DNA of 64,000 nucleotides from an uncultured Acidobacteriota bacterium (GCA_964481255.1 CAYZTZ010000001.1:38236-102235), one strand, 5' to 3'. Positions 1-64,000 are shown, counted from the stretch's first letter. The notes: generated by a model not told the origin, from the sequence alone. Numbers and translations: made by a program.

Positions 1-678
1 ACGGAGTTTTTGCCGGAGACGGAGGACGGGACGTCGGACCGCGCAGGAGCCGAGAAGGTGCTTCCCCGGCTTTCAGAGATCGACGCTCTGGTTATCGGGC
101 CGGGAATGACGACCCAGCCATCGACCCGGAGGCTTGTGTGGGAACTTGTAAGGCGCTCCCCGATACCGGTGGTGCTGGATGCGGACGGGATCAACGCATT
201 TGTCGCTCCCGCTGAACCGCTTTGCAACGAAGCGGGGCAGCCGGTGGTCCTCACCCCTCACCCCGGGGAAATGGCGCGACTCGTCGGCCGGAAAATCCAG
301 GATATCCAGAAAAACCGTTTGGCCACGGCCCGCGATTACGCCGCGGAAAGGGGCTGCCACGTGATCTTGAAAGGGTTTCAAACCGTCGTCGCCGCCCCGA
401 CAGGCGAAGTTTACATCAACAGCACGGGAAATCCGGGCATGGCGACCGGCGGGACGGGGGACATTCTGGCCGGCATGGTGGGGCGGTTCGTCGCATACTG
501 GAACCGGCAGAGGAAAGAGGAAAAATCGCATCATCTGTCGGAATACCTGTCCGCCTCCGTTTACCTGCATGGATTGGCCGGGGACATTGCCGCGGCCCGC
601 GAAGGGATGGAGTCGCTGATCGCGACCGATCTCCTGAAGTATCTTCCTCAAGCGTTCCGGAACGTGTTGAACTCATGA
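1..678 (+). CDS. nnr: NAD(P)H-hydrate dehydratase domain (Nnr / YjeF C-terminal domain), 5' partial at window edge
   Basis: The reading frame is open from base 1; the TTG at 10 is internal. It carries the GTGDILAG motif typical of the YjeF_C carbohydrate-kinase-like domain, and its stop overlaps the tsaE start (ATGA). Confidence 0.7.
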   Translation, partial: TEFLPETEDGTSDRAGAEKVLPRLSEIDALVIGPGMTTQPSTRRLVWELVRRSPIPVVLDADGINAFVAPAEPLCNEAGQPVVLTPHPGEMARLVGRKIQDIQKNRLATARDYAAERGCHVILKGFQTVVAAPTGEVYINSTGNPGMATGGTGDILAGMVGRFVAYWNRQRKEEKSHHLSEYLSASVYLHGLAGDIAAAREGMESLIATDLLKYLPQAFRNVLNS

Positions 679-1193
679 CATCGCGCGCAAGAGCTCCTCA
701 GAGAAAGGCCGTCCGCCTTGTCAGCAGATCTGCGGAGGAAACCGAAAACATCGGATGTCGCATAGCCCGGGCTTTGCCGGTGCCTGGTGTCGTGCTTCTG
801 AGAGGCGCTCTGGGCAGCGGCAAGACCACCTTGACGCGGGGCATTGCCAGGGGATTGGGTGTTCAGGACCCCGGAGCCGTTTGCAGCCCGTCTTTCACCC
901 TGGTGAACATCTACCGAGGCGTCTGCCCCGTCTATCATGTGGATCTCTACAGGCTTGAAGGGGAAAGAGACTTGTATTCGATCGGCCTGGACGATTTCCT
1001 GGGCCGCGAAGGGGTGACCGTCGTCGAATGGAGCGAAAGACTCCCTTACCAGGTGCCGGGGGCCGCCATCGTGGAGTTGCAGGAAACCGGCGAAAACACG
1101 CGAATGATATGGATTCAATCGCCGGATAAGCGCGCGCGGCCTGTGCCGGAAGGCGTAGTCCGACGGCGCACCGGAAAGAGGCATGGTGATTGA
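675..1193 (+). CDS. tsaE: tRNA threonylcarbamoyladenosine biosynthesis ATPase TsaE (YjeE)
   Basis: The sequence MTSRARAP...LRGALGSGKTTLTRGIARGLG has a P-loop with GSGKTT and is about 170 aa. It is translationally coupled to nnr, the usual nnr-tsaE neighbourhood. The ORF-track ORF 222..1193 is a high-GC upstream extension of this gene. Confidence 0.75.
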   Translation: MTSRARAPQRKAVRLVSRSAEETENIGCRIARALPVPGVVLLRGALGSGKTTLTRGIARGLGVQDPGAVCSPSFTLVNIYRGVCPVYHVDLYRLEGERDLYSIGLDDFLGREGVTVVEWSERLPYQVPGAAIVELQETGENTRMIWIQSPDKRARPVPEGVVRRRTGKRHGD

Positions 1194-2631
1194 CTTGAAA
1201 CGTTCGGGGTGGCCTGAGGATCCCAGGATTTGGAAGGATTACGCTTCGGGTTCCCTCGAGCGCTTGTCGCCGCAGACCGCGCGATGGGACACGCAGATGC
1301 TCAAGGCGCAGGCGGCCTTGATTCGAAGGAATTCCTCGGCGCCTGAGGATCTGCTGCGTCGCCTGGAGGACGGATTGGGATCGGGCTATGCCCGGACCTT
1401 GGAGAATTTACGGGGCCTCCGGCGCCCCGGGACCGTGGTTGTCGCCGCCAGAATCCATGCGTGTCTGTTGGGAGGTCCGCTCTTTCAATTCCTGAAATGC
1501 CTGACCGCCGTCAAGGCGTGCCGGGAACTGGCGCGGTATTCGATTGAGGCGGTGCCCCTGTTCTGGGTCAGCGACGCTCCCCCGGCGGTTTTTTCGCAAT
1601 GGAGCGCCTGTATGCCGGATCATGAAGGGGAGCTTCATCGGTTCAGCCTGCAGCCGCCCGAACCGGCTCCTTGCGCCGCAGACCCTCTCCCGCGCGATCG
1701 TGTGGAGGCGCTCCTGGCTGAGATCGAAAGCCTGGGACGGGGCGATTTCGACGCCGAGACCCTGGAGACGCTCCGTGCGGCCTATGGACGCGGAGCCACC
1801 CTTTCGTCGGCGACGGCCCGGCTTTTCCTGGATTGGATGAGTCCGTGGGGGGCGATTGTGCTTGATGCCGGGGCGCCGGAAGTGAAGACTGTCCTGGAAG
1901 GGGCGTCGGCCCTGCTCCGCGGCAAGGTCGACAGGGTCGAGACGCTTCTCCGTGCGCAGGCGGCGCTTCTGGCGGAGAACGGCTATGACGCGCCGGCGAA
2001 GGATGGCGCTCTCCAGGATTTTCCGGCACAAAGCTGTGTCTTTCCCGTCGCCGTGGCGGTTCTGGATCCCGGTGAAGTCCACTCCTTCGTCATGGCGCTT
2101 CCGGTTTTCGAAGAGCTGGGGGTGTCGCCGCCCCTGGCGTGCCCTCGGTCCAGGGCGGCGGTCGTGGACGCCCGCAGCCGGCGGACGCTCGTGAAATACG
2201 GCCTGGATGCGCGGGACTTATTTGCGGATGAAGGCGAATGGACGGAAAAAGTGGCAGGGGCCGTCCCGTGCGAGGCGGAGCGGAAGCTGAGAGAGCTGGG
2301 CGCGGAAATCGAGCTTCGGATGGCGGAACTGAAGGCCCTGATCCCCGCGGGAATCGGATCAAGGAAAATGCCGGATTCCTGCGAAGAGAGGATACTATAC
2401 CAGATCGAGAAACTGCGGCGGCATTGCGAACAGGCCGCCGCAAGACGCCTGTCGGCGGCGGAGCGGAGGATACGCCGGGCGCGCAATTTCCTCGCGCCGG
2501 CGGGATTCCCGCAGGAGCGGGCGCTTGCGGGCATATTTTTCCCGCTGCGTTACTCCCGGTCGGTTCTGGGACGTATTCATGACGAGCTGGAGCTTTTTCA
2601 ATTCGAACCGCGTCTTATCTTTATGGATTGA
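1183..2631 (+). CDS. putative bacillithiol biosynthesis cysteine-adding enzyme BshC-like protein
   Basis: This 482 aa cytosolic protein has a predicted C-terminal coiled-coil (RKLRELGAEIELRMAELKAL). It lies directly upstream of an LmbE/PIG-L deacetylase (BshB-like). The call rests on gene context and overall architecture only. Confidence 0.35.
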   Translation: MVIDLKRSGWPEDPRIWKDYASGSLERLSPQTARWDTQMLKAQAALIRRNSSAPEDLLRRLEDGLGSGYARTLENLRGLRRPGTVVVAARIHACLLGGPLFQFLKCLTAVKACRELARYSIEAVPLFWVSDAPPAVFSQWSACMPDHEGELHRFSLQPPEPAPCAADPLPRDRVEALLAEIESLGRGDFDAETLETLRAAYGRGATLSSATARLFLDWMSPWGAIVLDAGAPEVKTVLEGASALLRGKVDRVETLLRAQAALLAENGYDAPAKDGALQDFPAQSCVFPVAVAVLDPGEVHSFVMALPVFEELGVSPPLACPRSRAAVVDARSRRTLVKYGLDARDLFADEGEWTEKVAGAVPCEAERKLRELGAEIELRMAELKALIPAGIGSRKMPDSCEERILYQIEKLRRHCEQAAARRLSAAERRIRRARNFLAPAGFPQERALAGIFFPLRYSRSVLGRIHDELELFQFEPRLIFMD

Positions 2632-2634
2632 GCC

Positions 2635-3339
2635 ATGCATCTGGACATACTTGCTTTCGGCGCGCACCCTGACGATGTGGAGCTCTTTGCGGGCGGAACT
2701 CTGGCCAAAATGGCTGCGTTGGGCCATTCCACCGGCGTCGTGGACATGACGCGCGGGGAACTGGGCACACGAGGGACAGCGGCGCAGCGAAGGAAGGAGG
2801 CCGCCCAGGCCGCCGCGATTCTCAACCTGAAGGTCCGGGAAAACCTGGGATTGCCCGACGGCGCCGTGCCGGTGACGCCGGCGGCGCGGCTCAAGGTCAT
2901 CCGCATTCTGAGAAAGTACCGGCCGAGCGTGGTTTTGACGCATTACTGGGACGACCGGCACCCCGATCATGCCGCCACGAGCCGGCTGGTATCGGAAGCC
3001 GCGCATCATTCCGGACTGGCCAAGGTGAATACAGGTCAAAGGCGGCATCGTCCCAAGGCGCTCCTCTACTTTAAGATTCCTCCGCATCAAGCGCCGAGCT
3101 TTGTCGTCGATGTCTCGGATTACCACGAACAGCGCCGGGCCGCCATCGCGGCCTATCGCTCCCAGCTCTTTGATCCCTCCAGCGACGAGCCGTCCACCAC
3201 GTTGAGCCAACCGGATTTCCTGGCTCATGTGGAAAGCCTCCATTCGTTTTACGGGACGCTGATCGGGAAACGAAAAGGGGAGGCCTTCCATATCAAAGGG
3301 GTCCTGGAGATCCCGGATATCGTCCGGCACTTTCAATAG
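2635..3339 (+). CDS. PIG-L/LmbE family deacetylase (BshB1-like N-acetylglucosaminyl-malate deacetylase)
   Basis: The N-terminal sequence ILAFGAHPDDVELFAGGTLAK is the AHPDDxE zinc-binding motif of the LmbE family. The protein is 234 aa. Confidence 0.6.
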   Translation: MHLDILAFGAHPDDVELFAGGTLAKMAALGHSTGVVDMTRGELGTRGTAAQRRKEAAQAAAILNLKVRENLGLPDGAVPVTPAARLKVIRILRKYRPSVVLTHYWDDRHPDHAATSRLVSEAAHHSGLAKVNTGQRRHRPKALLYFKIPPHQAPSFVVDVSDYHEQRRAAIAAYRSQLFDPSSDEPSTTLSQPDFLAHVESLHSFYGTLIGKRKGEAFHIKGVLEIPDIVRHFQ

Positions 3340-3450
3340 ACGCCCGTGCAGGTCCGACAGGGAATCCCGGCGGCGCGACAGGGGCCCGCGCCGCCTCAGG
3401 CCGCGGGCCGCAGGCTGTGCTATAATCGGCAAGCGGACAGGGGACACGGA

Positions 3451-4890
3451 ATGTTCAGGGAACGCGCGAAGCTCTACAACAGATTGCAGTTTTTTTTCGA
3501 CCTGCTGGCGACCTCAGCGGCCTTTCCCGCGGCCTATTTCAGCCGCGTCCATCTTCAGAGGGTTCTCCCGCCGGAACTCGACCGTCTGCTCAATCCGGCC
3601 CTGCTTCCCCCGGGCGACTATCTTTGGATCGTCGCGCTCGCCGTGTGCTGCTGGTCGGTCGCCGCCTTCTCGCTCGGGCTTTACCGCATCTCCATGCGGC
3701 GCTCGGGGTGGGAAAAAGTGCGCATCGTCCTTGAAAGCTCCCTCATCCTCTGGCTTTTCCTGGGCTTTCTTTCCTTTGCTCTGAAACTGGACCTCAGCCG
3801 TCCCCTCATAGCGCTTTTTGTACTGTACCAGGCGGCGATCCTGGTCGCGGCCCGTCTGGTGGTATTGCTTCACGCCAGGAGAAAAGGCCTGTTCTTCCCC
3901 TCCAGGCACTTCCGCAATGTCGTGATTATTGGAAACCTCGCAAAGGCGCGGGACATGGGCCGATTGATCTCGCGCTATTCGGATTGGGGCTTCCGAATCC
4001 TGGGATATGTCGTGGTGGCCGGCGAGGAGGAAGCCGCGCGGGAGAAGGACGTCCTCGGGACCGAATCCGACCTGCCTCAAATCCTCGAAGACAATATCGT
4101 GGACGAGATCCTGTTTGTCGGGGACCGTCTCCATCTGGGCCGGCTCGACGGAATTCTCGAAATCTGCCAGGAACAGGGTATCCGGACGCGCGTCGCGGCG
4201 GATTTTTTCCCGGCGAAGGTCACCAACCTTTCCATGGAGTTTCTCGAGAACGTCCCCTTCATTACGTTCAGTACCGCGCCCGAGCACGCTCCCTCCCTTC
4301 TCGCGAAGCGCATGATCGATGTGGTGGTTTCGGCCATCCTGCTCGTCGTTCTGGCGCCCCTCCTTCTGCTTGTCTGCCTTCTGGTGAAACTGACGTCGAA
4401 GGGACCGGCCATATACCGCCAGGTCCGCTGCGGTCTCTACGGGCGGAAATTCGTACTCTATAAGATCCGGAGCATGTACGAAGGCGCCGAAGACGTCCTC
4501 TGGGAGATCAAACACCTGAATGAGATGGACGGGCCCGTTTTCAAAATGCGCAACGACCCGCGCGTCACCCCCCTCGGGCGCTTTCTGCGCAAGAGTTCCA
4601 TCGACGAGTGGCCGCAGTTCTGGAATGTACTGAAGGGGGACATGAGTCTCGTCGGCCCCCGCGCCCCCCTCCCGGAGGAGGTCCGGGAGTACACGCGGTG
4701 GCAGCGCCGGAGACTGTCGGTGCGGCCGGGCATGACCTGCCTGTGGCAGATTTCAGGCCGCAACGAAATCGATTTCCACGAGTGGATGAAACTCGATCTG
4801 CAATATATCGACCAGTGGTCCCTCTTCCTGGATTTCAAAATCCTCCTGCGCACGTTTCCGGCTGTTCTCCTCGGGAAAGGGGCGCGGTAG
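3451..4890 (+). CDS. exopolysaccharide biosynthesis polyprenyl glycosylphosphotransferase (WbaP/WcaJ family sugar transferase)
   Basis: It has N-terminal TM helices and a C-terminal bacterial sugar-transferase domain (KFRSMYEGAED...DEWPQFWNVLKGDMSLVGPRAP). The ATG at 3451 is preferred over the 3346 start given by the track. Confidence 0.85.
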   Translation: MFRERAKLYNRLQFFFDLLATSAAFPAAYFSRVHLQRVLPPELDRLLNPALLPPGDYLWIVALAVCCWSVAAFSLGLYRISMRRSGWEKVRIVLESSLILWLFLGFLSFALKLDLSRPLIALFVLYQAAILVAARLVVLLHARRKGLFFPSRHFRNVVIIGNLAKARDMGRLISRYSDWGFRILGYVVVAGEEEAAREKDVLGTESDLPQILEDNIVDEILFVGDRLHLGRLDGILEICQEQGIRTRVAADFFPAKVTNLSMEFLENVPFITFSTAPEHAPSLLAKRMIDVVVSAILLVVLAPLLLLVCLLVKLTSKGPAIYRQVRCGLYGRKFVLYKIRSMYEGAEDVLWEIKHLNEMDGPVFKMRNDPRVTPLGRFLRKSSIDEWPQFWNVLKGDMSLVGPRAPLPEEVREYTRWQRRRLSVRPGMTCLWQISGRNEIDFHEWMKLDLQYIDQWSLFLDFKILLRTFPAVLLGKGAR

Positions 4891-4903
4891 CGATCGCGCG
4901 GTC

Positions 4904-6733
4904 TCAATCAGGGAGCGCGAAGGGTCGGCCCTGAGATACGGATGGCCCCGGAGGCGCCGCCTGGTCCTTGTACTGAAGCTGATACAGCCTCCAGTAAATC
5001 CCCTTCAGACGCAGCAGTTCCTGGTGGGTTCCCGTTTCGCGGATGCGTCCGCGGTGCAGGACGAGGATCCGGTCCGCATTCTGGATGGTGGAGAGGCGGT
5101 GGGCGATGATGATGGAGGTCCGGTCGGCGAGGAGTCTCTCGATGGCGTCCCGTATCAGCAGTTCGGTCTCGGTGTCGATGCTGGAGGTCGCCTCGTCCAG
5201 CACCAGGATTTTGGGGTCATACGCCAGAGCCCGCGCGAAGGCGAGGAGCTGTTTCTGACCGACCGAGAGGGAGGAGCCCCTCTCCCCGACCCTGGATTCG
5301 AATTTCTTTTCGAGTCTTTCGATAAAGCCGGAGGCGTGGACGGTCTCGGCCGCCCGCTGGACCTGGACGGCCCCGATCTTTGGGTTCCCGAGGCGGATAT
5401 TCTCGCAGATGCTGCCTGAGAAGAGGAATACGTCCTGGAGCACGATGCCGATGGATCGTCTCAAGCCCTGAAGGTCGTAATCCCTGACATCGATCCCGTC
5501 CACCAGGATCGCCCCCTGCTGAACGTCATAGAAGCGGCATAGCAGCGAGATCAGGGTGGATTTGCCGGCCCCCGTTGCTCCGACGACGGCCACCCTCTCC
5601 CCCGGGGACACGCGGAAGGATATGTCGCGAAGGACGGGCTCGTCGGGCTTGTAGCTGAAATGCACGTTTCGAAATTCGATGCCGCCCCGCTCCACCGCCG
5701 CCGCCTTGGGCGCCGCGGGGGAGACGACGGCGGGCGCCGTGTCCAGAAGCCTGAAGATCCGCTCCGAGGCGGCCATCGCCGACTGGAGTATCGTGTACTT
5801 TTCGCTGAGGTCGGAGATCGGTCTGAAGAAACGGTCCGAGTACTGGATGAAGGCCACGAGCGTTCCCACCGTCAGGGTGCCCGCAAGCACCTGGAGCCCC
5901 CCGTACCAGACGATGAGAGCGATGGCCGCGGCGGAGATCAGCTCGAGAATGGGATAGAAAATAGCATAGTAGAAAATGGACTGCAGGTTCGCGTCGAGGT
6001 GCTCCTTGTTGATGCGCGTGAAGCGCCGGTACTGCCCGGCCTCCCTCCCGAAAAGCTGAACCACCGCCGCTCCGGTGATGTTTTCCTGCAGGAACGCGTT
6101 GATGCGCGCGATGGCGGTCCGGACCCTGCGGTAGGAATCCCGCACCTTGATCTTGAACAGCAGCGTGGCGAGGACGAGAAACGGCAGCACGGCGAAGACG
6201 GCCAGCGCGAGCTTGTAGTGGAGCAGAAAAAGCGAAAGGACGATGCCGGAGAGAACGAAAATGTCTTCAAAGACGGAAATGACCCCCGCCGTGAAGAGTT
6301 CGTTCAGGGCGTCGACGTCCGTGGTGACGCGCGTCATCAGCCGTCCGACGGGGTTCCGGTCGAAAAAGGCCACATCCAAGCTCTGAAGATGCCGGAAGAT
6401 CTCCATCCGAAGATCGCGCATGATCTTCTGTCCCATCAGGTTGATGAGCCATGTTTGGCTGAATCTCAACGCGAAGACCAGGATCAGGGTGCCCAGATAC
6501 AGCAGGGCCACCTGGTTGAGTCCGGAGAAGTCGCTATGGCGGATATACCGGTCGATGGCCACCTTGGTCAGGTAAGGCTGGACGACGGAGAAGCCCGATC
6601 CCAGGAGGAGACAGACGACGGCCAGTTGGGCCGAACCGCGATAGGGGCGGATGTAGGCGAGCAGGCGCCGCATCAGCCGCGCGTCGTAGGCCTTGCCCAG
6701 AACCTGTTCTTCGTGCATGGTGTCGGCCGGCAT
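4904..6733 (-). CDS. ABC transporter ATP-binding/permease protein (type I exporter half-transporter, MsbA-like)
   Basis: It has six TM helices plus an NBD with Walker A GATGAGKST, the signature LSVGQKQ and Walker B ILVLDEATS. Confidence 0.85.
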   Translation of the reverse strand: MPADTMHEEQVLGKAYDARLMRRLLAYIRPYRGSAQLAVVCLLLGSGFSVVQPYLTKVAIDRYIRHSDFSGLNQVALLYLGTLILVFALRFSQTWLINLMGQKIMRDLRMEIFRHLQSLDVAFFDRNPVGRLMTRVTTDVDALNELFTAGVISVFEDIFVLSGIVLSLFLLHYKLALAVFAVLPFLVLATLLFKIKVRDSYRRVRTAIARINAFLQENITGAAVVQLFGREAGQYRRFTRINKEHLDANLQSIFYYAIFYPILELISAAAIALIVWYGGLQVLAGTLTVGTLVAFIQYSDRFFRPISDLSEKYTILQSAMAASERIFRLLDTAPAVVSPAAPKAAAVERGGIEFRNVHFSYKPDEPVLRDISFRVSPGERVAVVGATGAGKSTLISLLCRFYDVQQGAILVDGIDVRDYDLQGLRRSIGIVLQDVFLFSGSICENIRLGNPKIGAVQVQRAAETVHASGFIERLEKKFESRVGERGSSLSVGQKQLLAFARALAYDPKILVLDEATSSIDTETELLIRDAIERLLADRTSIIIAHRLSTIQNADRILVLHRGRIRETGTHQELLRLKGIYWRLYQLQYKDQAAPPGPSVSQGRPFALPD

Positions 6734-6735
6734 AT

Positions 6736-8529
6736 TCAGGTCGCCGCCAGCTCCTCTTCCAGGAGCTGCTTTCGATAAAGGTCCGCGTAAACGCCCTGCA
6801 GTTCCATCAGGGTTTCGTGGGTCCCGCGCTCCACGACGGCGCCGTCCTGAAGAACGACGATCTGATCGGCGCGGCGGATCGTGGAGATGCGGTGGGACAC
6901 CAGAATGGTTGTCCGGCCCCGCATTACTTGGGTGAGCTGTTCCAGGATCCGCTCTTCCGTGTACGTGTCGACATTCGACAGGGAATCGTCGAAGATCAGG
7001 ATTTTCGGCCGCGTGGCGACCGCCCTGCTGATGGCCACGCGCTGCTTCTGGCCTCCGGAAAGGGTGATGCCGCGCTCCCCCACGTAGGTTTCCATCCCCC
7101 GGGAAAAGGACCGGATCTCATCCGCTATCTGGGAAACTTCGGCCGCCCAGGCCACGTCCCTGTCGGCCATCCCGTCGCGGCTTCCGAACGCGATGTTTTC
7201 CCGGATGGTGTCGGAAAAAAGGAAGGTTTCCTGCGGAACGTGCCCGATGATCCTGCGTAGTTCGGCAAGCGGCCACAGGCGCACGTCCCGCCCGTCGATA
7301 AAAACCGTGTCCGGAGGAGGGTCGTAAAGGCGGGGGATCAGATTCACCAGGGTCGATTTGCCGCTTCCGGTATGGCCCACGATCGCGAGAGTGGCTCCGG
7401 CCGGAACCGACAGGCTGATGTCGCGCAGAACGGGCCCCTGGGAAGCCGGGTACTGAAATGTCAGACGGCGGATCTCCAGGGCGCCCTGAACCGGATCGGG
7501 CGCGCACGCCCCCGGTTCGTCCCTGATGTCCGGCTCCGCGTGCATGATTTCCAGAATCCTTCTCATGGACGCGGCGCCGCGCTGAAAGATGTTTATGACC
7601 CAGCCGACGGCGATGGTGGGCCAGGTGAGCATCGCCAGATACCCCATGAAAGCCACGAACTCTCCCAGCGTGAGCCGGCCCTGGATGACTTGGCGCCCCC
7701 CAAACCAGAGGAGGGCGACGGACGACATCCCTATAAGGGCCGTCATGAGCGGATAGAAGATTCCCCACAGCCGTATGAGCGCCACGTTGCGCCCGATGTA
7801 TTCGGTGTTGAGTTTCCCGAATTCCAGGATTTCGGACTCCTCCCTGGCGAACGCCTTCACGACGCGGATGCCGGAGATGTTTTCCTGCACCTTGGTGCTC
7901 AGGTTTGAAAACTGTTCCTGAATGCTTTCAAAGCGCCTGTCAATTTCCCCCCCGAATTTTTTGACCGTGACCGACACCAGGGCCATGGGTATATAGGCCA
8001 AAAGCGTCAGCTTCCAGTTCAGCCTCAGCAGAAGGGTAGTGCTGAAAACGACGAGCGCCAGGGTGTTCATGGAGTACATGATGCCCGGCCCGAGCACCGA
8101 TCGCACCGCGTTGAGATCGTTGGTGGCCCGGGACATGATGTCGCCCGTGCTCCGGGCCTGCAGGAAGGACAGGGACATTTTCTGGACGTGGGCCAGGAAA
8201 TCGTTGCGCAGATCGTATTCGATCTCGCGGCTCACGCCGATCAGAATCCTCCGCATCCAGAAACGGAAGAAACCTTCGACGACGGAGATGCCCAGTATCA
8301 GCGAGGCGTAATACGGCAGTTTTCCCCTGGAAAACTCGTGTTTGAAGCCGTCCACCACGTACTTCAGCACCCAGGGTGAAAAGAGGCTCGCGACCACCGT
8401 CAGCAAAACCATCGCAAAGCCGAGGGCGATCCGGCGACGGTATCTGCCCAGATACGGTAGAAGGTAAAGGAGGGGGTATTTGCGGTTCATGTTCGGAGCG
8501 GGTCTTCGGACTGCCTCTTGAAACCCCAT
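6736..8529 (-). CDS. ABC transporter ATP-binding/permease protein (partner half-transporter)
   Basis: It has a TMD plus an NBD (GHTGSGKST, LSGGQKQR, ILIFDDSLS). A 2-nt gap separates it from the downstream ABC gene, so the pair is likely a heterodimeric exporter. Confidence 0.85.
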   Translation of the reverse strand: MGFQEAVRRPAPNMNRKYPLLYLLPYLGRYRRRIALGFAMVLLTVVASLFSPWVLKYVVDGFKHEFSRGKLPYYASLILGISVVEGFFRFWMRRILIGVSREIEYDLRNDFLAHVQKMSLSFLQARSTGDIMSRATNDLNAVRSVLGPGIMYSMNTLALVVFSTTLLLRLNWKLTLLAYIPMALVSVTVKKFGGEIDRRFESIQEQFSNLSTKVQENISGIRVVKAFAREESEILEFGKLNTEYIGRNVALIRLWGIFYPLMTALIGMSSVALLWFGGRQVIQGRLTLGEFVAFMGYLAMLTWPTIAVGWVINIFQRGAASMRRILEIMHAEPDIRDEPGACAPDPVQGALEIRRLTFQYPASQGPVLRDISLSVPAGATLAIVGHTGSGKSTLVNLIPRLYDPPPDTVFIDGRDVRLWPLAELRRIIGHVPQETFLFSDTIRENIAFGSRDGMADRDVAWAAEVSQIADEIRSFSRGMETYVGERGITLSGGQKQRVAISRAVATRPKILIFDDSLSNVDTYTEERILEQLTQVMRGRTTILVSHRISTIRRADQIVVLQDGAVVERGTHETLMELQGVYADLYRKQLLEEELAAT

Positions 8530-8606
8530 GCGGCGGAATCTCCAAAAAATGAGCCCTATGTTTCCGCCGACTGTTGCGCGGATGGCGCCGTGCCCGGTAA
8601 TTCCCC

Positions 8607-9341
8607 TTATCCGGAATCCTCGCGCCTTTTGCGCATATCCCTGTATGGGACCCGCGGACCCTGGCGCAGCTTGAACTCCACGGAGTAGCTCCCGAATTCC
8701 ATTTTATATACGGGGTAGACCAGTTCGAACCGGGCCACTTCGCCCGGAGCGATCACCTCCTTGTCCATGCGGACGACGACGGTTTCCAGGACGGTCCGGT
8801 CGGGGGCGTACAGCCGTATGGAGGCGTCCAACTGCTCAATGGGGGTCGGAGCGATGTTGCGCACGGCGCCGCGGATGCGGAAAACGTCGCCGCTCAGTTC
8901 GTCGCCCAAATACAGGAAGGCGATCTTTTCCGGCTGGGCGGCCCCGTGCCGCGCCCGGAGGCGCTCGGCGATCCCGTCTATGGATCTCTGGGGCAGGAAA
9001 ACCAGGGCGAGTCCCGCCGCCGCTGCCACGCTCAGGATGACGATGAGGGCCCGGAGCAGGTCCCCCCAGAGACGGGGTCCGGCGGGCAGGATCTCGAAAG
9101 CCGGAGCCGCGGCCCCTTCCTTGTCCGCCGATTCGGCCGGGCCCGCCTGTGCCGGAGGTCTTTCAAGCGGCAATCGGCCTTCCTTTTCGGCGGGGGGATA
9201 GGGAAGGGAGGCCTGGGCCTCTTTTCGAACCGGCGGGCGCTTCGCTCCTTTTTCCCTTCTGCGGATCAGGATCCAGAGCGCCGCTGTCAGAAGGACGCCA
9301 ATCGAGATCAACACCATTCCAATGGTTTGCGGATCCGGCAT
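8607..9341 (-). CDS. hypothetical membrane protein (two TM helices, Pro-rich linker, C-terminal beta-rich domain)
   Basis: It has clean ORF statistics. The TM helices are IGMVLISIGVLLTAALWILI and LLRALIVILSVAAAAGLALVFL. I recognise no family. Confidence 0.5.
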   Translation of the reverse strand: MPDPQTIGMVLISIGVLLTAALWILIRRREKGAKRPPVRKEAQASLPYPPAEKEGRLPLERPPAQAGPAESADKEGAAAPAFEILPAGPRLWGDLLRALIVILSVAAAAGLALVFLPQRSIDGIAERLRARHGAAQPEKIAFLYLGDELSGDVFRIRGAVRNIAPTPIEQLDASIRLYAPDRTVLETVVVRMDKEVIAPGEVARFELVYPVYKMEFGSYSVEFKLRQGPRVPYRDMRKRREDSG

Positions 9342-9357
9342 GGTCGGGTGCGAAAAG

Positions 9358-9975
9358 CTATCTGGATGGAGGCGTCGGAAACTTGGGCTGGCGCGGGTCG
9401 ACAGGCTGAGGGCTCTTGCCCCAGAAACCCTTTCTCTTTTCCGCCGGGGCTTCCGATCCTATGAGCTTCATGCTTATTTTCCCGAGAATGCGTCGCTCGT
9501 AGGTCCCCAGGGACTCGAGAGGCAGCCATCTTTCAGTCCCGTCCACATCCCGATTGAGTCCTTCCATTTTGGTTCGTATCGTAAGCATGGTCTCGCTGGG
9601 GCTCACGATTTCGATAACGGCTTCAACCGAATATCGGGCTTTCAGCCAGGTTCCCGTGATCGTGTCCTGCCGTATCGCCACCTTGTCGACTTCGCTCGCG
9701 GTCAAAGAACCGGTGATGAAATCATAAGGGCGCGTGGTTATTCTGCCGGCCTGGCGGTCGTCGACCTCAATCCGGAATCCCATGTCTTCAAGCACCTCGT
9801 GAACGGTATTGGCCACGATGTCGGACTTGTAGAGGAACTTGACCGGATCGGGCAGGCTCGGTCTCTGCGTCTGGGCGCGGATCGGGAGGACAAGGCTCAA
9901 TCCGAGCATTACCGTCAGGGCGGTTCGCGGCAGGAACGGCTCCAAGTGGTGAAAAAACGGCAATTCTCGGCTCAC
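9358..9975 (-). CDS. hypothetical secreted protein (signal peptide)
   Basis: The N-terminal sequence TALTVMLGLSLVLPIRAQTQ looks like an SPI signal. The composition is balanced, unlike the R-rich antisense ORF 9322..10116. It lies 16 nt upstream of the membrane protein gene on the same strand. Confidence 0.5.
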   Translation of the reverse strand: MSRELPFFHHLEPFLPRTALTVMLGLSLVLPIRAQTQRPSLPDPVKFLYKSDIVANTVHEVLEDMGFRIEVDDRQAGRITTRPYDFITGSLTASEVDKVAIRQDTITGTWLKARYSVEAVIEIVSPSETMLTIRTKMEGLNRDVDGTERWLPLESLGTYERRILGKISMKLIGSEAPAEKRKGFWGKSPQPVDPRQPKFPTPPSR

Positions 9976-10040
9976 GCCGTGATCCTAACATCGGCTATCG
10001 CCCAAGTCAATGTTCGTCCCGGCGGAGGGCGCCTCCTCTT

Positions 10041-10056
10041 GAAAGCCCGGGCTTTC
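10041..10056. promoter_or_regulatory. perfect 16-bp palindrome GAAAGCCCGGGCTTTC in divergent intergenic region
   Basis: This was read directly from the sequence. It lies between divergent gene starts 9975 (-) and 10314 (+), and is a candidate operator. Confidence 0.3.
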
Positions 10057-10205
10057 CGGCGGACCGATATCCGACGCAAGAAGAATAATCTCGAAAAAAA
10101 CCGACGGAACGTCTAAACTCGGACCTGGTCTCAAACGGAGAGGATAAATCCTTTCGAAAAATGAGGTCGGGGCCGGCAAGGGATTGACGCAGTCGCGCAG
10201 TCCCC

Positions 10206-10217
10206 GGGACGCGTCCC
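10206..10217. promoter_or_regulatory. perfect 12-bp palindrome GGGACGCGTCCC
   Basis: This was read directly from the sequence, in the same divergent region about 100 nt upstream of the 10314 start. Confidence 0.25.
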
Positions 10218-10313
10218 TTGGTATTCCGGGATGTCATCCGGACTTTAGGTTCCGCGCAGCGGCCAAAGAGACTGCAACTGGAAGGCCCGGAATCGGGAAA
10301 GGTTGTGAATCAT

Positions 10314-10703
10314 ATGCCGAAATATCCGACGAATTGGGTGGACTACCGGCTGCCTGCAGGGCAGGAATTTGCGGTCGCGGTCTGTGGTTACACCGGGAAA
10401 GTGCGCCACATGTACATCGGCAGCGACCCGCTGCGGCGCATGCTTGTGCAGCACGTCTTCGTGGAAAACGAATCCTGCCACACGGCTCAGCACTGCCTGG
10501 CTTTGGATTGTCCGCTCAACCGGGCCGGGCAGGAAAACCTTCTCCACATGCTGGACATGAACGAGGATGAGCCCCTCGATCCCGAAGCCGCGGAGCAATG
10601 GGGCACCGCAAGCACCCTGGACTGCCTGCTGAGGTTTGCCCACAAAATGAACGATCTCCTGCCCGAGGAGCTCCGAAAACCGCAGGCGCCCCTCGAGGAG
10701 TAG
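10314..10703 (+). CDS. hypothetical Cys-rich protein (129 aa)
   Basis: It starts MPKYPTNW, an internal Met of the 10218 ORF. It contains CHTAQHCLALDC and I recognise no family. Confidence 0.4.
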   Translation: MPKYPTNWVDYRLPAGQEFAVAVCGYTGKVRHMYIGSDPLRRMLVQHVFVENESCHTAQHCLALDCPLNRAGQENLLHMLDMNEDEPLDPEAAEQWGTASTLDCLLRFAHKMNDLLPEELRKPQAPLEE

Positions 10704-10735
10704 CCGGCGGAGCCCATGCCGGGCCGGTTCCGTTT

Positions 10736-11788
10736 TCATTCGCCGGAGGTGCGTCCGTTCCCCCGGCCGGGCGCCAGCGGTTTCTGGAAGCGGTTCACCG
10801 CCCGGACATGACTCCCGTAATTTGTCGAGAACTGGTGGGTCCCGTCGTTTCGAGATACGTAGTATAGATAATCGCTCTCGGCCGGATGCAATGCCGCGCG
10901 AATGGCCGCCGCCCCGGGGTTGGCTATCGGCCCCGGAGGCAGGCCTGCATGAAGATAGGAGTTATAAGGCGATTCCATCTTCAGATCGTCCTTCCCCAAT
11001 CGCCCCTGGTAGATGCCGGCGAGTTTCATGGCGTAAACAATCGTCGCGTCGCAGGCCAATGGCATATTCCTTTCCAGGCGGTTCACGAGGACCGACGCGA
11101 CCAGCGGGCCTTCCTCGGTTCTGCGGACCTCTTTTTCGATCATGGAGGCGAGTATGACGGTCTCGGGAACGCTCAACCCGTTGCGGCCGGGCGTCTCGGC
11201 CGCGATCGCGGCGAACTTCTTACGGAATTGATCGACCATCGTCCGCAGGATGGCCTCGGATTCAACTTTGCGCCCGAAACGATACGTTTCCGGGAAAAGG
11301 TACCCCTCCAGGTTTCCGGCCCCCGGGCTCAAGTCGCGGATCCATTCCGCATTCAGAAGGGCCCTTTCCATTTTCTCCAGGTTGCCGAGTCCCTCCCTGG
11401 CCAGCAACTGCACGGTCTCACGCGCCGTCAGCCCTTCGGGGACGGTGACGGAACGAAAATACACCTCGCCTCGAATCAGCTTCCGCGCCACCTGCCTCGG
11501 CGTCGAGGCTTCGGAGAACAAATACTCGCCCGCCTGGATGCGGCGGCCCAAGTTCATAAGACGGAGGTATAAAAGGAACGGCATCCGCCTGCGCAGGACG
11601 CCGGATCGCACAAGGGTATCCGCCGCGGCGCCGCCGCTGGCGCCCCGGGGTATGTCGACAAAGATCCCTCCCGGGGGACCCCCATAATAGGGACGTTCGA
11701 TTTCCGACCGCAGCCACGCTGCGGCGGCCGCGGCGACAAGAACCGCGAAAAGGATTAGGAATGCGGAAAGAAACAGAAAGCGCCTCAA
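10736..11788 (-). CDS. mltG: endolytic murein transglycosylase MltG (YceG family)
   Basis: It has an N-terminal TM helix and a YceG domain (GEYLFSEASTPRQVARKL ... YNSYLHAGLPPGPIANPG). It is coupled to ruvX upstream, the conserved ruvX-mltG pair. Confidence 0.85.
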   Translation of the reverse strand: MRRFLFLSAFLILFAVLVAAAAAAWLRSEIERPYYGGPPGGIFVDIPRGASGGAAADTLVRSGVLRRRMPFLLYLRLMNLGRRIQAGEYLFSEASTPRQVARKLIRGEVYFRSVTVPEGLTARETVQLLAREGLGNLEKMERALLNAEWIRDLSPGAGNLEGYLFPETYRFGRKVESEAILRTMVDQFRKKFAAIAAETPGRNGLSVPETVILASMIEKEVRRTEEGPLVASVLVNRLERNMPLACDATIVYAMKLAGIYQGRLGKDDLKMESPYNSYLHAGLPPGPIANPGAAAIRAALHPAESDYLYYVSRNDGTHQFSTNYGSHVRAVNRFQKPLAPGRGNGRTSGE

Positions 11789-12210
11789 GCCGACTCCCCC
11801 TTCAGGTACCTCTCGAGAATGAGAGCCGCGGCCAGCGAATCGGCCGTCCGATACCTCTTCTGCTTTCTGGGGCTCATGGTCCGCCAGTATTCCATGGCCT
11901 CCTGCGTCGAAAGCCTCTCGTCCACCCCGATCAGCGGTATTCGGAGATAGGATTCGAGGTCTCCCATGAGCCGTTGCATCCGGCGCATGGAATCACCGCT
12001 GGAACCGTCCATATTCCAAGGAATCCCGAGGACGAGTTTCCGAATGTCCAGGGCTTCGACCATGGCCTGCAATCTCTTGAAAAAGTTACGGCGTCCCAGG
12101 TTTGGAATCGAAGGCAGGGGGCGAACCGTCAAACCGAGCTCATCGCTGCAGGCAAGCCCGATGTTCTTTTCGCCGTAGTCTACGGCCAGAACTCTGCCGT
12201 TATATTCCAT
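11785..12210 (-). CDS. ruvX: Holliday junction resolvase-like protein RuvX (YqgF)
   Basis: The sequence is VLAVDYGEKNIGLACSDELG...LVLGIPWNMDGS. The start is chosen at MEYNGRV; the upstream part of the 11785..12357 ORF is a GC-rich extension. Confidence 0.8.
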   Translation of the reverse strand: MEYNGRVLAVDYGEKNIGLACSDELGLTVRPLPSIPNLGRRNFFKRLQAMVEALDIRKLVLGIPWNMDGSSGDSMRRMQRLMGDLESYLRIPLIGVDERLSTQEAMEYWRTMSPRKQKRYRTADSLAAALILERYLKGESA

Positions 12211-12416
12211 GGAATTATTGGAGCACAGGGACATCCGGCCGTCAACCGGATGGGCGCCGCCGAGCGCCCCGCCATGCATCGGAGGTTCTGGAGTTGCGCC
12301 GCGACGCCGCCCGCGTCGATGCGGAGCGCCTTCGGGCGCTTCCCGGGGCCGCCGCATCGCCCAACGGGAAATCTCAATTGAAAGGATAGAGCGGATGCTA
12401 TATTATAAAAAAGTTT

Positions 12417-13700
12417 ATGTCCATGCCCGGCCGGGGAGGTGCGATGTTCCATAAGGGCAAGCTGCTGGCTTTTCTGTTTTCCTTTTTGATTGTGCTGTAT
12501 GCGGTTTCGACAGTTTTTTACGGCAGGGTCGTCGCCAGGGATGAGGCCTACAAGGAGCTTTCCATCTTCATGGAGGTCCTGAAAAAAATCAACGACGACT
12601 ACGTGGAGCCCCCCGACATGAACGTGGTTCAGGAAGGAGCCATGCGGGGACTGATCGGGGCCCTGGACGGCCAGAGCAGCTTCCTCACCCGCGAGCAGTA
12701 CGAAGCTGTTGAGAAAAGGAAGGGCAACGGAGGCGCGGGACTGGGAATCGTGCTTTCAAAGAGGGCGGACGTGATTTATGTCGTCTCGGTCGAGGACAAC
12801 AGCCCGGCCGCTGAGGCCGGAGTCCGGCCCGGCGATTATCTGATCGCCGTGGACGGCCGCAGCGTCGAGGACAAGAGCGTTCTGGAGGCGGACAGTCTCC
12901 TGCACGGTGCTCCGGGAACACCGGTCAAGGTGACTGTATTCCGGAGTTCGAGGACCAAGCCGCTGGAACTCTCCATGTCTTTCCGTCACCGGTCCTCGCC
13001 GGCCGTACATTCCAAAATGGTGGAAGGTCAAGTGGGCGTGCTGGACGTGGCCTCTCTCTCGGGCGACGCCCCGGAGCAGGTCCGGATCAAACTCAAAACC
13101 CTCATTTCCGCCGGAGCGGAAAGGATCCTCCTGGACCTGCGTAACTGCGCGGACGGGAGTCCCTCGGCCGGAGCGGAACTGGCCAACTATTTCCTGAATG
13201 ACGGGATCATCTACTACGCCCAGAACCGCCAAGGCGAAAGAGTCGAGGTCTTTGAAGCGATCCCGGAAAAGCATATCACCGATCTGCCCATGGCGGTGCT
13301 TATCAACGGATCCACGGCGGGAGCCGCCGAGATCACAGCCGGGGCCCTGAAGGACAGGAAGCGGGCGACCGTTGTCGGCGAGAAATCCTTCGGAGTCGGG
13401 GCGGCTCAGAGGACCATCCAATTGAAAAGCGGCGCGGTGCTCCTCCTGTCCACGGCAAAGTATTGCACTCCGGGGGGGAAAGTGATCCAGGACTCTGTCC
13501 TGAGGAAAACGGGCATTTCGCCCGACATCCAGGTCCCGGACGACGATAAGAGACAGGAGCTGGCTGTGGAATCCTATTACGACGAGCAGGATGACGAGGA
13601 GAAATACAGGCAGTTTCTGGAAAAGATCGACAGCATCCAGACCGGCAAGGCGCTGGAAATCCTGCTCGGGGCGGAGGCGCCGCTGAAAAAGGCAGCCTAG
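12417..13700 (+). CDS. S41 family C-terminal processing peptidase homolog (CtpA-like), membrane anchored; catalytic Lys apparently absent
   Basis: It has an N-terminal TM helix, a PDZ region (GLGIVLSKRADVIYVVSVEDNSPAAEAGVRPGDYLIAVDG) and an S41 core (LINGSTAGAAEITAGAL ... GEKSFGVGAAQ). The usual FGKG lysine is replaced by Val. Confidence 0.75.
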   Translation: MSMPGRGGAMFHKGKLLAFLFSFLIVLYAVSTVFYGRVVARDEAYKELSIFMEVLKKINDDYVEPPDMNVVQEGAMRGLIGALDGQSSFLTREQYEAVEKRKGNGGAGLGIVLSKRADVIYVVSVEDNSPAAEAGVRPGDYLIAVDGRSVEDKSVLEADSLLHGAPGTPVKVTVFRSSRTKPLELSMSFRHRSSPAVHSKMVEGQVGVLDVASLSGDAPEQVRIKLKTLISAGAERILLDLRNCADGSPSAGAELANYFLNDGIIYYAQNRQGERVEVFEAIPEKHITDLPMAVLINGSTAGAAEITAGALKDRKRATVVGEKSFGVGAAQRTIQLKSGAVLLLSTAKYCTPGGKVIQDSVLRKTGISPDIQVPDDDKRQELAVESYYDEQDDEEKYRQFLEKIDSIQTGKALEILLGAEAPLKKAA

Positions 13701-13758
13701 CAGCAATTGATTATTGACACTGTTTCCGGCTTTCTGGTAGTTTAAGTCCTTATTTTTT

Positions 13759-13833
13759 AGGCGCGTAGCTCAGGGGGAGAGCACTTCCTTGACGCGGAAG
13801 GGGTCAGCGGTTCAAATCCGCTCGCGCCTACCA
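13759..13833 (+). tRNA. tRNA-Val (anticodon GAC)
   Basis: I folded it manually. The acceptor stem AGGCGCG pairs with CGCGCCT, the D-stem GCTC with GAGC, the anticodon stem CTTCC with GGAAG around loop TTGACGC, and the T-stem AGCGG with CCGCT around loop TTCAAAT. The discriminator is A and a CCA end is encoded. Confidence 0.85.
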
Positions 13834-14084
13834 TAAAACCGGTCGCGATCCCTTGGCGTGAATTTCGGAGAGGCCAAACTCCCGGAGCGGACGCCGGGCG
13901 AGCCGGCGGGGAAATCCGGAACCAGGCGTCTTCGAATCACGAGTCCCTCCGCGGATGAATGAATCGAATGACTGTTGCCCATCGAGTCCGAGTCGCTTTT
14001 CCCGCCCGCTTTTTCGATTAATGACCAGGAAAGACGCCGTTATTGTGCTCTCGTTCCAAAGGGGCGCGGGGTTATTTATAGATT

Positions 14085-15881
14085 ATGCCTTTAAGAATAA
14101 GATATGCGGACGGATCGGACGGCGAGCCGGCCGACCCGGCTTCGGCTCTTGAGATCTATCGCCACAGTGTTTCGCACCTCATGGCCGCCGCCGTGACGAG
14201 CCTGTATCCGGACACCCGTCTTGGAATCGGCCCCGCCATCAGTGACGGTTTCTATTATGATTTCGAGCGCCCCGAAGGCTTCGTCGAAGAGGACCTTGGG
14301 AAAATCGAAGAGAAGATGCGTGAACTGGCCGCCCGGAACCTGAAATACGAACCATCCATCCTGTCCAGGGAGGAGGCCCTCGATTTCTTCAGGAAGCGGG
14401 GGGAGCATTTGAAAGTGGATCTGATTGAGGAGAAGGCGGGCGAGAAGCTCTCCTGTTACCGGCTGGGAAACCTGGTCGATTTCTGCACGGGACCGCACCT
14501 CGATTCCACCGGCGAAATCGACCCGCACAGCTTCCGCCTTCTCAGCATCGCGGGTTCCTACTGGCGGGGCGATGAGCACAACCAGCAGCTGCAGCGTATC
14601 TACGGAACGGCTTTCCTGACCCCCGAGGCTCTGGAGGAGTACCTGAAGCAGCTCGAGGAAGCCAGGAAAAGGGATCATCGGAAACTGGGCCGCGAGCTGG
14701 ATCTGTTCAGCATCTCCGAGGAGGCGGGGCCCGGTCTTGTCTTCTGGCACCCGAAGGGGACGCGCATACGTCTGATCATCGAGGACTTCCTGCGCGCCGA
14801 GCTTTTCCGGCGCGGGTATGAGTTCGTCACGACGCCGCATGTGGCCCGGGATATTCTGTGGAAGACGTCCGGGCACTACGAGTATTACCGGCAGAACATG
14901 TACACGTTCCGGATCGATGACGATGAATTCGTCATCAAGCCGATGAACTGCCCGGAACATATCCAGATCTTCAAGACCCGGATGCGAAGCTATCGGGATC
15001 TGCCGGTCCGCTACGCGGAATTCGGCACGGTCTATCGCTATGAAAAGAGCGGCGTGCTGCACGGCATGCTCCGGGTCCGCGGCTTCACTCAGGACGACGC
15101 TCACATCTTCTGCACGCGCGAGCAGGTCTACGGCGAGATTTCGGATTTGATGGAACTGGTTTTGTTTATAATGAAAAGCTTCGGTTTCGATCAGTACAGG
15201 GTCGAACTCTCGGTTCGGGACGAATCCAGAAAGGAGGAATACGCCGGTACCGAAGAAGACTGGCGGATGGCGGAAGAGGCTCTGGTGCAGGCCCTGCGTT
15301 CCAGGGGCATCGGCTGGACGCGCATGGAGGGAGAGGCAGTCTTTTACGGGCCGAAGATCGACGTCAAGCTGATCGACGCCATCGGCCGCCCCTGGCAGCT
15401 GTCGACCGTCCAGTTCGATTTCACCCTCCCGAAGCGGTTCGACCTGTCGTACGTGGGGGCCGACGGCCGGCCCCATCAGCCCGTCATGCTGCACCGGGCT
15501 CTGCTGGGTTCGGTGGAGCGCTTTCTGGGTGTGCTTATCGAGCACTACGCGGGCGCGTTCCCGATTTGGCTGGCTCCGGTTCAGGTTCTGGTCCTGCCCA
15601 TATCGGAGCGGCATCAGGAATACGCCCGGCAGGTGGTTCGCCGGCTGACGGATGCAGGATTGAGGGCGGAGCTGGACGACAGAAACGAAAAGATAGGGTA
15701 TAAGATCCGCGAGGCGCAGACCCAAAAGGTCCCCTACATGCTCGTCGTCGGGGACAAGGAATCGCAAGCCGGCACCGTTGCGGTGCGCAACCGCTTTCTC
15801 GGCGACGAGGGCGCCGAGCCTCTGGAGAGGTTTTTGGAAAGAATCGGGGTATTGGTCCAGACCCGGGCGGTCCGGCCGTAG
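14085..15881 (+). CDS. thrS: threonine--tRNA ligase (N-terminal TGS domain largely absent)
   Basis: It has class II aaRS motifs, an N2 editing domain (HSVSHLMAA) and an anticodon-binding domain. A stop codon sits immediately upstream in frame, so the protein is 598 aa. Confidence 0.9.
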   Translation: MPLRIRYADGSDGEPADPASALEIYRHSVSHLMAAAVTSLYPDTRLGIGPAISDGFYYDFERPEGFVEEDLGKIEEKMRELAARNLKYEPSILSREEALDFFRKRGEHLKVDLIEEKAGEKLSCYRLGNLVDFCTGPHLDSTGEIDPHSFRLLSIAGSYWRGDEHNQQLQRIYGTAFLTPEALEEYLKQLEEARKRDHRKLGRELDLFSISEEAGPGLVFWHPKGTRIRLIIEDFLRAELFRRGYEFVTTPHVARDILWKTSGHYEYYRQNMYTFRIDDDEFVIKPMNCPEHIQIFKTRMRSYRDLPVRYAEFGTVYRYEKSGVLHGMLRVRGFTQDDAHIFCTREQVYGEISDLMELVLFIMKSFGFDQYRVELSVRDESRKEEYAGTEEDWRMAEEALVQALRSRGIGWTRMEGEAVFYGPKIDVKLIDAIGRPWQLSTVQFDFTLPKRFDLSYVGADGRPHQPVMLHRALLGSVERFLGVLIEHYAGAFPIWLAPVQVLVLPISERHQEYARQVVRRLTDAGLRAELDDRNEKIGYKIREAQTQKVPYMLVVGDKESQAGTVAVRNRFLGDEGAEPLERFLERIGVLVQTRAVRP

Positions 15882-15918
15882 GGACGGGAGCCGCGTTCTC
15901 CCTTGAAGCAAAAGGAGG

Positions 15919-16449
15919 TTGCCCATCACAACAACCAAGCAAGTGCGGGTTCGAGTCAATGAAATGATCCGAGCCAAGGAAATCCGGGTGATCGACGAAG
16001 ATGCGGGGCAACTGGGCATCATGACCCCGGAAGAGGCTCTCGCCCTCGCACGGGCGCGCGATCTGGACCTGGTGGAGGTGGCTCCCGGCGCCACCCCGCC
16101 CGTCTGCCGGATCATGAACTACGGCAAGTTTCAGTATCAAAAAAGCAAGCGGGCCCATGAGGCGAAGAAACACCAGAAGCAGGTCGTCATCAAAGAGATC
16201 AAGTTCCGGCCGAAGACGGAGGAGCACGATTTCCAGTTTAAGAAAAACAACATCGTGCGTTTTCTGACGGAAGGCAACAAGGCCAAGGCGAGCGTCGTTT
16301 TCCGGGGCAGGGAGATGACGCATCAGGAGTTGGGGCGCAAACTGATGGACAGGCTGATTGAGGAGTTGAAGGAAGTCGGAGAGCTTGAACGCCCGCCCAA
16401 AATGGAAGGATACGCCCTGGTCGGCATTTTCCTTCCCAAGAAGCGCTAG
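15919..16449 (+). CDS. infC: translation initiation factor IF-3; probable non-AUG start (AUC at 15925 or UUG at 15919)
   Basis: The sequence aligns with IF-3 throughout ([13 protein letters not shown]...[12 protein letters not shown]). The SD AAAGGAGG at 15911-15918 places the start 6 nt downstream at AUC. No AUG is available. Confidence 0.85.
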
Positions 16450-16517
16450 GCGGCTTGTCCCGCATCGCCCAAGGGACGCCGTCGGCCCATCCATCATCCG
16501 GATCGAGGAGGGAGCCT

Positions 16518-16709
16518 GTGAAACGAAAAACAGTCAAGGGCGCAGCCAAGAGGTTTAAGGTGACAGGGACGGGCAAGATCATGCGCCGACACAGCCATGC
16601 CCGTCATATTCTGACCAAAAAGCCGCGCAAGCGCATGAGGAAGCTCACGGGCAGCGCCCCGGTGAGCAAGGCGGATCGCGGGCGCGTCAAGAAAATGCTG
16701 AACATCTGA
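16518..16709 (+). CDS. rpmI: 50S ribosomal protein L35
   Basis: The start is GTG, following the SD GAGGAGGGA. The sequence is [35 protein letters not shown]. The track start at 16455 is an upstream extension. Confidence 0.85.
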
Positions 16710-16736
16710 TCGGGAGACGTAAGCGGGAGTTAAGAG

Positions 16737-17099
16737 ATGCCAAGAGTCAAAAGAGGCAACAAGCGTGTCCAGCGGCGGAAGAAAATTCTCAAGCTGGCGA
16801 AAGGTTACAGGCTGACCAAGAGCAAACTGCACCGGTCGGCGAAGGAGTCCGTCGATCGGGCGCTCCGTTTCGCCTATCGCGACCGCCGCGCCAAGAAGAG
16901 GGATTTCCGGAGCCTGTTTATCCTGCGGGTCGGCGCGGCCGCCCGGAAGAACGATATTTCCTACAGCCGGTTCATAAGCGGTCTGAAAAAGGCCGGAATC
17001 GAGCTGGACCGCCGGGTTCTCGCCGAGATCGCCGTCCATGATCCCGAGACCTTTACCCGGCTGACCGAAAGCGCCAAAGCGGCGCTGGCGGCCGCCTGA
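16737..17099 (+). CDS. rplT: 50S ribosomal protein L20
   Basis: The sequence [24 protein letters not shown] is the canonical L20 N-terminus. Confidence 0.95.
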
Positions 17100-17131
17100 G
17101 AACAACCGTCTTTCAGAACCGATACGAGAGC

Positions 17132-17165
17132 GCCCGGGGGACCTGCCACGCCGGGCTTTTCTTTT
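17132..17165 (+). terminator. rho-independent terminator/attenuator after rplT
   Basis: The stem GCCCGG pairs with CCGGGC around a 13-nt loop, followed by TTTTCTTTT. It lies in the rplT-pheS spacer, where a pheST attenuator is known in enterics. Confidence 0.5.
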
Positions 17166-17236
17166 ATGGGACTCCCCCTGGAGTTTTTCCCCCGCTGCGG
17201 CGGGGTCGCGAAAACCTTCGGCAGGCAGAGGTGATC

Positions 17237-18253
17237 ATGAAGGACATCATCGACTCATTGCGGCGGCAGTTTGAAGAGGACCTCGCCGCCGTCAGCGACA
17301 TGGAGACCTGGAAGGCCGTCAGGGACAAATACATCGCGCGCGACAGCGGTCTGATCACGACCCGCCTCAAAAAGATCCGGGATCTTCCCAAGGAACAGCG
17401 CCCCGCCTTCGGGCAGGCGATGAACCAGCTGCTCGCTTTCGCCGAGGAACGGCTGCAGGAGAAACAAGCGCAGGCGAAGGAGGCGCTCCTGTCCGCGCGC
17501 CGGCGCTCGCTGGATGTCACCCGGCCCGGCTTTCCTTACGCCCTGGGGACCGCCCATCCGATCAAACGTCTCCAGGCCGAGATCGAAGAGGTCTTCGTGA
17601 ATCTGGGCTTTCAGGTTCTGGATCTCCCGGAAATCGAGCGGGAATATTACAATTTTGAAGCCCTGAACATGCCCCGGAGCCATCCGGCGCGGGATTCGCA
17701 GGACACCTTTTACTTTGACGAAAACACGCTCCTTCGGACCCACTGCACCTCCGTGGACGTGCACGCCATGGAGACGATGAAGCCTCCGATCCGGGCCGTG
17801 ACAACGGGCAAGGTGTATCGAAGGGACCCTTTCGACGCCACCCATTCGCCGATGTTTTATCAGGTCGATGTCGTCGTGGTGGAGGAGGGCATCACCATGG
17901 GGCACATGAAGGGGATGCTGGAGGTCTTCCTCAAGCGGATCTTTCATCCGGACATCCGGATGCGCCTGAGGCCGGGCTTTTTCCCTTTCGTGGAGCCGGG
18001 CGCGGAGGTCGACATCAGCTGTATTTTCTGCGCCGGCAGAGGCTGCCCCACCTGCAAGCAGACCGGATGGATCGAAATCCTCGGCGCGGGGATGGTTCAT
18101 CCCAAGGTGCTCCGGATGTCGGGCGTGGACGACGCGCGCTATTCCGGCTTCGCCTGGGGCATGGGAATCGACCGCGTGGCGATTCTCAAGTATGGAGTCG
18201 ACGACATCCGGCTTTTCTTTGAAAACGACCTCAGGTTCTTGAAACAGTTTTAA
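17237..18253 (+). CDS. pheS: phenylalanine--tRNA ligase alpha subunit
   Basis: The ATG at 17237 lies 6 nt after the SD GGCAGAGG. The sequence carries class II motifs (FRPGFFPFVEPGAEVD, GWIEILGAGMVHP). Confidence 0.95.
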   Translation: MKDIIDSLRRQFEEDLAAVSDMETWKAVRDKYIARDSGLITTRLKKIRDLPKEQRPAFGQAMNQLLAFAEERLQEKQAQAKEALLSARRRSLDVTRPGFPYALGTAHPIKRLQAEIEEVFVNLGFQVLDLPEIEREYYNFEALNMPRSHPARDSQDTFYFDENTLLRTHCTSVDVHAMETMKPPIRAVTTGKVYRRDPFDATHSPMFYQVDVVVVEEGITMGHMKGMLEVFLKRIFHPDIRMRLRPGFFPFVEPGAEVDISCIFCAGRGCPTCKQTGWIEILGAGMVHPKVLRMSGVDDARYSGFAWGMGIDRVAILKYGVDDIRLFFENDLRFLKQF

Positions 18254-18307
18254 AGGAACCGGCGCGCAGGAACGTCGCGCGCCGATCCCGCGCAGGAGTT
18301 CCGGAAG

Positions 18308-20362
18308 ATGAGAATCAGCCTTGAATGGCTTCAAGATTATGTCGAAATCCACGAGAGTCCCGAAAAGCTGAAGGAAGACCTGTCGATGATCGGCCTCCTG
18401 GTCGAAACGGTCGAGGACGTCCGGGGGACCTCCGTCCTGGAAGTCGAGGTGACGTCGAACCGGCCGGACTGTCTCAGCTATATCGGCATCGCGCGCGAAA
18501 CGGCCGCTTTCTACGGGAGGCGGCTGAAACGGCCGCCGCTCGAGGAGCATCTGACGGCGTCCGCCGAGCGGGTCCCGTACGACATTGAAATCCGGGACGA
18601 GGATCTTTGCCCGCGGTATGTGGCCCTCGTCCTCGACGGGATTCAGGTGGCCGCCTCGCCGCCCTGGATGCAGCGACGCCTGGAAGCCGCGGGAATGCGC
18701 CCTCTCAACAATATCGTCGACATCACCAACTATGTCCTGCTGGAAATGGGGCACCCGCTGCATGCCTTCGATTACGACCGGCTGCGCGGCGGAAGAATCG
18801 TCGTCGCCCGGGCCGCGCAGGGGGAGCGCATGGAGACTCTCGACGGCGTTGAACGCGAGCTGGACGACGCCATGCTTCTGATCAAAGACGGCGAAGGCGC
18901 TGTCGGGATCGCGGGGGTCATGGGCGGGCGGAATTCGGAGATCTCTCAATCCACAACCCGCGTGCTCCTGGAATCCGCCTATTTCAGCCCGGCGTCCATA
19001 CGGCGCACATCCAAGAAACTGGGACTGTCCACGGAGGCGAGCTACCGTTTCGAGCGCGGCGCCGATTGCGAAAACACGGTGCCTGCGATCGCCCGCACCT
19101 GCTACCTGATCGAACAGCTCGCCGGCGGGCGCGTCGCCGGGAGCCTCAGGGACGTCTGTCCGAAAAAAAAGGATCCGCTGCGCATCTTCCTGAGTCGGGA
19201 TAAGGCCAACGCGCTGATCGGCGCGGAGCTGACCGAGGAGTTCATCGAGACGACCCTCAGGGGCCTGGAGTTCAAGCTTGAGAGGCGCGGTCCCGGCGCC
19301 TGGGACGTCACCTGCCCCTCGCACCGGGTGGACATGGAACTGGAGGCAGACCTCATCGAGGAACTGGCGCGCTTTTACGGATATCAGAGCATCCCGTCCG
19401 TACTCCCCCCGAACCGGAATGTCGGGGCGCATTCCCCGGTGTATGCCGTTGAGAGCGCCCTGCGGGCCGTCCTGACCGGGCAGGGGTACAGCGAGGCCGT
19501 CAATCTGAGCTTCGCCCAGGAAGCGGATCACGTGGAATTCAGGCCCCTTCAGGGGGAACGCATCGCCGTCCGGAACCCGCTCACGGAAGACACGCACTTC
19601 ATGCGCACCACGCTGGCGCCCGGACTGGTGCGGTCGGCCAAGCGAAATTTCAACCACGACCAGCGCCGAGTCCTCCTGTTCGAGATCGGGAAGGTCTATG
19701 GCGCCGGATCGGACGGAATACCGCAGGAACGGAACTGCCTCGGCGTACTGGGAACGGGAAGTTTCGCGGGCCAGAATTGGGCGCACCCGTCGGCGGAGTA
19801 TGATTTCTTTCATATGAAGGGGATTCTGGAGAGGCTCCTTCGCGGAATACGGGTCGCGAACTACGAGATGGAACCGGCCAAAGACGTGGGATGGCTCCAT
19901 CCGGCCGAGGCTGCGTCCTTGATTATCCTCGGAGAACGCGTCGGGGTCCTGGGGGCCCTGTCGGACTCCCTCAGCGAAAAATACAAGCTTCGCCAGCCCG
20001 TTTACCTCGCGGAAATAGATCTGCAGGGCCTCATGCGCCACGCCTTCGCCCCGATCTCCTTCGAGCCGCTGGCGCGGTACCCGGCGGTGGAGCGCGACAT
20101 GTCCATCCTTGTGGCCAAAGACACGGCCTATGAGGCGATACGCAAAGCCGTTCTGGGCCTGCGCATCCCGGAACTGAAGGACCTGGACCTCGTGGATGTG
20201 TATGAAGGGGAAAAAATACCCGCCGGCAAGGCGAGTCTGACTCTTCGGTTCACATTTCAGGATCGTGAAAGGACTCTTGTCGTTGACCGGGTGCAGCATT
20301 TCATCGATACTATTCTATCAACCTTGCGCCAAAATTGCGGAGCGGAGCTCAGATTCTTATGA
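18308..20362 (+). CDS. pheT: phenylalanine--tRNA ligase beta subunit (short 684 aa form)
   Basis: It starts MRISLEWLQDYVEI and contains B3/4 and B5 domains and a C-terminal FDX-ACB domain. Confidence 0.9.
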   Translation: MRISLEWLQDYVEIHESPEKLKEDLSMIGLLVETVEDVRGTSVLEVEVTSNRPDCLSYIGIARETAAFYGRRLKRPPLEEHLTASAERVPYDIEIRDEDLCPRYVALVLDGIQVAASPPWMQRRLEAAGMRPLNNIVDITNYVLLEMGHPLHAFDYDRLRGGRIVVARAAQGERMETLDGVERELDDAMLLIKDGEGAVGIAGVMGGRNSEISQSTTRVLLESAYFSPASIRRTSKKLGLSTEASYRFERGADCENTVPAIARTCYLIEQLAGGRVAGSLRDVCPKKKDPLRIFLSRDKANALIGAELTEEFIETTLRGLEFKLERRGPGAWDVTCPSHRVDMELEADLIEELARFYGYQSIPSVLPPNRNVGAHSPVYAVESALRAVLTGQGYSEAVNLSFAQEADHVEFRPLQGERIAVRNPLTEDTHFMRTTLAPGLVRSAKRNFNHDQRRVLLFEIGKVYGAGSDGIPQERNCLGVLGTGSFAGQNWAHPSAEYDFFHMKGILERLLRGIRVANYEMEPAKDVGWLHPAEAASLIILGERVGVLGALSDSLSEKYKLRQPVYLAEIDLQGLMRHAFAPISFEPLARYPAVERDMSILVAKDTAYEAIRKAVLGLRIPELKDLDLVDVYEGEKIPAGKASLTLRFTFQDRERTLVVDRVQHFIDTILSTLRQNCGAELRFL

Positions 20363-20637
20363 ATGAAACCAAATCTCAGCGGGAAACCACCGGCCTGGAA
20401 CGCTTCGGCCAGCTCGAGGACAGAATCTTCCGCATGGTGGAGGAATACAAGTCCGTCCGCAGGGAAATCGAGTCCCTTCGGGCCGAAAACCAGCGCCTGA
20501 AGGAGGAGATCGGAAACCTGCGCAAGACCGAATCCACGGTGCACGAAAATCTGGCGCAGTATCAAAAGGAACGAGAGGAGCTTCGGGAGCGCGTGGAAAA
20601 AGCCCTGGCCCTGCTGGCCACGCTGGAAGCGCGCTAG
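20359..20637 (+). CDS. ZapB-like coiled-coil cell division protein
   Basis: This 92 aa protein is all coiled-coil (LEDRIFRMVEEYKSVRREIESLRAENQRLKEEIGNLRK). Its start overlaps the pheT stop (ATGA), and zapA follows it. Confidence 0.45.
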   Translation: MNETKSQRETTGLERFGQLEDRIFRMVEEYKSVRREIESLRAENQRLKEEIGNLRKTESTVHENLAQYQKEREELRERVEKALALLATLEAR

Positions 20638-20676
20638 GGGGATTCAGCCGTGCCCGAGGCGCCGCGGGGCGGACCT

Positions 20677-20973
20677 ATGAACGAACAGCCGGAAACGACC
20701 TCGGTCCATGTCAAAATATACGACAGGCAATACACGCTGCGAACGACGGGCGATCCCGAACGGCTCCGCGCTCTGTGCGCCGGCCTGGATAAACGGATGC
20801 GTGAAATCACGGCCTCCACGGGGGCGGTGGACACGTTGAAGGTCGCCGTTCTCGCGGCGCTCAGTCTGGCGGACGAGCTGCAGAGGGTTTCGGAGGAATT
20901 TCGGAGGCTGGATGAATCCGTCGGCCGGCGGTCCCTTGCCTGCGTTTCGATGCTGGAGCGCGCCGTCACCTGA
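20677..20973 (+). CDS. zapA: cell division protein ZapA
   Basis: The sequence is VHVKIYDRQYTLRTTGDPERLRALCAGLDKRMREI...VAVLAALSLADEL. zapA downstream of pheT is a common arrangement. Confidence 0.7.
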   Translation: MNEQPETTSVHVKIYDRQYTLRTTGDPERLRALCAGLDKRMREITASTGAVDTLKVAVLAALSLADELQRVSEEFRRLDESVGRRSLACVSMLERAVT

Positions 20974-21058
20974 TCGACGGTATGGCGTGCAGGCTGGAGA
21001 GTGCGGGGCGGCCGACGGGGATGGAATTCCGCCCTCAAACGGATGGCGGATCCGGCGG

Positions 21059-21844
21059 TTACAGATGAAACGGCAGGTTCAGCCTCTCGATGGCGAGAGC
21101 CCGGCCGCTGGATTCCTCGACTTCGATCACGACGCCGCAAAGCCTTAAATTGCCCGAAGCCGGTTCCAACCGAACCGGGATCTGCCGCAGGAAGCGGTCC
21201 AGCGCCAGGTCCGGCACGGAGCCGATGACGGAATCGTGGGGCCCGGTCATTCCGATGTCGGTGATATAGGCCGTTCCCCGAGGGAGGATGCGGTCGTCCG
21301 CCGTCTGCACGTGCGTGTGGGTGCCTATCACGGCGCTGACGCGGCCGTCCAAATACCATCCCATCGCCTGCTTTTCCGAGGTGGCCTCCGCATGGAAATC
21401 GACGATGATGATGGGCGTCTGTTTCCGGATGCCCTCCACGGCCTCCATCCCGATCCGGAATGGGCAGTCCACGCTCGCCATGAAGACGCGGCCCTGAAGG
21501 TTGAGCACCCCGATGCGCAGTCCGCAGCTGGCGTCCCCGATGAATATGCCTGTGCCCGGAACACCCGGCGGGTAGTTATGGGGGCGGAGCAGTTTCGGCT
21601 GCGTCGCAAGGTAATCGGTGACGGCGCGCTTGTCCCAGATATGGTTGCCGGACGTGAGCAGGTCGATCCCGAAATCCAGGAGCTCGTCGGCGATGGGCGG
21701 CGTAATGCCGAACCCGCCCGCCGCGTTCTCGATGTTGGCGATGCAGAAGTCGATGCGGCGCTCATGGATCAGGCCCTGCAGCTTTTGCTGCACCAGCTTT
21801 CTGCCGGGCCTGCCGAAGATGTCGCCCAGAAATAGGATTCTCAT
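21059..21844 (-). CDS. ymdB: YmdB-like metallophosphoesterase (TIGR00282, 2',3'-cyclic-nucleotide phosphodiesterase family)
   Basis: It starts MRILFLGDIFGRPGR and contains GNHIWD and GTHTHVQTAD metal-binding motifs. The upstream 10 codons of the track ORF are excluded. Confidence 0.7.
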   Translation of the reverse strand: MRILFLGDIFGRPGRKLVQQKLQGLIHERRIDFCIANIENAAGGFGITPPIADELLDFGIDLLTSGNHIWDKRAVTDYLATQPKLLRPHNYPPGVPGTGIFIGDASCGLRIGVLNLQGRVFMASVDCPFRIGMEAVEGIRKQTPIIIVDFHAEATSEKQAMGWYLDGRVSAVIGTHTHVQTADDRILPRGTAYITDIGMTGPHDSVIGSVPDLALDRFLRQIPVRLEPASGNLRLCGVVIEVEESSGRALAIERLNLPFHL

Positions 21845-22016
21845 CAAACTCCGCCCTTGAAAAACCGACTGCAAAAAAAAGCGCCCCCGCGCCGCCGTGT
21901 GGCTAGTCTATTTGAACCTTGTCGCCAAGGGGGTGTTCTACGCGCTGCGTCAGGCAATCAAGTTCCCGAAGGAAAAGCTCGCACACGGCAGCGCGATACG
22001 AACTCCCATCAAATAG

Positions 22017-22053
22017 AATGTTGGCTCAAATAATTGTCGCCATCACCAACATT
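22017..22053. promoter_or_regulatory. inverted repeat AATGTTGG-N21-CCAACATT inside an AT-rich island
   Basis: This was seen directly in the sequence. The island (22005..22080) lies upstream of ymdB and downstream of the barrel gene, and is a candidate operator/promoter. Confidence 0.2.
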
Positions 22054-22287
22054 GCAGGGGCTTATTATATATTACTTGAGTCCGCGCCCCGGGTCAAGGA
22101 ATCCGCGCGGGTGCGCGGGGGGATCACGCTATTTGGCGGCAGGGAGCCGGGCCGGGGGCGCCGGAGGACTAAAGACGCGCCACCCCCGGTCGCGTCCCCT
22201 TCCAGTTAGTGCCCGCCCCATATCCCGGTCATGCGCAGTCCTTCGTCCCATGCGTCCGCGGAATCCTTGGGGCCGGACCGCATGCGT

Positions 22288-24492
22288 CTAGAAGCGGTAG
22301 CGGATCGTGCTGTAGGCGATGTGAGCCGTGTAATCCGGGAACGCATACACGCCGGAGAGGTAACTTGTGGTGGTCCCCGACCCGATCGTGTAAAGAAACC
22401 CCTCGTACTGATCGTCCTTGTAACCGTATTTTTCGTAGCTATAGCCCACGGTCCAGTCGAGATCCCGCGAGATGAGAATCAGCGCCCGGGGATTGAAGGA
22501 CCGGCGATGCGTGTCGTCATAGGAGCGGATCGGGAAGAGCAGGGTAGCCGGGGTCCCGTCCGAAAGGGTCTGCGATTGAAAATCCACCCATCCCTTTGTT
22601 TCTTGTATCAGGGCGGAGGCTTTCAACACTAGCCTGGCCGACACGGGCCAGTCGCCTCCAAACTCCACGGTCCAGTTCTTATCCCGAAGTTTCGCTCCCC
22701 AGTTGAAGGCCGCCGTGGTTGGCGGAACATTGGGATCGAAGCAGTTCGGCGAGCTCGGCGGGCAGGTCGCGGCGTTGACGGTGCGGTGATAGGAGTCGTA
22801 ATCGATCCATTCGATGTCCCCGAACAGCGTCACGCGGAATTTTTCCGGATCGCCGTAGGAGAGGCTTCCGTAAAGCTCCTTCCTATGATCTTTCAGCCGG
22901 CCCAATACGACGTCCTGGTAATCGTTTTTCTTGTAGTAAGCTTCGAAACCGAAATCCAGCAACGGCGCCGGCGTCCAGTCCAGATAGGCTTTGAGGAGAT
23001 GCTGGTTCAGATCGGAGACGTCAAAGGAGCGGTTAAAACGCTCCAGATAATAGGGAGAATAGGCGTTGAAGCCCGCGTTGTCGGTTAGGAATTCCGAGCG
23101 CCTCCGGGTGTATTGGTATTTCAGGCGAGCCGTCACGACATCCGACGAGGTATTGGACCATTGCACGAAAAACCTGTTTTCCGATGTCTCCTCGGAATCG
23201 AATCGGTTCCTGTTGATGTCCAGATAGTCGTAACCCGCGCTCCAGCGGTTCCCCGGCGAAAGCCGGTAGCCGGCCTCGAATCCGGCGTTGTTTTTCGTGT
23301 ATTCGTAGCGCTCCCCTTCGCAGACGACATTCACGTTGGCCGGCGAGGTCGTCCCGGGGGCGAAGCAGACCAGCCCGGTTGTCGTGAGGGGGACATTGAA
23401 GGCGATGTCGGTCGACGTGTTGCGTCTCCGGTAGTAGTTGTAATAAAGGCGCGTGTCCAGGCGGCGCAACGGTTCCGACGCAAAGGAGACCTGCCCGGTC
23501 ACATTCTCGACCTTGCCGTAGAACACCGGCGAACTCGGGTTGGTCGGGGTCAACGCGGCGGAACCGGATGTATTCAAAACCTCATCGATCATATCTGCGT
23601 CGTCGGTAACCCTGTCGTAGGTCAGCCGTCCGGAGAGCGTGGAATTCAGAAACAGCTTCCGCAGCATGCCGCTGGCGCTGATCCTCGTGTAGTTGTTGTT
23701 CGGCGCGAAGGTGGCCGTGTCCATCCCGAAACCGAAGAACGGATTCTGAAATTCAAGGAATTCGTTGTCGTTGCTGAAGATGCTTTCCAGCCAATGGACC
23801 GCGAAATGGGCCCGCGGCGACTGATACCCTCCCTCGACGGAGACATTGACCGTGGAGTGGTGCAGCGGGTAGGGGAGGTCGATGAAGCCGTTGCCGGGGC
23901 TTGTGCCCAGGGCCGCCGCGTCGACCTTGTTGATGCCGGTTTGGCGGACTTCATTGCCTTCCACGACCGCGTACCATGGCGAGCGTCCGGAAAACTCGAA
24001 CTCCCCGCCGATGTCCCGCCGCTTCGACGAGAAACTGAAGGAGGACCAGGGCGGCACCTGCGAGTTGGCCAGTTCGGCGGGAACGGTCGCGAAGAGCCAG
24101 AGTGTATGCTCTCCGATCCCGGTGTAGGGCAGCCGCGCGCCGTTCGGGCCGAAGCCGAAATTGTGGACCAGCCAGTCGGCATGGAAATCGAACCGGAACC
24201 TTCCATGCACGCCGCCCTGTGCGGAAAGACGCATGTCGTCGCGGCCGAGGTTTTCGCCGAACATATCGAAGTAGAAAAGACCGTTGCGTCCCTGAAGATC
24301 GAAAACGCCGAAGGGCCCGTCGGACAAATCGCGGTATTCGTTCAGTTTTGCGGCGTCCTTCGTCTCTTCGTCGGTCCCGATTCCGCCCGCTCCGATACTG
24401 CCGGACAGCTTGAAACCGTTATCCTGCGCCGAGGCCGCGCCGCATCCGGCCGAGAGGATTGCGATAAGGATGGAAAGGAGCGTCGCTTTCAT
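22288..24492 (-). CDS. MtrB/PioB-family outer membrane beta-barrel protein (decaheme-cytochrome-associated porin)
   Basis: The 734 aa protein has a signal peptide (MKATLLSILIAILSAGCGAASAQD), composition rich in Y/G/N/S/T/D in alternating patterns, and a C-terminal aromatic residue (YRF). Its start lies 9 nt after the decaheme cytochrome stop, with an SD GGAGG. The size matches the MtrB/MtoB/PioB family. Confidence 0.7.
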   Translation of the reverse strand: MKATLLSILIAILSAGCGAASAQDNGFKLSGSIGAGGIGTDEETKDAAKLNEYRDLSDGPFGVFDLQGRNGLFYFDMFGENLGRDDMRLSAQGGVHGRFRFDFHADWLVHNFGFGPNGARLPYTGIGEHTLWLFATVPAELANSQVPPWSSFSFSSKRRDIGGEFEFSGRSPWYAVVEGNEVRQTGINKVDAAALGTSPGNGFIDLPYPLHHSTVNVSVEGGYQSPRAHFAVHWLESIFSNDNEFLEFQNPFFGFGMDTATFAPNNNYTRISASGMLRKLFLNSTLSGRLTYDRVTDDADMIDEVLNTSGSAALTPTNPSSPVFYGKVENVTGQVSFASEPLRRLDTRLYYNYYRRRNTSTDIAFNVPLTTTGLVCFAPGTTSPANVNVVCEGERYEYTKNNAGFEAGYRLSPGNRWSAGYDYLDINRNRFDSEETSENRFFVQWSNTSSDVVTARLKYQYTRRRSEFLTDNAGFNAYSPYYLERFNRSFDVSDLNQHLLKAYLDWTPAPLLDFGFEAYYKKNDYQDVVLGRLKDHRKELYGSLSYGDPEKFRVTLFGDIEWIDYDSYHRTVNAATCPPSSPNCFDPNVPPTTAAFNWGAKLRDKNWTVEFGGDWPVSARLVLKASALIQETKGWVDFQSQTLSDGTPATLLFPIRSYDDTHRRSFNPRALILISRDLDWTVGYSYEKYGYKDDQYEGFLYTIGSGTTTSYLSGVYAFPDYTAHIAYSTIRYRF

Positions 24493-24501
24493 AAGGGCCT
24501 C

Positions 24502-25479
24502 CTATCGCGTCAGGTATTTGCCGCGCGTGGCGGGGGCGTTGCTGCCGTGAATGGCGTTGTGACAATTGAGACAGGACCGGGCTACAAATCTCGTGTTGGG
24601 CGTCGTCGTCTTCGAACCCGGGATGCGGACAAACCCCTGATCGCCGCTGTAGGCCGTGCCGGGATGCCGCGACCAATCGTGGCAGTCCTGGCAAAGGTTC
24701 GGAACCTTCTCGGCCAGCAGTTTTGTATGCGAGGATCCGTGCGGCGTGTGACACGACAGGCAGTTTTCCTCCACGGCGGGGTGCTGGAACAGGAAGGGGC
24801 CGCGCTTTTCGGCGTGGCAGCTCCAGCATTGGACGTTCAGCGTTTCGTGTTTGATCATGGCATGGCTCTGCGCGCCGTGCGGGTTATGACAGCTGGAGCA
24901 GGTGACCTTGCCTTCGACGATCGGGTGGTGGGAAGTCTTGCCGATCTGCACCCGGACCTGCTTGTGGCAGCTGACGCAGGTCTGGTATTCCAGCTGCCGC
25001 TCGGTCGTCACAAGAGGGCTGACCGGAAGGTCGCGCCGCGTGAACGCCAGGGCGGAACCACGCGGCGTCGCGGCATGCACCGCGTGGCAGTCGTTGCAAC
25101 GAACGTCGTTGCGCCCGTGGCGGCCCGATTCCCAGAACGCAAGATGACGGTTGCCCGCATGGCAGCTCATGCACGCCTGCGTCTGTTCCATGGCCGGGAC
25201 TGCGCCCTTGCCGAAACGAACGGGATGCCTGTTTTCGGCGGGAGCGCTGACGTGCTTCGCGTTTTCACCATGACACGAGAAACAGGCCTTGCCGATTTCC
25301 GCGGGCGAACCGGGCTCTCCCCTGGCGCCGTGCTTGGTCTCCATGATGCCCGCCTGGTCTTTATGACAGGCGAGACAGATTTGGGGATCGCTCTGCGCCG
25401 ACGCAAAGCGGCCGTGCGCGAAAAACAGGGCATGAAGCAGAAAAGCTGTGACGGAGATCCTAAAAGAGCGACGGGTCAT
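24502..25479 (-). CDS. periplasmic decaheme c-type cytochrome (MtrA/MtoA/DmsE family)
   Basis: The 325 aa protein has a signal peptide and exactly ten CXXCH motifs, which I counted (CLACH, CFSCH, CMSCH, CNDCH, CVSCH, CSSCH, CWSCH, CLSCH, CQDCH, CLNCH). It sits immediately upstream of the beta-barrel gene. Confidence 0.85.
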   Translation of the reverse strand: MTRRSFRISVTAFLLHALFFAHGRFASAQSDPQICLACHKDQAGIMETKHGARGEPGSPAEIGKACFSCHGENAKHVSAPAENRHPVRFGKGAVPAMEQTQACMSCHAGNRHLAFWESGRHGRNDVRCNDCHAVHAATPRGSALAFTRRDLPVSPLVTTERQLEYQTCVSCHKQVRVQIGKTSHHPIVEGKVTCSSCHNPHGAQSHAMIKHETLNVQCWSCHAEKRGPFLFQHPAVEENCLSCHTPHGSSHTKLLAEKVPNLCQDCHDWSRHPGTAYSGDQGFVRIPGSKTTTPNTRFVARSCLNCHNAIHGSNAPATRGKYLTR

Positions 25480-25651
25480 GCGCCAATCTCCCTGCGGCCG
25501 GACGCCGCATGCGCCGATTTTCGCCCGGCTTCAACCCTCAGAAGGGTTCGTCCCCGGGCATATCTCCCGGCTGAAAACATGCCTGCCTTTTTTGTTCGTC
25601 GCCTTTGTAGATTTCGAGACGATCGAGACAGGCTGGTTTTTTATATAAATA

Positions 25652-25680
25652 TTTCAGGTTTATAAATCAAGCTGAAAATG
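25652..25680 (-). promoter_or_regulatory. candidate sigma70 promoter for the cytochrome-porin operon (TTGATT-N17-TATATA on minus strand)
   Basis: An AT-rich island (25640..25700) in a high-GC genome lies about 170 nt upstream of the cytochrome ATG. The -35 and -10 hexamers were read on the minus strand. Confidence 0.35.
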
Positions 25681-25756
25681 AAGGATGATGTCAAAATCGC
25701 CCGTCTCAAGGTCGAACGGATATTTGCCGGACGGCGTGGTCGATGGGGACCCGGAC

Positions 25757-28700
25757 CTACGACAGGTAGCGCGCCAGCATGCGGCCTGTGTGGGAATTCG
25801 GGCAGGAAACGATATCCTCGGGCGTTCCTTCGAACACAATACGGCCGCCGGCGTCTCCTCCCTCGGGCCCCAGGTCAATGATCCAGTCCGCCGTCTTGAT
25901 CACATCCAGGTTATGCTCAATCACAACCAGGGAATTGCCTCCACTGATGAGCTTGTCGAAGGCGGCGAGCAGCTTGCGGATGTCATCGAAATGCAGGCCG
26001 GTGGTCGGCTCATCGAAAACATACAGCATGTTGCCGCGGCCCGACTGCGAGATGAAGGAAGCCAGCTTGATTCTCTGGGCCTCTCCGCCGGAAAGGGACG
26101 TCGCGGATTGGCCGAGGCGGAGATAGTCCAATCCGATATCTTCCAAGACCTTCAGCTTGCGGATCAGCGAAGGCCTCCCTGCGAAGAATTCCATCGCTTC
26201 GCGAACCGTCATTTCCAGCACCTCGGCGATATTCCTGGACTTGTACCGGACCTCGAGCACGGAGCTCTTGAACCTTTTCCCGCGGCAGTCCTCGCAGGTC
26301 AGTTCGACGTCGGCCAGAAACTGCATCTCGACGGTGACCGTGCCGTTCCCCTGGCAGGTCGGGCATCGCCCGGCCTCGAGATTGAACGAGAAATGGCCGG
26401 GCCCGAAGCCCCGGCTGAAGGCGTCCTTCGTCGAGGCGAAAATGCGCCGGATCTCGTCGAAGGCTTTCGTATAGGTGGCGGGATTGGAACGCGGCGTCCT
26501 CCCTATGGGAGACTGATCCACGAGAACGACGTCGGAAATGAGCTCCGCGCCGCGAAGAGCGTCCAGTCCCGTCAGGGGTTCCTTGAGCTCCCCCTTCGCC
26601 TTCTTGACTGCGGCGTAGAGAACGTCGTGAACGAGGGTCGATTTCCCGCTGCCGCTGACGCCGGTGACGCAGACGAGCATTCCCAGGGGAATCCGGACGT
26701 CCAGATGTTTCAGGTTATGCCTGTGCGCGTTGAGGATCTCGATCCGCCGCCCGCTGTTCCTGCGCCGGAAAAGCGGAACGGGGATCTGGAGTTCCCGCCT
26801 TAAATAGAGGCTGGTGAGCGACCGTGTGTCCTCGAGCAGCGATGGGAAGCTGCCCTGAAAGACGACCTCCCCTCCGTTTTCGCCCGCCCTGGGCCCGAGA
26901 TCAATAATATAGTCGGCCGACCGCATGATTTCCTGATCATGCTCGACCACGAGCACGGTGTTGCCCAGCGCCTGAAGACTCTTCAGGATTTCCACCAGCC
27001 TCCGGCTGTCTCTCGGATGGAGACCGATGCTCGGTTCGTCCAGCACATACAGAGCGCCGACCAGGGTCGATCCCAGGGATGTAGCCAGCTGGATCCTCTG
27101 CGCCTCGCCCCCTGAAAGCGACGAGGAAAGACGGTCCAGGGCGATATAGTCGAGACCCACGCGAACGAGCAGATCCAGCCGGTGGCGGATTTCATGCAGA
27201 ATCCTTTCCGCTATCGAGGCCTGCTGCGGGGAGAGTTCCAGGGTTTTGAAAAAATCGGCCGCCTGCCCGATCGTCATCTGCGAAACCCTGGTAATGGGCA
27301 ATCCGCCGACGCGGACATCGCGCGCTTCCCGGCGCAGCCTCTCCCCGCCGCAGGAGAGACAGTTCGCGTAGCCCCGATACCGGCTGATGAAAATGCGCAC
27401 GTGCATCTTGTATTTTTTGCGCTCGAGGTAATCGAAAAAGCCGAGAATCCCGGGGAAATGGCCCTGGCCGCGGATGATCTTGTCCCTCTGATTTTCCGGC
27501 AGTTCTTCCCACGGCACATCGACCGGAATACCCTCGCGCGCGGCGAACTGGAGCATACGGTTGTGAAACCCCCGGTAGCGCTGTCCGCTCCACGGATGGA
27601 CGGCTCCCTCGCCGAGGCTCCTCGACTTGTCCGGAATAATCCGGTCGAAATCCAGCGTCAGCGTGTTGCCGAAACCCTGGCACTCCGGGCAGGCCCCAAA
27701 AGGATTGTTGAATGAAAAAAGCCTGGGTTCGGGCTCCTGGTAGGAGATACGGCACAACTGGCATTCGAAGGCTTCGCTGAACTTGACAAGGATGCCGGCG
27801 GGATGCCTGAGCCAGCGGATGTCGGGATGCCTCGCAAGGAGCATGGCTTCTGTTTCCGTCGGAGCGTCCGTCAGAAGGAGCACTTCCACGTGTCCTTCCG
27901 AGTCCCTGCTGCAGATCTCGATGGAGTCCACGAGCCGCTTCCGCATGCCCTCCTCGACCGTCAGACGGTCGACCACGACATGAGCTTCTTTGCATCCGCT
28001 TTTCCGCAGGGCGTCCGCCGCTTCGGACAGTTCCACCAGCTCGCCGCCGACCAGAAGCCGCACATAACCCTGCCGCTGCAGGCCGGGGATCATCATCGCA
28101 AGGCGATCGGCCGGACTTGCGGCGGCTGCTCGCGGCCTGGGCGGCCTGCGGGCGGAGGAGGCTTGCTGTGGCGGCGCGTCCAGCTCAAGGCGCATGCACA
28201 GATAAAATCGCTGGCCTTGGGGCAGAGACAGGACAAAGTCCGCGATCTTCTGGGGCGTGTCTTTTTCGACGACGCGCCCGCAGGAATGGCAGTAGGTCGT
28301 GCCGATGCGGGCGTAAAGCAGGCGCAGGTAGTCGTGAATCTCGGTCACGGTCCCCACGGTCGACCGCGGGTTGCGCGCGTAGTTCCTTTGACGGATCGAG
28401 AGCGCAGGACAGATGCCCTCGATGTCGTCGACATCCGGCCGGTCGATGCGTTCCAGAAACTGGCGCGCGTATGCGGAAAGAGAGGCGATATAACGGCGCT
28501 GGCCTTCCGCGTACAGAGTGTCGAACGCGAGACTGCTTTTCCCGCTGCCGGACACCCCCGTCACCACCGTCAGGGAATTCAAAGGGATGCGGACCGTGAT
28601 GTTCTTGAGGTTGTGGACACGCGCGCCCTTGACGACGATGGCTTCTTCCTGTTCCGATTTCACGGGCTGGGCATCCTCCGGAGGGCCACAGAATGGATGA

Positions 28701-28855
28701 TAGGGAGGGCCCGGAACCTTGTCAACCGACGTTTCAGACCCGGCATGGCGCGCTGCGGCCGCCCCTAAGCCGCTCCAGAGGAAAGGATTTATCGCTGAAA
28801 ACACGCGGCCGCTTTTGACATTGCCGCGGCCGCCGGACGATGCAATAATTCCCAC
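25757..28855 (-). CDS. uvrA: excinuclease ABC subunit A (UvrA); true start probably an internal GTG near 28660
   Basis: It has two ABC ATPase modules (GVSGSGKSS, LSGGEAQR) and zinc-finger cysteines. The first roughly 64 codons of the ORF are low-complexity and would overlap the divergent neighbour's promoter. A small low-complexity insert (PPQQASSARRPPRPRAAAAS) is present. Confidence 0.9.
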   Translation of the reverse strand: MGIIASSGGRGNVKSGRVFSAINPFLWSGLGAAAARHAGSETSVDKVPGPPYHPFCGPPEDAQPVKSEQEEAIVVKGARVHNLKNITVRIPLNSLTVVTGVSGSGKSSLAFDTLYAEGQRRYIASLSAYARQFLERIDRPDVDDIEGICPALSIRQRNYARNPRSTVGTVTEIHDYLRLLYARIGTTYCHSCGRVVEKDTPQKIADFVLSLPQGQRFYLCMRLELDAPPQQASSARRPPRPRAAAASPADRLAMMIPGLQRQGYVRLLVGGELVELSEAADALRKSGCKEAHVVVDRLTVEEGMRKRLVDSIEICSRDSEGHVEVLLLTDAPTETEAMLLARHPDIRWLRHPAGILVKFSEAFECQLCRISYQEPEPRLFSFNNPFGACPECQGFGNTLTLDFDRIIPDKSRSLGEGAVHPWSGQRYRGFHNRMLQFAAREGIPVDVPWEELPENQRDKIIRGQGHFPGILGFFDYLERKKYKMHVRIFISRYRGYANCLSCGGERLRREARDVRVGGLPITRVSQMTIGQAADFFKTLELSPQQASIAERILHEIRHRLDLLVRVGLDYIALDRLSSSLSGGEAQRIQLATSLGSTLVGALYVLDEPSIGLHPRDSRRLVEILKSLQALGNTVLVVEHDQEIMRSADYIIDLGPRAGENGGEVVFQGSFPSLLEDTRSLTSLYLRRELQIPVPLFRRRNSGRRIEILNAHRHNLKHLDVRIPLGMLVCVTGVSGSGKSTLVHDVLYAAVKKAKGELKEPLTGLDALRGAELISDVVLVDQSPIGRTPRSNPATYTKAFDEIRRIFASTKDAFSRGFGPGHFSFNLEAGRCPTCQGNGTVTVEMQFLADVELTCEDCRGKRFKSSVLEVRYKSRNIAEVLEMTVREAMEFFAGRPSLIRKLKVLEDIGLDYLRLGQSATSLSGGEAQRIKLASFISQSGRGNMLYVFDEPTTGLHFDDIRKLLAAFDKLISGGNSLVVIEHNLDVIKTADWIIDLGPEGGDAGGRIVFEGTPEDIVSCPNSHTGRMLARYLS

Positions 28856-28857
28856 CG

Positions 28858-29871
28858 ATGAAAAAAAAGCGGGATGCCGTCATACTGGGTGTTGAACCTC
28901 CCCTTGGAGTTCCCGGGGGCGAGATCTCCATCGATTGCCGCGGTTTTGTCCCGGGCCTGTCCTCCAAGGTCCTGTTCGGCGAAGCGGAGGCTCCTCTTGT
29001 TTCCGCCTCGGAAAACCGGATTATCGCGAGGCTGCCCGACAGTCCTAATTGCCTCGGGCTCAGCCTCCATGTCGACAAATCCCAGTCTCCCGTTTTCCCT
29101 TTCGGGCTCGCGGCGCGCCTGGCCTCCGATCTGCACGCGGTCGCCAACCCCGTGGCGGCCCCCGACGGGAGTATCATCACCACGATCAGCGGGACGCGGG
29201 GACAGCAGATTCCTCAACCTCTGGTCCGGGTGACGAAACGGGGGGACAAGATCCCCTATCCCTGCGAGATCATGAACCCTACGGGACTGGCCTTTTCAAA
29301 GGACGGGCAGCTTTACATATCCAGCCGCAGCGACGGGACAGTTCTGCGCTATACCGATTTCGAACACCTCGAAGTGGTGGCCGAAGATCTCGGAATCCCC
29401 TGCGGCTTGGCTTTCGATTCCAACGGGTTGCTTTACGTGGGAGACCGGACCGGCAGAATCTACAGGATCGACTCCTCGGGCAACAGGGAGGAATTCGCCC
29501 AACTCGAGCCCAGCATCTCCGCGTATCACCTGGCAATGGATTCCGAGGACCGCCTCTATGTGACCGGCCCGACCTTCGCGATGCGGGACAGCCTCTACCG
29601 CATCTCCAGGAGCCGCGACGTGACCGTTCTCCTGCAGGGGTTGGCAAGACCCCAGGGGATGGCGTTCCTGCCGGACGGCGATCTGCTGATCTGCGCCGGA
29701 TTTCAGGGAAGGAAGGGGGTATTCCGATATTCGCTTAAAAACGGGTCGCTCGAGCATTATATCGCCGGCCCCATCATGGTGGGCCTGGCTGTGTCAGGTC
29801 CCGATCTTTTCCTCGCGAGCAGCCATTCGATCTACAGAATCCAGCTCTCCGGAAAAAACGCCGTGAATTGA
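28858..29871 (+). CDS. IPT/TIG domain + six-bladed beta-propeller (SMP-30/gluconolactonase/LRE- or NHL-like) protein, no signal peptide
   Basis: The N-terminal TIG-like segment is GGEISIDCRGFVPGLSSKVLFGEAEAPLV. Propeller-like repeats follow (IPCGLAFDSNGLLYVGDRTGRIYRID). It is divergent from uvrA. Confidence 0.5.
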   Translation: MKKKRDAVILGVEPPLGVPGGEISIDCRGFVPGLSSKVLFGEAEAPLVSASENRIIARLPDSPNCLGLSLHVDKSQSPVFPFGLAARLASDLHAVANPVAAPDGSIITTISGTRGQQIPQPLVRVTKRGDKIPYPCEIMNPTGLAFSKDGQLYISSRSDGTVLRYTDFEHLEVVAEDLGIPCGLAFDSNGLLYVGDRTGRIYRIDSSGNREEFAQLEPSISAYHLAMDSEDRLYVTGPTFAMRDSLYRISRSRDVTVLLQGLARPQGMAFLPDGDLLICAGFQGRKGVFRYSLKNGSLEHYIAGPIMVGLAVSGPDLFLASSHSIYRIQLSGKNAVN

Positions 29872-30156
29872 CCGCCGAACCGCGATCTTTTCCGGTCCGG
29901 CCTCATGGATACGCGGACGTTTTCCTTATGGACCAAATGAACCTCCCGGCGAACCCACCCTGCGGAGAGGGAGATAAGATATCCGGGCTCGCATCCCCTG
30001 CTCCCGGGGTTGAACCCGGCAGGAGAGCCTGGGACAGCGCGAATTCCGCGATGGGCGCGGGCTGCGGCGATGGAGATTTTTCTTGGTTGAATCGATGCAT
30101 AGGGGCGGGGGAATCCTGTATCTTATTGCGCTGCGGTCAGCGAAGGACGGGGCGCC

Positions 30157-31284
30157 ATGACGACTGCTTCGGGATTCGGCTTCGAGATCCTTCATGAAGA
30201 TGCGGCGACGGGTGCGAGACGGGGCGTTCTGCATACGGCTCACGGCGACGTGGAGACGCCGGTCTTTATGCCCGTGGGGACCTCTGCGGCGGTCAAGGCG
30301 ATGCCGGCCGAGTTCCTGGAAGCCCTGGACGCCCGCATCATCCTGGCCAACACCTATCATTTATATTTGCGGCCGGGGCACGAAAGAATTCAAAGGCTCG
30401 GGGGGCTGCACGCGTTCATGTCCTGGGACCGGGCCATCCTGACCGACAGCGGCGGCTATCAGGTCTTCAGTCACCGCGAGCTCCGCAGCATCGGCGAAAC
30501 AGGCGTGCAGTTCCGCTCCCATCTGGACGGAAGCCTCAACCTTTTCACCCCGGAAATGGTCATGGATGTGCAGGGCGCCCTGGGCTCGGATATCGCCATG
30601 GTCTTTGACGACTGCACGCCGTATCCGGCAGGATACGCGGACGCCGAGGCCTCGATGGAGCTATCCCTGCGCTGGGCCCGGAAATGCCGGGAACAGTGGC
30701 GCAGAACCGACGACGGAAGCCGGGGATTGTTCGGGATCGTGCAGGGGAGCGTATACCCGGACTTAAGGAAACGTTCGGCGGAGGCGCTGGTGGACCTCGG
30801 TTTTTCCGGGATGGCGATCGGGGGGCTCAGCGTGGGTGAGCCCAAGGGCCTCATGCACGAGATCGTCGAGGCGACGGCCCCCCTCCTCCCGAGGGATCAG
30901 CCGCGTTACCTGATGGGCGTCGGGACTCCCGAGGATATCGTTCGGGCCGTCGCCCGCGGAATCGATATGTTCGACTGCGTTCTGCCGACCCGCAACGCGC
31001 GCAACGGATGCCTTTTCACCAGCCGGGGAAGGATCCTGATTAAGAACGCCGCCTACGCCGAGGATGCGTTCCCGCCGGATCCGGACTGCCCTTGTCCTGT
31101 ATGCCGCCGATACTCCCGCGCCTATCTGCGGCACCTGTTCCTCTGCGGCGAACACCTGTCCGCCGTTTATAACACACTGCACAACCTGACCTTTTATCTT
31201 GACATGATGGGGAAAATAAGAGAATCTATCCGGCTTGATAATTTTGGCGATTGGCTCAAGCGGGCGGATACGATGAAGGAGTGA
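30157..31284 (+). CDS. tgt: queuine tRNA-ribosyltransferase
   Basis: The sequence contains TPVFMPVGTSAAVKA, ILANTYHLYLRPG and the zinc site CPCPVCRRYSRAYLRHL. Confidence 0.95.
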   Translation: MTTASGFGFEILHEDAATGARRGVLHTAHGDVETPVFMPVGTSAAVKAMPAEFLEALDARIILANTYHLYLRPGHERIQRLGGLHAFMSWDRAILTDSGGYQVFSHRELRSIGETGVQFRSHLDGSLNLFTPEMVMDVQGALGSDIAMVFDDCTPYPAGYADAEASMELSLRWARKCREQWRRTDDGSRGLFGIVQGSVYPDLRKRSAEALVDLGFSGMAIGGLSVGEPKGLMHEIVEATAPLLPRDQPRYLMGVGTPEDIVRAVARGIDMFDCVLPTRNARNGCLFTSRGRILIKNAAYAEDAFPPDPDCPCPVCRRYSRAYLRHLFLCGEHLSAVYNTLHNLTFYLDMMGKIRESIRLDNFGDWLKRADTMKE

Positions 31285-31396
31285 AATTTCCGGGATTTTA
31301 CGCCCCGGACGCCGGCGGCCACGCCCGTTTCGTCGGATGGTTTCCTCCTGAACAGGCCGGTGGATTGAAAAATAGATTAAGGGTACCGATACCGAA

Positions 31397-31702
31397 ATGG
31401 AACAGCCCACGCTGATGCAGGCTGCATCGCCCGATTTCCTCGTTCAGTTCGCCCCGATCCTGATCATCGGGGTCATCTTCTATCTTCTGATTTTCAGGCC
31501 CATGAGAACGAGGCAAAAGAAGGTCGAAGCGATGATCGCCGCGCTCAAGAACGGCGACAAGGTGATCACCAGCTCCGGGATCTACGGCGTAATCGCCGGC
31601 GTCAAGGACAGGACATTCATCCTCAAGGTCGCGGACCAGGTGAAGATCGAGATCGCCAAGAACGCGGTGGCGGGCCTGCAGGCGCCCGAAGAGACCCCGT
31701 GA
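31397..31702 (+). CDS. yajC: preprotein translocase subunit YajC
   Basis: It has a single TM helix plus the conserved GDKVITSSGIYGVIAGV motif. It lies between tgt and secD. Confidence 0.9.
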   Translation: MEQPTLMQAASPDFLVQFAPILIIGVIFYLLIFRPMRTRQKKVEAMIAALKNGDKVITSSGIYGVIAGVKDRTFILKVADQVKIEIAKNAVAGLQAPEETP

Positions 31703-31823
31703 CAGGAAAAGCCGGAAGCGGAAAAGAGGAGGCCGGATAAGCCCGCGACCGTCCGCTTCCGGCTACTTTTGTCGAAATGGACCCGGATGGGCGCGCCGGC
31801 GCCCATAACAGTTTCGGTGATAT

Positions 31824-33434
31824 ATGCAGAAAAACTTGCGGTGGAAACTCATCCTGATTCTGCTATTCCTGTTGATCTGCGCGTATTACTTTGTCAGTCC
31901 GAGGGCGAAGGGCGCGGGCTGGCTTTCCAGGCTCAACCTGGGGCTGGATCTCAAGGGGGGCATCCACCTGGTATTGAAAGTGGTGACCGACGACGCCCTG
32001 AACCAGGAGCTTCACCAGGATGCCGAAAGGATAGCCCAGGAGTTGCGAATCAAGGAAATCTCCTTCGCCGCTTCGAAAAAAGGCAACGGCTACTCCGTGG
32101 AAGTGACCGGAGTCGACAGGGATAAGAGCAATGTCGCGCGCGCCTGGCTCGAAACCACGTTCGGCCGCAAATATGAGGTCCGCAGCTCCATCGTCGACGA
32201 GAAGACGGACTTCAGCCTGACGCTGCTGGGCAGCTATATGCGCGAGATGCGGGAATCGACGGTGCGGCAGGCCCTGGAAACCATCCGGCGGCGCGTGGAC
32301 GCCCTGGGAGTGACGGAACCGACGCTGCAGATTTACGGCGGCGGCGAAGAGGATGTCGACGACCAGATCATCGTGGAGCTGCCGGGGATCGACGATCCAG
32401 ACCGTGTCAAGAGCCTGATCAAGGATACGGCCCAGCTGGAGCTCTGTCTGGTGAAAAAGGACCAGGGCGGGCCGTTTTCCAGCATTGAATCCGCCGTCCA
32501 GGCTCTTGGGGGAAGAGTCCCGGACGAGTATGAAATCCTTCCTTACCGGGAAGACCGGGGAGAAGAGAGCCGGCTGGAATATTTAGTGGTGAGCAAGTTT
32601 CCGGTCATAACCGGAAAGGATCTTAAAACCGCACGCCGGACCACGGACTCCAACGGCGGCCCCGCGGTCGGCTTCTTCCTCACAGCGGACGGCGCGGATC
32701 TCTTTTCACGCGCCACGGAGCAGCACGTGGGAGAGCGGCTCGCCATCGTTCTGGACAATGTCGTCAGTTCGGCGCCCGTCATCAACGAGCGGATCGGCGC
32801 CGAAGGCATCATCCACGGCCGGTTCACCATCCAGCAGGCTGAGGACCTGGCTCTGCTTCTGCGCTCCGGCGCCCTTCCGGCGTCCCTGAGGGTCCTGGAG
32901 GAAAGAAGCGTAGGGGCTTCCCTCGGAAACGATTCCATCCGGTCCGGAATTATAGCGTCCTTGATCGGGTTCGGCCTGATCGTGATCGGCATGGTCGTTT
33001 ATTACAGGCTGTCCGGGATCAACGCCATCGTCTGCCTGTTGTCCAACCTCATCATCCTTATGGGATTCATGGGGGCGGTCGGGGCGACTTTGACCCTTCC
33101 GGGCATCGCGGGCATCATTCTCACGATCGGCATGGCCGTCGACGCGAACATTCTCATTTTTGAGAGGATCCGGGAGGAATTGCGTTCGGGAAAAACCGTG
33201 CGCGCGGCCGTGGATTCCGGCTTCACCAAGGTGTTCTGGACCATCTTCGATTCGAATGTCACGACACTGATTGCCGCGCTGTTCCTGTTTCAATTCGGCA
33301 CCGGCCCGATCCGCGGCTTCGCCGTGACTCTCACGGTCGGCCTCCTGGCCAACATGTTCACGGCCATCTATATATCGCATCGGCTTTTCGACTGGCAGCT
33401 GGGCCAGCGGCGGGTTGAGACGTTGTCCATTTAG
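31824..33434 (+). CDS. secD: protein translocase subunit SecD
   Basis: It has a large periplasmic P1 domain and a C-terminal six-TM bundle. It sits in the conserved tgt-yajC-secDF context. Confidence 0.95.
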   Translation: MQKNLRWKLILILLFLLICAYYFVSPRAKGAGWLSRLNLGLDLKGGIHLVLKVVTDDALNQELHQDAERIAQELRIKEISFAASKKGNGYSVEVTGVDRDKSNVARAWLETTFGRKYEVRSSIVDEKTDFSLTLLGSYMREMRESTVRQALETIRRRVDALGVTEPTLQIYGGGEEDVDDQIIVELPGIDDPDRVKSLIKDTAQLELCLVKKDQGGPFSSIESAVQALGGRVPDEYEILPYREDRGEESRLEYLVVSKFPVITGKDLKTARRTTDSNGGPAVGFFLTADGADLFSRATEQHVGERLAIVLDNVVSSAPVINERIGAEGIIHGRFTIQQAEDLALLLRSGALPASLRVLEERSVGASLGNDSIRSGIIASLIGFGLIVIGMVVYYRLSGINAIVCLLSNLIILMGFMGAVGATLTLPGIAGIILTIGMAVDANILIFERIREELRSGKTVRAAVDSGFTKVFWTIFDSNVTTLIAALFLFQFGTGPIRGFAVTLTVGLLANMFTAIYISHRLFDWQLGQRRVETLSI

Positions 33435-33507
33435 CGGGAACTTCGGGGCGCCGCAGGGTGTCCAATCTCTTGGGATTTTCCGGTAAGAGCCATCTGAGGG
33501 TTTGATC

Positions 33508-34713
33508 GTGGAACTATTCAAGCAGACGTCCATCGACTGGTTGGGCAAGAAATGGTGGTTTTACGGGATCTCCGCCGCTCTTCTGGCGGTCGGCATCGTC
33601 GCCTATGTCCTGCGGGGCGGCCTGAACTACGGAATCGACTTCACGGGCGGAAGCCTCGTGCGAATGAAATTCCAGAACACCCCGGATTTGGAGCTTATCC
33701 GGAACTCCCTGAAATCGATATCGGCGACGCCGCCTTCGATCCAGCGCTACGATCTCCCCTCGAAAAACACAGTCCAGATCCGTATTCAGACGCAGTCGGC
33801 CGAGGAGGCCGAGCGGGAGAATGTGGGAGCGGACCGCGAGGTGCTGACCCGCCTTCTGCAAAAGACCCTGGACCCGGGTCGCGCGGGAAGCCGCGAAATG
33901 GATTTCAACAACGTGGGATTCGACGCCTTGAGCCGGCATCTGCTGGGACTGGATCCGGACGGCCTCCGGAATCAGAACAAGACCACGCAGGAGATCGACG
34001 CCTACTACCGGAATACGGCGCAATCAATGCTCGATTACCGCGACAAGGAGTGCGAGGGTCTTGTGCGGTCGCTCGACGATCTTAAAAACGCTCCGGGCGT
34101 CACGGAAGCCTCGCTCGCCGCCCTCAAGAAGGATTTTTACGCGGGCCCGTTCGCCATCCTGAGCAGCGAGCGGGTGGGCGCCATTGTAGGGTCCGAGCTG
34201 CGGCGGAGGGCGACCCTGGCGGTGGTGCTTTCTCTGCTGGCGATGCTGGTCTACATCGCTTTTCGTTTCAAACCGATCTACGGGGTGGCGGCCATTGTCG
34301 CGCTGTTTCATGACGTGGGAATCACCCTGGGATTGTTCGCCGTCACCCAAAAGGAAATATCCCTGACGGTGATCGCCGCTCTTCTGACTCTCGTGGGATA
34401 TTCCGTCAACGACACTATCGTCATATTCGACCGGGTTCGAGAAAACCTCCGGCTTATGCGCAAAGAGTCCCTGTACCAGATCCTGAATCTGAGCATAAAC
34501 CAGACGCTCTCCCGGACGATCATGACATCGGGATTCACGTTTCTGGCCGTCTTTTCGCTTTTTCTTTTCGGCGGAGAGGTGCTCAACGGTTTTTCGTTCG
34601 CGCTGACGATCGGGATCATTGTCGGCTCCTATTCCACCATCGCCCTGGCGTCCACGATCGTGGAATGGTGGTATCGGGCCGTGGAACCGGGCTCGAGGCG
34701 CAAAACCGCCTAG
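33508..34713 (+). CDS. secF: protein translocase subunit SecF (enlarged periplasmic P1 domain)
   Basis: The GTG at 33508 lies 7 nt after GAGGG; the track used the TTG at 33502. It has a SecF TM bundle. At about 400 aa it is 80-90 aa longer than typical SecF because of a P1 insertion. Confidence 0.9.
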   Translation: MELFKQTSIDWLGKKWWFYGISAALLAVGIVAYVLRGGLNYGIDFTGGSLVRMKFQNTPDLELIRNSLKSISATPPSIQRYDLPSKNTVQIRIQTQSAEEAERENVGADREVLTRLLQKTLDPGRAGSREMDFNNVGFDALSRHLLGLDPDGLRNQNKTTQEIDAYYRNTAQSMLDYRDKECEGLVRSLDDLKNAPGVTEASLAALKKDFYAGPFAILSSERVGAIVGSELRRRATLAVVLSLLAMLVYIAFRFKPIYGVAAIVALFHDVGITLGLFAVTQKEISLTVIAALLTLVGYSVNDTIVIFDRVRENLRLMRKESLYQILNLSINQTLSRTIMTSGFTFLAVFSLFLFGGEVLNGFSFALTIGIIVGSYSTIALASTIVEWWYRAVEPGSRRKTA

Positions 34714-34760
34714 ACTGTTAGTATTTCAGGAGAACGGCGGCGAGAAGACGCCGAAAAGGG

Positions 34761-34779
34761 TTGAAAATCATTGAAATGC
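34761..34779 (+). promoter_or_regulatory. candidate Fur-box-like hexamer repeats (TTGAAAATCATTGAAATGC) upstream of tonB
   Basis: It contains the AATCATT core of the Fur consensus GATAATGATAATCATTATC. The placement before a tonB-exbBD operon is typical, but the match is partial. Confidence 0.25.
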
Positions 34780-34793
34780 GGCCGAAAAATTTC

Positions 34794-34823
34794 TTGACAG
34801 TTTTTTGGACGCGATATTAAGAT
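34794..34823 (+). promoter_or_regulatory. candidate sigma70 promoter of tonB operon (TTGACA ... TATTAA/TAAGAT)
   Basis: TTGACA at 34794-34799 is followed by TATTAA at 15 nt or TAAGAT at 18 nt. It lies about 80 nt upstream of the tonB ATG. Confidence 0.4.
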
Positions 34824-34900
34824 CGAGCCCTTGAGAATGGCACCGCAGTAAAAAGCCCAGCCCATTTGCATGGTCTCAGGGCAGATTACGAGGGGGATAC

Positions 34901-35653
34901 ATGTTTGAAGATTTGGAACAAGTGGGTCAATCGGATTTGGCCAAGCGGCTTGTGTCGCTGGTCATTTCGTTGATACTGCACGTCGTGCTGATCATCACGG
35001 TGGTGATCATGCCTCTGGTGTTTTTTAATGTGCTGCCGGAGAGCGAGCTGCTGACGTTTTTGATCGCTCCGCCGCCTCCGCCGCCCCCCCCGCCGCCGCC
35101 CCCGCCGCCGCCGACCAATGTCAGGACAGCCCCCAAGGTTGCCGTTGTCGACCCGAACCAGTTCGTGGCGCCCACCGAGATCCCCAAGGAAATACCGCCG
35201 CCGGTTGACGAAGCTCCGGTCATCGGAGTGAGCAACATCGTGGGCGGGATTCCCGGAGGCGTCGCCGGAGGTGTCGCTGGAGGCGTCCCCGGTGGAGTGG
35301 TCGGAGGATTGCTTTCCAATGTCGCGCCGGCGGCCCCCCCGCCGCCTCCCAAGCCGGTGAAGCGCGAACCCATCCGGGTCGGCGGGAATGTTCAGGAGTC
35401 CAAACTGATACGGAGGGTGGAACCCGTATATCCCGAGTTGGCGAAGCGCGCGCGTGTTCAGGGTACGGTCGTCCTCGTCGTTACGGTCGACGAGGAAGGC
35501 AATGTGTCCGACATCCAGATAAGCAAGGGCCATCCCTTGTTGAACGATGCGGCGGTGAGCGCCGTGAGACAATGGAAATACTCTCCAACCCTGCTCAACG
35601 GAGAGCCGGTTCCTGTAATCGCTACGGTGACGGTAATTTTCAACTTGAAATAG
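34901..35653 (+). CDS. tonB: energy transducer TonB
   Basis: It has an N-terminal TM helix, a poly-Pro tract (PPPPPPPPPPPPPPPP), GGV repeats, and a C-terminal TonB domain (RVEPVYPELAKRARVQGTVVLVVTVDEEGNV). Confidence 0.85.
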   Translation: MFEDLEQVGQSDLAKRLVSLVISLILHVVLIITVVIMPLVFFNVLPESELLTFLIAPPPPPPPPPPPPPPPTNVRTAPKVAVVDPNQFVAPTEIPKEIPPPVDEAPVIGVSNIVGGIPGGVAGGVAGGVPGGVVGGLLSNVAPAAPPPPPKPVKREPIRVGGNVQESKLIRRVEPVYPELAKRARVQGTVVLVVTVDEEGNVSDIQISKGHPLLNDAAVSAVRQWKYSPTLLNGEPVPVIATVTVIFNLK

Positions 35654-35687
35654 TTTTCCCAAATATCAATCGGAGGTTCAAAATTCG

Positions 35688-36368
35688 ATGGGACAAATCA
35701 ATATTGTAGAACTATGGAATTCAATGGGCGGGATCGCCAAAGGTGTCGTTGTCATCCTGGCTATCATGTCGGCCTACTCGATCAGCGTCATGATTGAGAG
35801 ATGGCTTACCTATCGCCAGGCCCGGAAGCAGTCCAGGCTCTTCACCCCCGCGGTGGCCGAATGCCTGAAGGACGGGAAGATCGACGAAGCGATCGCGCTG
35901 GGCGAACAATACAACAAGAGCCACCTGGCGAAGGTTCTCACGTCGGGACTGCATGAACTGCAGGCGCACGCCAAGAGCAAGGATATCCCCGGAGAGACTC
36001 TTGAAGCCTCCAAGCGGGCCCTGGAAAGAGCCACCGCCATCAACATTGAGGATCTGAAGAGAGGCCTCAGCGGCCTGGCCACCATCGGTTCCACGGCTCC
36101 CTTTGTGGGGTTGTTCGGGACGACAATCGGTATCATCAACGCGTTCCAGGGGATGAAAACCGAGGAGACGGCGGGCATCGCGGCGGTCGCCGGCGGTATT
36201 GCGGAAGCGCTCGTCACCACCGCCTTCGGTCTTTTCGTCGCCGTTCCGGCCGTCTGGATGTACAACGTGTTCACCAACAGGATCGAAACCTTCACCGTCG
36301 AGATGGACAATTCCTCTTCGGAACTGATCGACTATTTCATCAAGAGACGGAGCGAAACTCGTGGCTAA
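35688..36368 (+). CDS. exbB: MotA/TolQ/ExbB proton channel family protein
   Basis: It has three TM helices, with LATIGSTAPFVGLFGTTIGIINAF as the ExbB signature. Confidence 0.85.
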   Translation: MGQINIVELWNSMGGIAKGVVVILAIMSAYSISVMIERWLTYRQARKQSRLFTPAVAECLKDGKIDEAIALGEQYNKSHLAKVLTSGLHELQAHAKSKDIPGETLEASKRALERATAINIEDLKRGLSGLATIGSTAPFVGLFGTTIGIINAFQGMKTEETAGIAAVAGGIAEALVTTAFGLFVAVPAVWMYNVFTNRIETFTVEMDNSSSELIDYFIKRRSETRG

Positions 36369-36783
36369 GCGCGGATTAGGCAAAAGCGACGTCGTCGCGG
36401 ACATCAACGTCACGCCGATGGCGGATGTCATGCTGGTGCTGCTGATCATCTTCATGATTACGACGCCCCTCTTGCAGAGCGGCATCACGGTCAACCTGCC
36501 CAAGGCGAAGAATCCTCTCGATGCGCCCGAAGCGGACAGCAAGGAAGCCGTGATCGTCGCCCTGAACCGGGAAGGGAAGCTCTTCCTGGGCAAAAAGCAG
36601 GTTTCGGAAGCCGATCTCTATGATTTCCTCGTCAAGAAATATTCGGGGGGTGAAATCAATCGGACCATCTTCCTGAAGGGGGACACATCGCTGGCTTACG
36701 GCCGCGTTGTGGAGATTGTCAACGGCTGCCGGAGCGCGGGTGTGGAACGTATCGGTTTGATGGCTGAAAAGGAAAAGGAATAG
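36361..36783 (+). CDS. exbD: biopolymer transporter ExbD/TolR
   Basis: A GTG start overlaps the exbB stop. The sequence DINVTPMADVMLVLLIIFM is the ExbD TM region. Confidence 0.85.
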   Translation: MAKRGLGKSDVVADINVTPMADVMLVLLIIFMITTPLLQSGITVNLPKAKNPLDAPEADSKEAVIVALNREGKLFLGKKQVSEADLYDFLVKKYSGGEINRTIFLKGDTSLAYGRVVEIVNGCRSAGVERIGLMAEKEKE

Positions 36784-36852
36784 AGGGGCAGTGCGGCGCG
36801 GCCCGCCTCGGCGCGCCGTCTGCCGATCGATTCAGCCGTTCCAGAGAGGGAA

Positions 36853-36925
36853 GCGGATCCGCGCGAGGAGCCACCCGTGCGCCGGGGAGACTCGGATCCG
36901 CCCCGATCCGTACAGGCCGGATCGC
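36853..36925. repeat. cluster of palindromic CGGATCCG-type motifs in the 206-bp exbD-exbD spacer
   Basis: The motifs occur at 36854-61 (CGGATCCG), 36893-36900 (CGGATCCG), 36903-10 (CCGATCCG) and 36917-26 (CCGGATCGCG), all read directly from the sequence. Confidence 0.3.
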
Positions 36926-36989
36926 GGGCGTGTGTGCGCCGGAGGCGACGCCCCTAGGCAGGTTCTCATAAAAGAAAGGGATTTTTATC

Positions 36990-37400
36990 ATGGCAATGAA
37001 AGTCGGCGGCAAGAAGGGCGCCATGTCGGATATCAATATCACGCCCTATATTGATATTCTGCTGGTTCTCCTCATCATTTTCATGGTTATCACTCCCGTG
37101 CGCCAGATGGACTTGGATGTGAAAGTCCCGCAAGCCTCCCAGGACACGGGCGGACCCCCCGATCCAAACGTCATCGTTGTGTCCATCAGTGAATCCTTCC
37201 AGATCGCCATCAATCAGGAGCAGACGACCATCGGCAATCTGGGGGCCAAACTTCGGGAGATTTACAGCGCGCGGGCCAACAAGAACATGTTTGTCAGCGC
37301 AAGCCCCAAGCTGCCTTACGGCGACGTGGTCAAGATCATCGATATCGCCAAGGGGGCCGGCGTGGGAGATATCGGTTTGCTAACGGAAGAGATCCGCTAG
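36990..37400 (+). CDS. exbD: biopolymer transporter ExbD/TolR (second paralog)
   Basis: The sequence is DINITPYIDILLVLLIIFMVITP. It is a paralog of the upstream exbD. Confidence 0.85.
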   Translation: MAMKVGGKKGAMSDINITPYIDILLVLLIIFMVITPVRQMDLDVKVPQASQDTGGPPDPNVIVVSISESFQIAINQEQTTIGNLGAKLREIYSARANKNMFVSASPKLPYGDVVKIIDIAKGAGVGDIGLLTEEIR

Positions 37401-37446
37401 AAAGATCGGACTTGCACTTGGTTCAACTCTTCGTTTGGAGGCCACA

Positions 37447-38250
37447 ATGAGGGTCAAAAGCAAGTGGCTGGCTGTCTTTTTTCTGCTGGCTGTGATGCCC
37501 CTGTCGGGCTGCAACTTCATCCAAAAGCTGCGCGCCCGGGACTACCTGAATAAGGGGGTGAAGGCGTTTACCGAAATGAAGTATGATGCGGCGGCGCAGT
37601 TTTTCGAGAAGTCCGTCCAGCTGGATCCGACTTTTGAAACCGCCCGCATGTACTTGGCAACCGCGTATACCTCTCAGTTCATTCCGGGATCCACCGACCC
37701 CCGGAGCGAAGAGATGGCATATAAGGGGATCGAGACTTTTAAGCAGGTCGTCAACATGGCCGCGGATCCGTCCAAGCCCAACATCAACGCCATGCTCAGC
37801 ATCGCCAGCCTGTATTATCAGCTGAAAAAGTTCGATGAGTCCAAGGAGTGGTGCAACAACATCATCAAGATCGATCCCAAGAACGCCGAGGCGTATTACC
37901 GCATCGCCGTCATTAATTTTGACGATTCGCTGGAGAAGACCGGCGTCCAGGGGGAAAACGTCGAATTCATGACTCCCGAGGAGAAAACCGCCACGCTGGC
38001 CAATATTGAGCAGGCGCTGCAATGCCTTGAAAAGGCGCTCGAAATCCGCCCGGACTACTTCGACGCCATGGAGTACCAGAACCTGCTCTGGAGGGAAAAG
38101 GCCAAGTTTGAAACGGATGCGGCCAAGAAAGCCGAACTGATCCGTCAGGCCGATCTTGTGTCCAAGAAGGCTTTGGATCTCCGGCTGAAGGCTCAGGAGG
38201 AAGAAGCGAAAAAACCCAAAAAGTTGGGGACGATCGGCGGCGGGAAGTAG
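37447..38250 (+). CDS. TPR-repeat lipoprotein (TonB-system-associated)
   Basis: The ATG at 37447 lies 6 nt after GGAGG. It has a lipobox (LSGC) and TPR-like helices. The TonB-ExbB-ExbD-ExbD-TPR layout is common in Acidobacteria and Bacteroidetes. Confidence 0.6.
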   Translation: MRVKSKWLAVFFLLAVMPLSGCNFIQKLRARDYLNKGVKAFTEMKYDAAAQFFEKSVQLDPTFETARMYLATAYTSQFIPGSTDPRSEEMAYKGIETFKQVVNMAADPSKPNINAMLSIASLYYQLKKFDESKEWCNNIIKIDPKNAEAYYRIAVINFDDSLEKTGVQGENVEFMTPEEKTATLANIEQALQCLEKALEIRPDYFDAMEYQNLLWREKAKFETDAAKKAELIRQADLVSKKALDLRLKAQEEEAKKPKKLGTIGGGK

Positions 38251-38336
38251 CAGGGCCGTTCGGCGGCTGATGGCAGGACGGTTCCGCGTTGAGGGATCGA
38301 GGACGTGGAACCATGGAAGGCGCTGAAAACACCTCA

Positions 38337-38369
38337 GGGGACGGGAAGATGGCCCGTCCCCTTTTTTTA
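38337..38369 (+). terminator. rho-independent terminator after TPR gene
   Basis: The stem GGGGACGGG pairs with CCCGTCCCC and is followed by TTTTTTTAT. Confidence 0.7.
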
Positions 38370-38463
38370 TGCCGGCTGTCCGTTCGCCGGGCCCAAGAGC
38401 GACGGGCGCCTTTTACAGCGGTTCCCATATCCTCTATAATGATAAAGGGACTGCCGTACTCGC

Positions 38464-40629
38464 ATGATACGCTATGAGGATCTCGCCGGAAAAATAAGGC
38501 GCTACCATCCCGACGCCCCTATGGAAATGATCCAGAGGGGCTATGTGGTTTCGGCCAAGTATCACAAGGGACAGGTGCGGATGAACGGGGAGCCCTATCT
38601 CACCCACCCCCTGGAAGTCGCCAATATACTGGCCGAGCTCAAGCTCGACGTCGTGACCGTGACGGCGGGCCTCCTTCATGACGTGCTCGAAGACACACTG
38701 ATGTCCCCGGAAGAGCTGAAGCGGCAGTTCGGAGACGAGGTGTTCCAGCTGGTGGACGGCGTCACGAAGATCGCGCAGGTCCAGCTCGCGTCCCGCCACC
38801 AGAAACAGGCCGAGAACTTCCGCAAAATGCTGCTCGCCATGATCGGCGACATCCGCGTCCTGTTCGTCAAGCTGGCCGATCGTCTTCACAACATGCGCAC
38901 CCTTCAATATCTGCCCCCGGAACGGAGGGAGAGAATCTCCCTGGAGACCATGGAGATCTACGCTCCTCTCGCCCATCGGCTGGGCATGGCCAAGATCCGC
39001 GGGGAGCTGGAAGACCTGGCCTTCAGCTTCCTGGATCCCGTCGCCTACCAGAACACGGTGGCGCAAATCGAGGCGCGCCGGGCGGTCACGGAGGATTTTA
39101 TTCACGAAGCCGAGGGCATTATCTCCCGCGAGCTGAAGGAGCATGGAATCCCCGCACGCACCGAAAGCCGCATCAAACGGATCTACGGCATCTACAACAA
39201 GATGAGGAGGCAGAAAATCTCCATCGACGAGGTTTTCGACTTTGTGGCCGTGAGAGTGATCACCGATACGGTGCGCAACTGCTACACCATCCTCGGGATC
39301 CTGCACAACCTCTGGAAGCCCGTGCCGGGCCGCATCAAGGATTATATCGCCATCCCCCGCCCCAACCTGTACCAGTCGCTGCACACGTCCGTCATCGGAC
39401 GCAACGGCCAGCCTTTCGAGATTCAGATACGGACCGACGAGATGCACCGGATCGCCGAGGAGGGAATCGCGGCCCATTGGAAGTACAAGGAGGGCAAACT
39501 CGGCACCGTGGAAGGGGAGGAGCAGTTCCGGCGGTTGCGGCAGCTCGTCATGTCGCAGGAGGAAATCAGCGATCCGCGCGAATTCCTGAGCAATCTGAAG
39601 ATCGACCTGTACCCGGACGAGGTCTATTGCTTCACGCCGAAAGGCGAGGTCATCACCCTGCCCCGGGACGCGACCCCTGTCGATTTCGCTTACGCCATCC
39701 ACACGGAGGTAGGGCACCATTGTGTCGCCGCGCGCGTCAACACGCGCATCGTCCCGCTCCGGCACAAGATACGCAACGGGGAGATCGTGGAGGTGGTCAC
39801 GGCGAAGGACGCGTCTCCCAGCCGGGACTGGCTGACGTTCGTCAAGACGGCCCGCGCGCGCGGAAAGATCAAGCACTGGATCAATCAGAAGGAAAAGGAG
39901 GACGCCGCCGAACTGGGCCGCAAGCTGATGGAGAGGGAGGCGCGCCGGTTCAAGACCACCTGGAAGAAGGTGCTGCTGATGAACAGGCTCCCGGAAGTCC
40001 TTGCGCGCTGCGGCCTGCAAAAGCCGGAGGAGATCTATTCCGCCGTCGGCTTCGGAAAAATCGCGCCGCGCCAGATCCTCTCTCCGCTTTTCCCCGACCT
40101 CGCCCCTCTGCCCGAAGCCAAGGTCAAGCCGTCGCGCGTGCCGTCCGTGGTCCGGAAGGTTCTGGGACAGGCGGACTCGGCCATCACCGTCAAGGGCCAG
40201 GACGGGCTTCTCGTCTACCGCGCCAAATGCTGCAATCCCATTCGCGGCGATGAGATCGTCGGATACATCACCCGGGGGAAAGGTGTCTCCGTCCATACCA
40301 CCTCCTGTCCGAACCTTGCCAACTTCCTGGGCTCCGACCGGATTACCGACGTGGAATGGATGAGCATTCCGGACGATGAGGTTTTCCCCGTGCGCCTGGC
40401 GATCACGGTGGAAGACAGGCAGGGAATCCTGGCCGACATCACGTCCGCCATATCCAACCTCAAGACCAATATCCGGGAATCGCGCTCCTCGAGCGACAGC
40501 GACTCCGGCAAAGGCCTGGTCGAGATCACGGTGGACATCAGCGACGTCAAACATCTGCAGAAGGTGATTCAGGGCTTGAAAACCATCCGCGGGATCCAGG
40601 AAGTGGAACGGGTCCAGCAGATCCCATAG
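38464..40629 (+). CDS. rel: bifunctional (p)ppGpp synthetase/hydrolase Rel (RelA/SpoT family)
   Basis: It has an HD hydrolase domain (HPLEVANILAELKLD...HDVLEDT), a synthetase domain, a TGS domain and a C-terminal ACT domain. It is 721 aa. Confidence 0.9.
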   Translation: MIRYEDLAGKIRRYHPDAPMEMIQRGYVVSAKYHKGQVRMNGEPYLTHPLEVANILAELKLDVVTVTAGLLHDVLEDTLMSPEELKRQFGDEVFQLVDGVTKIAQVQLASRHQKQAENFRKMLLAMIGDIRVLFVKLADRLHNMRTLQYLPPERRERISLETMEIYAPLAHRLGMAKIRGELEDLAFSFLDPVAYQNTVAQIEARRAVTEDFIHEAEGIISRELKEHGIPARTESRIKRIYGIYNKMRRQKISIDEVFDFVAVRVITDTVRNCYTILGILHNLWKPVPGRIKDYIAIPRPNLYQSLHTSVIGRNGQPFEIQIRTDEMHRIAEEGIAAHWKYKEGKLGTVEGEEQFRRLRQLVMSQEEISDPREFLSNLKIDLYPDEVYCFTPKGEVITLPRDATPVDFAYAIHTEVGHHCVAARVNTRIVPLRHKIRNGEIVEVVTAKDASPSRDWLTFVKTARARGKIKHWINQKEKEDAAELGRKLMEREARRFKTTWKKVLLMNRLPEVLARCGLQKPEEIYSAVGFGKIAPRQILSPLFPDLAPLPEAKVKPSRVPSVVRKVLGQADSAITVKGQDGLLVYRAKCCNPIRGDEIVGYITRGKGVSVHTTSCPNLANFLGSDRITDVEWMSIPDDEVFPVRLAITVEDRQGILADITSAISNLKTNIRESRSSSDSDSGKGLVEITVDISDVKHLQKVIQGLKTIRGIQEVERVQQIP

Positions 40630-40715
40630 GGCCGGGACTGCAAAGGCAAAGTTCGAATTTCGAATCGCGGCTCGCGGGGGGCGAAGGAAGGCACGATGAT
40701 TTCGGGAGGATCGGG

Positions 40716-41093
40716 ATGAAGGAGATCGTGGAAACCAGGGAAGCCGCGGCGCCCATCGGGCCCTATTCCCAGGCCGTACGCGCCGGCGGGTTCGTTTTCG
40801 TTTCGGGCCAGATCCCCGTCCGGCCGGAAACGGGACAGGTCGTGGAAGGGGACATCGCTGCACAGACCCGCCAGGTTTTGGAGAATCTTTCCGCCATACT
40901 CCGGGCCGCGGGAAGCGATCTCGGGAAGGTCGTCAAGACCACGGTCTTTTTATCCAATTTCGACGACTTTCCGGCCATGAACCGGATATACGGGGAGTTT
41001 TTCGCGGAGGCCTGCCCCGCGCGCTCCACCGTTCAGGCGGCGCGTCTGCCCAAGGATGTATTGGTGGAAATTGAGGCGGTCGCGATCTCCTAG
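40716..41093 (+). CDS. ridA: RidA family reactive intermediate/imine deaminase (YjgF)
   Basis: The sequence is PIGPYSQAVRAGGFVFVSGQIP...VKTTVFLSNFDDFPAMNRIYGEFF. Confidence 0.85.
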   Translation: MKEIVETREAAAPIGPYSQAVRAGGFVFVSGQIPVRPETGQVVEGDIAAQTRQVLENLSAILRAAGSDLGKVVKTTVFLSNFDDFPAMNRIYGEFFAEACPARSTVQAARLPKDVLVEIEAVAIS

Positions 41094-41275
41094 ATCGCCT
41101 TTTGCACCCTGCCGGATCTCAGGCACCGTGTGCAGACCCGGACGCGCTTGACCGTGCCGTTTTCGATGATGCGGACGCTCTGGAGATTCGGATAGAATTT
41201 TCGGGAGCGGATATTATGAGCGTGGGAGACGGTATGGCCGAAGACCGGTTTTTTAGCGCAAACGTAACACTGCAT
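41090..41275 (-). CDS. rpmB: 50S ribosomal protein L28
   Basis: The sequence MQCYVCAKKPVFGHTVSHAHNIRSRKFYPNLQSVR is the L28 signature. The start is chosen at the third Met of the track ORF. Confidence 0.8.
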   Translation of the reverse strand: MQCYVCAKKPVFGHTVSHAHNIRSRKFYPNLQSVRIIENGTVKRVRVCTRCLRSGRVQKAI

Positions 41276-41447
41276 CGGCATGGTCCTGCTCTCCATTAAA
41301 GGGGCGCATCATACCAATCGCAGCTTCCCGAGTCAAGACGAATCGCGAAGGACTCTTGAAACGGCGCCTCGCGCGCCCCGCCCGGCGCCCGGGGCCCTGT
41401 CATCCCCCGCCGCGCCCTGCGCTTGTCATCCATGCTTTTTCAATCCC

Positions 41448-42305
41448 CTAGACCAGGTCTTCTCCTCCATCGACGCGGATGATGTTCCCCGTCGCCCAAT
41501 GCGTCTCGCACAGGCTGAGCGCGACGAGAATTTCAGCCACGTCCTCCGGTGTCGTCAAACGACCCCCCGGATTCAGTTCCAGGGCGCGCTCAAACATCTT
41601 TTCACTGCCGGGTATCCGGCGGGCCGCCGGCGTTTCCGTCACGCCGGCCTGCAGAGCGTTCACCGCAATACCCCATGGGGCCAGTTCCACCGCCAGCTGG
41701 CGGACATGCGATTCCAGGGTGGCCTTTGCGGCGGAGACGGCGCCGTAGGCCGGCCAGATTTTCCTGCCTCCGGCGCTCGTCATCGCCCAAATCTTCGCTC
41801 CCTTGCGCAGAAGCCCCGCGTCGCGCAGATCCTGGACCCAATAGACAAGGCTGTGCGCCATGACCTCCAGGGTCATAGTCATGTCGGCCGGCCGGACCCT
41901 GCTTCCCGGATCGTCGGCGATGAATGGTTTAAGGGTTCCGAATGCAAGCGAGTGCAGCAGGCAACGGATCCCGTGTTCTCCCGCATCACTGTCCATGGCG
42001 TCGCGGCAGGCCCTTATCACCTCGGAACGGCGCTCTGGATCCGCCGCGTTGACATTGAAGAACAGAGCCCGGCGTCCCAGTCCCCGGATTTCGGAGGCCA
42101 GGCTTTCCACCCGGCCCGCCGCCGCCCTGCGGTCCAGATGGACGCCGGCGATGTCGAAGCCGCTTCGCGCGAGCGCCAGGGCGGAAGCGGCGCCGAAGCC
42201 GCCGGATGCGCCGAGTATGAGCGCCCACTGTCGTGGTATGTCTTCGGGCACGAGGACCTCCCTTCTTGACAATGCCCCGCAATCTGTCCATCCTGAGTCT
42301 ATCAT
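41448..42305 (-). CDS. enoyl-[acyl-carrier-protein] reductase-like SDR (FabI/FabL-type, Y-x6-K motif)
   Basis: It has a Rossmann GASGGFG motif. The catalytic YGAVSAAKATLESHVRQLAVELA aligns with the FabI Y-x6-K region rather than the classical SDR YxxxK. Confidence 0.5.
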   Translation of the reverse strand: MIDSGWTDCGALSRREVLVPEDIPRQWALILGASGGFGAASALALARSGFDIAGVHLDRRAAAGRVESLASEIRGLGRRALFFNVNAADPERRSEVIRACRDAMDSDAGEHGIRCLLHSLAFGTLKPFIADDPGSRVRPADMTMTLEVMAHSLVYWVQDLRDAGLLRKGAKIWAMTSAGGRKIWPAYGAVSAAKATLESHVRQLAVELAPWGIAVNALQAGVTETPAARRIPGSEKMFERALELNPGGRLTTPEDVAEILVALSLCETHWATGNIIRVDGGEDLV

Positions 42306-42483
42306 GATTCCAGGTCCGCGACGGCGCCGCTCGTGGTAGGATGGGGATGCCGGCGAAAGGGCGGCGGACCTGCAAGGGGCGGCAAAATTTAATGGCTCAA
42401 AACTTCATTGCAGCATTAAGCATAGGGACGGAATGCAGGCAGAGCCCTTCGGGAATTCATACCCCAAAGGAAGGAATAAGGCG

Positions 42484-43524
42484 ATGGCAGACGAGCGGAT
42501 GAGCAAAAACAAGGCGATCGACATGGCCTTGACACAGATTGAGAAGCAGTTCGGCAAAGGCTCCATCATGCGCCTGGGCGACCGCATCGACACCGCGGGC
42601 GTTCAGGCCATCTCCACGGGTTCCATTTCCTTTGACGCCGCCCTGGGCGTGGGCGGTTTCCCCCGGGGGCGCGTGGTGGAAATTTTCGGCCCCGAATCGA
42701 GCGGCAAGACCACCATCGCGCTGCACGCCATCGCCCAGGCCCAAAAGGCCGGCGGAACGGCCGCGTTCATCGACGCCGAACACGCCATGGATGCCAGTTA
42801 CGCCAAGCTTCTGGGGGTCAATACCGATGAACTGCTGGTTTCCCAGCCGGACAGCGGGGAGCAGGCCCTGGAAATCGCGGAGGTGCTGGTGCGCAGCGGC
42901 GCCGTCGATATCCTTGTCGTCGATTCCGTGGCCGCGCTCGTTCCCAAGGCCGAGCTGGAGGGGGAAATGGGAGATTCGCTCCCCGGCCTGCAGGCCCGCC
43001 TGATGTCGCAGGCCCTGCGCAAGCTGACCGCCATTGTCTCCAAATCCAACACCTGCATGATTTTCATCAACCAGATGCGCGAAAAGATCGGCGTCATGTT
43101 CGGCAACCCGGAGACCACGACAGGAGGGCGCGCCCTTAAATTTTACTCTTCCATCCGCGTGGATATCCGGCGCATCGCGTCCATCAAGGAAGGGGACCAG
43201 GTCGTCGGAAGCAGGACGCGCGTCAAGATCGTCAAAAACAAGCTTGCGCCCCCGTTCCGGGAGGCCGAATTCGATATCCTTTACAATCAGGGCATATCCT
43301 ATGAGGGCGACCTTATCGATCAGGCCGTCGAACGGAAGCTCATCGAAAAGAGCGGGGCCTGGTTTTCCTATCAGGGTGAAAGGCTGGGCCAGGGGAGGGA
43401 GAACGCCAAGCAGTTCATTCGCGAGCACCCGGAGATCGCCGCCGCATTGAGCGCCAAATTGCGCGAGATGCTGGGCCTCGTCAAGCCGGCGCAGGCGCAG
43501 GCCGAAAAAGGCAAGACCGGATAG
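42484..43524 (+). CDS. recA: recombinase RecA
   Basis: The sequence is [33 protein letters not shown], with Walker [10 protein letters not shown] and the [22 protein letters not shown] loop. Confidence 0.95.
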
Positions 43525-43667
43525 AACTATCCCCGGAACCGCATCCCGGCAGAACGACCGCCCAACCCGTTCGGCTGGAGCCGGGCCGCGATTCCGTGCA
43601 GCCGTCCGTCTCCAGGAGCGCCTGTCGCGGAAACTCTTTCGCTTCGCAGCCGAAAGGCATAAAATGA

Positions 43668-44052
43668 TATCGCCGGAGTCGGCCAGGCAATCGCGTCCCT
43701 GTCCTCAGGGCCGAGGAAAGTCCGAACTCCACAGGGCGGTGTGCCTCGTAACACGAGGGAGGGGCGACCCTACGGAAAGTGCCACAGAAAACATACCGCC
43801 TCGCGCGGCGAGGTAAGGGTGAAAAGGTGCGGTAAGAGCGCACCGCGCCGCTGGTAACAGCGGCGGCACGGTAAACCCCACACGGAGCAAGGTCAAATAG
43901 AAAAGCGATTCCTGCAAGGGATAAGGACGGCCCGTCCGATGCTTTTGGGTAGACCGCTGGATCCCCGGGGCGACCCGGGGACTAGATGAATGATTGCCGT
44001 CCCTGCGCCGCAGGGAAACAGAATTCGGCTTACGGCCGGCTCCGGCGACACA
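43668..44052 (+). ncRNA. rnpB: RNase P RNA, bacterial type A
   Basis: It has the conserved blocks GAGGAAAGTCCG.ACTCCACAGGGCG, GTAAGGGTGAAAAGGTGCGGTAAGAGCGCACC, GGTAACAGCGGCGGCACGGTAAACCCCAC.CGGAGCAAGGTCAAATAG and CTAGATGAATGATTGCCG...ACAGAATTCGGCTTAC. The P1 helix TCGCCGGAGTCGGCC pairs with GGCCGGCTCCGGCGA. Confidence 0.9.
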
Positions 44053-44193
44053 AATATCCTTCAAAGACCTTCGGTCAAGCCGAGGACGCGCATTCGGGGT
44101 TTGTCGGTGAACGCGTCAAGAAGTCCCCATGCCATACCGCCGCCCTTTTGCCGGATGAATGCATGAGATCCGGGTCGCGTCTTCGCCGTCGGG

Positions 44194-45036
44194 CTAGGGG
44201 CGGATGTGGGAGACCTCTTTCAAACGGCCGAAGACGCGCCCCAGCTTCACCTGGATCTCAAACTGGACGGGAATCTTTTTTTCATCGGCGGAAAGCCACA
44301 TGCTGAATTGACCCCCTTCCTTGAACAGGCCTCCCATCAGGGCGATCGTTTCGATCTTCCAGGCCGTGAATCTGCCCGCCGGGGCCTCGACGACATCCTG
44401 TTTTTTCACACGGGATCGAACCTCCTTGATCAGGTCGTCGTTGGCGAGCAACGAAGTGTGCTCGTATCCCGCGGTGAGGGGAAGCGTCCTCAGAAAATAG
44501 AGGGCGGAAAATGGATCCTGAACGCATGCCGGGATGCCTTCCTTGACCGTATCCTTCCTCACGGCGGGAGGGGTCACAGACTCGTCGAGATCCCGGATGT
44601 GGAGGCTCCCGCTTTCCCCCATGTACTCCACATCGATCCGCCTTTTGCGCCTGCCTTCGCGGATGACGCTCGAGGCTCTCAGGGCACAGAGCGTTCCCGT
44701 TTCGGAGAGAAAAACGAAATGATCCTCGATTTTCATGCCCGTCAGATTGATAAGGGCTCCGCTGGACCGCGCATTAAAGGATATCCGCAGGACTTTCCGG
44801 CCCCGATGTTCCGTCTCCTCGGCCAGCCACAGCTCCGCTTCGCCCGCGTGCATTCTGGGGAGAAAGAAGAAGTACCACGGCGGGTCCCATTGAACCGTGT
44901 ATACAAGCCGCTCGCCGACGGTAAAGGGATTGCCGGCGGCGTCATCGGCGCGCGCCCCGTCCTTGCCGTGGAGCGCGCCGGCATGCGCCGCCGCCAGCAG
45001 ATAAACGGCCGCAATCAGGGATTTAGGAGCGGACAA
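44194..45036 (-). CDS. DUF3108-like secreted protein (LPS-cluster associated)
   Basis: It has a signal peptide (LIAAVYLLAAAHAGA). It is the last gene of the heptose/LPS-core operon. The family assignment is from memory of DUF3108 context and is low confidence. Confidence 0.4.
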   Translation of the reverse strand: MSAPKSLIAAVYLLAAAHAGALHGKDGARADDAAGNPFTVGERLVYTVQWDPPWYFFFLPRMHAGEAELWLAEETEHRGRKVLRISFNARSSGALINLTGMKIEDHFVFLSETGTLCALRASSVIREGRRKRRIDVEYMGESGSLHIRDLDESVTPPAVRKDTVKEGIPACVQDPFSALYFLRTLPLTAGYEHTSLLANDDLIKEVRSRVKKQDVVEAPAGRFTAWKIETIALMGGLFKEGGQFSMWLSADEKKIPVQFEIQVKLGRVFGRLKEVSHIRP

Positions 45037-46087
45037 CCGGCGCGCCTCCTTTTCTCCTCAGCCGGCGAAGGACGGCGTCGAACACCTCATCGACGCTTAT
45101 GTCCATGCATTCATTCCGCGTCGGACAGGTTCTTTTATAGCAAAAACTGCATTCGAGGGTGTGGCACACGGCTTCGTCCCCCTCTTGCCAGGGACCGTTT
45201 CGGACGGGGGAGGTGGGTCCGAAAACGCCGACCGCAGGCGTACCGAGAGCGCAGGCGAGATGGAAAGGCCCCGTGTCCCCTCCGATAAACAGGCTGCATT
45301 TTCTCAAAAGAGGAATCAACTGCAAAAAGGAAACGGCGACATGACGGGGCCGGGCGCCGCCGGAATGTTCCGCGATCGCCCGATAGAGCGGTTCTTCGCC
45401 CGGGCCCGTAGTCACGGCCGCCTCGAGCCCAAGTTCATCCCGGATTCTCGCGGCCAGCGCCCCGAACCGCTCCGCCTTCCATCGCTTGGTCGCCCAGCCG
45501 CCCCCGGGATTCATGACGACAAAGTCGCCGAGCCGCTCCCTGTGCAGAATCGCGTGGATATGCCGGAAATCTTCATCCGGGACGATGAAATCCGGCAGGG
45601 TCGCCCCGGGGCGCGCCCCGGCCAGTCCCGCGAGCATCCGGTTCAGGGTGAGGACATGAGAGGGCCTATCCGGTTTGCCGAGCGATTGATGGTAGAACCA
45701 GTGGGCCGGCGGCTCGCGCACCAGCTCCTTGGAGTATCCCAACCGTGTGCGGGACCCGCTGGCCAGGGCGAGAAAAGCCGTTTTCAGCAGTCCCTGGAAA
45801 TCAATGACGTAGTGGTATCGGCGGGATCTCAGATTGCGCACGAGATTGCGCAGGGAGCGCCACGCCGGCCGGTGGGGCGGAAACAGCGACAGGGCGTTGG
45901 TGTCGACAGGGAGTATGTCGTCGATCCCCCGGACGGCGGACAAAAGGAATCGGGACTTTTCCCCCACCAGCCAGTCGATTCGGGCCTCCGGAAAAGACGT
46001 GCGCAGGTCGGCCAGCGCCGGAAGCGTGTGCAGGATATCCCCCAGCGAGCTGAGGCGAATAATCAAAATCCTGGGAGAAGCTCTCAT
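45023..46087 (-). CDS. waaC: lipopolysaccharide heptosyltransferase I (GT9 family)
   Basis: It starts MRASPRILIIRLSSLGDILHTLPALADL, the GT9 N-terminus, and has a C-terminal GGDTGPFHLA motif. Confidence 0.75.
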   Translation of the reverse strand: MRASPRILIIRLSSLGDILHTLPALADLRTSFPEARIDWLVGEKSRFLLSAVRGIDDILPVDTNALSLFPPHRPAWRSLRNLVRNLRSRRYHYVIDFQGLLKTAFLALASGSRTRLGYSKELVREPPAHWFYHQSLGKPDRPSHVLTLNRMLAGLAGARPGATLPDFIVPDEDFRHIHAILHRERLGDFVVMNPGGGWATKRWKAERFGALAARIRDELGLEAAVTTGPGEEPLYRAIAEHSGGARPRHVAVSFLQLIPLLRKCSLFIGGDTGPFHLACALGTPAVGVFGPTSPVRNGPWQEGDEAVCHTLECSFCYKRTCPTRNECMDISVDEVFDAVLRRLRRKGGAPVVRS

Positions 46088-46578
46088 GAGCGGAACTTGG
46101 CCAATATGGTCTGGATCAGATCGCGCGTCGAATGATTCTTGGAGTCTCCGGCGATCGCCACGCGGCCCCCGAACTCCCGCACCGTTTCGCGTTCCGGGAC
46201 GCTCTCCTCCGTGTAATCGGTCCCCTTCGCGTGGACGTCGGGACGCAACAGATTCAGGATATCATCCGCCGTGGCCGCGTCAAACATCACAACGTAGTCG
46301 ACGCATTCCATCGACGCGACGATCTCGGCCCGGTCCGCTTCCGGCTGCAGGGGACGGCCTTCGCCTTTCAGGGCGGCCACGCTGGCGTCGCTGTTGATTC
46401 CCACGATCAGAACGTCGCCCATGGCCCGGGCGGCCTGCAGGTACCGGATGTGGCCGACATGAATCAGGTCGAAACAGCCGTTGGCGAAGACGATTTTCCG
46501 GTTGGAAGCGCGCAGGTCCGCCGCGATGGACTGAAGTTCTTCGAGACTTCTTATTTTAAGCTTCGGATCGGTGATCAT
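46084..46578 (-). CDS. rfaE2: D-glycero-beta-D-manno-heptose 1-phosphate adenylyltransferase (HldE C-terminal domain as separate gene, RfaE2)
   Basis: It has a cytidylyltransferase-like fold with IVFANGCFDLIHVGHIRYLQAARAMGDVLIVGINSD. The start is chosen at MITDPKL. Confidence 0.8.
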   Translation of the reverse strand: MITDPKLKIRSLEELQSIAADLRASNRKIVFANGCFDLIHVGHIRYLQAARAMGDVLIVGINSDASVAALKGEGRPLQPEADRAEIVASMECVDYVVMFDAATADDILNLLRPDVHAKGTDYTEESVPERETVREFGGRVAIAGDSKNHSTRDLIQTILAKFRS

Positions 46579-46612
46579 GCGAAACGATTCGAGGTTCAAA
46601 GCCTGACGGATC

Positions 46613-47620
46613 CTACGCGCGCCGCCGCCCCGCGGGGTCCTTCTCGACGGCCGCGCGGAGTTCATCGGGCGTCACGGTCGCCGTCCCCCGCTTCATCACC
46701 ACAATCCCCCCCGCGTAATTGGCGAGACGGGCGGCGCATTCAGCGGAAGCGCCGCAGGAAAGGGCCAGAGTGAAGACCGCGATGACCGTATCGCCCGCCC
46801 CGGTGACATCCGCCACTTCGTCCGTGCCGTACACCGGGATGTGCAGGGGCGCTTTGCGCCGTTCAAACAGGGTCATGCCGAAGCGTCCCTGAGTGACCAG
46901 CAGGGACTCGAGGCGCTGGCGCCGCAGCACCCGTCTCGCGGTTTCGTGAAGCCGTCCCGTGTCGGAGCCGATGGGGACGCGCATCGAGGATTCCAGCTCC
47001 GTGATGTTGGGAGTCATGGAGGTCACGCCGCTGTAAGCCCCCATGTCAAATCTCGAATCCACGACGACCGGGACTTTCTTGTCCCTGGCCTCCCGCATCA
47101 GGCCGTCCGGCAAAGGGGTGGAAAAGGCGCCGTAGCCGTAATCACTGAGAATAATGCCGTCCGCCCGCGTCAGGCTCCGGCGAAGAAGGCCCCAGGGTAT
47201 GGGGAACGCCGAACCGGGTTGCGGTTCCCGGTCGAGGCGCACGATCTGCTGTGACGTGGAATGATGCGCGCCTGCCAGGATGCGCGTTTTGACGGGAGTG
47301 GCATAGGAGCCGAGCCTGCGCACGCCGCGGACATCGGCGCCTTTCCTTTTGAGCACGGCCAGCAGGTCGCGTCCCGGCTCGTCCCGCCCGACGGCGCCGA
47401 GCACGGTCACCTCGCATCCGAGGTCGAGCAGGTTGTTGGCGGCATTGGCCGCCCCTCCCGGGAGGCGGATGAGTTTCTCGTATTCCAGCACCAGGACAGG
47501 GGCTTCGCGGGAGATTCTCGACGTCCGCCCGTAGACAAACTCGTCGGCGATAAGATCCCCGGCCACAACGATCCTGCGCTGCGGGAACCTTTTCAGAATC
47601 TCAAGCAGTTGTTCGCGCAT
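46613..47620 (-). CDS. rfaE1: D-glycero-beta-D-manno-heptose-7-phosphate kinase (HldE N-terminal domain as separate gene, RfaE1)
   Basis: It has a PfkB-family ribokinase fold (RIVVAGDLIADEFVYG ... DVTGAGDTVIAVF). The start is chosen at MREQLLEIL. Confidence 0.8.
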   Translation of the reverse strand: MREQLLEILKRFPQRRIVVAGDLIADEFVYGRTSRISREAPVLVLEYEKLIRLPGGAANAANNLLDLGCEVTVLGAVGRDEPGRDLLAVLKRKGADVRGVRRLGSYATPVKTRILAGAHHSTSQQIVRLDREPQPGSAFPIPWGLLRRSLTRADGIILSDYGYGAFSTPLPDGLMREARDKKVPVVVDSRFDMGAYSGVTSMTPNITELESSMRVPIGSDTGRLHETARRVLRRQRLESLLVTQGRFGMTLFERRKAPLHIPVYGTDEVADVTGAGDTVIAVFTLALSCGASAECAARLANYAGGIVVMKRGTATVTPDELRAAVEKDPAGRRRA

Positions 47621-47813
47621 TTCAAGCGCCTGAATGTAACAGAGATTCCGGAGAAAAACAATTTGCCGTCGTTTCCTCGGATTCTCCGCAGGATTTGTGA
47701 CCGGCGTCACGGACGCGGCGACTCCATGGCTGTAAACTGTGCGCTGCTGGAGGATCATCCGCGGCCCGGATCGTCGAGGGATGCTCTCGGATACCGGGGG
47801 ATGCCCGAGCCCC

Positions 47814-48917
47814 TCACGTCCGGCCGCGGACCTGGCCGTCCAGCTTCTTCCGGGCCGCTTCCACCACCTGTTCCACCGTAATGCGCGTCATGCATCGGAA
47901 ATCCGTCGGGCATCGTCTCAAGAAGCAGGGGCTGCAGTCGACGGGCTGTTTCAGCACGGTCGCCTGAGGACTGAGGGGCCCGGTGGCGACCTCGCTTGTG
48001 GACCCGAAGATGGCCAGCTGGGGAACGTCCAGCGCCGCCGCCAGGTGCATAGGCCCGGAATCGTTCGTGATCAGCAGGCTGCATTCGCGGATCAATCCCA
48101 TCAGCTCCCCGAGCGTGGTGCGGCCCGCCAGGACCACGGACGGCCGGGCCATCTTCGCCGCAACTTCGTCCGCGACGCGACGGTCGGCGGCGGATCCGAA
48201 AATCAAAACGCGCGCCCGATACTGTTCCGCCAGGGCATCCGCCGCCCGGGCGTAGCGGTCGGGGAACCAGCGCTTGGCCTCGCCGTAATAGGCTCCGGGA
48301 TTCAGACCTATCACGATGTCCCCCGGGCGCACTCCGGCGGAGCGGAGAATGCCTTCGGCCGCGAGACGGTCGGCTTCCCGCACCCGGAGGCCGGCGCGAA
48401 GCGGTTGATCCGCGCGTTCCCACGGGCGGTCCTCGAGCAGGCCGGCGCCGGCGAGGATCCCCAGATAATAGTAGGCCTGGTGGAGGTCTCGCACCGCGGG
48501 ATCTATCCGGCACGCGTGCGTGAGAAGCCATCCCCGTCCGTCGCGCGCGTAGCCGATCCGGATCGGTATCCGGGCGCTCCAGGCGATCCACGCGGCCTCG
48601 AATGCGTTCTGCAGAAGGATAGCCAGGTCGAAGCGGCGGCGCTTCAGGTCGTACACGAGCCGCATGAGCCCCGACAATCCGCGGTGCGCGCCCCCCTTGT
48701 CGTAATCGAGGACCTCGTCCACGAATTCGGCCGCGGCGTAGATGTCGCGCACCCAGGGACGCACAAGGAGCGAGATCTTCGCCTCCGGGAACAGGCGGCG
48801 GATCTCGCGCATGGCCGGAACGGCGATCACGGAATCCCCGACCCAGTTGGTGCCGCGTATTAGAATATTCCGCGCGCCTTCTATTTTGCGAAACTTCACC
48901 GGCGTCCCTCCGCGCAA
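47814..48917 (-). CDS. waaF: ADP-heptose:LPS heptosyltransferase II (GT9 family)
   Basis: The N-terminal NILIRGTNWVGDSVIAVPAMREIRRLFPEA is the GT9 N-terminus, and the C-terminal TNDSGPMHLAAAL motif is also present. Confidence 0.75.
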   Translation of the reverse strand: MRGGTPVKFRKIEGARNILIRGTNWVGDSVIAVPAMREIRRLFPEAKISLLVRPWVRDIYAAAEFVDEVLDYDKGGAHRGLSGLMRLVYDLKRRRFDLAILLQNAFEAAWIAWSARIPIRIGYARDGRGWLLTHACRIDPAVRDLHQAYYYLGILAGAGLLEDRPWERADQPLRAGLRVREADRLAAEGILRSAGVRPGDIVIGLNPGAYYGEAKRWFPDRYARAADALAEQYRARVLIFGSAADRRVADEVAAKMARPSVVLAGRTTLGELMGLIRECSLLITNDSGPMHLAAALDVPQLAIFGSTSEVATGPLSPQATVLKQPVDCSPCFLRRCPTDFRCMTRITVEQVVEAARKKLDGQVRGRT

Positions 48918-49957
48918 GCCTTCAAGGCGGCCTCATAGGCGCCCGCCTCCCGGATCTCGGACGACTGAACCGATACCAGCAGGGGGAAATCCGGAGGTTC
49001 CGTTATCTTGACGGCGTCCTTTTCCGTGACGAGGATGGCGTCCGCCCCCTTTTTGCGGGCCTCCTCGGCGCAGAGCGTCCACTCCCTGCGCCCGATCCTG
49101 TGGTGGTCCGGGAAAAAGCGGGCGCCGCGCACCTCGATGCCGAGAATGCCGACATCGAGCCGGAAGCGCGCGGGATTCCCGATCGCCGCCGCGAGATATG
49201 CCGAGCGCACCGCGGAAACCGGATCGCCGTCTCCGGCGGCGCGGCTCCAGGACGCGAATGGGACGAGAGCCCGGATTCTCTGCCGGCAGTGAAAGACCAT
49301 CGCCTTGCAGCGGAGACGGCGAATCTCCTCTTCAACGGCCGCCGCGGCGGTCTCTTCGGGCGCCTCGTTGAGGACCACCGCGTGGCATCGGCGCAGAGCG
49401 TGCGGCGGTTCGCGGAGCGTCCCCCTGGGGAATACGCGGTCGGAGCCGAGCGGCCGGCTCGCGTCGAGGACGACGATGTCCAGGTCGCGGTGAAGGGCGC
49501 GGTGCTGAAAACCGTCGTCCAGAAGGAAAACCGCATCCGGAGCGTGACGGGCGATGAGACGGCCGGCCCCGTAACGGTCCGCGGAGACGCCCATCCACGC
49601 CGAAGGAACCCGGCGGCGGATCAGGGCCGGTTCGTCCCCGAGAAGGGAAGCGTCCCCATCATCCCCCCGGCCCGGAGGAAGGATGCGCGGCTGCCCGGGA
49701 CGATCCCTTCGGTAACCGCGGGTCAGCACCGCCGGCGTGTAACCCAGGGAGGAAAGGATACCGGCCGCATGGATGACCAGAGGCGTTTTCCCGGTTCCGC
49801 CCAGGGTCAGGTTGCCGACGCTGATCACCGGATTGGGCAGGCGGCGGCGCTTGAGCAATCCTGCGTTATATAGGCCGTTGCGCGCGCGGACGAGCGCTTC
49901 CCAGGCCAGGCCGGGCATCCAGAGCACGGGCGCGAGCGCCGGCGGAATCCTTTCCAT
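48896..49957 (-). CDS. lpxK: tetraacyldisaccharide 4'-kinase
   Basis: It has the LpxK P-loop VISVGNLTLGGTGKTP. The start is chosen at MERIPPAL. Confidence 0.8.
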   Translation of the reverse strand: MERIPPALAPVLWMPGLAWEALVRARNGLYNAGLLKRRRLPNPVISVGNLTLGGTGKTPLVIHAAGILSSLGYTPAVLTRGYRRDRPGQPRILPPGRGDDGDASLLGDEPALIRRRVPSAWMGVSADRYGAGRLIARHAPDAVFLLDDGFQHRALHRDLDIVVLDASRPLGSDRVFPRGTLREPPHALRRCHAVVLNEAPEETAAAAVEEEIRRLRCKAMVFHCRQRIRALVPFASWSRAAGDGDPVSAVRSAYLAAAIGNPARFRLDVGILGIEVRGARFFPDHHRIGRREWTLCAEEARKKGADAILVTEKDAVKITEPPDFPLLVSVQSSEIREAGAYEAALKACAEGRR

Positions 49958-50065
49958 GGCTCCACAGGGTAGCACAAAATCGGCCGGGCCGCGCCCCGCG
50001 GAATCGGATACCGGCTCCGGACGCCCGCCGCCGGGGCGTTTTTTTCTTGCGCCGCGGAAGAGGAT

Positions 50066-50100
50066 TTGTATAATTACTCATTGATTTGCATATTTATTGA
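50066..50100 (+). promoter_or_regulatory. candidate ARG-box operator/promoter upstream of argR
   Basis: The AT-rich imperfect palindromes TGTATAATTACTCA and TTGATTTGCATATTTATTGA sit directly before the argR SD and start. The call is by analogy with TGAAT..ATTCA ARG boxes. Confidence 0.3.
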
Positions 50101-50110
50101 GAGGTCGGCC

Positions 50111-50554
50111 ATGATCTCCAAGAAGGCGCGGCAGGCGAGGCTGTGGGAGACAGCCCGGAAACGGGAGGTCCGGAGCCAGGAAGAGTTCCTGGCCTTCCTC
50201 CGGAAGGAGGGTGTCGCCGTCACGCAGTCCACCCTTTCGCGGGACATACGGGATCTGGGACTGATCAAGGTCCGCGGCCGGTATCAGGTGCCCGGCGAGG
50301 GACGCCCGGGGCCGCCGGACGATATGCTGCGCCGCGCCCTGTCGCAGTTCGTCGTCCGGACGGGGATGTCGGGGAATATCGTCATGGTGCGGACCTCCCC
50401 GGGGAACGCCCATTCGGTGGCGGTGGTGCTGGACGCCGCCGAGTGGCCGGAGGTCCTGGGCACGGTGGCGGGGGACGACACGGTGTTCGTGCTCGTGCGG
50501 CAGGGCGGCTCGGGCCGAAGGGTGCTTGCGAGAATTCGGGAGTATTCGCAATGA
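50111..50554 (+). CDS. argR: arginine repressor
   Basis: The N-terminal winged helix is ARQARLWETARKREVRSQEEFLAFLRKEGVAVTQSTLSRDIRDLGLIKV, and the C-terminal oligomerization domain contains GTVAGDDTVFVL. Confidence 0.9.
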   Translation: MISKKARQARLWETARKREVRSQEEFLAFLRKEGVAVTQSTLSRDIRDLGLIKVRGRYQVPGEGRPGPPDDMLRRALSQFVVRTGMSGNIVMVRTSPGNAHSVAVVLDAAEWPEVLGTVAGDDTVFVLVRQGGSGRRVLARIREYSQ

Positions 50555-51576
50555 AGATCAGAGCGGGCGTTGTCGGGGTAAGCGGCTATTCCGGGCTGGA
50601 GCTTCTTCGGCTCATGGCGCGCCATCCGTTCATGGAGTGCGTCGCGGCCATGGACGCGGAAGAAATCGGAGAAAGGCCCCTGGAGGAAATCCATCCGTCC
50701 CTGCGCGGCCTATATTGCCTGGCGACTTTCCCGCCGAAAAAGGAGAGGATCGAGGCGCTCGGAATTGACACGGTGTTTCTATGCACGCCGGACAAGGTTT
50801 CCCACGCCCTTGTGCCGGAGCTTCTGGCGCTGGGACTGCGGGTGATCGATTTCAGCGGCGCGTTCCGCCTGAAGGATGCGGCCGCTTATCCCTCCTGGTA
50901 CGGCTTTCAGCACGCCCATCCCGCGTTTCTGGATCTGGCCGTGTACGGCCTGCCCGAATGGAACGCGGGCGCGATCGCGTCGGCGAAGCTGATCGCCAAT
51001 CCGGGATGCTACCCCACGTCCGTCCTTCTGGCCCTGCGGCCCCTGATCCAGTCCGGATTGCTGCAGGCCGGGTCGGATATATTCTGCGACTCCAAATCGG
51101 GCGTGACGGGGGCGGGACGGAGCGTTCGGCAGGAGATGATGTTTTCAGAGGTATCCGATAGTTTTCGTCCTTACAGCCCCATTACCCACCGGCACGTCCC
51201 CGAGATATGCCAGGAACTGGGCTGGGACCTGAAGGCCTTCACCTTCGTGCCCCATCTCCTGCCCATCAACAGGGGCATCCTTTCCACCATGTATGTCCGT
51301 TTTCATCGGCAGGTCCGTTCGGACGAACTGGCGGCGGAATACCAGAAGGGATACTCCGGACGCCGCTTTGTGCGGATCCTGGGCGATTCCCGTCTGCCCG
51401 AGCTGCGGGCGGTGAATCATACGAACTTTTGCGATATTGGATGGCGGCTGACGCACGGAGGGATGGGGGCCATCGTCTTTTCAGCCATCGACAACCTCGT
51501 GAAGGGGGCGTCCGGCCAGGCCGTTCAGAATTTCAACATCATGCACGCGCTCGACGAGAGCGCGGGCCTGCCGTAG
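50551..51576 (+). CDS. argC: N-acetyl-gamma-glutamyl-phosphate reductase
   Basis: The ATG overlaps the argR stop (ATGA). The sequence MKIRAGVVGVSGYSGLELLRL and the catalytic-Cys region NPGCYPTS are present. Confidence 0.95.
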   Translation: MKIRAGVVGVSGYSGLELLRLMARHPFMECVAAMDAEEIGERPLEEIHPSLRGLYCLATFPPKKERIEALGIDTVFLCTPDKVSHALVPELLALGLRVIDFSGAFRLKDAAAYPSWYGFQHAHPAFLDLAVYGLPEWNAGAIASAKLIANPGCYPTSVLLALRPLIQSGLLQAGSDIFCDSKSGVTGAGRSVRQEMMFSEVSDSFRPYSPITHRHVPEICQELGWDLKAFTFVPHLLPINRGILSTMYVRFHRQVRSDELAAEYQKGYSGRRFVRILGDSRLPELRAVNHTNFCDIGWRLTHGGMGAIVFSAIDNLVKGASGQAVQNFNIMHALDESAGLP

Positions 51577-51584
51577 GAGACACC

Positions 51585-52382
51585 GTGCGCATTACCGTGA
51601 AGCTGGGAGGGAGCATTCTGGAGGACGCCGGCGTCCGCATGCGGCTTCTGGAACAGGTCTCGAAGATCTCGGCGCTCGGCCACGAGATCCTTCTGGTGCA
51701 CGGGGGGGGAAAAAGCCTGAGCCGGCGTCTTGAGCAGCTGCGGATTCCCTCCCGGTTTGTGGAGGGTCTGCGCGTGACCGACGCCGAGACCCTGGGAGTG
51801 GCGGTGATGGTGCTCGCGGGCGAGGTGAACAAGAGAATTGTCGCGGAAATGAGCGGGCTGAGCATCCGGGCGGTCGGCATTTGCGGGGCGGACGCCGGCG
51901 CCGTCCGCTGCGTGCGCCTTTCCGATTTGGGGGGATACCCGGAAGATCTCGGTTTCGTGGGGAAACCGTCCGAGGTAAACAGGCCCTTTTTTGAAAGCCT
52001 TTTCGCCTCGGGACTGATCCCTGTTGTATCAAGCATCGCCCTGGGCCCGGATGCCGGGCTCTATAACGTGAACGCAGACCAGATGGCCGCGTGCTGCGCC
52101 TCGGGCACCGGGTGCTCCGCCCTGATCTACCTGACCGACGTCCCGGGCGTAAGAGACGAGAACGGGGCTGTGCTCCGGGACATCGGAGAATTTGAAATAC
52201 TGCAGATGCGCTCGCGGGGAATTCTCTCGGGAGGAATGCTCCCGAAGACCTCCTCATGCCTCGAAGCGCTCGCGGCCGGGGTGGCGTCGGTCTGGATACT
52301 CCCCGGCGCCGGCCCGGATGTGTTGACCGGGTTCATCGATGGGACTCTGACGGAAGGAACGCAGATTCATGGAAACCAATGA
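51585..52382 (+). CDS. argB: acetylglutamate kinase
   Basis: The GTG start lies 5 nt after AGGAGA. The sequence contains ITVKLGGSILED ... LVHGGG ... the amino-acid kinase family fold. Confidence 0.9.
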   Translation: MRITVKLGGSILEDAGVRMRLLEQVSKISALGHEILLVHGGGKSLSRRLEQLRIPSRFVEGLRVTDAETLGVAVMVLAGEVNKRIVAEMSGLSIRAVGICGADAGAVRCVRLSDLGGYPEDLGFVGKPSEVNRPFFESLFASGLIPVVSSIALGPDAGLYNVNADQMAACCASGTGCSALIYLTDVPGVRDENGAVLRDIGEFEILQMRSRGILSGGMLPKTSSCLEALAAGVASVWILPGAGPDVLTGFIDGTLTEGTQIHGNQ

Positions 52383-53616
52383 CGCGGCCCGGCTCAGACC
52401 GGAGGAGATACAATCTCTCGAGGAGCAGTTCCTCTTTCCCACCTATAAAAGGTCCGACCTTTTCTGCTCGCATGGTTCCGGAGCCTATCTTTACGATATG
52501 GCGGGCCGGCGCTATACCGATTTTCTGGCAGGCATTTCCGTCAATTCACTGGGCTATAACCATCCGCGCCTGGTCCGCGCCCTGATAGAGCAGGGGCAGA
52601 GGCTGATACATTGCTCCAATCTCTTCTATCACCCGTACCAAGGCCTCCTGGCCAAGCGTCTCGCGGGAGTTTCCGGCATGGCCAGGGTCTTTTTCACCAA
52701 CAGCGGAACGGAAGCGATCGAGGCCGCGCTCAAGATCGCGCGCGCTTACGGTCGCAGCCGGGGACGGGAAGACAAATCCTTGATCCTGACGCTCAGGAAC
52801 TCATTCCATGGGCGCACGTTCGGCGCCCTCAGCATCACGACGCAGGAGAAATACCAGGCCCCCTTCCGTCCTCTCGTGCCGGACGTCGAGATCGTGCAGG
52901 AATGGACGCGGGAGGCTCTGGAAAGGGCTTTTTCGGACCGGGTCTGCGCCCTGTTTCTGGAGCCGGTTCAGGGCGAAGGAGGCGTGGTCCCGCTTCCGGC
53001 CGATTTTGTCCGCGCCGGGCGCGAGCTGTGCGACCGCTACGACGCGCTTCTGGTCGCGGACGAAATCCAAAGCGGGCTGGGGAGGACCGGCCGGTATTTC
53101 GCTTTCGAACATTACGGGATCCGGCCCGATGTCTTGACACTGGCGAAGTCTCTGGCCGCGGGGTATCCCCTGGGGGCGGCGCTCGGGAACTCGCGGGCTG
53201 CGGAGTGCCTGAAACCGGGAGATCACGGCACCACGTTCGGCGGCGGGCCGCTGGCATGCAGGCTCGCCCTGGAGGTTCTCGATATCATCGAGGAGGAGCA
53301 TCTGATCGACAGGGTCGCGCAGTCGGGGGAATTCCTCGCGCGCGGGCTCCGCGGCCTCGCGGCGCGCCATCCGACCATGGGCGAGATTCGTGCGATGGGT
53401 TTGATGATCGGCGTGGAATTGGGCGGCGCGGCCAAGGAAGTCGTAAACCGCCTTTTGAAAAGGGGATTCATAACGAACGCGGCGCACGAAACCGTCCTGA
53501 GACTTCTGCCTCCCTTCGTTATTTCAAGAAGCGATATCGAGGAGTTCCTGGCCGCCCTCGACGGGGTTCTGAGCGAAATGGAATGCGCGAAGGAAACGAA
53601 GGAATCCCTGAAATAA
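52369..53616 (+). CDS. argD: acetylornithine aminotransferase
   Basis: It has a class III aminotransferase fold. The PLP-lysine region is DEIQSGLGRTGRYFAFEHYGIRPDVLTLAKSLAAG. Confidence 0.95.
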   Translation: METNDAARLRPEEIQSLEEQFLFPTYKRSDLFCSHGSGAYLYDMAGRRYTDFLAGISVNSLGYNHPRLVRALIEQGQRLIHCSNLFYHPYQGLLAKRLAGVSGMARVFFTNSGTEAIEAALKIARAYGRSRGREDKSLILTLRNSFHGRTFGALSITTQEKYQAPFRPLVPDVEIVQEWTREALERAFSDRVCALFLEPVQGEGGVVPLPADFVRAGRELCDRYDALLVADEIQSGLGRTGRYFAFEHYGIRPDVLTLAKSLAAGYPLGAALGNSRAAECLKPGDHGTTFGGGPLACRLALEVLDIIEEEHLIDRVAQSGEFLARGLRGLAARHPTMGEIRAMGLMIGVELGGAAKEVVNRLLKRGFITNAAHETVLRLLPPFVISRSDIEEFLAALDGVLSEMECAKETKESLK

Positions 53617-53627
53617 GGAGTCTTCCG

Positions 53628-54143
53628 ATGGCTGAGACAACCGAAACGGAGCCTGCGGCGACGATGTCCCACGGCCGGGCGATCCATGTCCGCAAGGCCC
53701 GCGTGAGCGATGCGGAGGAGATGTGCCGCATGATCAACTATTACGCGGACCAGCAGCGGATGCTGCCCAAGTCGCTGCTGCAGATTTACGAAAATCTCCG
53801 CGATTACAGCGTCGCGTTCGAGCCTTCCGTCCCGGATCGCCCGATAGGCTGCGGCGCCCTGCATATCTACTGGGAAAACCTGGCCGAGATACGCGCCCTC
53901 GCCGTGGCGCCCGAGATGACGCGGAAGGGGATCGGCCGGGCGCTGGTGGAGAAACTCCTGGAGGAAGCGCGAACGCTTGAAATCGAGCAGGTGTTCTGCT
54001 TCACCTACGAGCCGGCGTTCTTCAGCCGTTTCGGCTTTATCCAGGTGGAACATCGCGCGCTTCCCTTGAAGGTGTACAACGAATGCTTTCACTGTCCCAA
54101 ACTCACAAAATGCGATGAACTCGCCATGGTCCTTCAGCTATGA
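53628..54143 (+). CDS. GNAT family N-acetyltransferase, putative short-form N-acetylglutamate synthase (ArgA-like)
   Basis: This 171 aa protein has a GNAT motif (ALAVAPEMTRKGIGRALVEKLLEEA). It is embedded between argD and argJ and coupled to argJ (ATGA). Confidence 0.5.
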   Translation: MAETTETEPAATMSHGRAIHVRKARVSDAEEMCRMINYYADQQRMLPKSLLQIYENLRDYSVAFEPSVPDRPIGCGALHIYWENLAEIRALAVAPEMTRKGIGRALVEKLLEEARTLEIEQVFCFTYEPAFFSRFGFIQVEHRALPLKVYNECFHCPKLTKCDELAMVLQL

Positions 54144-55387
54144 GTCGAATGCGCGCGCAACGTTCCAGGGTTCGGCCCGAGGCCGAATGGCGTTTGATTG
54201 AAGGCGGCATTACGGCGCCCCAGGGATTTCTCGCCTCGGGAGTGTCGGCCGGAATAAAGAAAAAAGGTCTCGACCTCGCCGTCGTATTTTCCTCGCAGCC
54301 GGCGTCGGCCGCGGGAGTTTTCACGCTGAATCGGGTGCAGGCGGCGCCCGTTGTCCTGAGCAGGCAGAATCTGAAAACGTCGCGGGGCCGCGCCAGCGCG
54401 GTGCTGATCAATTCAGGGTGCGCGAATGCCTGCACGGGGGACCGGGGGATGCGCGACGCGCGCATCAGCACCCGGTGTCTGGCGTCGCATCTCCATGTGG
54501 ATCCATGCAGGGTCCTGGTGGCGAGCACCGGCGTCATAGGGAGCTTTCTGCCCGTCCCCAAGGTCCTGAAGGGAATATCGGCGGCCGTCAGCGCCCTGAA
54601 TTCGAGAGGCGGGAGCGCGGCGGCCCGGGCGATCATGACGACCGATACCCGCGAGAAATCGATCGCCGTGGAAGGGCGTATCGCAGGCCAAACCGTCCGC
54701 ATCGGCGGAATGGCCAAGGGGGCCGGCATGATTCACCCGCAGATGGCGACCATGATTTCCATCCTCACCACCGACGCGCAGATTCAGCCGGGAATCCTCA
54801 ACAGGGCCCTGCGCCACGCGGCCGACCGCACCTTCAACTGCCTGACCATCGACGGGGACACGTCCACCAACGACACCCTTCTCATACTGGCCAACGGCGC
54901 TTCCAGCGCCCCCGTCGCCGACCGCCGTTCCATCTCCTTTTTCGAGAACGGGCTTACGATGATCTGTGAAGAACTGTCCAAGAGCATAGCCAGAGACGGG
55001 GAAGGCGCCACAAAGTTCGTGGAGATACTGGTGCGGGGAGCGGCGGATTTTGAAAGCGCGCGCAGAGTGGCCAAGACGATAGCCCATTCCCCCCTGGTCA
55101 AGACTGCGCTTTATGGAGAAGAGCTCAACTGGGGCCGGATCCTGTGCGCCGTCGGATACAGCGGAGTGCCTTTTGATCCGGAAAGGGTTTCCTTAAGCCT
55201 CAACGGGATACCCGTTTTCCGGAACGGCTCGCCCGTCGGCTCGACCCGCTCGCGCGCCGAAAAGGCCATGAAAGACCGCGATCTCCAGATTGAGGTGGAT
55301 CTTGCGGGAGGGCGCTCCTCGGCCAGGGTCTGGACCTGCGATCTGAGCCGCGGCTACGTCGATATCAACGCAAGCTATATCTCTTAG
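54140..55387 (+). CDS. argJ: bifunctional glutamate N-acetyltransferase/amino-acid acetyltransferase ArgJ
   Basis: The N-terminus is ITAPQGFLASGVSAGIKK. An autoproteolytic ATML-type site is present as PQMATMISILTTD. Confidence 0.95.
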   Translation: MSRMRAQRSRVRPEAEWRLIEGGITAPQGFLASGVSAGIKKKGLDLAVVFSSQPASAAGVFTLNRVQAAPVVLSRQNLKTSRGRASAVLINSGCANACTGDRGMRDARISTRCLASHLHVDPCRVLVASTGVIGSFLPVPKVLKGISAAVSALNSRGGSAAARAIMTTDTREKSIAVEGRIAGQTVRIGGMAKGAGMIHPQMATMISILTTDAQIQPGILNRALRHAADRTFNCLTIDGDTSTNDTLLILANGASSAPVADRRSISFFENGLTMICEELSKSIARDGEGATKFVEILVRGAADFESARRVAKTIAHSPLVKTALYGEELNWGRILCAVGYSGVPFDPERVSLSLNGIPVFRNGSPVGSTRSRAEKAMKDRDLQIEVDLAGGRSSARVWTCDLSRGYVDINASYIS

Positions 55388-55636
55388 CTGGTTTCTGTCG
55401 TAAAGCCATTGATATCAAAAGATTTGCGCCGAACGTGTAAGTCGTCGGCGAAGTTTTTGAAGTCTGCACGCCTGTCTGCGCCTTCGCCCGGCGTTTATCG
55501 GCGGCGGCAAACTGCAGCAAAACAAGGCATAAGCAAGTCCGCGCACTCGACGGCTGCCTTTCGATCGTCATAAACAGATGTCCTGATATGTGTTTCGTCA
55601 TTCGCGCGCGGCGATTTGTGATGCGCTGTTTTGTCT

Positions 55637-55666
55637 TGACAATCCCCGGCACCGGTCTAAGATACC
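55637..55666 (+). promoter_or_regulatory. sigma70-like promoter of leuA leader (TTGACA-N16-TAAGAT)
   Basis: TTGACAATCCCCGGCACCGGTCTAAGAT was read directly. It lies 200 nt upstream of leuA and about 40 nt upstream of a candidate leader peptide. Confidence 0.45.
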
Positions 55667-55704
55667 GGAGTGCGCGGCGCGCGAACCCCGCGTGACATGT
55701 TTCT

Positions 55705-55767
55705 ATGAACATCTATAAGCCAGAGCGTTTTGACGCAATCTTTCATCTTGGAATCCTCCTCCTTTAA
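55705..55767 (+). CDS. candidate leu leader peptide MNIYKPERFDAIFHLGILLL
   Basis: This 20-codon ORF lies downstream of the predicted promoter and ends in ATC CTC CTC CTT TAA (I-L-L-L-stop), resembling Leu-codon attenuation leaders. No clear terminator hairpin was found. Confidence 0.3.
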   Translation: MNIYKPERFDAIFHLGILLL

Positions 55768-55866
55768 AGAAGAATAGCCTTGTTCCGCCGCCTTTTGCCG
55801 GGAAGCCGAGATCGTCGTTCCGGAATCAGGGCGGATCAATAAATCGATTGGCGAAAGGATTCAGCA

Positions 55867-57420
55867 ATGACAGACCGAGTACTCATATTCGACACGACAT
55901 TGAGAGACGGGGAACAGTCCCCAGGGGCCAGCATGACCATCCAGGAGAAACTGATGCTGGCGCGGCAGCTTGAGAAGTTAAGGGTAGACATCATTGAAGC
56001 CGGGTTCCCGATCTCCTCGGACGGGGATTTTGAATCCGTTCGGCGTATAGCCGGGGAAATCCGCACGGTCACCATCGCCGGACTGGCCAGGGCCAATAAG
56101 GGCGATATCGACCGTTGCTGGGAGGCCGTGCGTCATGCCGCAAAGCCAAGAATTCATGTGTTTATCGCAACATCCGATATACATCTAAATTACAAGTTAA
56201 AGAAAACAAGGGAGGAGGCGCTGGAGGAGGCCAGACAGGCGGTCCAATATGCCAAATCACTCTGCCAGGACGTCGAATTCTCTGCGGAGGATTCCACACG
56301 GTCGGATCTGCCCTATTTATGCAAGGTCGTGGAGGCGGTAATCGACGCTGGAGCGACGGTGGTCAACATCCCGGACACCGTGGGTTATACCTTCCCGACC
56401 GAATACGCCGAGCGGATCCGATACATCCGGGCAAATGTCCCCAACATCGGCCGCGCCATCCTTTCCGTCCATTGCCACAACGACCTTGGACTGGCTGTCG
56501 CCAACTCGCTGGTGGCCATTCAGAACGGTGTGCGGCAGGTCGAATGCACCGTCAACGGAATCGGCGAACGCGCGGGCAACGCCTCGCTCGAGGAAATCGT
56601 GATGACCCTGCGCACGCGCAAGGACCTCTTCGACGTGGAATCCGGGATCAATACGAGGGAAATCTATCCTTCCAGCGCCATGCTGACCAATCTCACAGGC
56701 ATGATGGTTCAGCCGAACAAGGCCATCGTGGGGCGAAACGCCTTTGCCCACGAAGCGGGCATTCACCAGGACGGGGTGATCAAGGAAAAGCTCACGTATG
56801 AGATCATGCGTCCGGAAGACGTCGGGATCAAGGAGAGCAGACTTGTAATGGGAAAGCATTCCGGGCGCCACGCGTTGCGTCAGCGTTACAAGGAGCTGGG
56901 ATTCGATCTGAGCGACGCCGAGCTGGAGAAGGCCTATGTCCTGATTAAAAAAGTCGCGGACAAAAAGAAGGCGGTCTACGACGAAGACCTGATCATAACG
57001 GTCCGCGATGCCCTGAGGATCGCAACGCCCGTGTACAAGATCAAGAACATCCATTCCATAGCCGGTAACCAGGTTATTGCCACGACGACCATCGTGCTTG
57101 AAAAGGAAGGGAAGACTTACACGGACTCCGCCACTGGAGACGGCCCGGTGGATTCCGCCCTGAAGGCGATCAACAGAATCACGGGGGTGAAGGGCAGGCT
57201 TGAGGAATACAGCGTCCACAGCGTGACGAGCGGAGGAGACGCCGTGGGCGAGGTGTTCATGAAAGTTGTCTTCGAAAAAGTCACTTTCATCGGCAGGGCG
57301 GCCAGCCTGGATATTGTCGACGCCAGCGCGCGCGCCTATTTGGACGCCGTCAACAAGATGATCCATTATCAGGAGGCCCTGCAGACCCAGAAAGGGGAGG
57401 ACCCGCCTCAGGCTGTTTAG
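55867..57420 (+). CDS. leuA: 2-isopropylmalate synthase
   Basis: The sequence contains RVLIFDTTLRDGEQSPGASM and the HCHNDLGLAVANSL TIM-barrel motifs, plus a C-terminal LeuA dimerization/regulatory domain. Confidence 0.95.
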   Translation: MTDRVLIFDTTLRDGEQSPGASMTIQEKLMLARQLEKLRVDIIEAGFPISSDGDFESVRRIAGEIRTVTIAGLARANKGDIDRCWEAVRHAAKPRIHVFIATSDIHLNYKLKKTREEALEEARQAVQYAKSLCQDVEFSAEDSTRSDLPYLCKVVEAVIDAGATVVNIPDTVGYTFPTEYAERIRYIRANVPNIGRAILSVHCHNDLGLAVANSLVAIQNGVRQVECTVNGIGERAGNASLEEIVMTLRTRKDLFDVESGINTREIYPSSAMLTNLTGMMVQPNKAIVGRNAFAHEAGIHQDGVIKEKLTYEIMRPEDVGIKESRLVMGKHSGRHALRQRYKELGFDLSDAELEKAYVLIKKVADKKKAVYDEDLIITVRDALRIATPVYKIKNIHSIAGNQVIATTTIVLEKEGKTYTDSATGDGPVDSALKAINRITGVKGRLEEYSVHSVTSGGDAVGEVFMKVVFEKVTFIGRAASLDIVDASARAYLDAVNKMIHYQEALQTQKGEDPPQAV

Positions 57421-57661
57421 GGCGCTCAGAATTGACGCGCGGAACCTCAATCGAAAAAGAAGGCCGCCGGTACCATTGAATACAGAATGACGAATGATGA
57501 ATTTCGAAGTTCAGTCCGGACTTCTGCGGTTCGACATCCTGCATCCGGCATTTCGCGGCATCATGTCCTGATTGCTTTCGGACAATGAGGAAAGACATAC
57601 TCCTTCATCGTCCAGTCTGATCCTCCCCGAAAGGGCCGAGGGATTTTCCAGCCTGTAGAAA

Positions 57662-58495
57662 ATGCTTCATGTAGCGGCGGGATCGAGGGTGGCTTTTCAG
57701 GGCGAGCCGGGGGCTTTCAGCCATCGCGCGGTGCGCAAGATATTCGGCCCGGCGATCCGGCCTGTTCCCTGTCGCGCCTTTGAAGATGTTTTCGAAGCGG
57801 TGGCGGAGAAAACCGCCGGATTCGCCGTAATCCCCATCGAGAACTCCCTGGCGGGGAGCATTCACCAGAATTTCGACCTTCTTGCCAAGCATTCGCTCGA
57901 GGTGGTCGCGGAAACCTACCTGCGTGTCGAACATAGCCTGATAGCGCACAGGGGTGTCAGCCTGCGCGGAATCCGGCAGATTTATTCGCATCCGGCGGCC
58001 ATGGAGCAGTGCCAGCGCCTGCTCCGGCGGCTCAGATCTGTAGAGAAGGTTTCCTTCTACGATACGGCGGGCAGCGTCAAATTCATCCGGGACAAGGGGC
58101 TCAGGCATGCGGCGGCCATCGCGAACGAGGAGGCCGCGAGGATTTACGGCATGAAGATCCTGCGCCGGGGAGTCGAGGACGACCCGGAGAACTACACCCG
58201 CTTTCTGGCCTTGGCGCGCCGGGGAATATTCCCGCGCGGCGGAGCCAAAACCAGCATCGTCTTCGGGCTGGAGGATGAGCCGGGCGTGCTCTTCAAAGCC
58301 TTGTCGGTTTTCGCTTTACGGAATATCGATCTGACCAAGATCGAGTCGCGCCCGATCCGCGGAAAGCCCTGGGAGTATCTTTTCTATCTGGATTTCCGCA
58401 GCGACATACGCAGCCGTGAATGCATCAACGCCCTCAGGCATCTCCGCGAGCTGGCGCCCTACCTGAAGATCCTCGGCTCCTATCCGACACTATAG
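57662..58495 (+). CDS. pheA: prephenate dehydratase (PDT + ACT domains)
   Basis: It has a PDT domain (VAFQGEPGAFSH ... ESRP) and a C-terminal ACT domain (TSIVFGLEDEPGVLFKALSVFALRNIDLTKIESRP). Confidence 0.9.
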   Translation: MLHVAAGSRVAFQGEPGAFSHRAVRKIFGPAIRPVPCRAFEDVFEAVAEKTAGFAVIPIENSLAGSIHQNFDLLAKHSLEVVAETYLRVEHSLIAHRGVSLRGIRQIYSHPAAMEQCQRLLRRLRSVEKVSFYDTAGSVKFIRDKGLRHAAAIANEEAARIYGMKILRRGVEDDPENYTRFLALARRGIFPRGGAKTSIVFGLEDEPGVLFKALSVFALRNIDLTKIESRPIRGKPWEYLFYLDFRSDIRSRECINALRHLRELAPYLKILGSYPTL

Positions 58496-58861
58496 ATCCG
58501 CCTAAGGTCATGGGAAATCGTCCGCGGCCGCGCGGACCAGTATCGCGGCTCAACCGGCAGCGAAGATGATTCGGAGGCCCGGAGCGCTGCTTTGCTCCAC
58601 AAAAGGTTTAAAATGAATACATTCGACCCCGCCCGGGAGAGTGCCCGGCAACAGCCCTTGGGAGTGGTCGAGGGAAAGCTGCGTGGATCGATATCCGCCT
58701 TCTTCCTTTGAATCGGCGTCTTTGCAGACGGCTTTCATCCTGAAGGAGTTCCGTTGCCCATTCCATCGTCATTTCCCCTGGCAGCAGGTGATGAGTTTTC
58801 AGCCTGATCTTTGCCTTCGTCATGTTACAATCTGCGGTTTGAATCGGACGGGGAGAGACTT

Positions 58862-59923
58862 ATGGTGCGCGCGGTCATAGCCGGAAGCGGCTCCTGCATT
58901 CCGCCGAACCGGGTTACCAATGCCATGCTATCCAGAATAATGGATGCCGGCGACGATTGGATCCGGGAGCGCAGCGGGGTGGAAACGCGCTATTATGTGG
59001 ACGAAGGCACCGCGACATCCGACCTCGGGGCCGCCGCCTCCGCAGCAGCACTTGAGGCCGCCGGCGTGGACAAGGACGCTCTGGACCTGATTGTCTTCGC
59101 CACCATGACCCCCGACTATTTTTTCCCGGGAAGCGGCGCGCTTCTCCAGGCCAAGCTGGGTATCAGGGGGGTCCCCTGTTTCGACATACGCCAGCAATGC
59201 GCCGGATTTCTATACGGCCTGCAGCTGGCGGATGCGCACATCCGTTCAGGCCTGGCCGAGACCGTGCTGCTCGTCGGGGCCGAGACGCACACGGGCTTCA
59301 TGCCCTGGAGCGCGGAGAATTACAATTATCTTTACGGCAGGACGGAGACACCCCCGACCCCCGAGGAATATGCCTGGAATACGCGTTTCCGGAACGTGAC
59401 CGTGCTGTTCGGCGACGCCGGGGCCGCCGTTGTCCTGAGGGCGGAAGATAGCGAGCGCGGCGTCCTCGACAGCATCCTGCGCACCGACGGAAGCGATTAC
59501 GATAAGATTTATGTTCCGGGCGCGGGTTTCAAGCATCGGCCTTATGTGGACGCCGAACAGTTAAAGAGAGGGGATCACATCCCCGTCATGAACGGGATGT
59601 CGGTCTACAGAAACGCCGCCAACTGCATGGCCGACGTCACGAGGGAGATCCTGGAACGAAACAACCTGAAACTTCAGGATATTTCCCTGGTCCTGATGCA
59701 TCAGGCCAACAAGCGCATCAACGAGCGCATCCAGAGGATGCTGGCCATACCCGACGACAAAGTGATCCACAATATTCACAAATACGGCAACACGACGGCG
59801 GCGACCATCCCGTTGCTCTGGGACGAAGCCGCACGCTCGGGCCGAATCAAGCCCGGCGATCTGGTTCTCATGGTCGCCTTCGGGGCGGGGATGAACTGGG
59901 GCGCCGTGCTGCTGCGCGCCTGA
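58862..59923 (+). CDS. 3-oxoacyl-ACP synthase III family protein (FabH-like KAS III, long variant)
   Basis: It has the Cys-His-Asn triad context (QQCAGFLYGL, LMHQAN, YGNTTAATIPL). A roughly 30 aa insertion makes it 353 aa. Confidence 0.75.
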   Translation: MVRAVIAGSGSCIPPNRVTNAMLSRIMDAGDDWIRERSGVETRYYVDEGTATSDLGAAASAAALEAAGVDKDALDLIVFATMTPDYFFPGSGALLQAKLGIRGVPCFDIRQQCAGFLYGLQLADAHIRSGLAETVLLVGAETHTGFMPWSAENYNYLYGRTETPPTPEEYAWNTRFRNVTVLFGDAGAAVVLRAEDSERGVLDSILRTDGSDYDKIYVPGAGFKHRPYVDAEQLKRGDHIPVMNGMSVYRNAANCMADVTREILERNNLKLQDISLVLMHQANKRINERIQRMLAIPDDKVIHNIHKYGNTTAATIPLLWDEAARSGRIKPGDLVLMVAFGAGMNWGAVLLRA

Positions 59924-59995
59924 GCCGGACGCCCGGGCGGTGATCCGGCCGGGCCCGGATTGACGGCGGCTCTTGATTTGTGAGGCTTCGTGAAT

Positions 59996-61654
59996 ATGCC
60001 CAAGGGACTGGATAAAGAGACTCTTGATTTGACGCTGGAATCCTTGAAGGACTTCACCGCTTCCAGGCTGCCGGACAAGAAAATTCTGGAGCTGGACGCG
60101 ACGGAGGAATTCCCTTCGGATATCGTGCGGGAAATGTGCGGCTCCGTGTTGGGGATTCAGCTCCTGTTCATACCCGAGGAGTTTGAGGGCATGGGGGGAG
60201 GAGCCTTCGATGTTTACAGGGTTTGCGAGGAGCTGGCGCGGGTGGACCTGGGCGTGGCCACCGGCGTGCTGGCCACTTTCCTGGGAAGCGATCCGATCAT
60301 TTTCGGAGGCACATACGAGCAGAAGAAGCTGTGGATGACGCGCATCGGCCAGGAAGGACTCCTTATGGCCTATGGGGCGACCGAGCCGGAGGCCGGCAGC
60401 GATCTGGCGGCTCTGCGAACGGTCGCCGAACCCGTCATGAAAGACGGCAAGGTCGAGGGCTACAGGATAACCGGGAACAAACAGTGGATCAGCAACGGCG
60501 GCTACGCGGACCTGTATTGCGTTCTCGCGCGTGCGCCCGGCGGGCCGAGCTGGTTCGTCGTCGAAAAGGGAGCACCGGGACTCAGTCACGGCAAGCCCGA
60601 AGACAAGCACGGAATCCGCGCCAGCAACACGGCCACCGTATCCCTCGAAGGGGTCTATGTGGACGCCGACCGTCTGGTCGGCGGGAAAGAGGGACAGGGA
60701 TTAGTCCAGGCACAGTTGGTGTTCGGATATACGCGGCTCATGGTCGCCGCCTTCGGTCTGGGCGCCGGCTGGGCGGCCCTCGACCGGGCCATCCCGTATT
60801 CCATGGGACGCATTCAGGGAGGGGCGCCTCTTTCCGAAAAGCAGGGATACACGCACAAGCTTATCGTGCCTCATGCCGTGCGGCTGGAAACCGCCAGGGC
60901 CTTTATTGAAGAGACGGCCGAACGCATCGACAACGAGGAAGGGAACCTGAACACGGAAGGCGCCATCGCAAAATACCTCGCCACGGAAGCCGGCAATCTC
61001 GCGGCCGACGCCTCCATTCAGGCGCTCGGGGGGTACGGCTACACCCGGGAATATATGGTGGAGAAGATCAAGCGCGACGCCCGCATCACCACCATCTATG
61101 AGGGGACGTCCGAGATAATGGAAATGACGATCTGCCGCGACCGCTGGCAGTCCCACCTCAAGACCCACGGCCGGTATTATCACGATCAAGCCCGGGAGAT
61201 GGAGGAACTCCATGGGCGGAGCCCGCATCTGGGAGCGCAAACCATAGCCTGCGGCCTGCACGCCCTTGCGGAACTGCTCGAGGCGGCAAGGGCGCAAAGG
61301 CTGACAAGGCATCAGCATATTCTGTTCAGGCTGGGAGAATGGATCGCCCATGCCGAAGGCGCCGCCAGTCTTGCGCGAAGGGCGGCCCGGGCGGCCCAGG
61401 GGAACCTGAATCCCAAAGCCCATTCGCGGTTTACTCCCGGGAGCCTGGCTGCCTTCAGCCGCATATCCGCCCGGGACTCGGCGATGAAGGTGGCTGCTGA
61501 AGGGATGCGATGGATCGGGGGCCTCCTCCCGGAGGCGGAGGCTTCGAAGCTGGAGCAGAAACTGTCGATGCAGGCGATACACCGCGCGCAGGCGGGATTG
61601 CTGCAGGATATGGACTATGCGGCCGACATCCTTTACGGAAGGGCCCGGTCCTAG
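59996..61654 (+). CDS. acyl-CoA dehydrogenase family protein (long form, about 550 aa)
   Basis: It has the ACAD N, middle and C domains ([15 protein letters not shown] ... [33 protein letters not shown]) plus a roughly 170 aa C-terminal extension. Confidence 0.8.
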
Positions 61655-61687
61655 AATTCCGCATGATTATTCGGAGGCGTTGAGAGA

Positions 61688-64000
61688 ATGAAAGTATCAG
61701 CGGCTGAAAAAGCGGTTGCGATTGTCGGAATTGGCTCCTTGATGCCGGACGCGCCCAACACGCCGAGATTCTGGCAGAACATCAGGGAAGGGCGCTACAG
61801 CATCACGGAAGTCCCTCTTGATCGCTGGGACGCGAACCTCTATTACGACCCTGATCCCAAAGCCCCGGATAAGACCTACACCAAGATCGGGGCATGGGTG
61901 CGGGAATGGGAATGGGACCCCCTGAAATGGAAACTGCCGATCCCGCCGCGGGTGAGCCAGGCCATGGACCTCACTCAAAAATTCGCCGTGATCACGGCGC
62001 GCGAGGCCCTGAGCGATTACGGCTATCCGTCGCGCGCGCTCAACGCCGAGCGCACAGCCGTAATCATCGGCAATGCGATGGCCGGCGACACCCATCTCTA
62101 TTCCGCCGCCCGCATATTGTTTCCGGAATTCGCCGAGGAACTGATCAAGTCTCCCGGCTATGCTTCTCTGCCCCCGGAAGTGCGGAAGGCGATCCTGGAA
62201 CAGTTCCACGAAGGCATTCGCCGCAGAACACCCTCCATCACCGAAGACACCATGCCCGGGGAACTGGCCAATATCATCGCCGGGCGCATCGCCGCCCTTT
62301 ACGACTTCAAGGGCCCGAATTTCGTCGCCGACGCCGCCTGCGCCTCGGCGATGGCGGCCATTTACGCGGCCGTGGAGGGACTGAACGACAACCACTACGA
62401 CGCCGTCCTTACAGGCGGAATCGACACGAACATGAGCCCCTCCACCTTCGTGAAGTTCTGCAAGATCGGTGCTCTTTCCGCGACGGGAAGCCGGCCTTAT
62501 GCCGAAGGCGCGGACGGTTTCGTCATGGGCGAAGGCGCGGTCGTCTTCCTCCTGAAGCGTCTGTCGGACGCCGAGCGCGACGGCGACAGGATCTACGCCG
62601 TCATCCGCGCCCTGGGAGGGTCCAGCGACGGCAAAGGGAAGGGCATCACCGCGCCCAATCCCGTGGGGCAGAAACTCTGCGTCCAGAGGGCCTGGAAAAA
62701 CGCTGAAGTCACTCTGTCCGCCGGAGACTATATTGAGGGGCACGGCACCTCGACGGCGGTGGGAGACGTCACGGAACTGGAGTGTCTCAACGAGGCGCTC
62801 AAGGAGTTCGGGCTGCCGGTCGCTTCCATCGCCCTCGGCTCGGTCAAATCCAACATCGGGCATCTTAAGGGCGCCGCCGGCGCCGCGGGAATGCTGAAGG
62901 CGGCGCTCGCCCTGCATCACAAGGAACTGCCTCCGAGCCTGAATTTTCAAAGGCCCAATCCCAATATCGATTTTTCCAAATCCCCTTTCTATGTCAACAC
63001 GGAGCTGAGACCGTGGGACGTTAAACCGGGCGGCGTGCGGCGCGCCGGAGTCAGCGCCTTCGGGTTCGGCGGGACCAATTTCCATATGGTCATGGAAGAA
63101 TATATCCCGGGGAGAATAGCAGGCGAGAGAAGAGCCCTCATTTCCATTGCGGAAACAGGACGCGGCGCGGACGAGCCCGCGGGCCTCAAAGCCCCGTTGC
63201 GCGGAGCGATGTTGCTGGGCGCCGATTCGGAAGGTGAGCTCCTGATCCGCCTGCGCAGGGTCCATCAGGAAGCCTCCTCCGGCAAGGCGCCCGCTGCGGC
63301 TCCCCCCCTGGAATCCGATCTTCGCGCGAAGTTCCGCCTGGCCATCGACTACGCGAACGCCTCCGAACTGGCCGACAAGGCGGGGAAGGCGATAAAGGCA
63401 TTTGAGGAAAACCAGCCCGGGAGATGGAAGGCGCTGCGCGCCAAAGGGATCTTTCTCGGAAAAGGACCCGTCCCCAAGGTCGCCTTCCTTTTCACCGGCC
63501 AGGGATCCCAATACGTCAACATGCTCGAGAATCTACGGGCCTCCGAACCCGTCGTCGCACGGACTTTCGAGGAAGCCGATCGCGTCATGACGCCGATTCT
63601 GGGCAGGACGCTGACAAGCTGCATTTACCAGGACGAAGTGGACGAAGCAGCCTTTGCGGCCGCGGAGGAGGGTTTAAAACAGACCGCCATCACTCAGCCC
63701 GCGGTCCTGACCGCCGAAATCGCTCTTGCCCGCCTGATCGGCGCTTACGGCATCCAGCCGGATATGGTTATGGGCCACAGCCTCGGCGAATACGGCGCGC
63801 TGGTCGCGGCCGGCTCGATCTCATTTGAAGAGGCGCTGAAGGCCGTGAGCGCCCGCGGCAATGAGATGACGCGGTGCGCTCTGGATGACAACGGGATGAT
63901 GGCCGCGGTTTTCGGGCCCATCGATAAGATCGACGGGATCCTGGGGACGGTCGACGACTATGTCGTCATCGCGAATATCAACAGCACCCGGGAAGCCGTC
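61688..64000 (+). CDS. PfaA-like type I polyketide / PUFA-type synthase, KS-AT didomain visible, 3' partial (runs off window)
   Basis: An ATG at 61688 opens a frame to the window end. The N-terminus resembles PUFA synthase PfaA (AIVGIGSLMPDAPNTPRFWQNIREGRYSITEVPLDRWDANLYYDPDPKAPDKTYTKIGAW). The KS has its active Cys (ADAACASAMAAIYAA) and HGTST; the AT domain has GHSLGEY. The ORF track missed this because no stop falls in the window. Confidence 0.85.
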   Translation, partial: MKVSAAEKAVAIVGIGSLMPDAPNTPRFWQNIREGRYSITEVPLDRWDANLYYDPDPKAPDKTYTKIGAWVREWEWDPLKWKLPIPPRVSQAMDLTQKFAVITAREALSDYGYPSRALNAERTAVIIGNAMAGDTHLYSAARILFPEFAEELIKSPGYASLPPEVRKAILEQFHEGIRRRTPSITEDTMPGELANIIAGRIAALYDFKGPNFVADAACASAMAAIYAAVEGLNDNHYDAVLTGGIDTNMSPSTFVKFCKIGALSATGSRPYAEGADGFVMGEGAVVFLLKRLSDAERDGDRIYAVIRALGGSSDGKGKGITAPNPVGQKLCVQRAWKNAEVTLSAGDYIEGHGTSTAVGDVTELECLNEALKEFGLPVASIALGSVKSNIGHLKGAAGAAGMLKAALALHHKELPPSLNFQRPNPNIDFSKSPFYVNTELRPWDVKPGGVRRAGVSAFGFGGTNFHMVMEEYIPGRIAGERRALISIAETGRGADEPAGLKAPLRGAMLLGADSEGELLIRLRRVHQEASSGKAPAAAPPLESDLRAKFRLAIDYANASELADKAGKAIKAFEENQPGRWKALRAKGIFLGKGPVPKVAFLFTGQGSQYVNMLENLRASEPVVARTFEEADRVMTPILGRTLTSCIYQDEVDEAAFAAAEEGLKQTAITQPAVLTAEIALARLIGAYGIQPDMVMGHSLGEYGALVAAGSISFEEALKAVSARGNEMTRCALDDNGMMAAVFGPIDKIDGILGTVDDYVVIANINSTREAV

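Follow-up and report, generated by a model that had tools for sequence, protein, structure and literature searches.

Soils, wetlands and sediments in which iron and humics are intensely redox-cycled are rich in Acidobacteriota, and several cultured members of this phylum reduce Fe(III). To our knowledge, no MtrAB/MtoAB-type conduit from this phylum has been tested experimentally, and no cultured member is known to oxidise Fe(II). A pair of genes between ymdB and uvrA in the DNA of an uncultured Acidobacteriota bacterium raises the question of whether it encodes such a conduit and in which direction the electrons would flow. The pair was analysed within a window of 64,000 nucleotides, which is the whole stretch of DNA studied here; all features given below with coordinates lie on its minus strand. 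PheT and the names carried by the closest homologues bear out the Acidobacteriota origin. The preliminary description had read the pair as MtrAB/MtoAB/PioAB-like. The curated cytochrome model, the Pfam barrel family, a barrel profile search, the predicted fold and the 20 heme ligands all agree with this reading, and the two genes very probably encode an outer-membrane porin-cytochrome electron conduit of this family.

The upstream gene (24502..25479) is mtrA/mtoA-like and encodes a 325-aa periplasmic decaheme c-type cytochrome. It is the only ORF with multiple CXXCH motifs in the 64-kb window. Exactly ten motifs, the number claimed earlier, were found, starting at residues 35, 66, 103, 128, 168, 194, 218, 240, 263 and 303. 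In the suggested search with a multiheme-cytochrome profile, the protein scored 222.1 bits against TIGR03508 (the curated DmsE/MtrA model), above the curated cut-off of 192.2 bits and over model positions 3-257 of 258. PF09699 and related families also matched. A phmmer comparison with MtrA (6r2q_A) gave E = 8.8e-53 across residues 20-321, and the identity with S. baltica MtrA was 39% over 258 columns. The 30 CXXCH motif residues and the distal histidines (H50, 76, 121, 135, 185, 201, 233, 247, 272 and 311) are invariant among 81 sequences including the 6R2Q MtrA. All 20 heme ligands are conserved and in register with Shewanella MtrA.

The downstream gene (22288..24492) is mtrB/mtoB/pioB-like and encodes a 734-aa outer-membrane beta-barrel ending in YRF, so that both ORFs of the pair are present where they had been placed. 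PF11854 (Pfam MtrB_PioB) matched end-to-end (7-635 of 635), and its score of 207 bits is far above the cut-off of 23. The proposed check with TIGR03509 gave a mixed result: the alignment spans positions 10-662 of 662, but the score of 161.4 bits did not reach the cut-off of 240. Ten acidobacterial and Burkholderiales relatives, some of them named MtrB/PioB by NCBI, also fall below this cut-off (167-221 bits), which indicates that it is conservative and not diagnostic. MtrB was found by sequence only when the barrel was used as a profile (6r2q_B, E = 1.2e-28). The strand topology was predicted by AF2 (pLDDT 78.7) as a large barrel of about 27 long strand segments, and its top Foldseek match was again 6r2q_B (E = 7.8e-34, TM 0.76/0.85), with 19% identity in the structural alignment. 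The next matches were TonB-dependent receptors with TM of about 0.4 or less. No other structure came close to MtrB in this comparison. The C-terminal F734 is invariant among homologues. The dN/dS was about 0.13 for the barrel gene and about 0.09 for the cytochrome gene (against relative locus L007), compared with 0.13 for pheT. Both genes are under purifying selection comparable to that on pheT.

The two genes are tightly coupled in layout. The gap between the cytochrome stop and the barrel ATG at 24492 is 9 nt, and the described Shine-Dalgarno GGAGG of the barrel gene (24498..24502) was seen in the sequence, overlapping the cytochrome stop TAG (24504-24502). The same order on the same strand holds at 67 loci with 72 homologous pairs, spaced by about 9-16 nt and most often by 9 nt. 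This arrangement suggests that the two genes are translationally coupled.

The promoter sequence claimed for the pair is present. A promoter-like TTGATT-N17-TATATA (25642..25670), directly preceded by a T-rich stretch, lies 191 nt upstream of the cytochrome ATG, and the 200 nt around it have 47% GC. The GC content of the region had been put at 65%; that of the whole 64-kb window is 61%. The pattern TTGnnn-N17-TATA(A/T)(A/G) recurs in at least eight relatives (L002, L005, L007, L008, L013 and L087-L089), where it precedes the orthologous ATG by 236-246 nt, and it matches once in the window against 0.2 expected. A generic sigma-70 scan made no call for the element, and its promoter function is suggested by the sequence and its conservation. 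From the distance between the conserved -10 element and the ATG, the 5' leader would be about 155 nt long (25480..25635). No plausible small ORF was found in it, and its folding energy was not significantly lower than that of shuffled controls (z = -1.55). A hairpin, GCGGC-GTCCG-GCCGC (25494..25508), stands directly 5' of the GGGAG Shine-Dalgarno of the cytochrome gene (25488-25492). The pattern GCGG(N5-9)CCGC followed by GGAG and the ATG marks the decaheme start in the window and in the same relatives together with L090, and no such hairpin was found upstream of proteobacterial orthologues. By RNAalifold, the hairpin is an invariant 4-bp stem with no covariation.

A working model can be drawn from these features. 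A conserved promoter of its own would drive transcription of the pair, and both products would be exported by Sec, as both proteins carry Sec-type signal peptides ending in ASA|Q (read from the sequence). In the periplasm, the cytochrome would gain ten covalent, bis-His-ligated c-hemes and thread the lumen of a barrel of about 26 strands, which would yield an insulated heme wire spanning the outer membrane. The ten hemes of MtoA, PioA and MtrA align with one another, and the associated barrels are 26-stranded (PMC10654088). In a Shewanella mtrA mutant, MtoA restores part of the lost function (PMC7005843).

The partners of this wire were looked for in the window. A Pfam scan of about 50 ORFs across the 64 kb revealed neither a further cytochrome nor a NapC/NirT protein or redox enzyme, and genes for MtrC, CymA/ImoA, MtoD, HiPIP and DmsAB were likewise absent from it. 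Queries for NapC/NirT and for multiheme/cytochrome b proteins gave no phmmer match in the window, and the cassette flanks contain no small ORF. The statement that no MtrC/OmcA, CymA/NapC or other redox gene lies nearby can thus be extended to the entire window. In some 13 acidobacterial relatives, covered by as much as 10 kb to either side, MtrC, NapC/NirT, HiPIP and DmsAB genes were also absent beside the pair, with an MtoC/CbcL-like gene pair at one locus (L010) as the exception among these relatives. Neither the window nor these relatives encode a surface cytochrome or extracellular reductase with the pair. For this reason, the direct electron partners of the decaheme's outer end would most likely be species that are soluble or able to diffuse, namely Fe(II), chelated Fe(III) or humic quinones. 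Partners in the periplasm and the inner membrane would have to be encoded elsewhere in the genome. That no such partner, and hence no path to the quinone pool, is seen in the visible 64 kb was counted against the conduit.

In characterised reductive systems, the gene for the extracellular component adjoins the A-B pair. This speaks against the pair being the membrane-spanning half of a larger system that feeds an unlinked MtrC/OmcA-like cytochrome or a DmsAB-like reductase, as in DmsEFAB, since none is adjacent here or in the acidobacterial relatives. In its favour, the 64 kb are the only visible part of the genome, and the best curated family of the cytochrome is named after DmsE; in Shewanella, DmsE also works with an MtrB-family barrel (DmsF), whereas the window and the relatives have no adjacent DmsAB-type molybdoenzyme gene. 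Also in its favour, three Acidobacteriota genomes assembled from a hot-spring metagenome are reported to carry MtrABC sets (PMC9671151). Overall, this larger system is considered quite unlikely.

The pair was also compared with known conduits. Against MtrCAB of Shewanella (6R2Q), the cytochrome and the barrel align as described above, whereas the window lacks a gene for MtrC/OmcA/MtrF, an adjacent CymA and the CXXC of the barrel. Such a CXXC is said by Wee et al. 2014 to be confined to metal-reducing Gammaproteobacteria. In S. oneidensis MtrB, C42 of the N-terminal CXXC is required for Fe(III) reduction (PMC12175506). The window barrel has no CXXC anywhere (its cysteines are at 17, 376, 391, 577 and 584), and the motif is absent from the first 100 residues of 28 aligned homologues. 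The MtrAB of Magnetospirillum magneticum AMB-1, an iron reducer with no MtrC (PMC7005843), is likewise a lone A-B pair, likened here by layout and not by sequence, and its host is an alphaproteobacterium. FeGenie labels such MtrC-less pairs "probable iron reduction" (PMC7005843). The direction of flow would be set by the redox network of the cell. Outward flow, in which soluble Fe(III) or humics would be reduced in respiration, has close to an even chance in our judgement, and uses other than outward or inward flow are unlikely.

Inward flow through the same complex, as in MtoAB and PioAB, is a serious possibility that we would still put short of an even chance. The exposed heme would take electrons from extracellular Fe(II), from Fe(II) minerals or from reduced humics and pass them to the periplasm for energy conservation. 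The missing barrel CXXC fits this direction, and so does the missing surface cytochrome, as iron oxidisers encode no MtrC (PMC7005843, PMC5566968). The MtoAB of Sideroxydans lithotrophicus ES-1 and Gallionella likewise consists of a decaheme cytochrome of about 320-330 aa before an MtrB/PioB barrel, with no surface cytochrome. In mto operons, mtoAB stands with mtoD/pmcA and cymA/imoA, or with mtoC (PMC5566968), and many proteobacterial relatives of the window pair are flanked in a like manner, with NapC/NirT at 21 loci and a multiheme/cytochrome b fusion at 15. The window pair differs in having no MtoD/PmcA monoheme and no ImoA/CymA or MtoC beside it, and in its acidobacterial host with relatives from anoxic habitats; the likeness is one of layout and not to a reference MtoA sequence, and Fe(II) oxidation would be assigned by analogy. 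PioAB(C) of Rhodopseudomonas palustris TIE-1 also joins a decaheme cytochrome to a barrel with no surface cytochrome. PioA begins with an extension of some 270 residues that carries no heme (PMC10654088), whereas the first heme motif of the window cytochrome is already at residue 35 of 325, and neither a PioC HiPIP gene nor a sign of phototrophy is present in the window.

The sequence relationships bear on the same question. The closest non-acidobacterial pairs are from Burkholderiales and other Gammaproteobacteria (43-45% identity for the barrel, 50-57% for the cytochrome). The acidobacterial clade was nested among Burkholderiales, Acidiferrobacteraceae and Sulfurifustaceae sequences with mto-like neighbourhoods in a neighbour-joining tree that was rooted on MtrA, carries no support values and leaves out reference MtoA, PioA and DmsE sequences. 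This nesting and the mto-type accessory genes argue for inward flow. Against it stand the Fe(III) reducers and the lack of a known Fe(II) oxidiser among cultured Acidobacteriota, the missing MtoD/PmcA, ImoA and HiPIP genes, and the setting of the relatives, which come from anoxic habitats (Zodletone spring and an anaerobic digester by their record titles) and whose pairs adjoin aldehyde:ferredoxin oxidoreductase and ETF genes. In addition, FeGenie itself treats MtoAB as ambiguous (PMC7005843). An extended version, in which the self-contained cassette of promoter, leader hairpin and the two genes came from Burkholderiales-type iron oxidisers via the ancestor of the clade, is relocatable and gives electron uptake by working with generic periplasmic carriers and no co-encoded partner, is conceivable but doubtful. 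If it were true, anaerobic wetland and sediment Acidobacteriota would gain electron uptake from Fe(II), humics or cathodes, which we do not know from any cultured member of the phylum.

The family is large, with 2437 clusters at 50% identity. Acidobacterial homologues with 67-81% identity already go under the names "DmsE family decaheme cytochrome" and "MtrB/PioB family" at NCBI and JGI, and homologues of PioA, PioB and MtoA in Acidobacteria have been reported by a survey (PMC10654088). With these annotations and the surveys (PMC10654088, PMC9671151), the suggestion of an undescribed route was too strong, and the pair is a further member of a large, already annotated family. What is new here is the set of bare A-B pairs in about 13 relatives, the relocation of the pair, and its movement with the promoter and the leader hairpin. 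This locus and its relatives form a coherent acidobacterial clade of bare pairs under purifying selection, which offers specific genes to express in a heterologous host and to follow in metatranscriptomes.

In the relatives, the bare pair is usually found in another, conserved neighbourhood. The ymdB-6S RNA-uvrA site is empty in the two closest relatives, which indicates that the pair was relocated in the lineage of the window. The position between ymdB and uvrA is a lineage-specific relocation and not the usual home of the module, and the conserved promoter and leader hairpin moved along with the gene pair. Of the two neighbours named earlier, ymdB is present but not immediately downstream, where a 6S RNA gene (21880-22063; Rfam RF00013, 75 bits) lies before it. 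Since the cassette sits amid housekeeping genes, nothing at the locus indicates iron or redox regulation. This neighbourhood, the lack of a co-located partner and the move out of the ancestral context would suit a pair that is not respiratory, with a minor job such as assimilatory extracellular Fe(III) reduction for uptake, or that is a partnerless relic. Selection as strong as on pheT, the intact heme ligands and barrel C-terminal signal, and the promoter and leader that travelled with the genes make this very unlikely. As the pair stands alone in the ancestral context too, the relocation did not split it from an adjacent partner.

The empty-site comparison indicates that conduits can move as compact units with their own promoter. 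This bears on the spread of extracellular electron transfer and on pipelines like FeGenie, where gene neighbourhood decides the direction of flow. At the other end of the cassette, a weak terminator-like hairpin, GACGCG-N11-CGCGTC followed by TTT (22174..22196), may lie about 90 nt past the barrel stop, and the terminator scan made no call for it. The barrel genes of the relatives end in clearer terminators with a hairpin and a T-run.

The decaheme cytochrome gene and the barrel gene were found on the minus strand at 24502-25479 and 22288-24492, with ORFs of 325 and 734 amino acids as the preliminary description had reported. The GGAGG overlaps the cytochrome stop codon, and the distance from this stop to the barrel ATG is the claimed 9 nt. 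The ten CXXCH motifs claimed for the cytochrome were all counted, and the cytochrome is the sole multi-heme ORF in the 64 kb window. Another CXXCH-containing ORF at 648-1184 (minus strand) was judged spurious because it has a single C-terminal motif and no signal peptide. Both proteins of the pair carry Sec-type signal peptides, read by eye from the sequence, ending in ASA followed by Q. The barrel was ruled out as a lipoprotein: the Cys17 in its LSAGC occurs in only 1 of 28 homologues and is therefore not a lipobox. No plausible third gene or small ORF was found in the flanks of the cassette.

The cytochrome scored 222 bits against TIGR03508 (DmsE family decaheme; cut-off 192) and aligned at E = 8.8e-53 with MtrA from the Mtr structure of Shewanella baltica (6r2q_A), to which it is 39% identical across 258 columns. 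Among 81 aligned homologues, one of them MtrA, every one of the ten CXXCH motifs is invariant, and so are exactly ten other histidines, the pattern expected if all ten hemes are bis-His. The barrel, which ends in YRF with the terminal Phe invariant in homologues, matched Pfam MtrB_PioB from end to end with 207 bits (cut-off 23). It also matched TIGR03509 from end to end, but under the curated cut-off (161 vs 240 bits). This shortfall is not peculiar to the window barrel, since ten acidobacterial and Burkholderiales relatives scored 167-221 bits on the same model. A phmmer search of the PDB with the barrel as a single sequence gave no match; a 28-sequence barrel profile reached MtrB (6r2q_B) with E = 1.2e-28. 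The AlphaFold model of the barrel (pLDDT 78.7) has about 27 long strands, and its best structural match was again 6r2q_B (E = 7.8e-34, TM 0.76/0.85), followed by TonB-dependent receptors with TM of about 0.4 or less. The barrel is not a generic porin and the cytochrome is not a non-conduit decaheme, the two outcomes that had been named as evidence against a conduit.

The neighbourhood was surveyed by Pfam scans of about 50 window ORFs, which gave housekeeping and biosynthetic genes only. On one side of the pair are thrS, pheS, pheT, zapB, zapA and ymdB; on the other side are uvrA, an NHL-repeat protein gene, tgt, secDF, tonB/exbB, relA, recA, LPS genes and arginine/leucine biosynthesis genes. 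No MtrC, NapC/NirT, HiPIP, molybdoenzyme or small cytochrome was detected among these ORFs, which bears out the claim that no MtrC, CymA/NapC-type or other redox gene lies nearby. The neighbours ymdB and uvrA do flank the pair, but a 6S RNA (SsrS) gene at 21880-22063 (minus strand; Rfam RF00013, 75 bits) had been overlooked between the barrel stop and ymdB. A promoter-like site at 22097-22069 (minus strand) lies directly upstream of it. The uvrA ORF at 25757-28855 (minus strand) is 1032 aa as called, and its orthologues in the related loci L092 and L094 have 969-974 aa; translation of the window gene probably begins some 60 codons past the first GTG.

The window belongs with other acidobacterial genomes. 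The named homologues closest to PheT, with 62-67% identity, come from metagenome-assembled Acidobacteria/Acidobacteriota genomes, and the nearest homologues of the pair are likewise acidobacterial. An identical copy of the locus is present on a 4.4-kb JGI contig (L001). JGI gives the cytochrome the name 'DmsE family decaheme c-type cytochrome' and calls the barrel just 'hypothetical protein'. The barrel family comprises 2437 clusters at 50% identity (E <= 1e-3), or 532 at E <= 1e-30. Within the acidobacterial clade, identity to the window proteins is 58-78% for the barrel and 67-81% for the cytochrome; the next relatives, from Burkholderiales, Rhodocyclaceae, Acidiferrobacteraceae and Sulfurifustaceae, share about 43% and 50-57%, respectively. 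The acidobacterial cytochromes formed a single clade nested among those proteobacterial sequences in a neighbour-joining tree rooted on MtrA, which has query-biased sampling, carries no support values and includes no reference MtoA, PioA or DmsE.

The decaheme gene is directly upstream of the barrel gene in every locus, most commonly with a gap of 9 nt. Genes for inner-membrane partners are often near the proteobacterial pairs: a NapC/NirT tetraheme in 21 loci, and a nine-heme/cytochrome b561, fused or as a split pair, in 15. These resemble the cymA/imoA and mtoC genes of mto operons (PMC5566968; PMC13390432). Such a partner was found in one of about 13 distinct acidobacterial loci (L010), and a surface cytochrome beside the pair in none of them. 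The bare layout is thus a property of the clade and not of the window alone. In L010, the stretch at 14-2383, directly upstream of the pair, encodes a nine-heme cytochrome of 364 aa, which has a membrane helix at its C-terminus, together with a cytochrome b561 of 424 aa with four c-heme motifs. It is a split version of the MtoC/CbcL-like multiheme/cytochrome b fusions beside many Burkholderiales pairs, and is a candidate type of inner-membrane partner for the window genome.

Most acidobacterial pairs share one conserved neighbourhood, with an aldehyde:ferredoxin oxidoreductase gene upstream and an ABC transporter and methanofuran/tetrahydromethanopterin-type genes downstream; none of these genes was found in the window. 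The closest relatives by PheT, L094 (74%) and L092 (72%), retain the window order thrS...pheT-zapB-zapA-ymdB-uvrA-NHL. In both, the site is empty: ymdB, the 6S RNA gene and uvrA are contiguous at L092:12798-16859 and L094:5702-9772, and the A-B pair is absent. The ymdB-uvrA interval there is about 350 nt and holds a conserved 6S RNA gene with its promoter (TTGAC-N17-TA..AT), which are almost identical to those of the window and lie directly downstream of uvrA. L092 is in the same assembly (CAYYTC01) as L007, on a different contig, and L007 is that organism's A-B pair, located in the usual neighbourhood. The empty sites, with the pair of L007 elsewhere, show that in the lineage of the window the pair moved into the intergenic region between uvrA and the 6S RNA gene. 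The window A and B genes differ from those of L007 by dN of 0.12-0.16 and dS of about 1.2-1.4 (dN/dS 0.09-0.13), comparable to the divergence of pheT from L092 (dN 0.19, dS 1.4). These values fit a pair that was inherited vertically and relocated within the genome, under purifying selection. A search around the cassette gave no direct or inverted repeats at its flanks, no target-site duplication and no mobility genes, and no conservation was seen in the 3' flanks of the relatives.

The promoter proposed upstream of the decaheme gene, TTGATT-N17-TATATA at 25670-25642 (minus strand), was missed by a generic sigma-70 scan, but the element is conserved among relatives. The loci L002, L005, L007, L008, L013 and L087-L089 also have TTGnnn-N17-TATA(A/T)(A/G), 236-246 nt before the ATG, with conserved hexamers and variable spacers. 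This conservation is the sole support for a promoter, which is taken as likely. The window contains a single match to the pattern where 0.2 would be expected, a count that is not an independent test because the window itself contributed to the pattern. A GCGG...CCGC hairpin at 25494-25508 (minus strand) abuts the decaheme Shine-Dalgarno on its 5' side. It is at the same position in L002, L005, L007, L008, L013 and L087-L090, is absent upstream of the proteobacterial orthologues, and is specific to this sub-clade. A structured regulatory RNA is not claimed: RNAalifold recovered no more than an invariant stem of 4 bp, without covariation, in the leaders, and the stability of single-sequence folds did not exceed that of shuffles (z = -1.55, -0.11 and -0.81). 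The hairpin appears to be a conserved, unexplained feature.

Given the homology with the solved MtrAB, the decaheme would thread the barrel to form a heme wire that spans the outer membrane. In the absence of a surface cytochrome, its outer end would most plausibly meet soluble or diffusible redox species. The direction of electron flow is not encoded in the A-B pair; MtoA gives partial rescue of a Shewanella mtrA mutant (PMC7005843). Outward flow, for reduction, is rated at just short of an even chance. The relatives come from anoxic habitats, and anaerobe-type genes adjoin their pairs. Cultured Acidobacteriota include Fe(III) reducers, and none is known to oxidise Fe(II), which also favours the outward direction. 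Inward flow, for electron uptake, is a tentative reading with a sizeable minority of the probability; it is favoured by the layout without MtrC, the mto-like relatives, the barrel without CXXC and the link of MtoA to magnetite oxidation (PMC12016527). Other uses of the conduit are unlikely.

Homologues of PioA, PioB and MtoA in Acidobacteria were reported before (PMC10654088), as were MtrABC genes in metagenome-derived genomes of Acidobacteriota (PMC9671151), and close homologues are already named by NCBI and JGI. The additions made here are modest: a stand-alone layout throughout the clade, empty sites as evidence of relocation, and conservation of the promoter and leader.

Several other features were noted. 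In the usual acidobacterial neighbourhood, a gene near the pair (L002:4923-6293 and L005:2919-4283; also L012 and L013) encodes a protein of about 455 aa with a signal peptide, a metallophosphoesterase-like domain and a C-terminal tetraheme c554-type domain. The gene is absent from the window, and the protein was dismissed as a partner of the window pair. A conserved TGA lies in frame after ...EPCG, with the protein conserved on either side and a hairpin (GTACAGC-TCGGnGG-GCTGTA) 14-17 nt downstream, which marks the protein as a selenoprotein candidate with a SECIS element of the bacterial type. Within the window, an RNase P RNA of bacterial class A (317 bits) is at 43675-44047 (plus strand), downstream of recA; a single tRNA gene, at 13759-13830 (plus strand), lies upstream of thrS. 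At 1183-3339 (plus strand), a BshC-like gene adjoins a PIG-L (BshB-like) deacetylase gene, which suggests bacillithiol-type low-molecular-weight thiol synthesis in this acidobacterium.

Follow-up and report, generated by a model that had tools for sequence, protein, structure and literature searches.

Three clustered genes in an uncultured Acidobacteriota bacterium: a putative start of a Type R iterative synthase operon with an acyl-CoA dehydrogenase partner

The window, by which we mean the whole stretch of 64,000 nucleotides that was analysed, ends in genes for a FabH-like condensing enzyme, an acyl-CoA dehydrogenase (ACAD) and a large ORF with ketosynthase (KS) and acyltransferase (AT) domains. 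The main question is whether these genes work together, and if so, what kind of acyl chain would they make? PUFA-type KS genes ranked second in abundance among the type I KS classes of one metagenome survey, in which more than 92% of pfaA-type KS genes lay outside clades with known products (PMC10308959). One such orphan family is Type R, present in the dominant soil phyla Acidobacteriota, Actinomycetota, Chloroflexota and Gemmatimonadota, and its product, once known, would extend the lipid biochemistry of these soil bacteria. On balance we lean to the view that a Type R operon begins here, with the three genes next to its promoter, and that it encodes an iterative synthase that lacks an enoyl reductase (ER) and has the ACAD as its redox partner. 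Taken by itself the window is solid but ordinary, a truncated member of what appears to be a catalogued family. It is the comparative data that make this PfaA-like cluster testable, with respect to the ACAD as an ER surrogate or desaturase, the threonine-bearing carrier domains, and the so-called CLF as an active KS.

Layout of the locus and the FabH-like gene

The features are as follows (window coordinates).
58821..58832, + strand: motif CATGyTACAATC with an extended -10-like TGnTACAAT, about 30 nt 5' of the FabH start codon
58862..59923, + strand: FabH-type beta-ketoacyl-ACP synthase III, 353 aa, with Pfam and NCBIfam matches
59303..59386, + strand: insertion in FabH at aa 148-175, a net gain of about 25 residues, seen as a gap in a two-stretch match to solved FabH structures
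59996..61654, + strand: ACAD, 552 aa, putative VLCAD-type architecture, three Pfam ACAD domains
61145..61651, + strand: ACAD C-terminal extension, aa 384-552, about 170 aa, helical by predicted structure, of family-specific sequence
61688..64000, + strand: PfaA-like iterative type I synthase, 5' 771 codons, open to the last base, best family TIGR02813
61709..63106, + strand: KS domain, aa 8-473, matching Pfam ketoacyl-synt, Ketoacyl-synt_C and KAsynt_C_assoc
63107..63475, + strand: KS-AT linker, aa 474-596, flanked by the Pfam matches to KS and AT and covered by the PfaA model
63476..64000, + strand: N-terminal half of a malonyl-type AT, aa 597-771, matching Pfam Acyl_transf_1 positions 2-156 of 319

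Coordinates, strand and domain matches agree with the original prediction of three co-directional genes of which the last runs past the window, and the Pfam E-values, 1e-22 to 1e-57, rule out that the ORFs arose by chance. The genes are separated by 72 nt (FabH/ACAD) and 33 nt (ACAD/PKS), and neither gap has a terminator-like site on the + strand. When the regions upstream of FabH from the window and from five clade members were aligned, the CATGyTACAATC motif was the sole conserved block, and it is a likely candidate for the promoter from which the three genes would be co-transcribed, although a sigma-70 consensus scan missed its TGnTACAAT core. No inverted repeats were found upstream of FabH, no Rfam elements between 57 and 64 kb, and no other fab or acpP genes within the window. 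The window DNA is 61% GC, and long spurious antisense ORFs are also present.

The first enzyme was described as an unusually long FabH, and this is borne out. It matches Pfam ACP_syn_III and ACP_syn_III_C, and PDB FabH structures match it at 224 bits; residues 5-147 and 176-352 align to 13-161 and 165-332 of chain 4dfe_A, leaving about 25 extra residues in between. The best 120 homologues are 327-373 aa long and nearly all of them 353-355 aa; the insertion is therefore a conserved feature of this FabH subfamily. With housekeeping FabH (KAS III, TIGR00747) the protein shares the Cys114/His280/Asn310 triad (motifs QQCAGF, MHQAN and YGNTTAA) and scores above both NCBIfam fabH cut-offs (TIGR00747 and NF006829; 305.9 vs 292.1 and 329.3 vs 249), but it differs in having the insertion and in heading a PKS operon in its clade.

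Could the three genes then be coincidental neighbours, namely a housekeeping KAS III, a beta-oxidation ACAD and an independent secondary-metabolite PKS? The curated thresholds and the normal triad of the FabH-like protein are what such a reading predicts, and the flanking genes are housekeeping ones (an arg operon and leuA-like, pheA and serA genes in relatives). FabH adjoins the ACAD-PKS pair in 12 of 70 loci, every one of them from the closest acidobacterial clade, where the gene order is leuA-like, pheA, FabH, ACAD, PKS. Because of this limited adjacency and the housekeeping thresholds passed, its membership in the operon is uncertain, and for FabH alone a coincidental neighbourhood is plausible. 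If it does belong, the enzyme with its insertion was added at the head of the operon in this clade and probably supplies the starter beta-ketoacyl unit. For the three genes as a set we judge coincidence improbable, in view of the ACAD data given below.

The synthase and its full-length orthologues

The large ORF starts at an ATG at 61688 with GGAGG 12 nt upstream. Its KS has the active-site residues Cys218, His352 and His392 in the motifs DAACASA (62330-62350), EGHGTST (62735-62755) and NIGHLK (62852-62869), and the AT half-domain, which matches the fabD model at 121 bits, has GQGSQ (63497-63511), GHSLGEY (63773-63793) and ARGNEM (63851-63868). The KS-AT region, a fragment of the full protein, scores 516.1 bits against TIGR02813 (PfaA) over model positions 7-757, ahead of PKS_plus_SDR (468), Pks13 (361) and FabF (217). 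The predicted resemblance of the KS N-terminus to PfaA and the AT motif GHSLGEY thus both hold, and by these model scores the proximal KS appears to group with pfaA-type enzymes and not with FAS II, where FabF/FabB belong, or with modular PKS.

What lies beyond the AT half-domain is known from orthologues, not from the window organism. FabH and ACAD have exact matches on public JGI contigs (33 kb and 3 kb), both of which end 239 codons into the PKS; the best relatives of the KS-AT region are 81% identical in a genome-representative scan and 79% in a metagenome scan. Matches listed in the KS-AT homology search were at most 1,332 aa and mostly partial, hence uninformative on architecture. Syntenic Acidobacteriota orthologues are 2,800-2,930 aa long, 71-81% identical over all 771 aa of the window ORF, and have the domain order KS-MAT-KS-ACP(3-4)-KR-DH in a single ORF, of 2,805-2,929 aa in the clade, with a PPTase gene next. 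Every readable one runs on into the second KS, tandem ACPs, KR and DH, and in none does the ORF end soon after the AT. By orthology, the truncated ORF would therefore start an iterative synthase of about 2,800 aa (KS-MAT-KS'-ACP(3-4)-KR-DH), followed by a gene for a dedicated Sfp/HetI-type PPTase. The PPTase gene is downstream of the synthase in clade relatives L004, L005, L006, L011, L013, L014, L016 and L022, and the 3' genes of these relatives are the PPTase, a 240-270-aa protein, serA and an aldo-keto reductase.

Among 36 full-length homologues the Cys/His/His of the first KS, the Cys-His-His of the second KS and the malonyl-specific HAFH of the AT (a site beyond the window) are invariant, and the AT GHSxG, KR Tyr and DH His are conserved or invariant. 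That the second condensing domain, labelled CLF in earlier work, is an active KS is accordingly put forward as a testable proposition from its residues. The AT would load malonyl units on the tandem carrier domains, and a long acyl chain would be built by repeated condensation, ketoreduction and dehydration with two intact-looking ketosynthases, on a synthase that appears to have neither an enoyl reductase nor a thioesterase. The carrier repeats of relatives read LG(I/V)DTVK in 195 of 195 cases from genome loci and in all further repeats from metagenome loci. Aligned with PigH and Streptomyces ACPs, the Thr falls on their Ser, and it stands where the PP-binding family (PF00550) has the phosphopantetheine-bearing Ser of (D/G)xDS(L/I). 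Literature phrase searches found no paper on threonine phosphopantetheinylation, and the use of Thr by these carrier domains, if it occurs, would represent an unreported mode of phosphopantetheine attachment.

Is the locus, then, a canonical synthase for PUFA (EPA/DHA/ARA), or does it belong to the ole, hgl or aryl-polyene clusters? PfaA is the top-scoring family, with an alignment from model position 7, but the full-length orthologue L005 stays under the curated PfaA cut-off (945.9 vs 1010.1), and pfaB (AT), pfaC (KS-CLF-FabA-type DH2) and pfaD (ER) were all missing from the 10 kb to each side of the locus in the clade relatives. Without PfaB, PfaC and PfaD, the system lacks an ER as well as the FabA-type dehydratase/isomerase that would make cis double bonds. 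OleA enzymes are FabH-like, which would suit an ole cluster, but the enzyme here exceeds the fabH cut-offs and no oleB, oleC or oleD-like genes were found in the window or clade relatives. Aryl-polyene systems are type II, whereas the synthase here is a single type I protein. All four readings were rejected, as the defining companion genes are not nearby, and we consider them very improbable. Of the suggested comparison with pfa, ole, hgl and ary clusters, the likeness to PfaA stands and the canonical companions do not; a PUFA, an olefin or a diacid as the product finds no specific support at the locus.

The dehydrogenase and the direction of its reaction

The predicted ACAD of 550 aa with a C-terminal extension was found at 552 aa (554 aa from an alternative GTG start at 59990). 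PF02771, PF02770 and PF00441 all match within aa 11-381. The motif IYEGTSEI is at 61094-61117, and its Glu, which we take to be the catalytic base E376, aligns with the IYEGT motif of MCAD. Foldseek gave VLCAD, 3owa, 2z1q and ACAD9 as top matches, full length over about 580 columns, with a TM score to the long dimeric ACADs of just about 0.47 and a poor model core (catalytic core of low confidence, mean pLDDT 66), and the profile alignment extends to residue 529 of 3owa. With the VLCAD family (human VLCAD/ACAD9, B. anthracis 3owa, T. thermophilus 2z1q) the protein shares the N-terminal ACAD fold, the catalytic Glu in YEG and, by predicted structure, possibly the helical C-terminal domain of about 170 aa. 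It differs in a core sequence nearer to MCAD/butyryl-CoA dehydrogenases (202 bits, over aa 31-383 of the ACAD, vs 140), in a C-terminal domain without significant sequence similarity to that of VLCAD, and in a gene that is genomically tied to a PKS.

The extension is predicted to be all helices (pLDDT above 90 for aa 390-545), and searched alone against PDB sequences it gave only noise. Just 275 representatives matched it at E<=1e-3 among 1.84 billion, and residues invariant across phyla include T437, R438, Q440, H441, G447, E454, R489, R493 and D538; the domain appears to define a compact, dedicated family. In 71 of 74 loci the ACAD gene is the immediate 5' neighbour of the synthase gene and shares its strand; the two are separated by a median of 53 nt, with gaps down to -6 nt, and the loci come from Acidobacteriota, Actinomycetota, Chloroflexota, Gemmatimonadota, Bacteroidota, Proteobacteria and others. 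ACAD identity tracks KS-AT identity (r=0.97). The adjacency across many phyla and the compact family argue against coincidence, and we propose, as a testable proposition, that the ACAD is an obligate partner of the Type R synthase. The prediction of a dedicated pathway distinct from housekeeping FAS is upheld as regards the KS and the ACAD, and is left uncertain as regards FabH.

In other lineages further redox genes are added. Genes for an EtfD-like protein, EtfB and EtfA precede the ACAD, tightly spaced, in Terriglobales and Solirubrobacterales loci; they are absent from the window and its closest clade. The EtfD-like protein of about 705 aa has a 4Fe-4S dicluster and a CCG domain. An ACAD behind etfD-etfBA is also what beta-oxidation would predict, which is a point for coincidence. 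Downstream of the synthase, 20 loci encode a giant single-chain acetyl-CoA carboxylase, and in locus L052 a two-subunit carboxylase is encoded ahead of it, so that anabolic and redox genes occur in one operon. A downstream gene family of Actinomycetota ('comp 12') was rejected as spurious antisense ORFs in high-GC DNA.

As a conserved partner of putative VLCAD type, the ACAD would act on the C2-C3 bond of an acyl thioester. In which direction? We tentatively favour that it supplies the missing enoyl reduction, with electrons from the menaquinol pool via ETF/EtfD, in which case the product would be a largely saturated fatty acyl chain. The enoyl-CoA/acyl-CoA couple is at about -10 mV and menaquinone at about -74 mV, which makes a quinol-driven enoyl reduction exergonic. 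Against this, no non-orthologous ER substitute was found near the three loci that lack the adjacent ACAD, enoyl reduction could be done in trans by a FabI/FabK-type ER of the housekeeping pathway, and VLCAD-type ACADs, like ETF and EtfD, classically work in catabolism, in the oxidative direction (PMC8593149).

The alternative is that the ACAD desaturates. The synthase would then be an ER-less polyene-type PKS and the ACAD a tailoring dehydrogenase/desaturase feeding ETF and quinone, a reading that we hold to be unlikely yet worth weighing. The enediyne PKSE has just this domain set, KS-AT-ACP-KR-DH and PPTase without an ER, the oxidative direction is the normal one for ACAD/ETF/EtfD (PMC8593149), and ACAD-family enzymes act as acyl-carrier dehydrogenases in natural-product pathways, with 4irn (prolyl-ACP dehydrogenase), MbtN, PigA and RedW among the matches. 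However, PfaA is the best HMM, the tandem ACPs and dedicated acetyl-CoA carboxylases fit high-flux fatty-acyl synthesis, and enediyne accessory genes or a thioesterase were not seen downstream in relatives. The reductive reading also has a bolder form, to which we give little credence: a novel type I machine with two active KS and tandem carriers on whose Thr a dedicated PPTase installs phosphopantetheine, in which a VLCAD-type ACAD wired to menaquinone through ETF/EtfD replaces the NAD(P)H enoyl reductase. If true, this would be a respiratory-chain-coupled lipid synthase across at least nine bacterial phyla.

Comparison with known systems

The enediyne PKSE (KS-AT-ACP-KR-DH-PPTase), which is related to the PUFA-type KS clade, resembles the Type R relatives in being an ER-less iterative type I enzyme with a dedicated PPTase function. 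In the PKSE a single ACP and a fused PPTase are combined with partner genes for a thioesterase and UNB; nothing of this kind was seen in the relatives, and these in turn have a second KS and tandem ACPs. PfaA of the pfaABCDE system (TIGR02813) shares the order KS-MAT-tandem ACPs-KR-DH (PKS type), the malonyl-specific AT and the iterative logic, but the orthologues have an extra active-type KS between AT and ACPs, and their ACPs carry Thr in place of Ser. The EtfD-like protein of relatives has the same architecture as that of the mycobacterial EtfD-EtfBA chain (Beites et al. 2021, PMC8593149), but its gene and those of EtfBA sit in an operon-like string with the synthase and acetyl-CoA carboxylase.

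Type R was catalogued in 2011, with the product unknown, as one pfaA homologue of the order KS-MAT-CLF/KS-ACP(3-6)-KR with a PPTase downstream (Shulse & Allen, PLoS One 6:e20146; PMC3098273). It was reported in Acidobacteria, Chloroflexi and Elusimicrobia, the carriers being Ca. Koribacter versatilis, Ca. Solibacter usitatus, Roseiflexus and Elusimicrobium (PMC3098273). In the literature searched beyond that catalogue, no product or enzyme activity of the family was found. The system described here shares with Type R the domain order and the downstream PPTase (both by orthology), the scattered phyla and an occasional linkage to acetyl-CoA carboxylase, and the window genes are thus best read as the probable start of a Type R synthase operon. 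The differences are that the paper labels the second condensing domain CLF, whereas the homologues here keep an invariant Cys-His-His, that term searches of the paper found no PS-DH, upstream ACAD, ETF/EtfD or Thr carrier motif (PMC3098273), and that FabH is added in the window's clade. Judged by these term searches, what appears new relative to the 2011 paper is the adjacency of the ACAD, the clade-limited FabH, and the Thr carriers together with an intact second KS.

Three genes at the end of the window

Three genes, all on the + strand, lie in the final 5.1 kb of the window and encode a FabH-like condensing enzyme (FabH), an acyl-CoA dehydrogenase (ACAD) and the beginning of a synthase (PKS). 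These genes and the other features discussed for the window are listed below.

Features in the window (position, strand where assigned, description)
13759-13833, +, tRNA-Val (GAC)
21880-22063, -, 6S RNA (75 bits)
43675-44047, +, RNase P RNA (class A, 317 bits)
50111-55387, arginine operon argR-argC-argB-argD-GNAT acetyltransferase-argJ
55933-57420, leuA/citramalate-synthase-like gene, after the arginine operon
57662-58495, pheA
58550-58738, -, 62-aa ORF called by JGI
58821-58832, conserved block CATGyTACAATC
58862-59923, +, FabH, 353 aa
59996-61654, +, ACAD, 552 aa
61688 (ATG), open through base 64000, +, PKS ORF, 771 codons, with GGAGG before the start
63773-63793, +, GHSLGEY, acyltransferase (AT) motif of the PKS ORF

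FabH has matches to Pfam ACP_syn_III and ACP_syn_III_C, passes both curated NCBIfam fabH cut-offs (329.3 versus 249 and 305.9 versus 292.1) and has all of the Cys/His/Asn motifs. Alignments to solved FabH structures fall into two stretches, with residues 148–175 unmatched between them, a net gain of about 25 aa. The ACAD has three Pfam ACAD domains (within aa 11–381), and its 202-bit alignment with MCAD takes in the IYEGT glutamate motif; the protein then extends for another 170 aa. The PKS ORF encodes a ketosynthase (KS) with Cys-His-His followed by the first half of the AT. Among protein families PfaA fits it best, with 516 bits to TIGR02813 in an alignment that begins at model position 7, whereas FabF reaches 217. 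The original prediction of three co-directional genes, for a 353-aa FabH-like enzyme with an insertion, a long ACAD (given as 550 aa) with a C-terminal extension, and a PfaA-like KS preceding an AT with GHSLGEY in an ORF that runs past the window, was accurate in every particular, and its interpretation of the cluster is supported.

The cluster is located in an ordinary core-chromosome region with tgt, yajC, secDF, exbBD, relA, recA and lpxK, as well as LPS core genes, the arginine operon, the leuA-like gene and pheA. There is no compositional anomaly at the cluster and no RNA element nearby; RNase P RNA, 6S RNA and tRNA-Val (GAC) were the only Rfam/ARAGORN matches in the window. The GC content is 0.68 at 48001–50000, compared with about 0.61 elsewhere, across lpxK and glycosyltransferase-9 genes that end the minus-strand LPS-core cluster (approximately 44.2–50.0 kb).

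The leuA-like gene and pheA stay next to FabH in relatives. FabH adjoins the cluster in just 12 of 70 loci, all within the closest acidobacterial clade, and the linkage is therefore lineage-specific. In that clade FabH would probably prime the synthase, or it could simply be a housekeeping KAS III. The sole conserved block upstream of FabH in the clade, CATGyTACAATC, looks like an extended -10 element. This block, and the lack of a + strand terminator-like site in both intergenic gaps (FabH-ACAD and ACAD-PKS), make a FabH-ACAD-PKS transcript plausible. The 62-aa ORF, which lies in the 366-nt gap between pheA and FabH and has no Pfam match, may be spurious.

Architecture of the synthase and its carrier domains

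Homologues were compared in 80 genome loci (53–81% identity) from Acidobacteriota, Actinomycetota, Chloroflexota, Gemmatimonadota, Bacteroidota, Proteobacteria, Myxococcota, Calditrichia, Binatia and Dormibacterota. The nearest relatives, Acidobacteriota MAGs, share the neighborhood leuA-like, pheA, FabH, ACAD and PKS; the best KS-AT identity is 81% among genome representatives and 79% among metagenomes. Their synthase is one ORF of 2,805–2,929 aa which continues past the AT with a second KS, PP-binding repeats, a ketoreductase (KR) and a dehydratase (DH). The full-length orthologue at L005, a closest-clade locus, scores 945.9 bits, slightly below the PfaA cut-off of 1010.1.

Domains of the L005 synthase
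aa 1-470, KS
aa 600-900, AT
aa ~1010-1520, second KS
aa ~1640-1960 (L005:14891-15874), three PP-binding carrier repeats, between the second KS and the KR
aa ~2200-2450, KR
aa 2530-2800, PS-DH dehydratase

An Sfp/HetI-type PPTase gene (229 aa) follows the L005 synthase. No pfaB, pfaC, pfaD, thioesterase (TE) or enoyl reductase (ER) was found within 10 kb of the synthase in close relatives. In eight closest-clade loci the PPTase is followed by a conserved protein of 240–270 aa that lacks any Pfam or NCBIfam match (for example, L005:19292-20101, L004:19575-20297 and L022:20306-21028).

Two independent JGI metagenome contigs from different samples (33 kb and 3 kb) are identical to the window, including its FabH and ACAD, and both end exactly at 62404, which is 239 codons into the PKS ORF and just past the KS active-site motif. 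These ends probably reflect strain variation or a break in the assembly graph at a conserved KS region.

In 36 full-length homologues, the Cys/His/His of the first KS, the GHSxG and malonyl-type HAFH of the AT, and the Cys/His/His of the second KS are invariant. This sets the second KS apart from a classical Cys-less CLF. Conservation extends to the tyrosine of the KR and, in the DH, to the His...P and ExxxQ motifs. The carrier repeats read LG(I/V)DTVK in 195 of 195 cases from genome loci and in all further repeats from metagenome loci (Thr repeats occur in all homologous loci, L004–L133), in contrast to the usual ELGLDSLM of an unrelated PKS in L134. In alignments with PigH and Streptomyces ACPs, this Thr takes the position of the phosphopantetheinyl Ser, and the core of the repeats contains no Ser at another position. 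Literature searches for six expressions denoting phosphopantetheinylation on threonine found no paper using them. E. coli ACP S36T is not known to be modified by AcpS. The Thr carrier site is a family property, which we infer for the window's synthase because its carrier domains lie past the window end.

The probable acyl-CoA dehydrogenase partner and its possible electron supply

In 71 of the 74 loci with enough upstream sequence, the ACAD gene is directly upstream of the synthase and co-directional with it (median gap 53 nt, minimum -6), and the identities of ACAD and KS-AT are correlated (r=0.97). No substitute ER was found in the three loci lacking the ACAD. The C-terminal extension is conserved across phyla and is family-specific, with only 275 representatives at E<=1e-3 among 1.84 billion. 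In the structure model the extension is predicted with confidence to be helical (pLDDT above 90); the core is poor (mean 66). The model's best full-length fold matches are long dimeric ACADs (VLCAD, 3owa, 2z1q and ACAD9).

In Terriglobales and Solirubrobacterales loci, a protein of about 705 aa (4Fe-4S dicluster plus CCG), EtfB and EtfA precede the ACAD. In Terriglobales, the EtfD-like gene, EtfB, EtfA, ACAD and synthase form one tight same-strand string, while several Solirubrobacterales loci have the etf genes on the opposite strand. The EtfD-like/EtfB/EtfA stretch is at L023:4274-8205; other etf loci are L025, L026, L029-L032, L036, L037, L041, L043, L058, L063-L065, L068, L071 and L078. 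By its domain composition, the ~705-aa protein corresponds to EtfD of mycobacteria, which connects ETF with the respiratory chain at the membrane (PMC8593149).

A giant single-chain, eukaryote-like acetyl-CoA carboxylase (BC-BCCP-ACC_central-CT, >1,600 aa) is encoded directly downstream of the synthase in 20 loci, occurring in non-clade relatives (for example, L057:14557-19353, L045:17719-22347 and L069:6308-10231). At L052, another homologue locus, a two-subunit carboxylase (a CT plus BC pair) is directly upstream.

Taken together, these parts point to an iterative, malonyl-fed type I synthase, ER-less and TE-less, having two active KS domains and accompanied by a dedicated PPTase and the co-inherited VLCAD-type flavoprotein. 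Our favored reading is that the ACAD would handle the C2-C3 redox step absent from the synthase; most economically, it would reduce the enoyl group with electrons from ETF/EtfD and menaquinol. With textbook potentials near -10 mV for enoyl/acyl and -74 mV for menaquinone, menaquinol-driven enoyl reduction is thermodynamically feasible. Enoyl reduction would also fit the acetyl-CoA carboxylase in the same operon. Two serious rivals are that the ACAD oxidizes, desaturating instead of reducing, and that the synthase product is a conjugated polyene.

Relation to Type R secondary lipid synthases

Shulse and Allen (2011, PMC3098273) listed the same arrangement under the name 'Type R' secondary lipid synthase, with a single pfaA homologue, KS-MAT-CLF-ACP(3-6)-KR, and a PPTase downstream, in Ca. 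Koribacter, Ca. Solibacter, Roseiflexus and Elusimicrobium; in Koribacter, the cluster has an intercalated acetyl-CoA carboxylase gene. The product was uncharacterized in that study, and we found no later paper characterizing a Type R synthase. In a 2023 survey, >92% of metagenomic pfaA-type KS domains fell outside clades with known products (PMC10308959). The locus in the window adds a truncated new member to this catalogued but uncharacterized family. Its interest rests on family-level features, namely the seemingly obligate ACAD, the linkage to ETF/EtfD and acetyl-CoA carboxylase, the Thr carriers and the active second KS; although the second condensing domain of Type R was called a CLF, the homologues studied here keep Cys/His/His in it.
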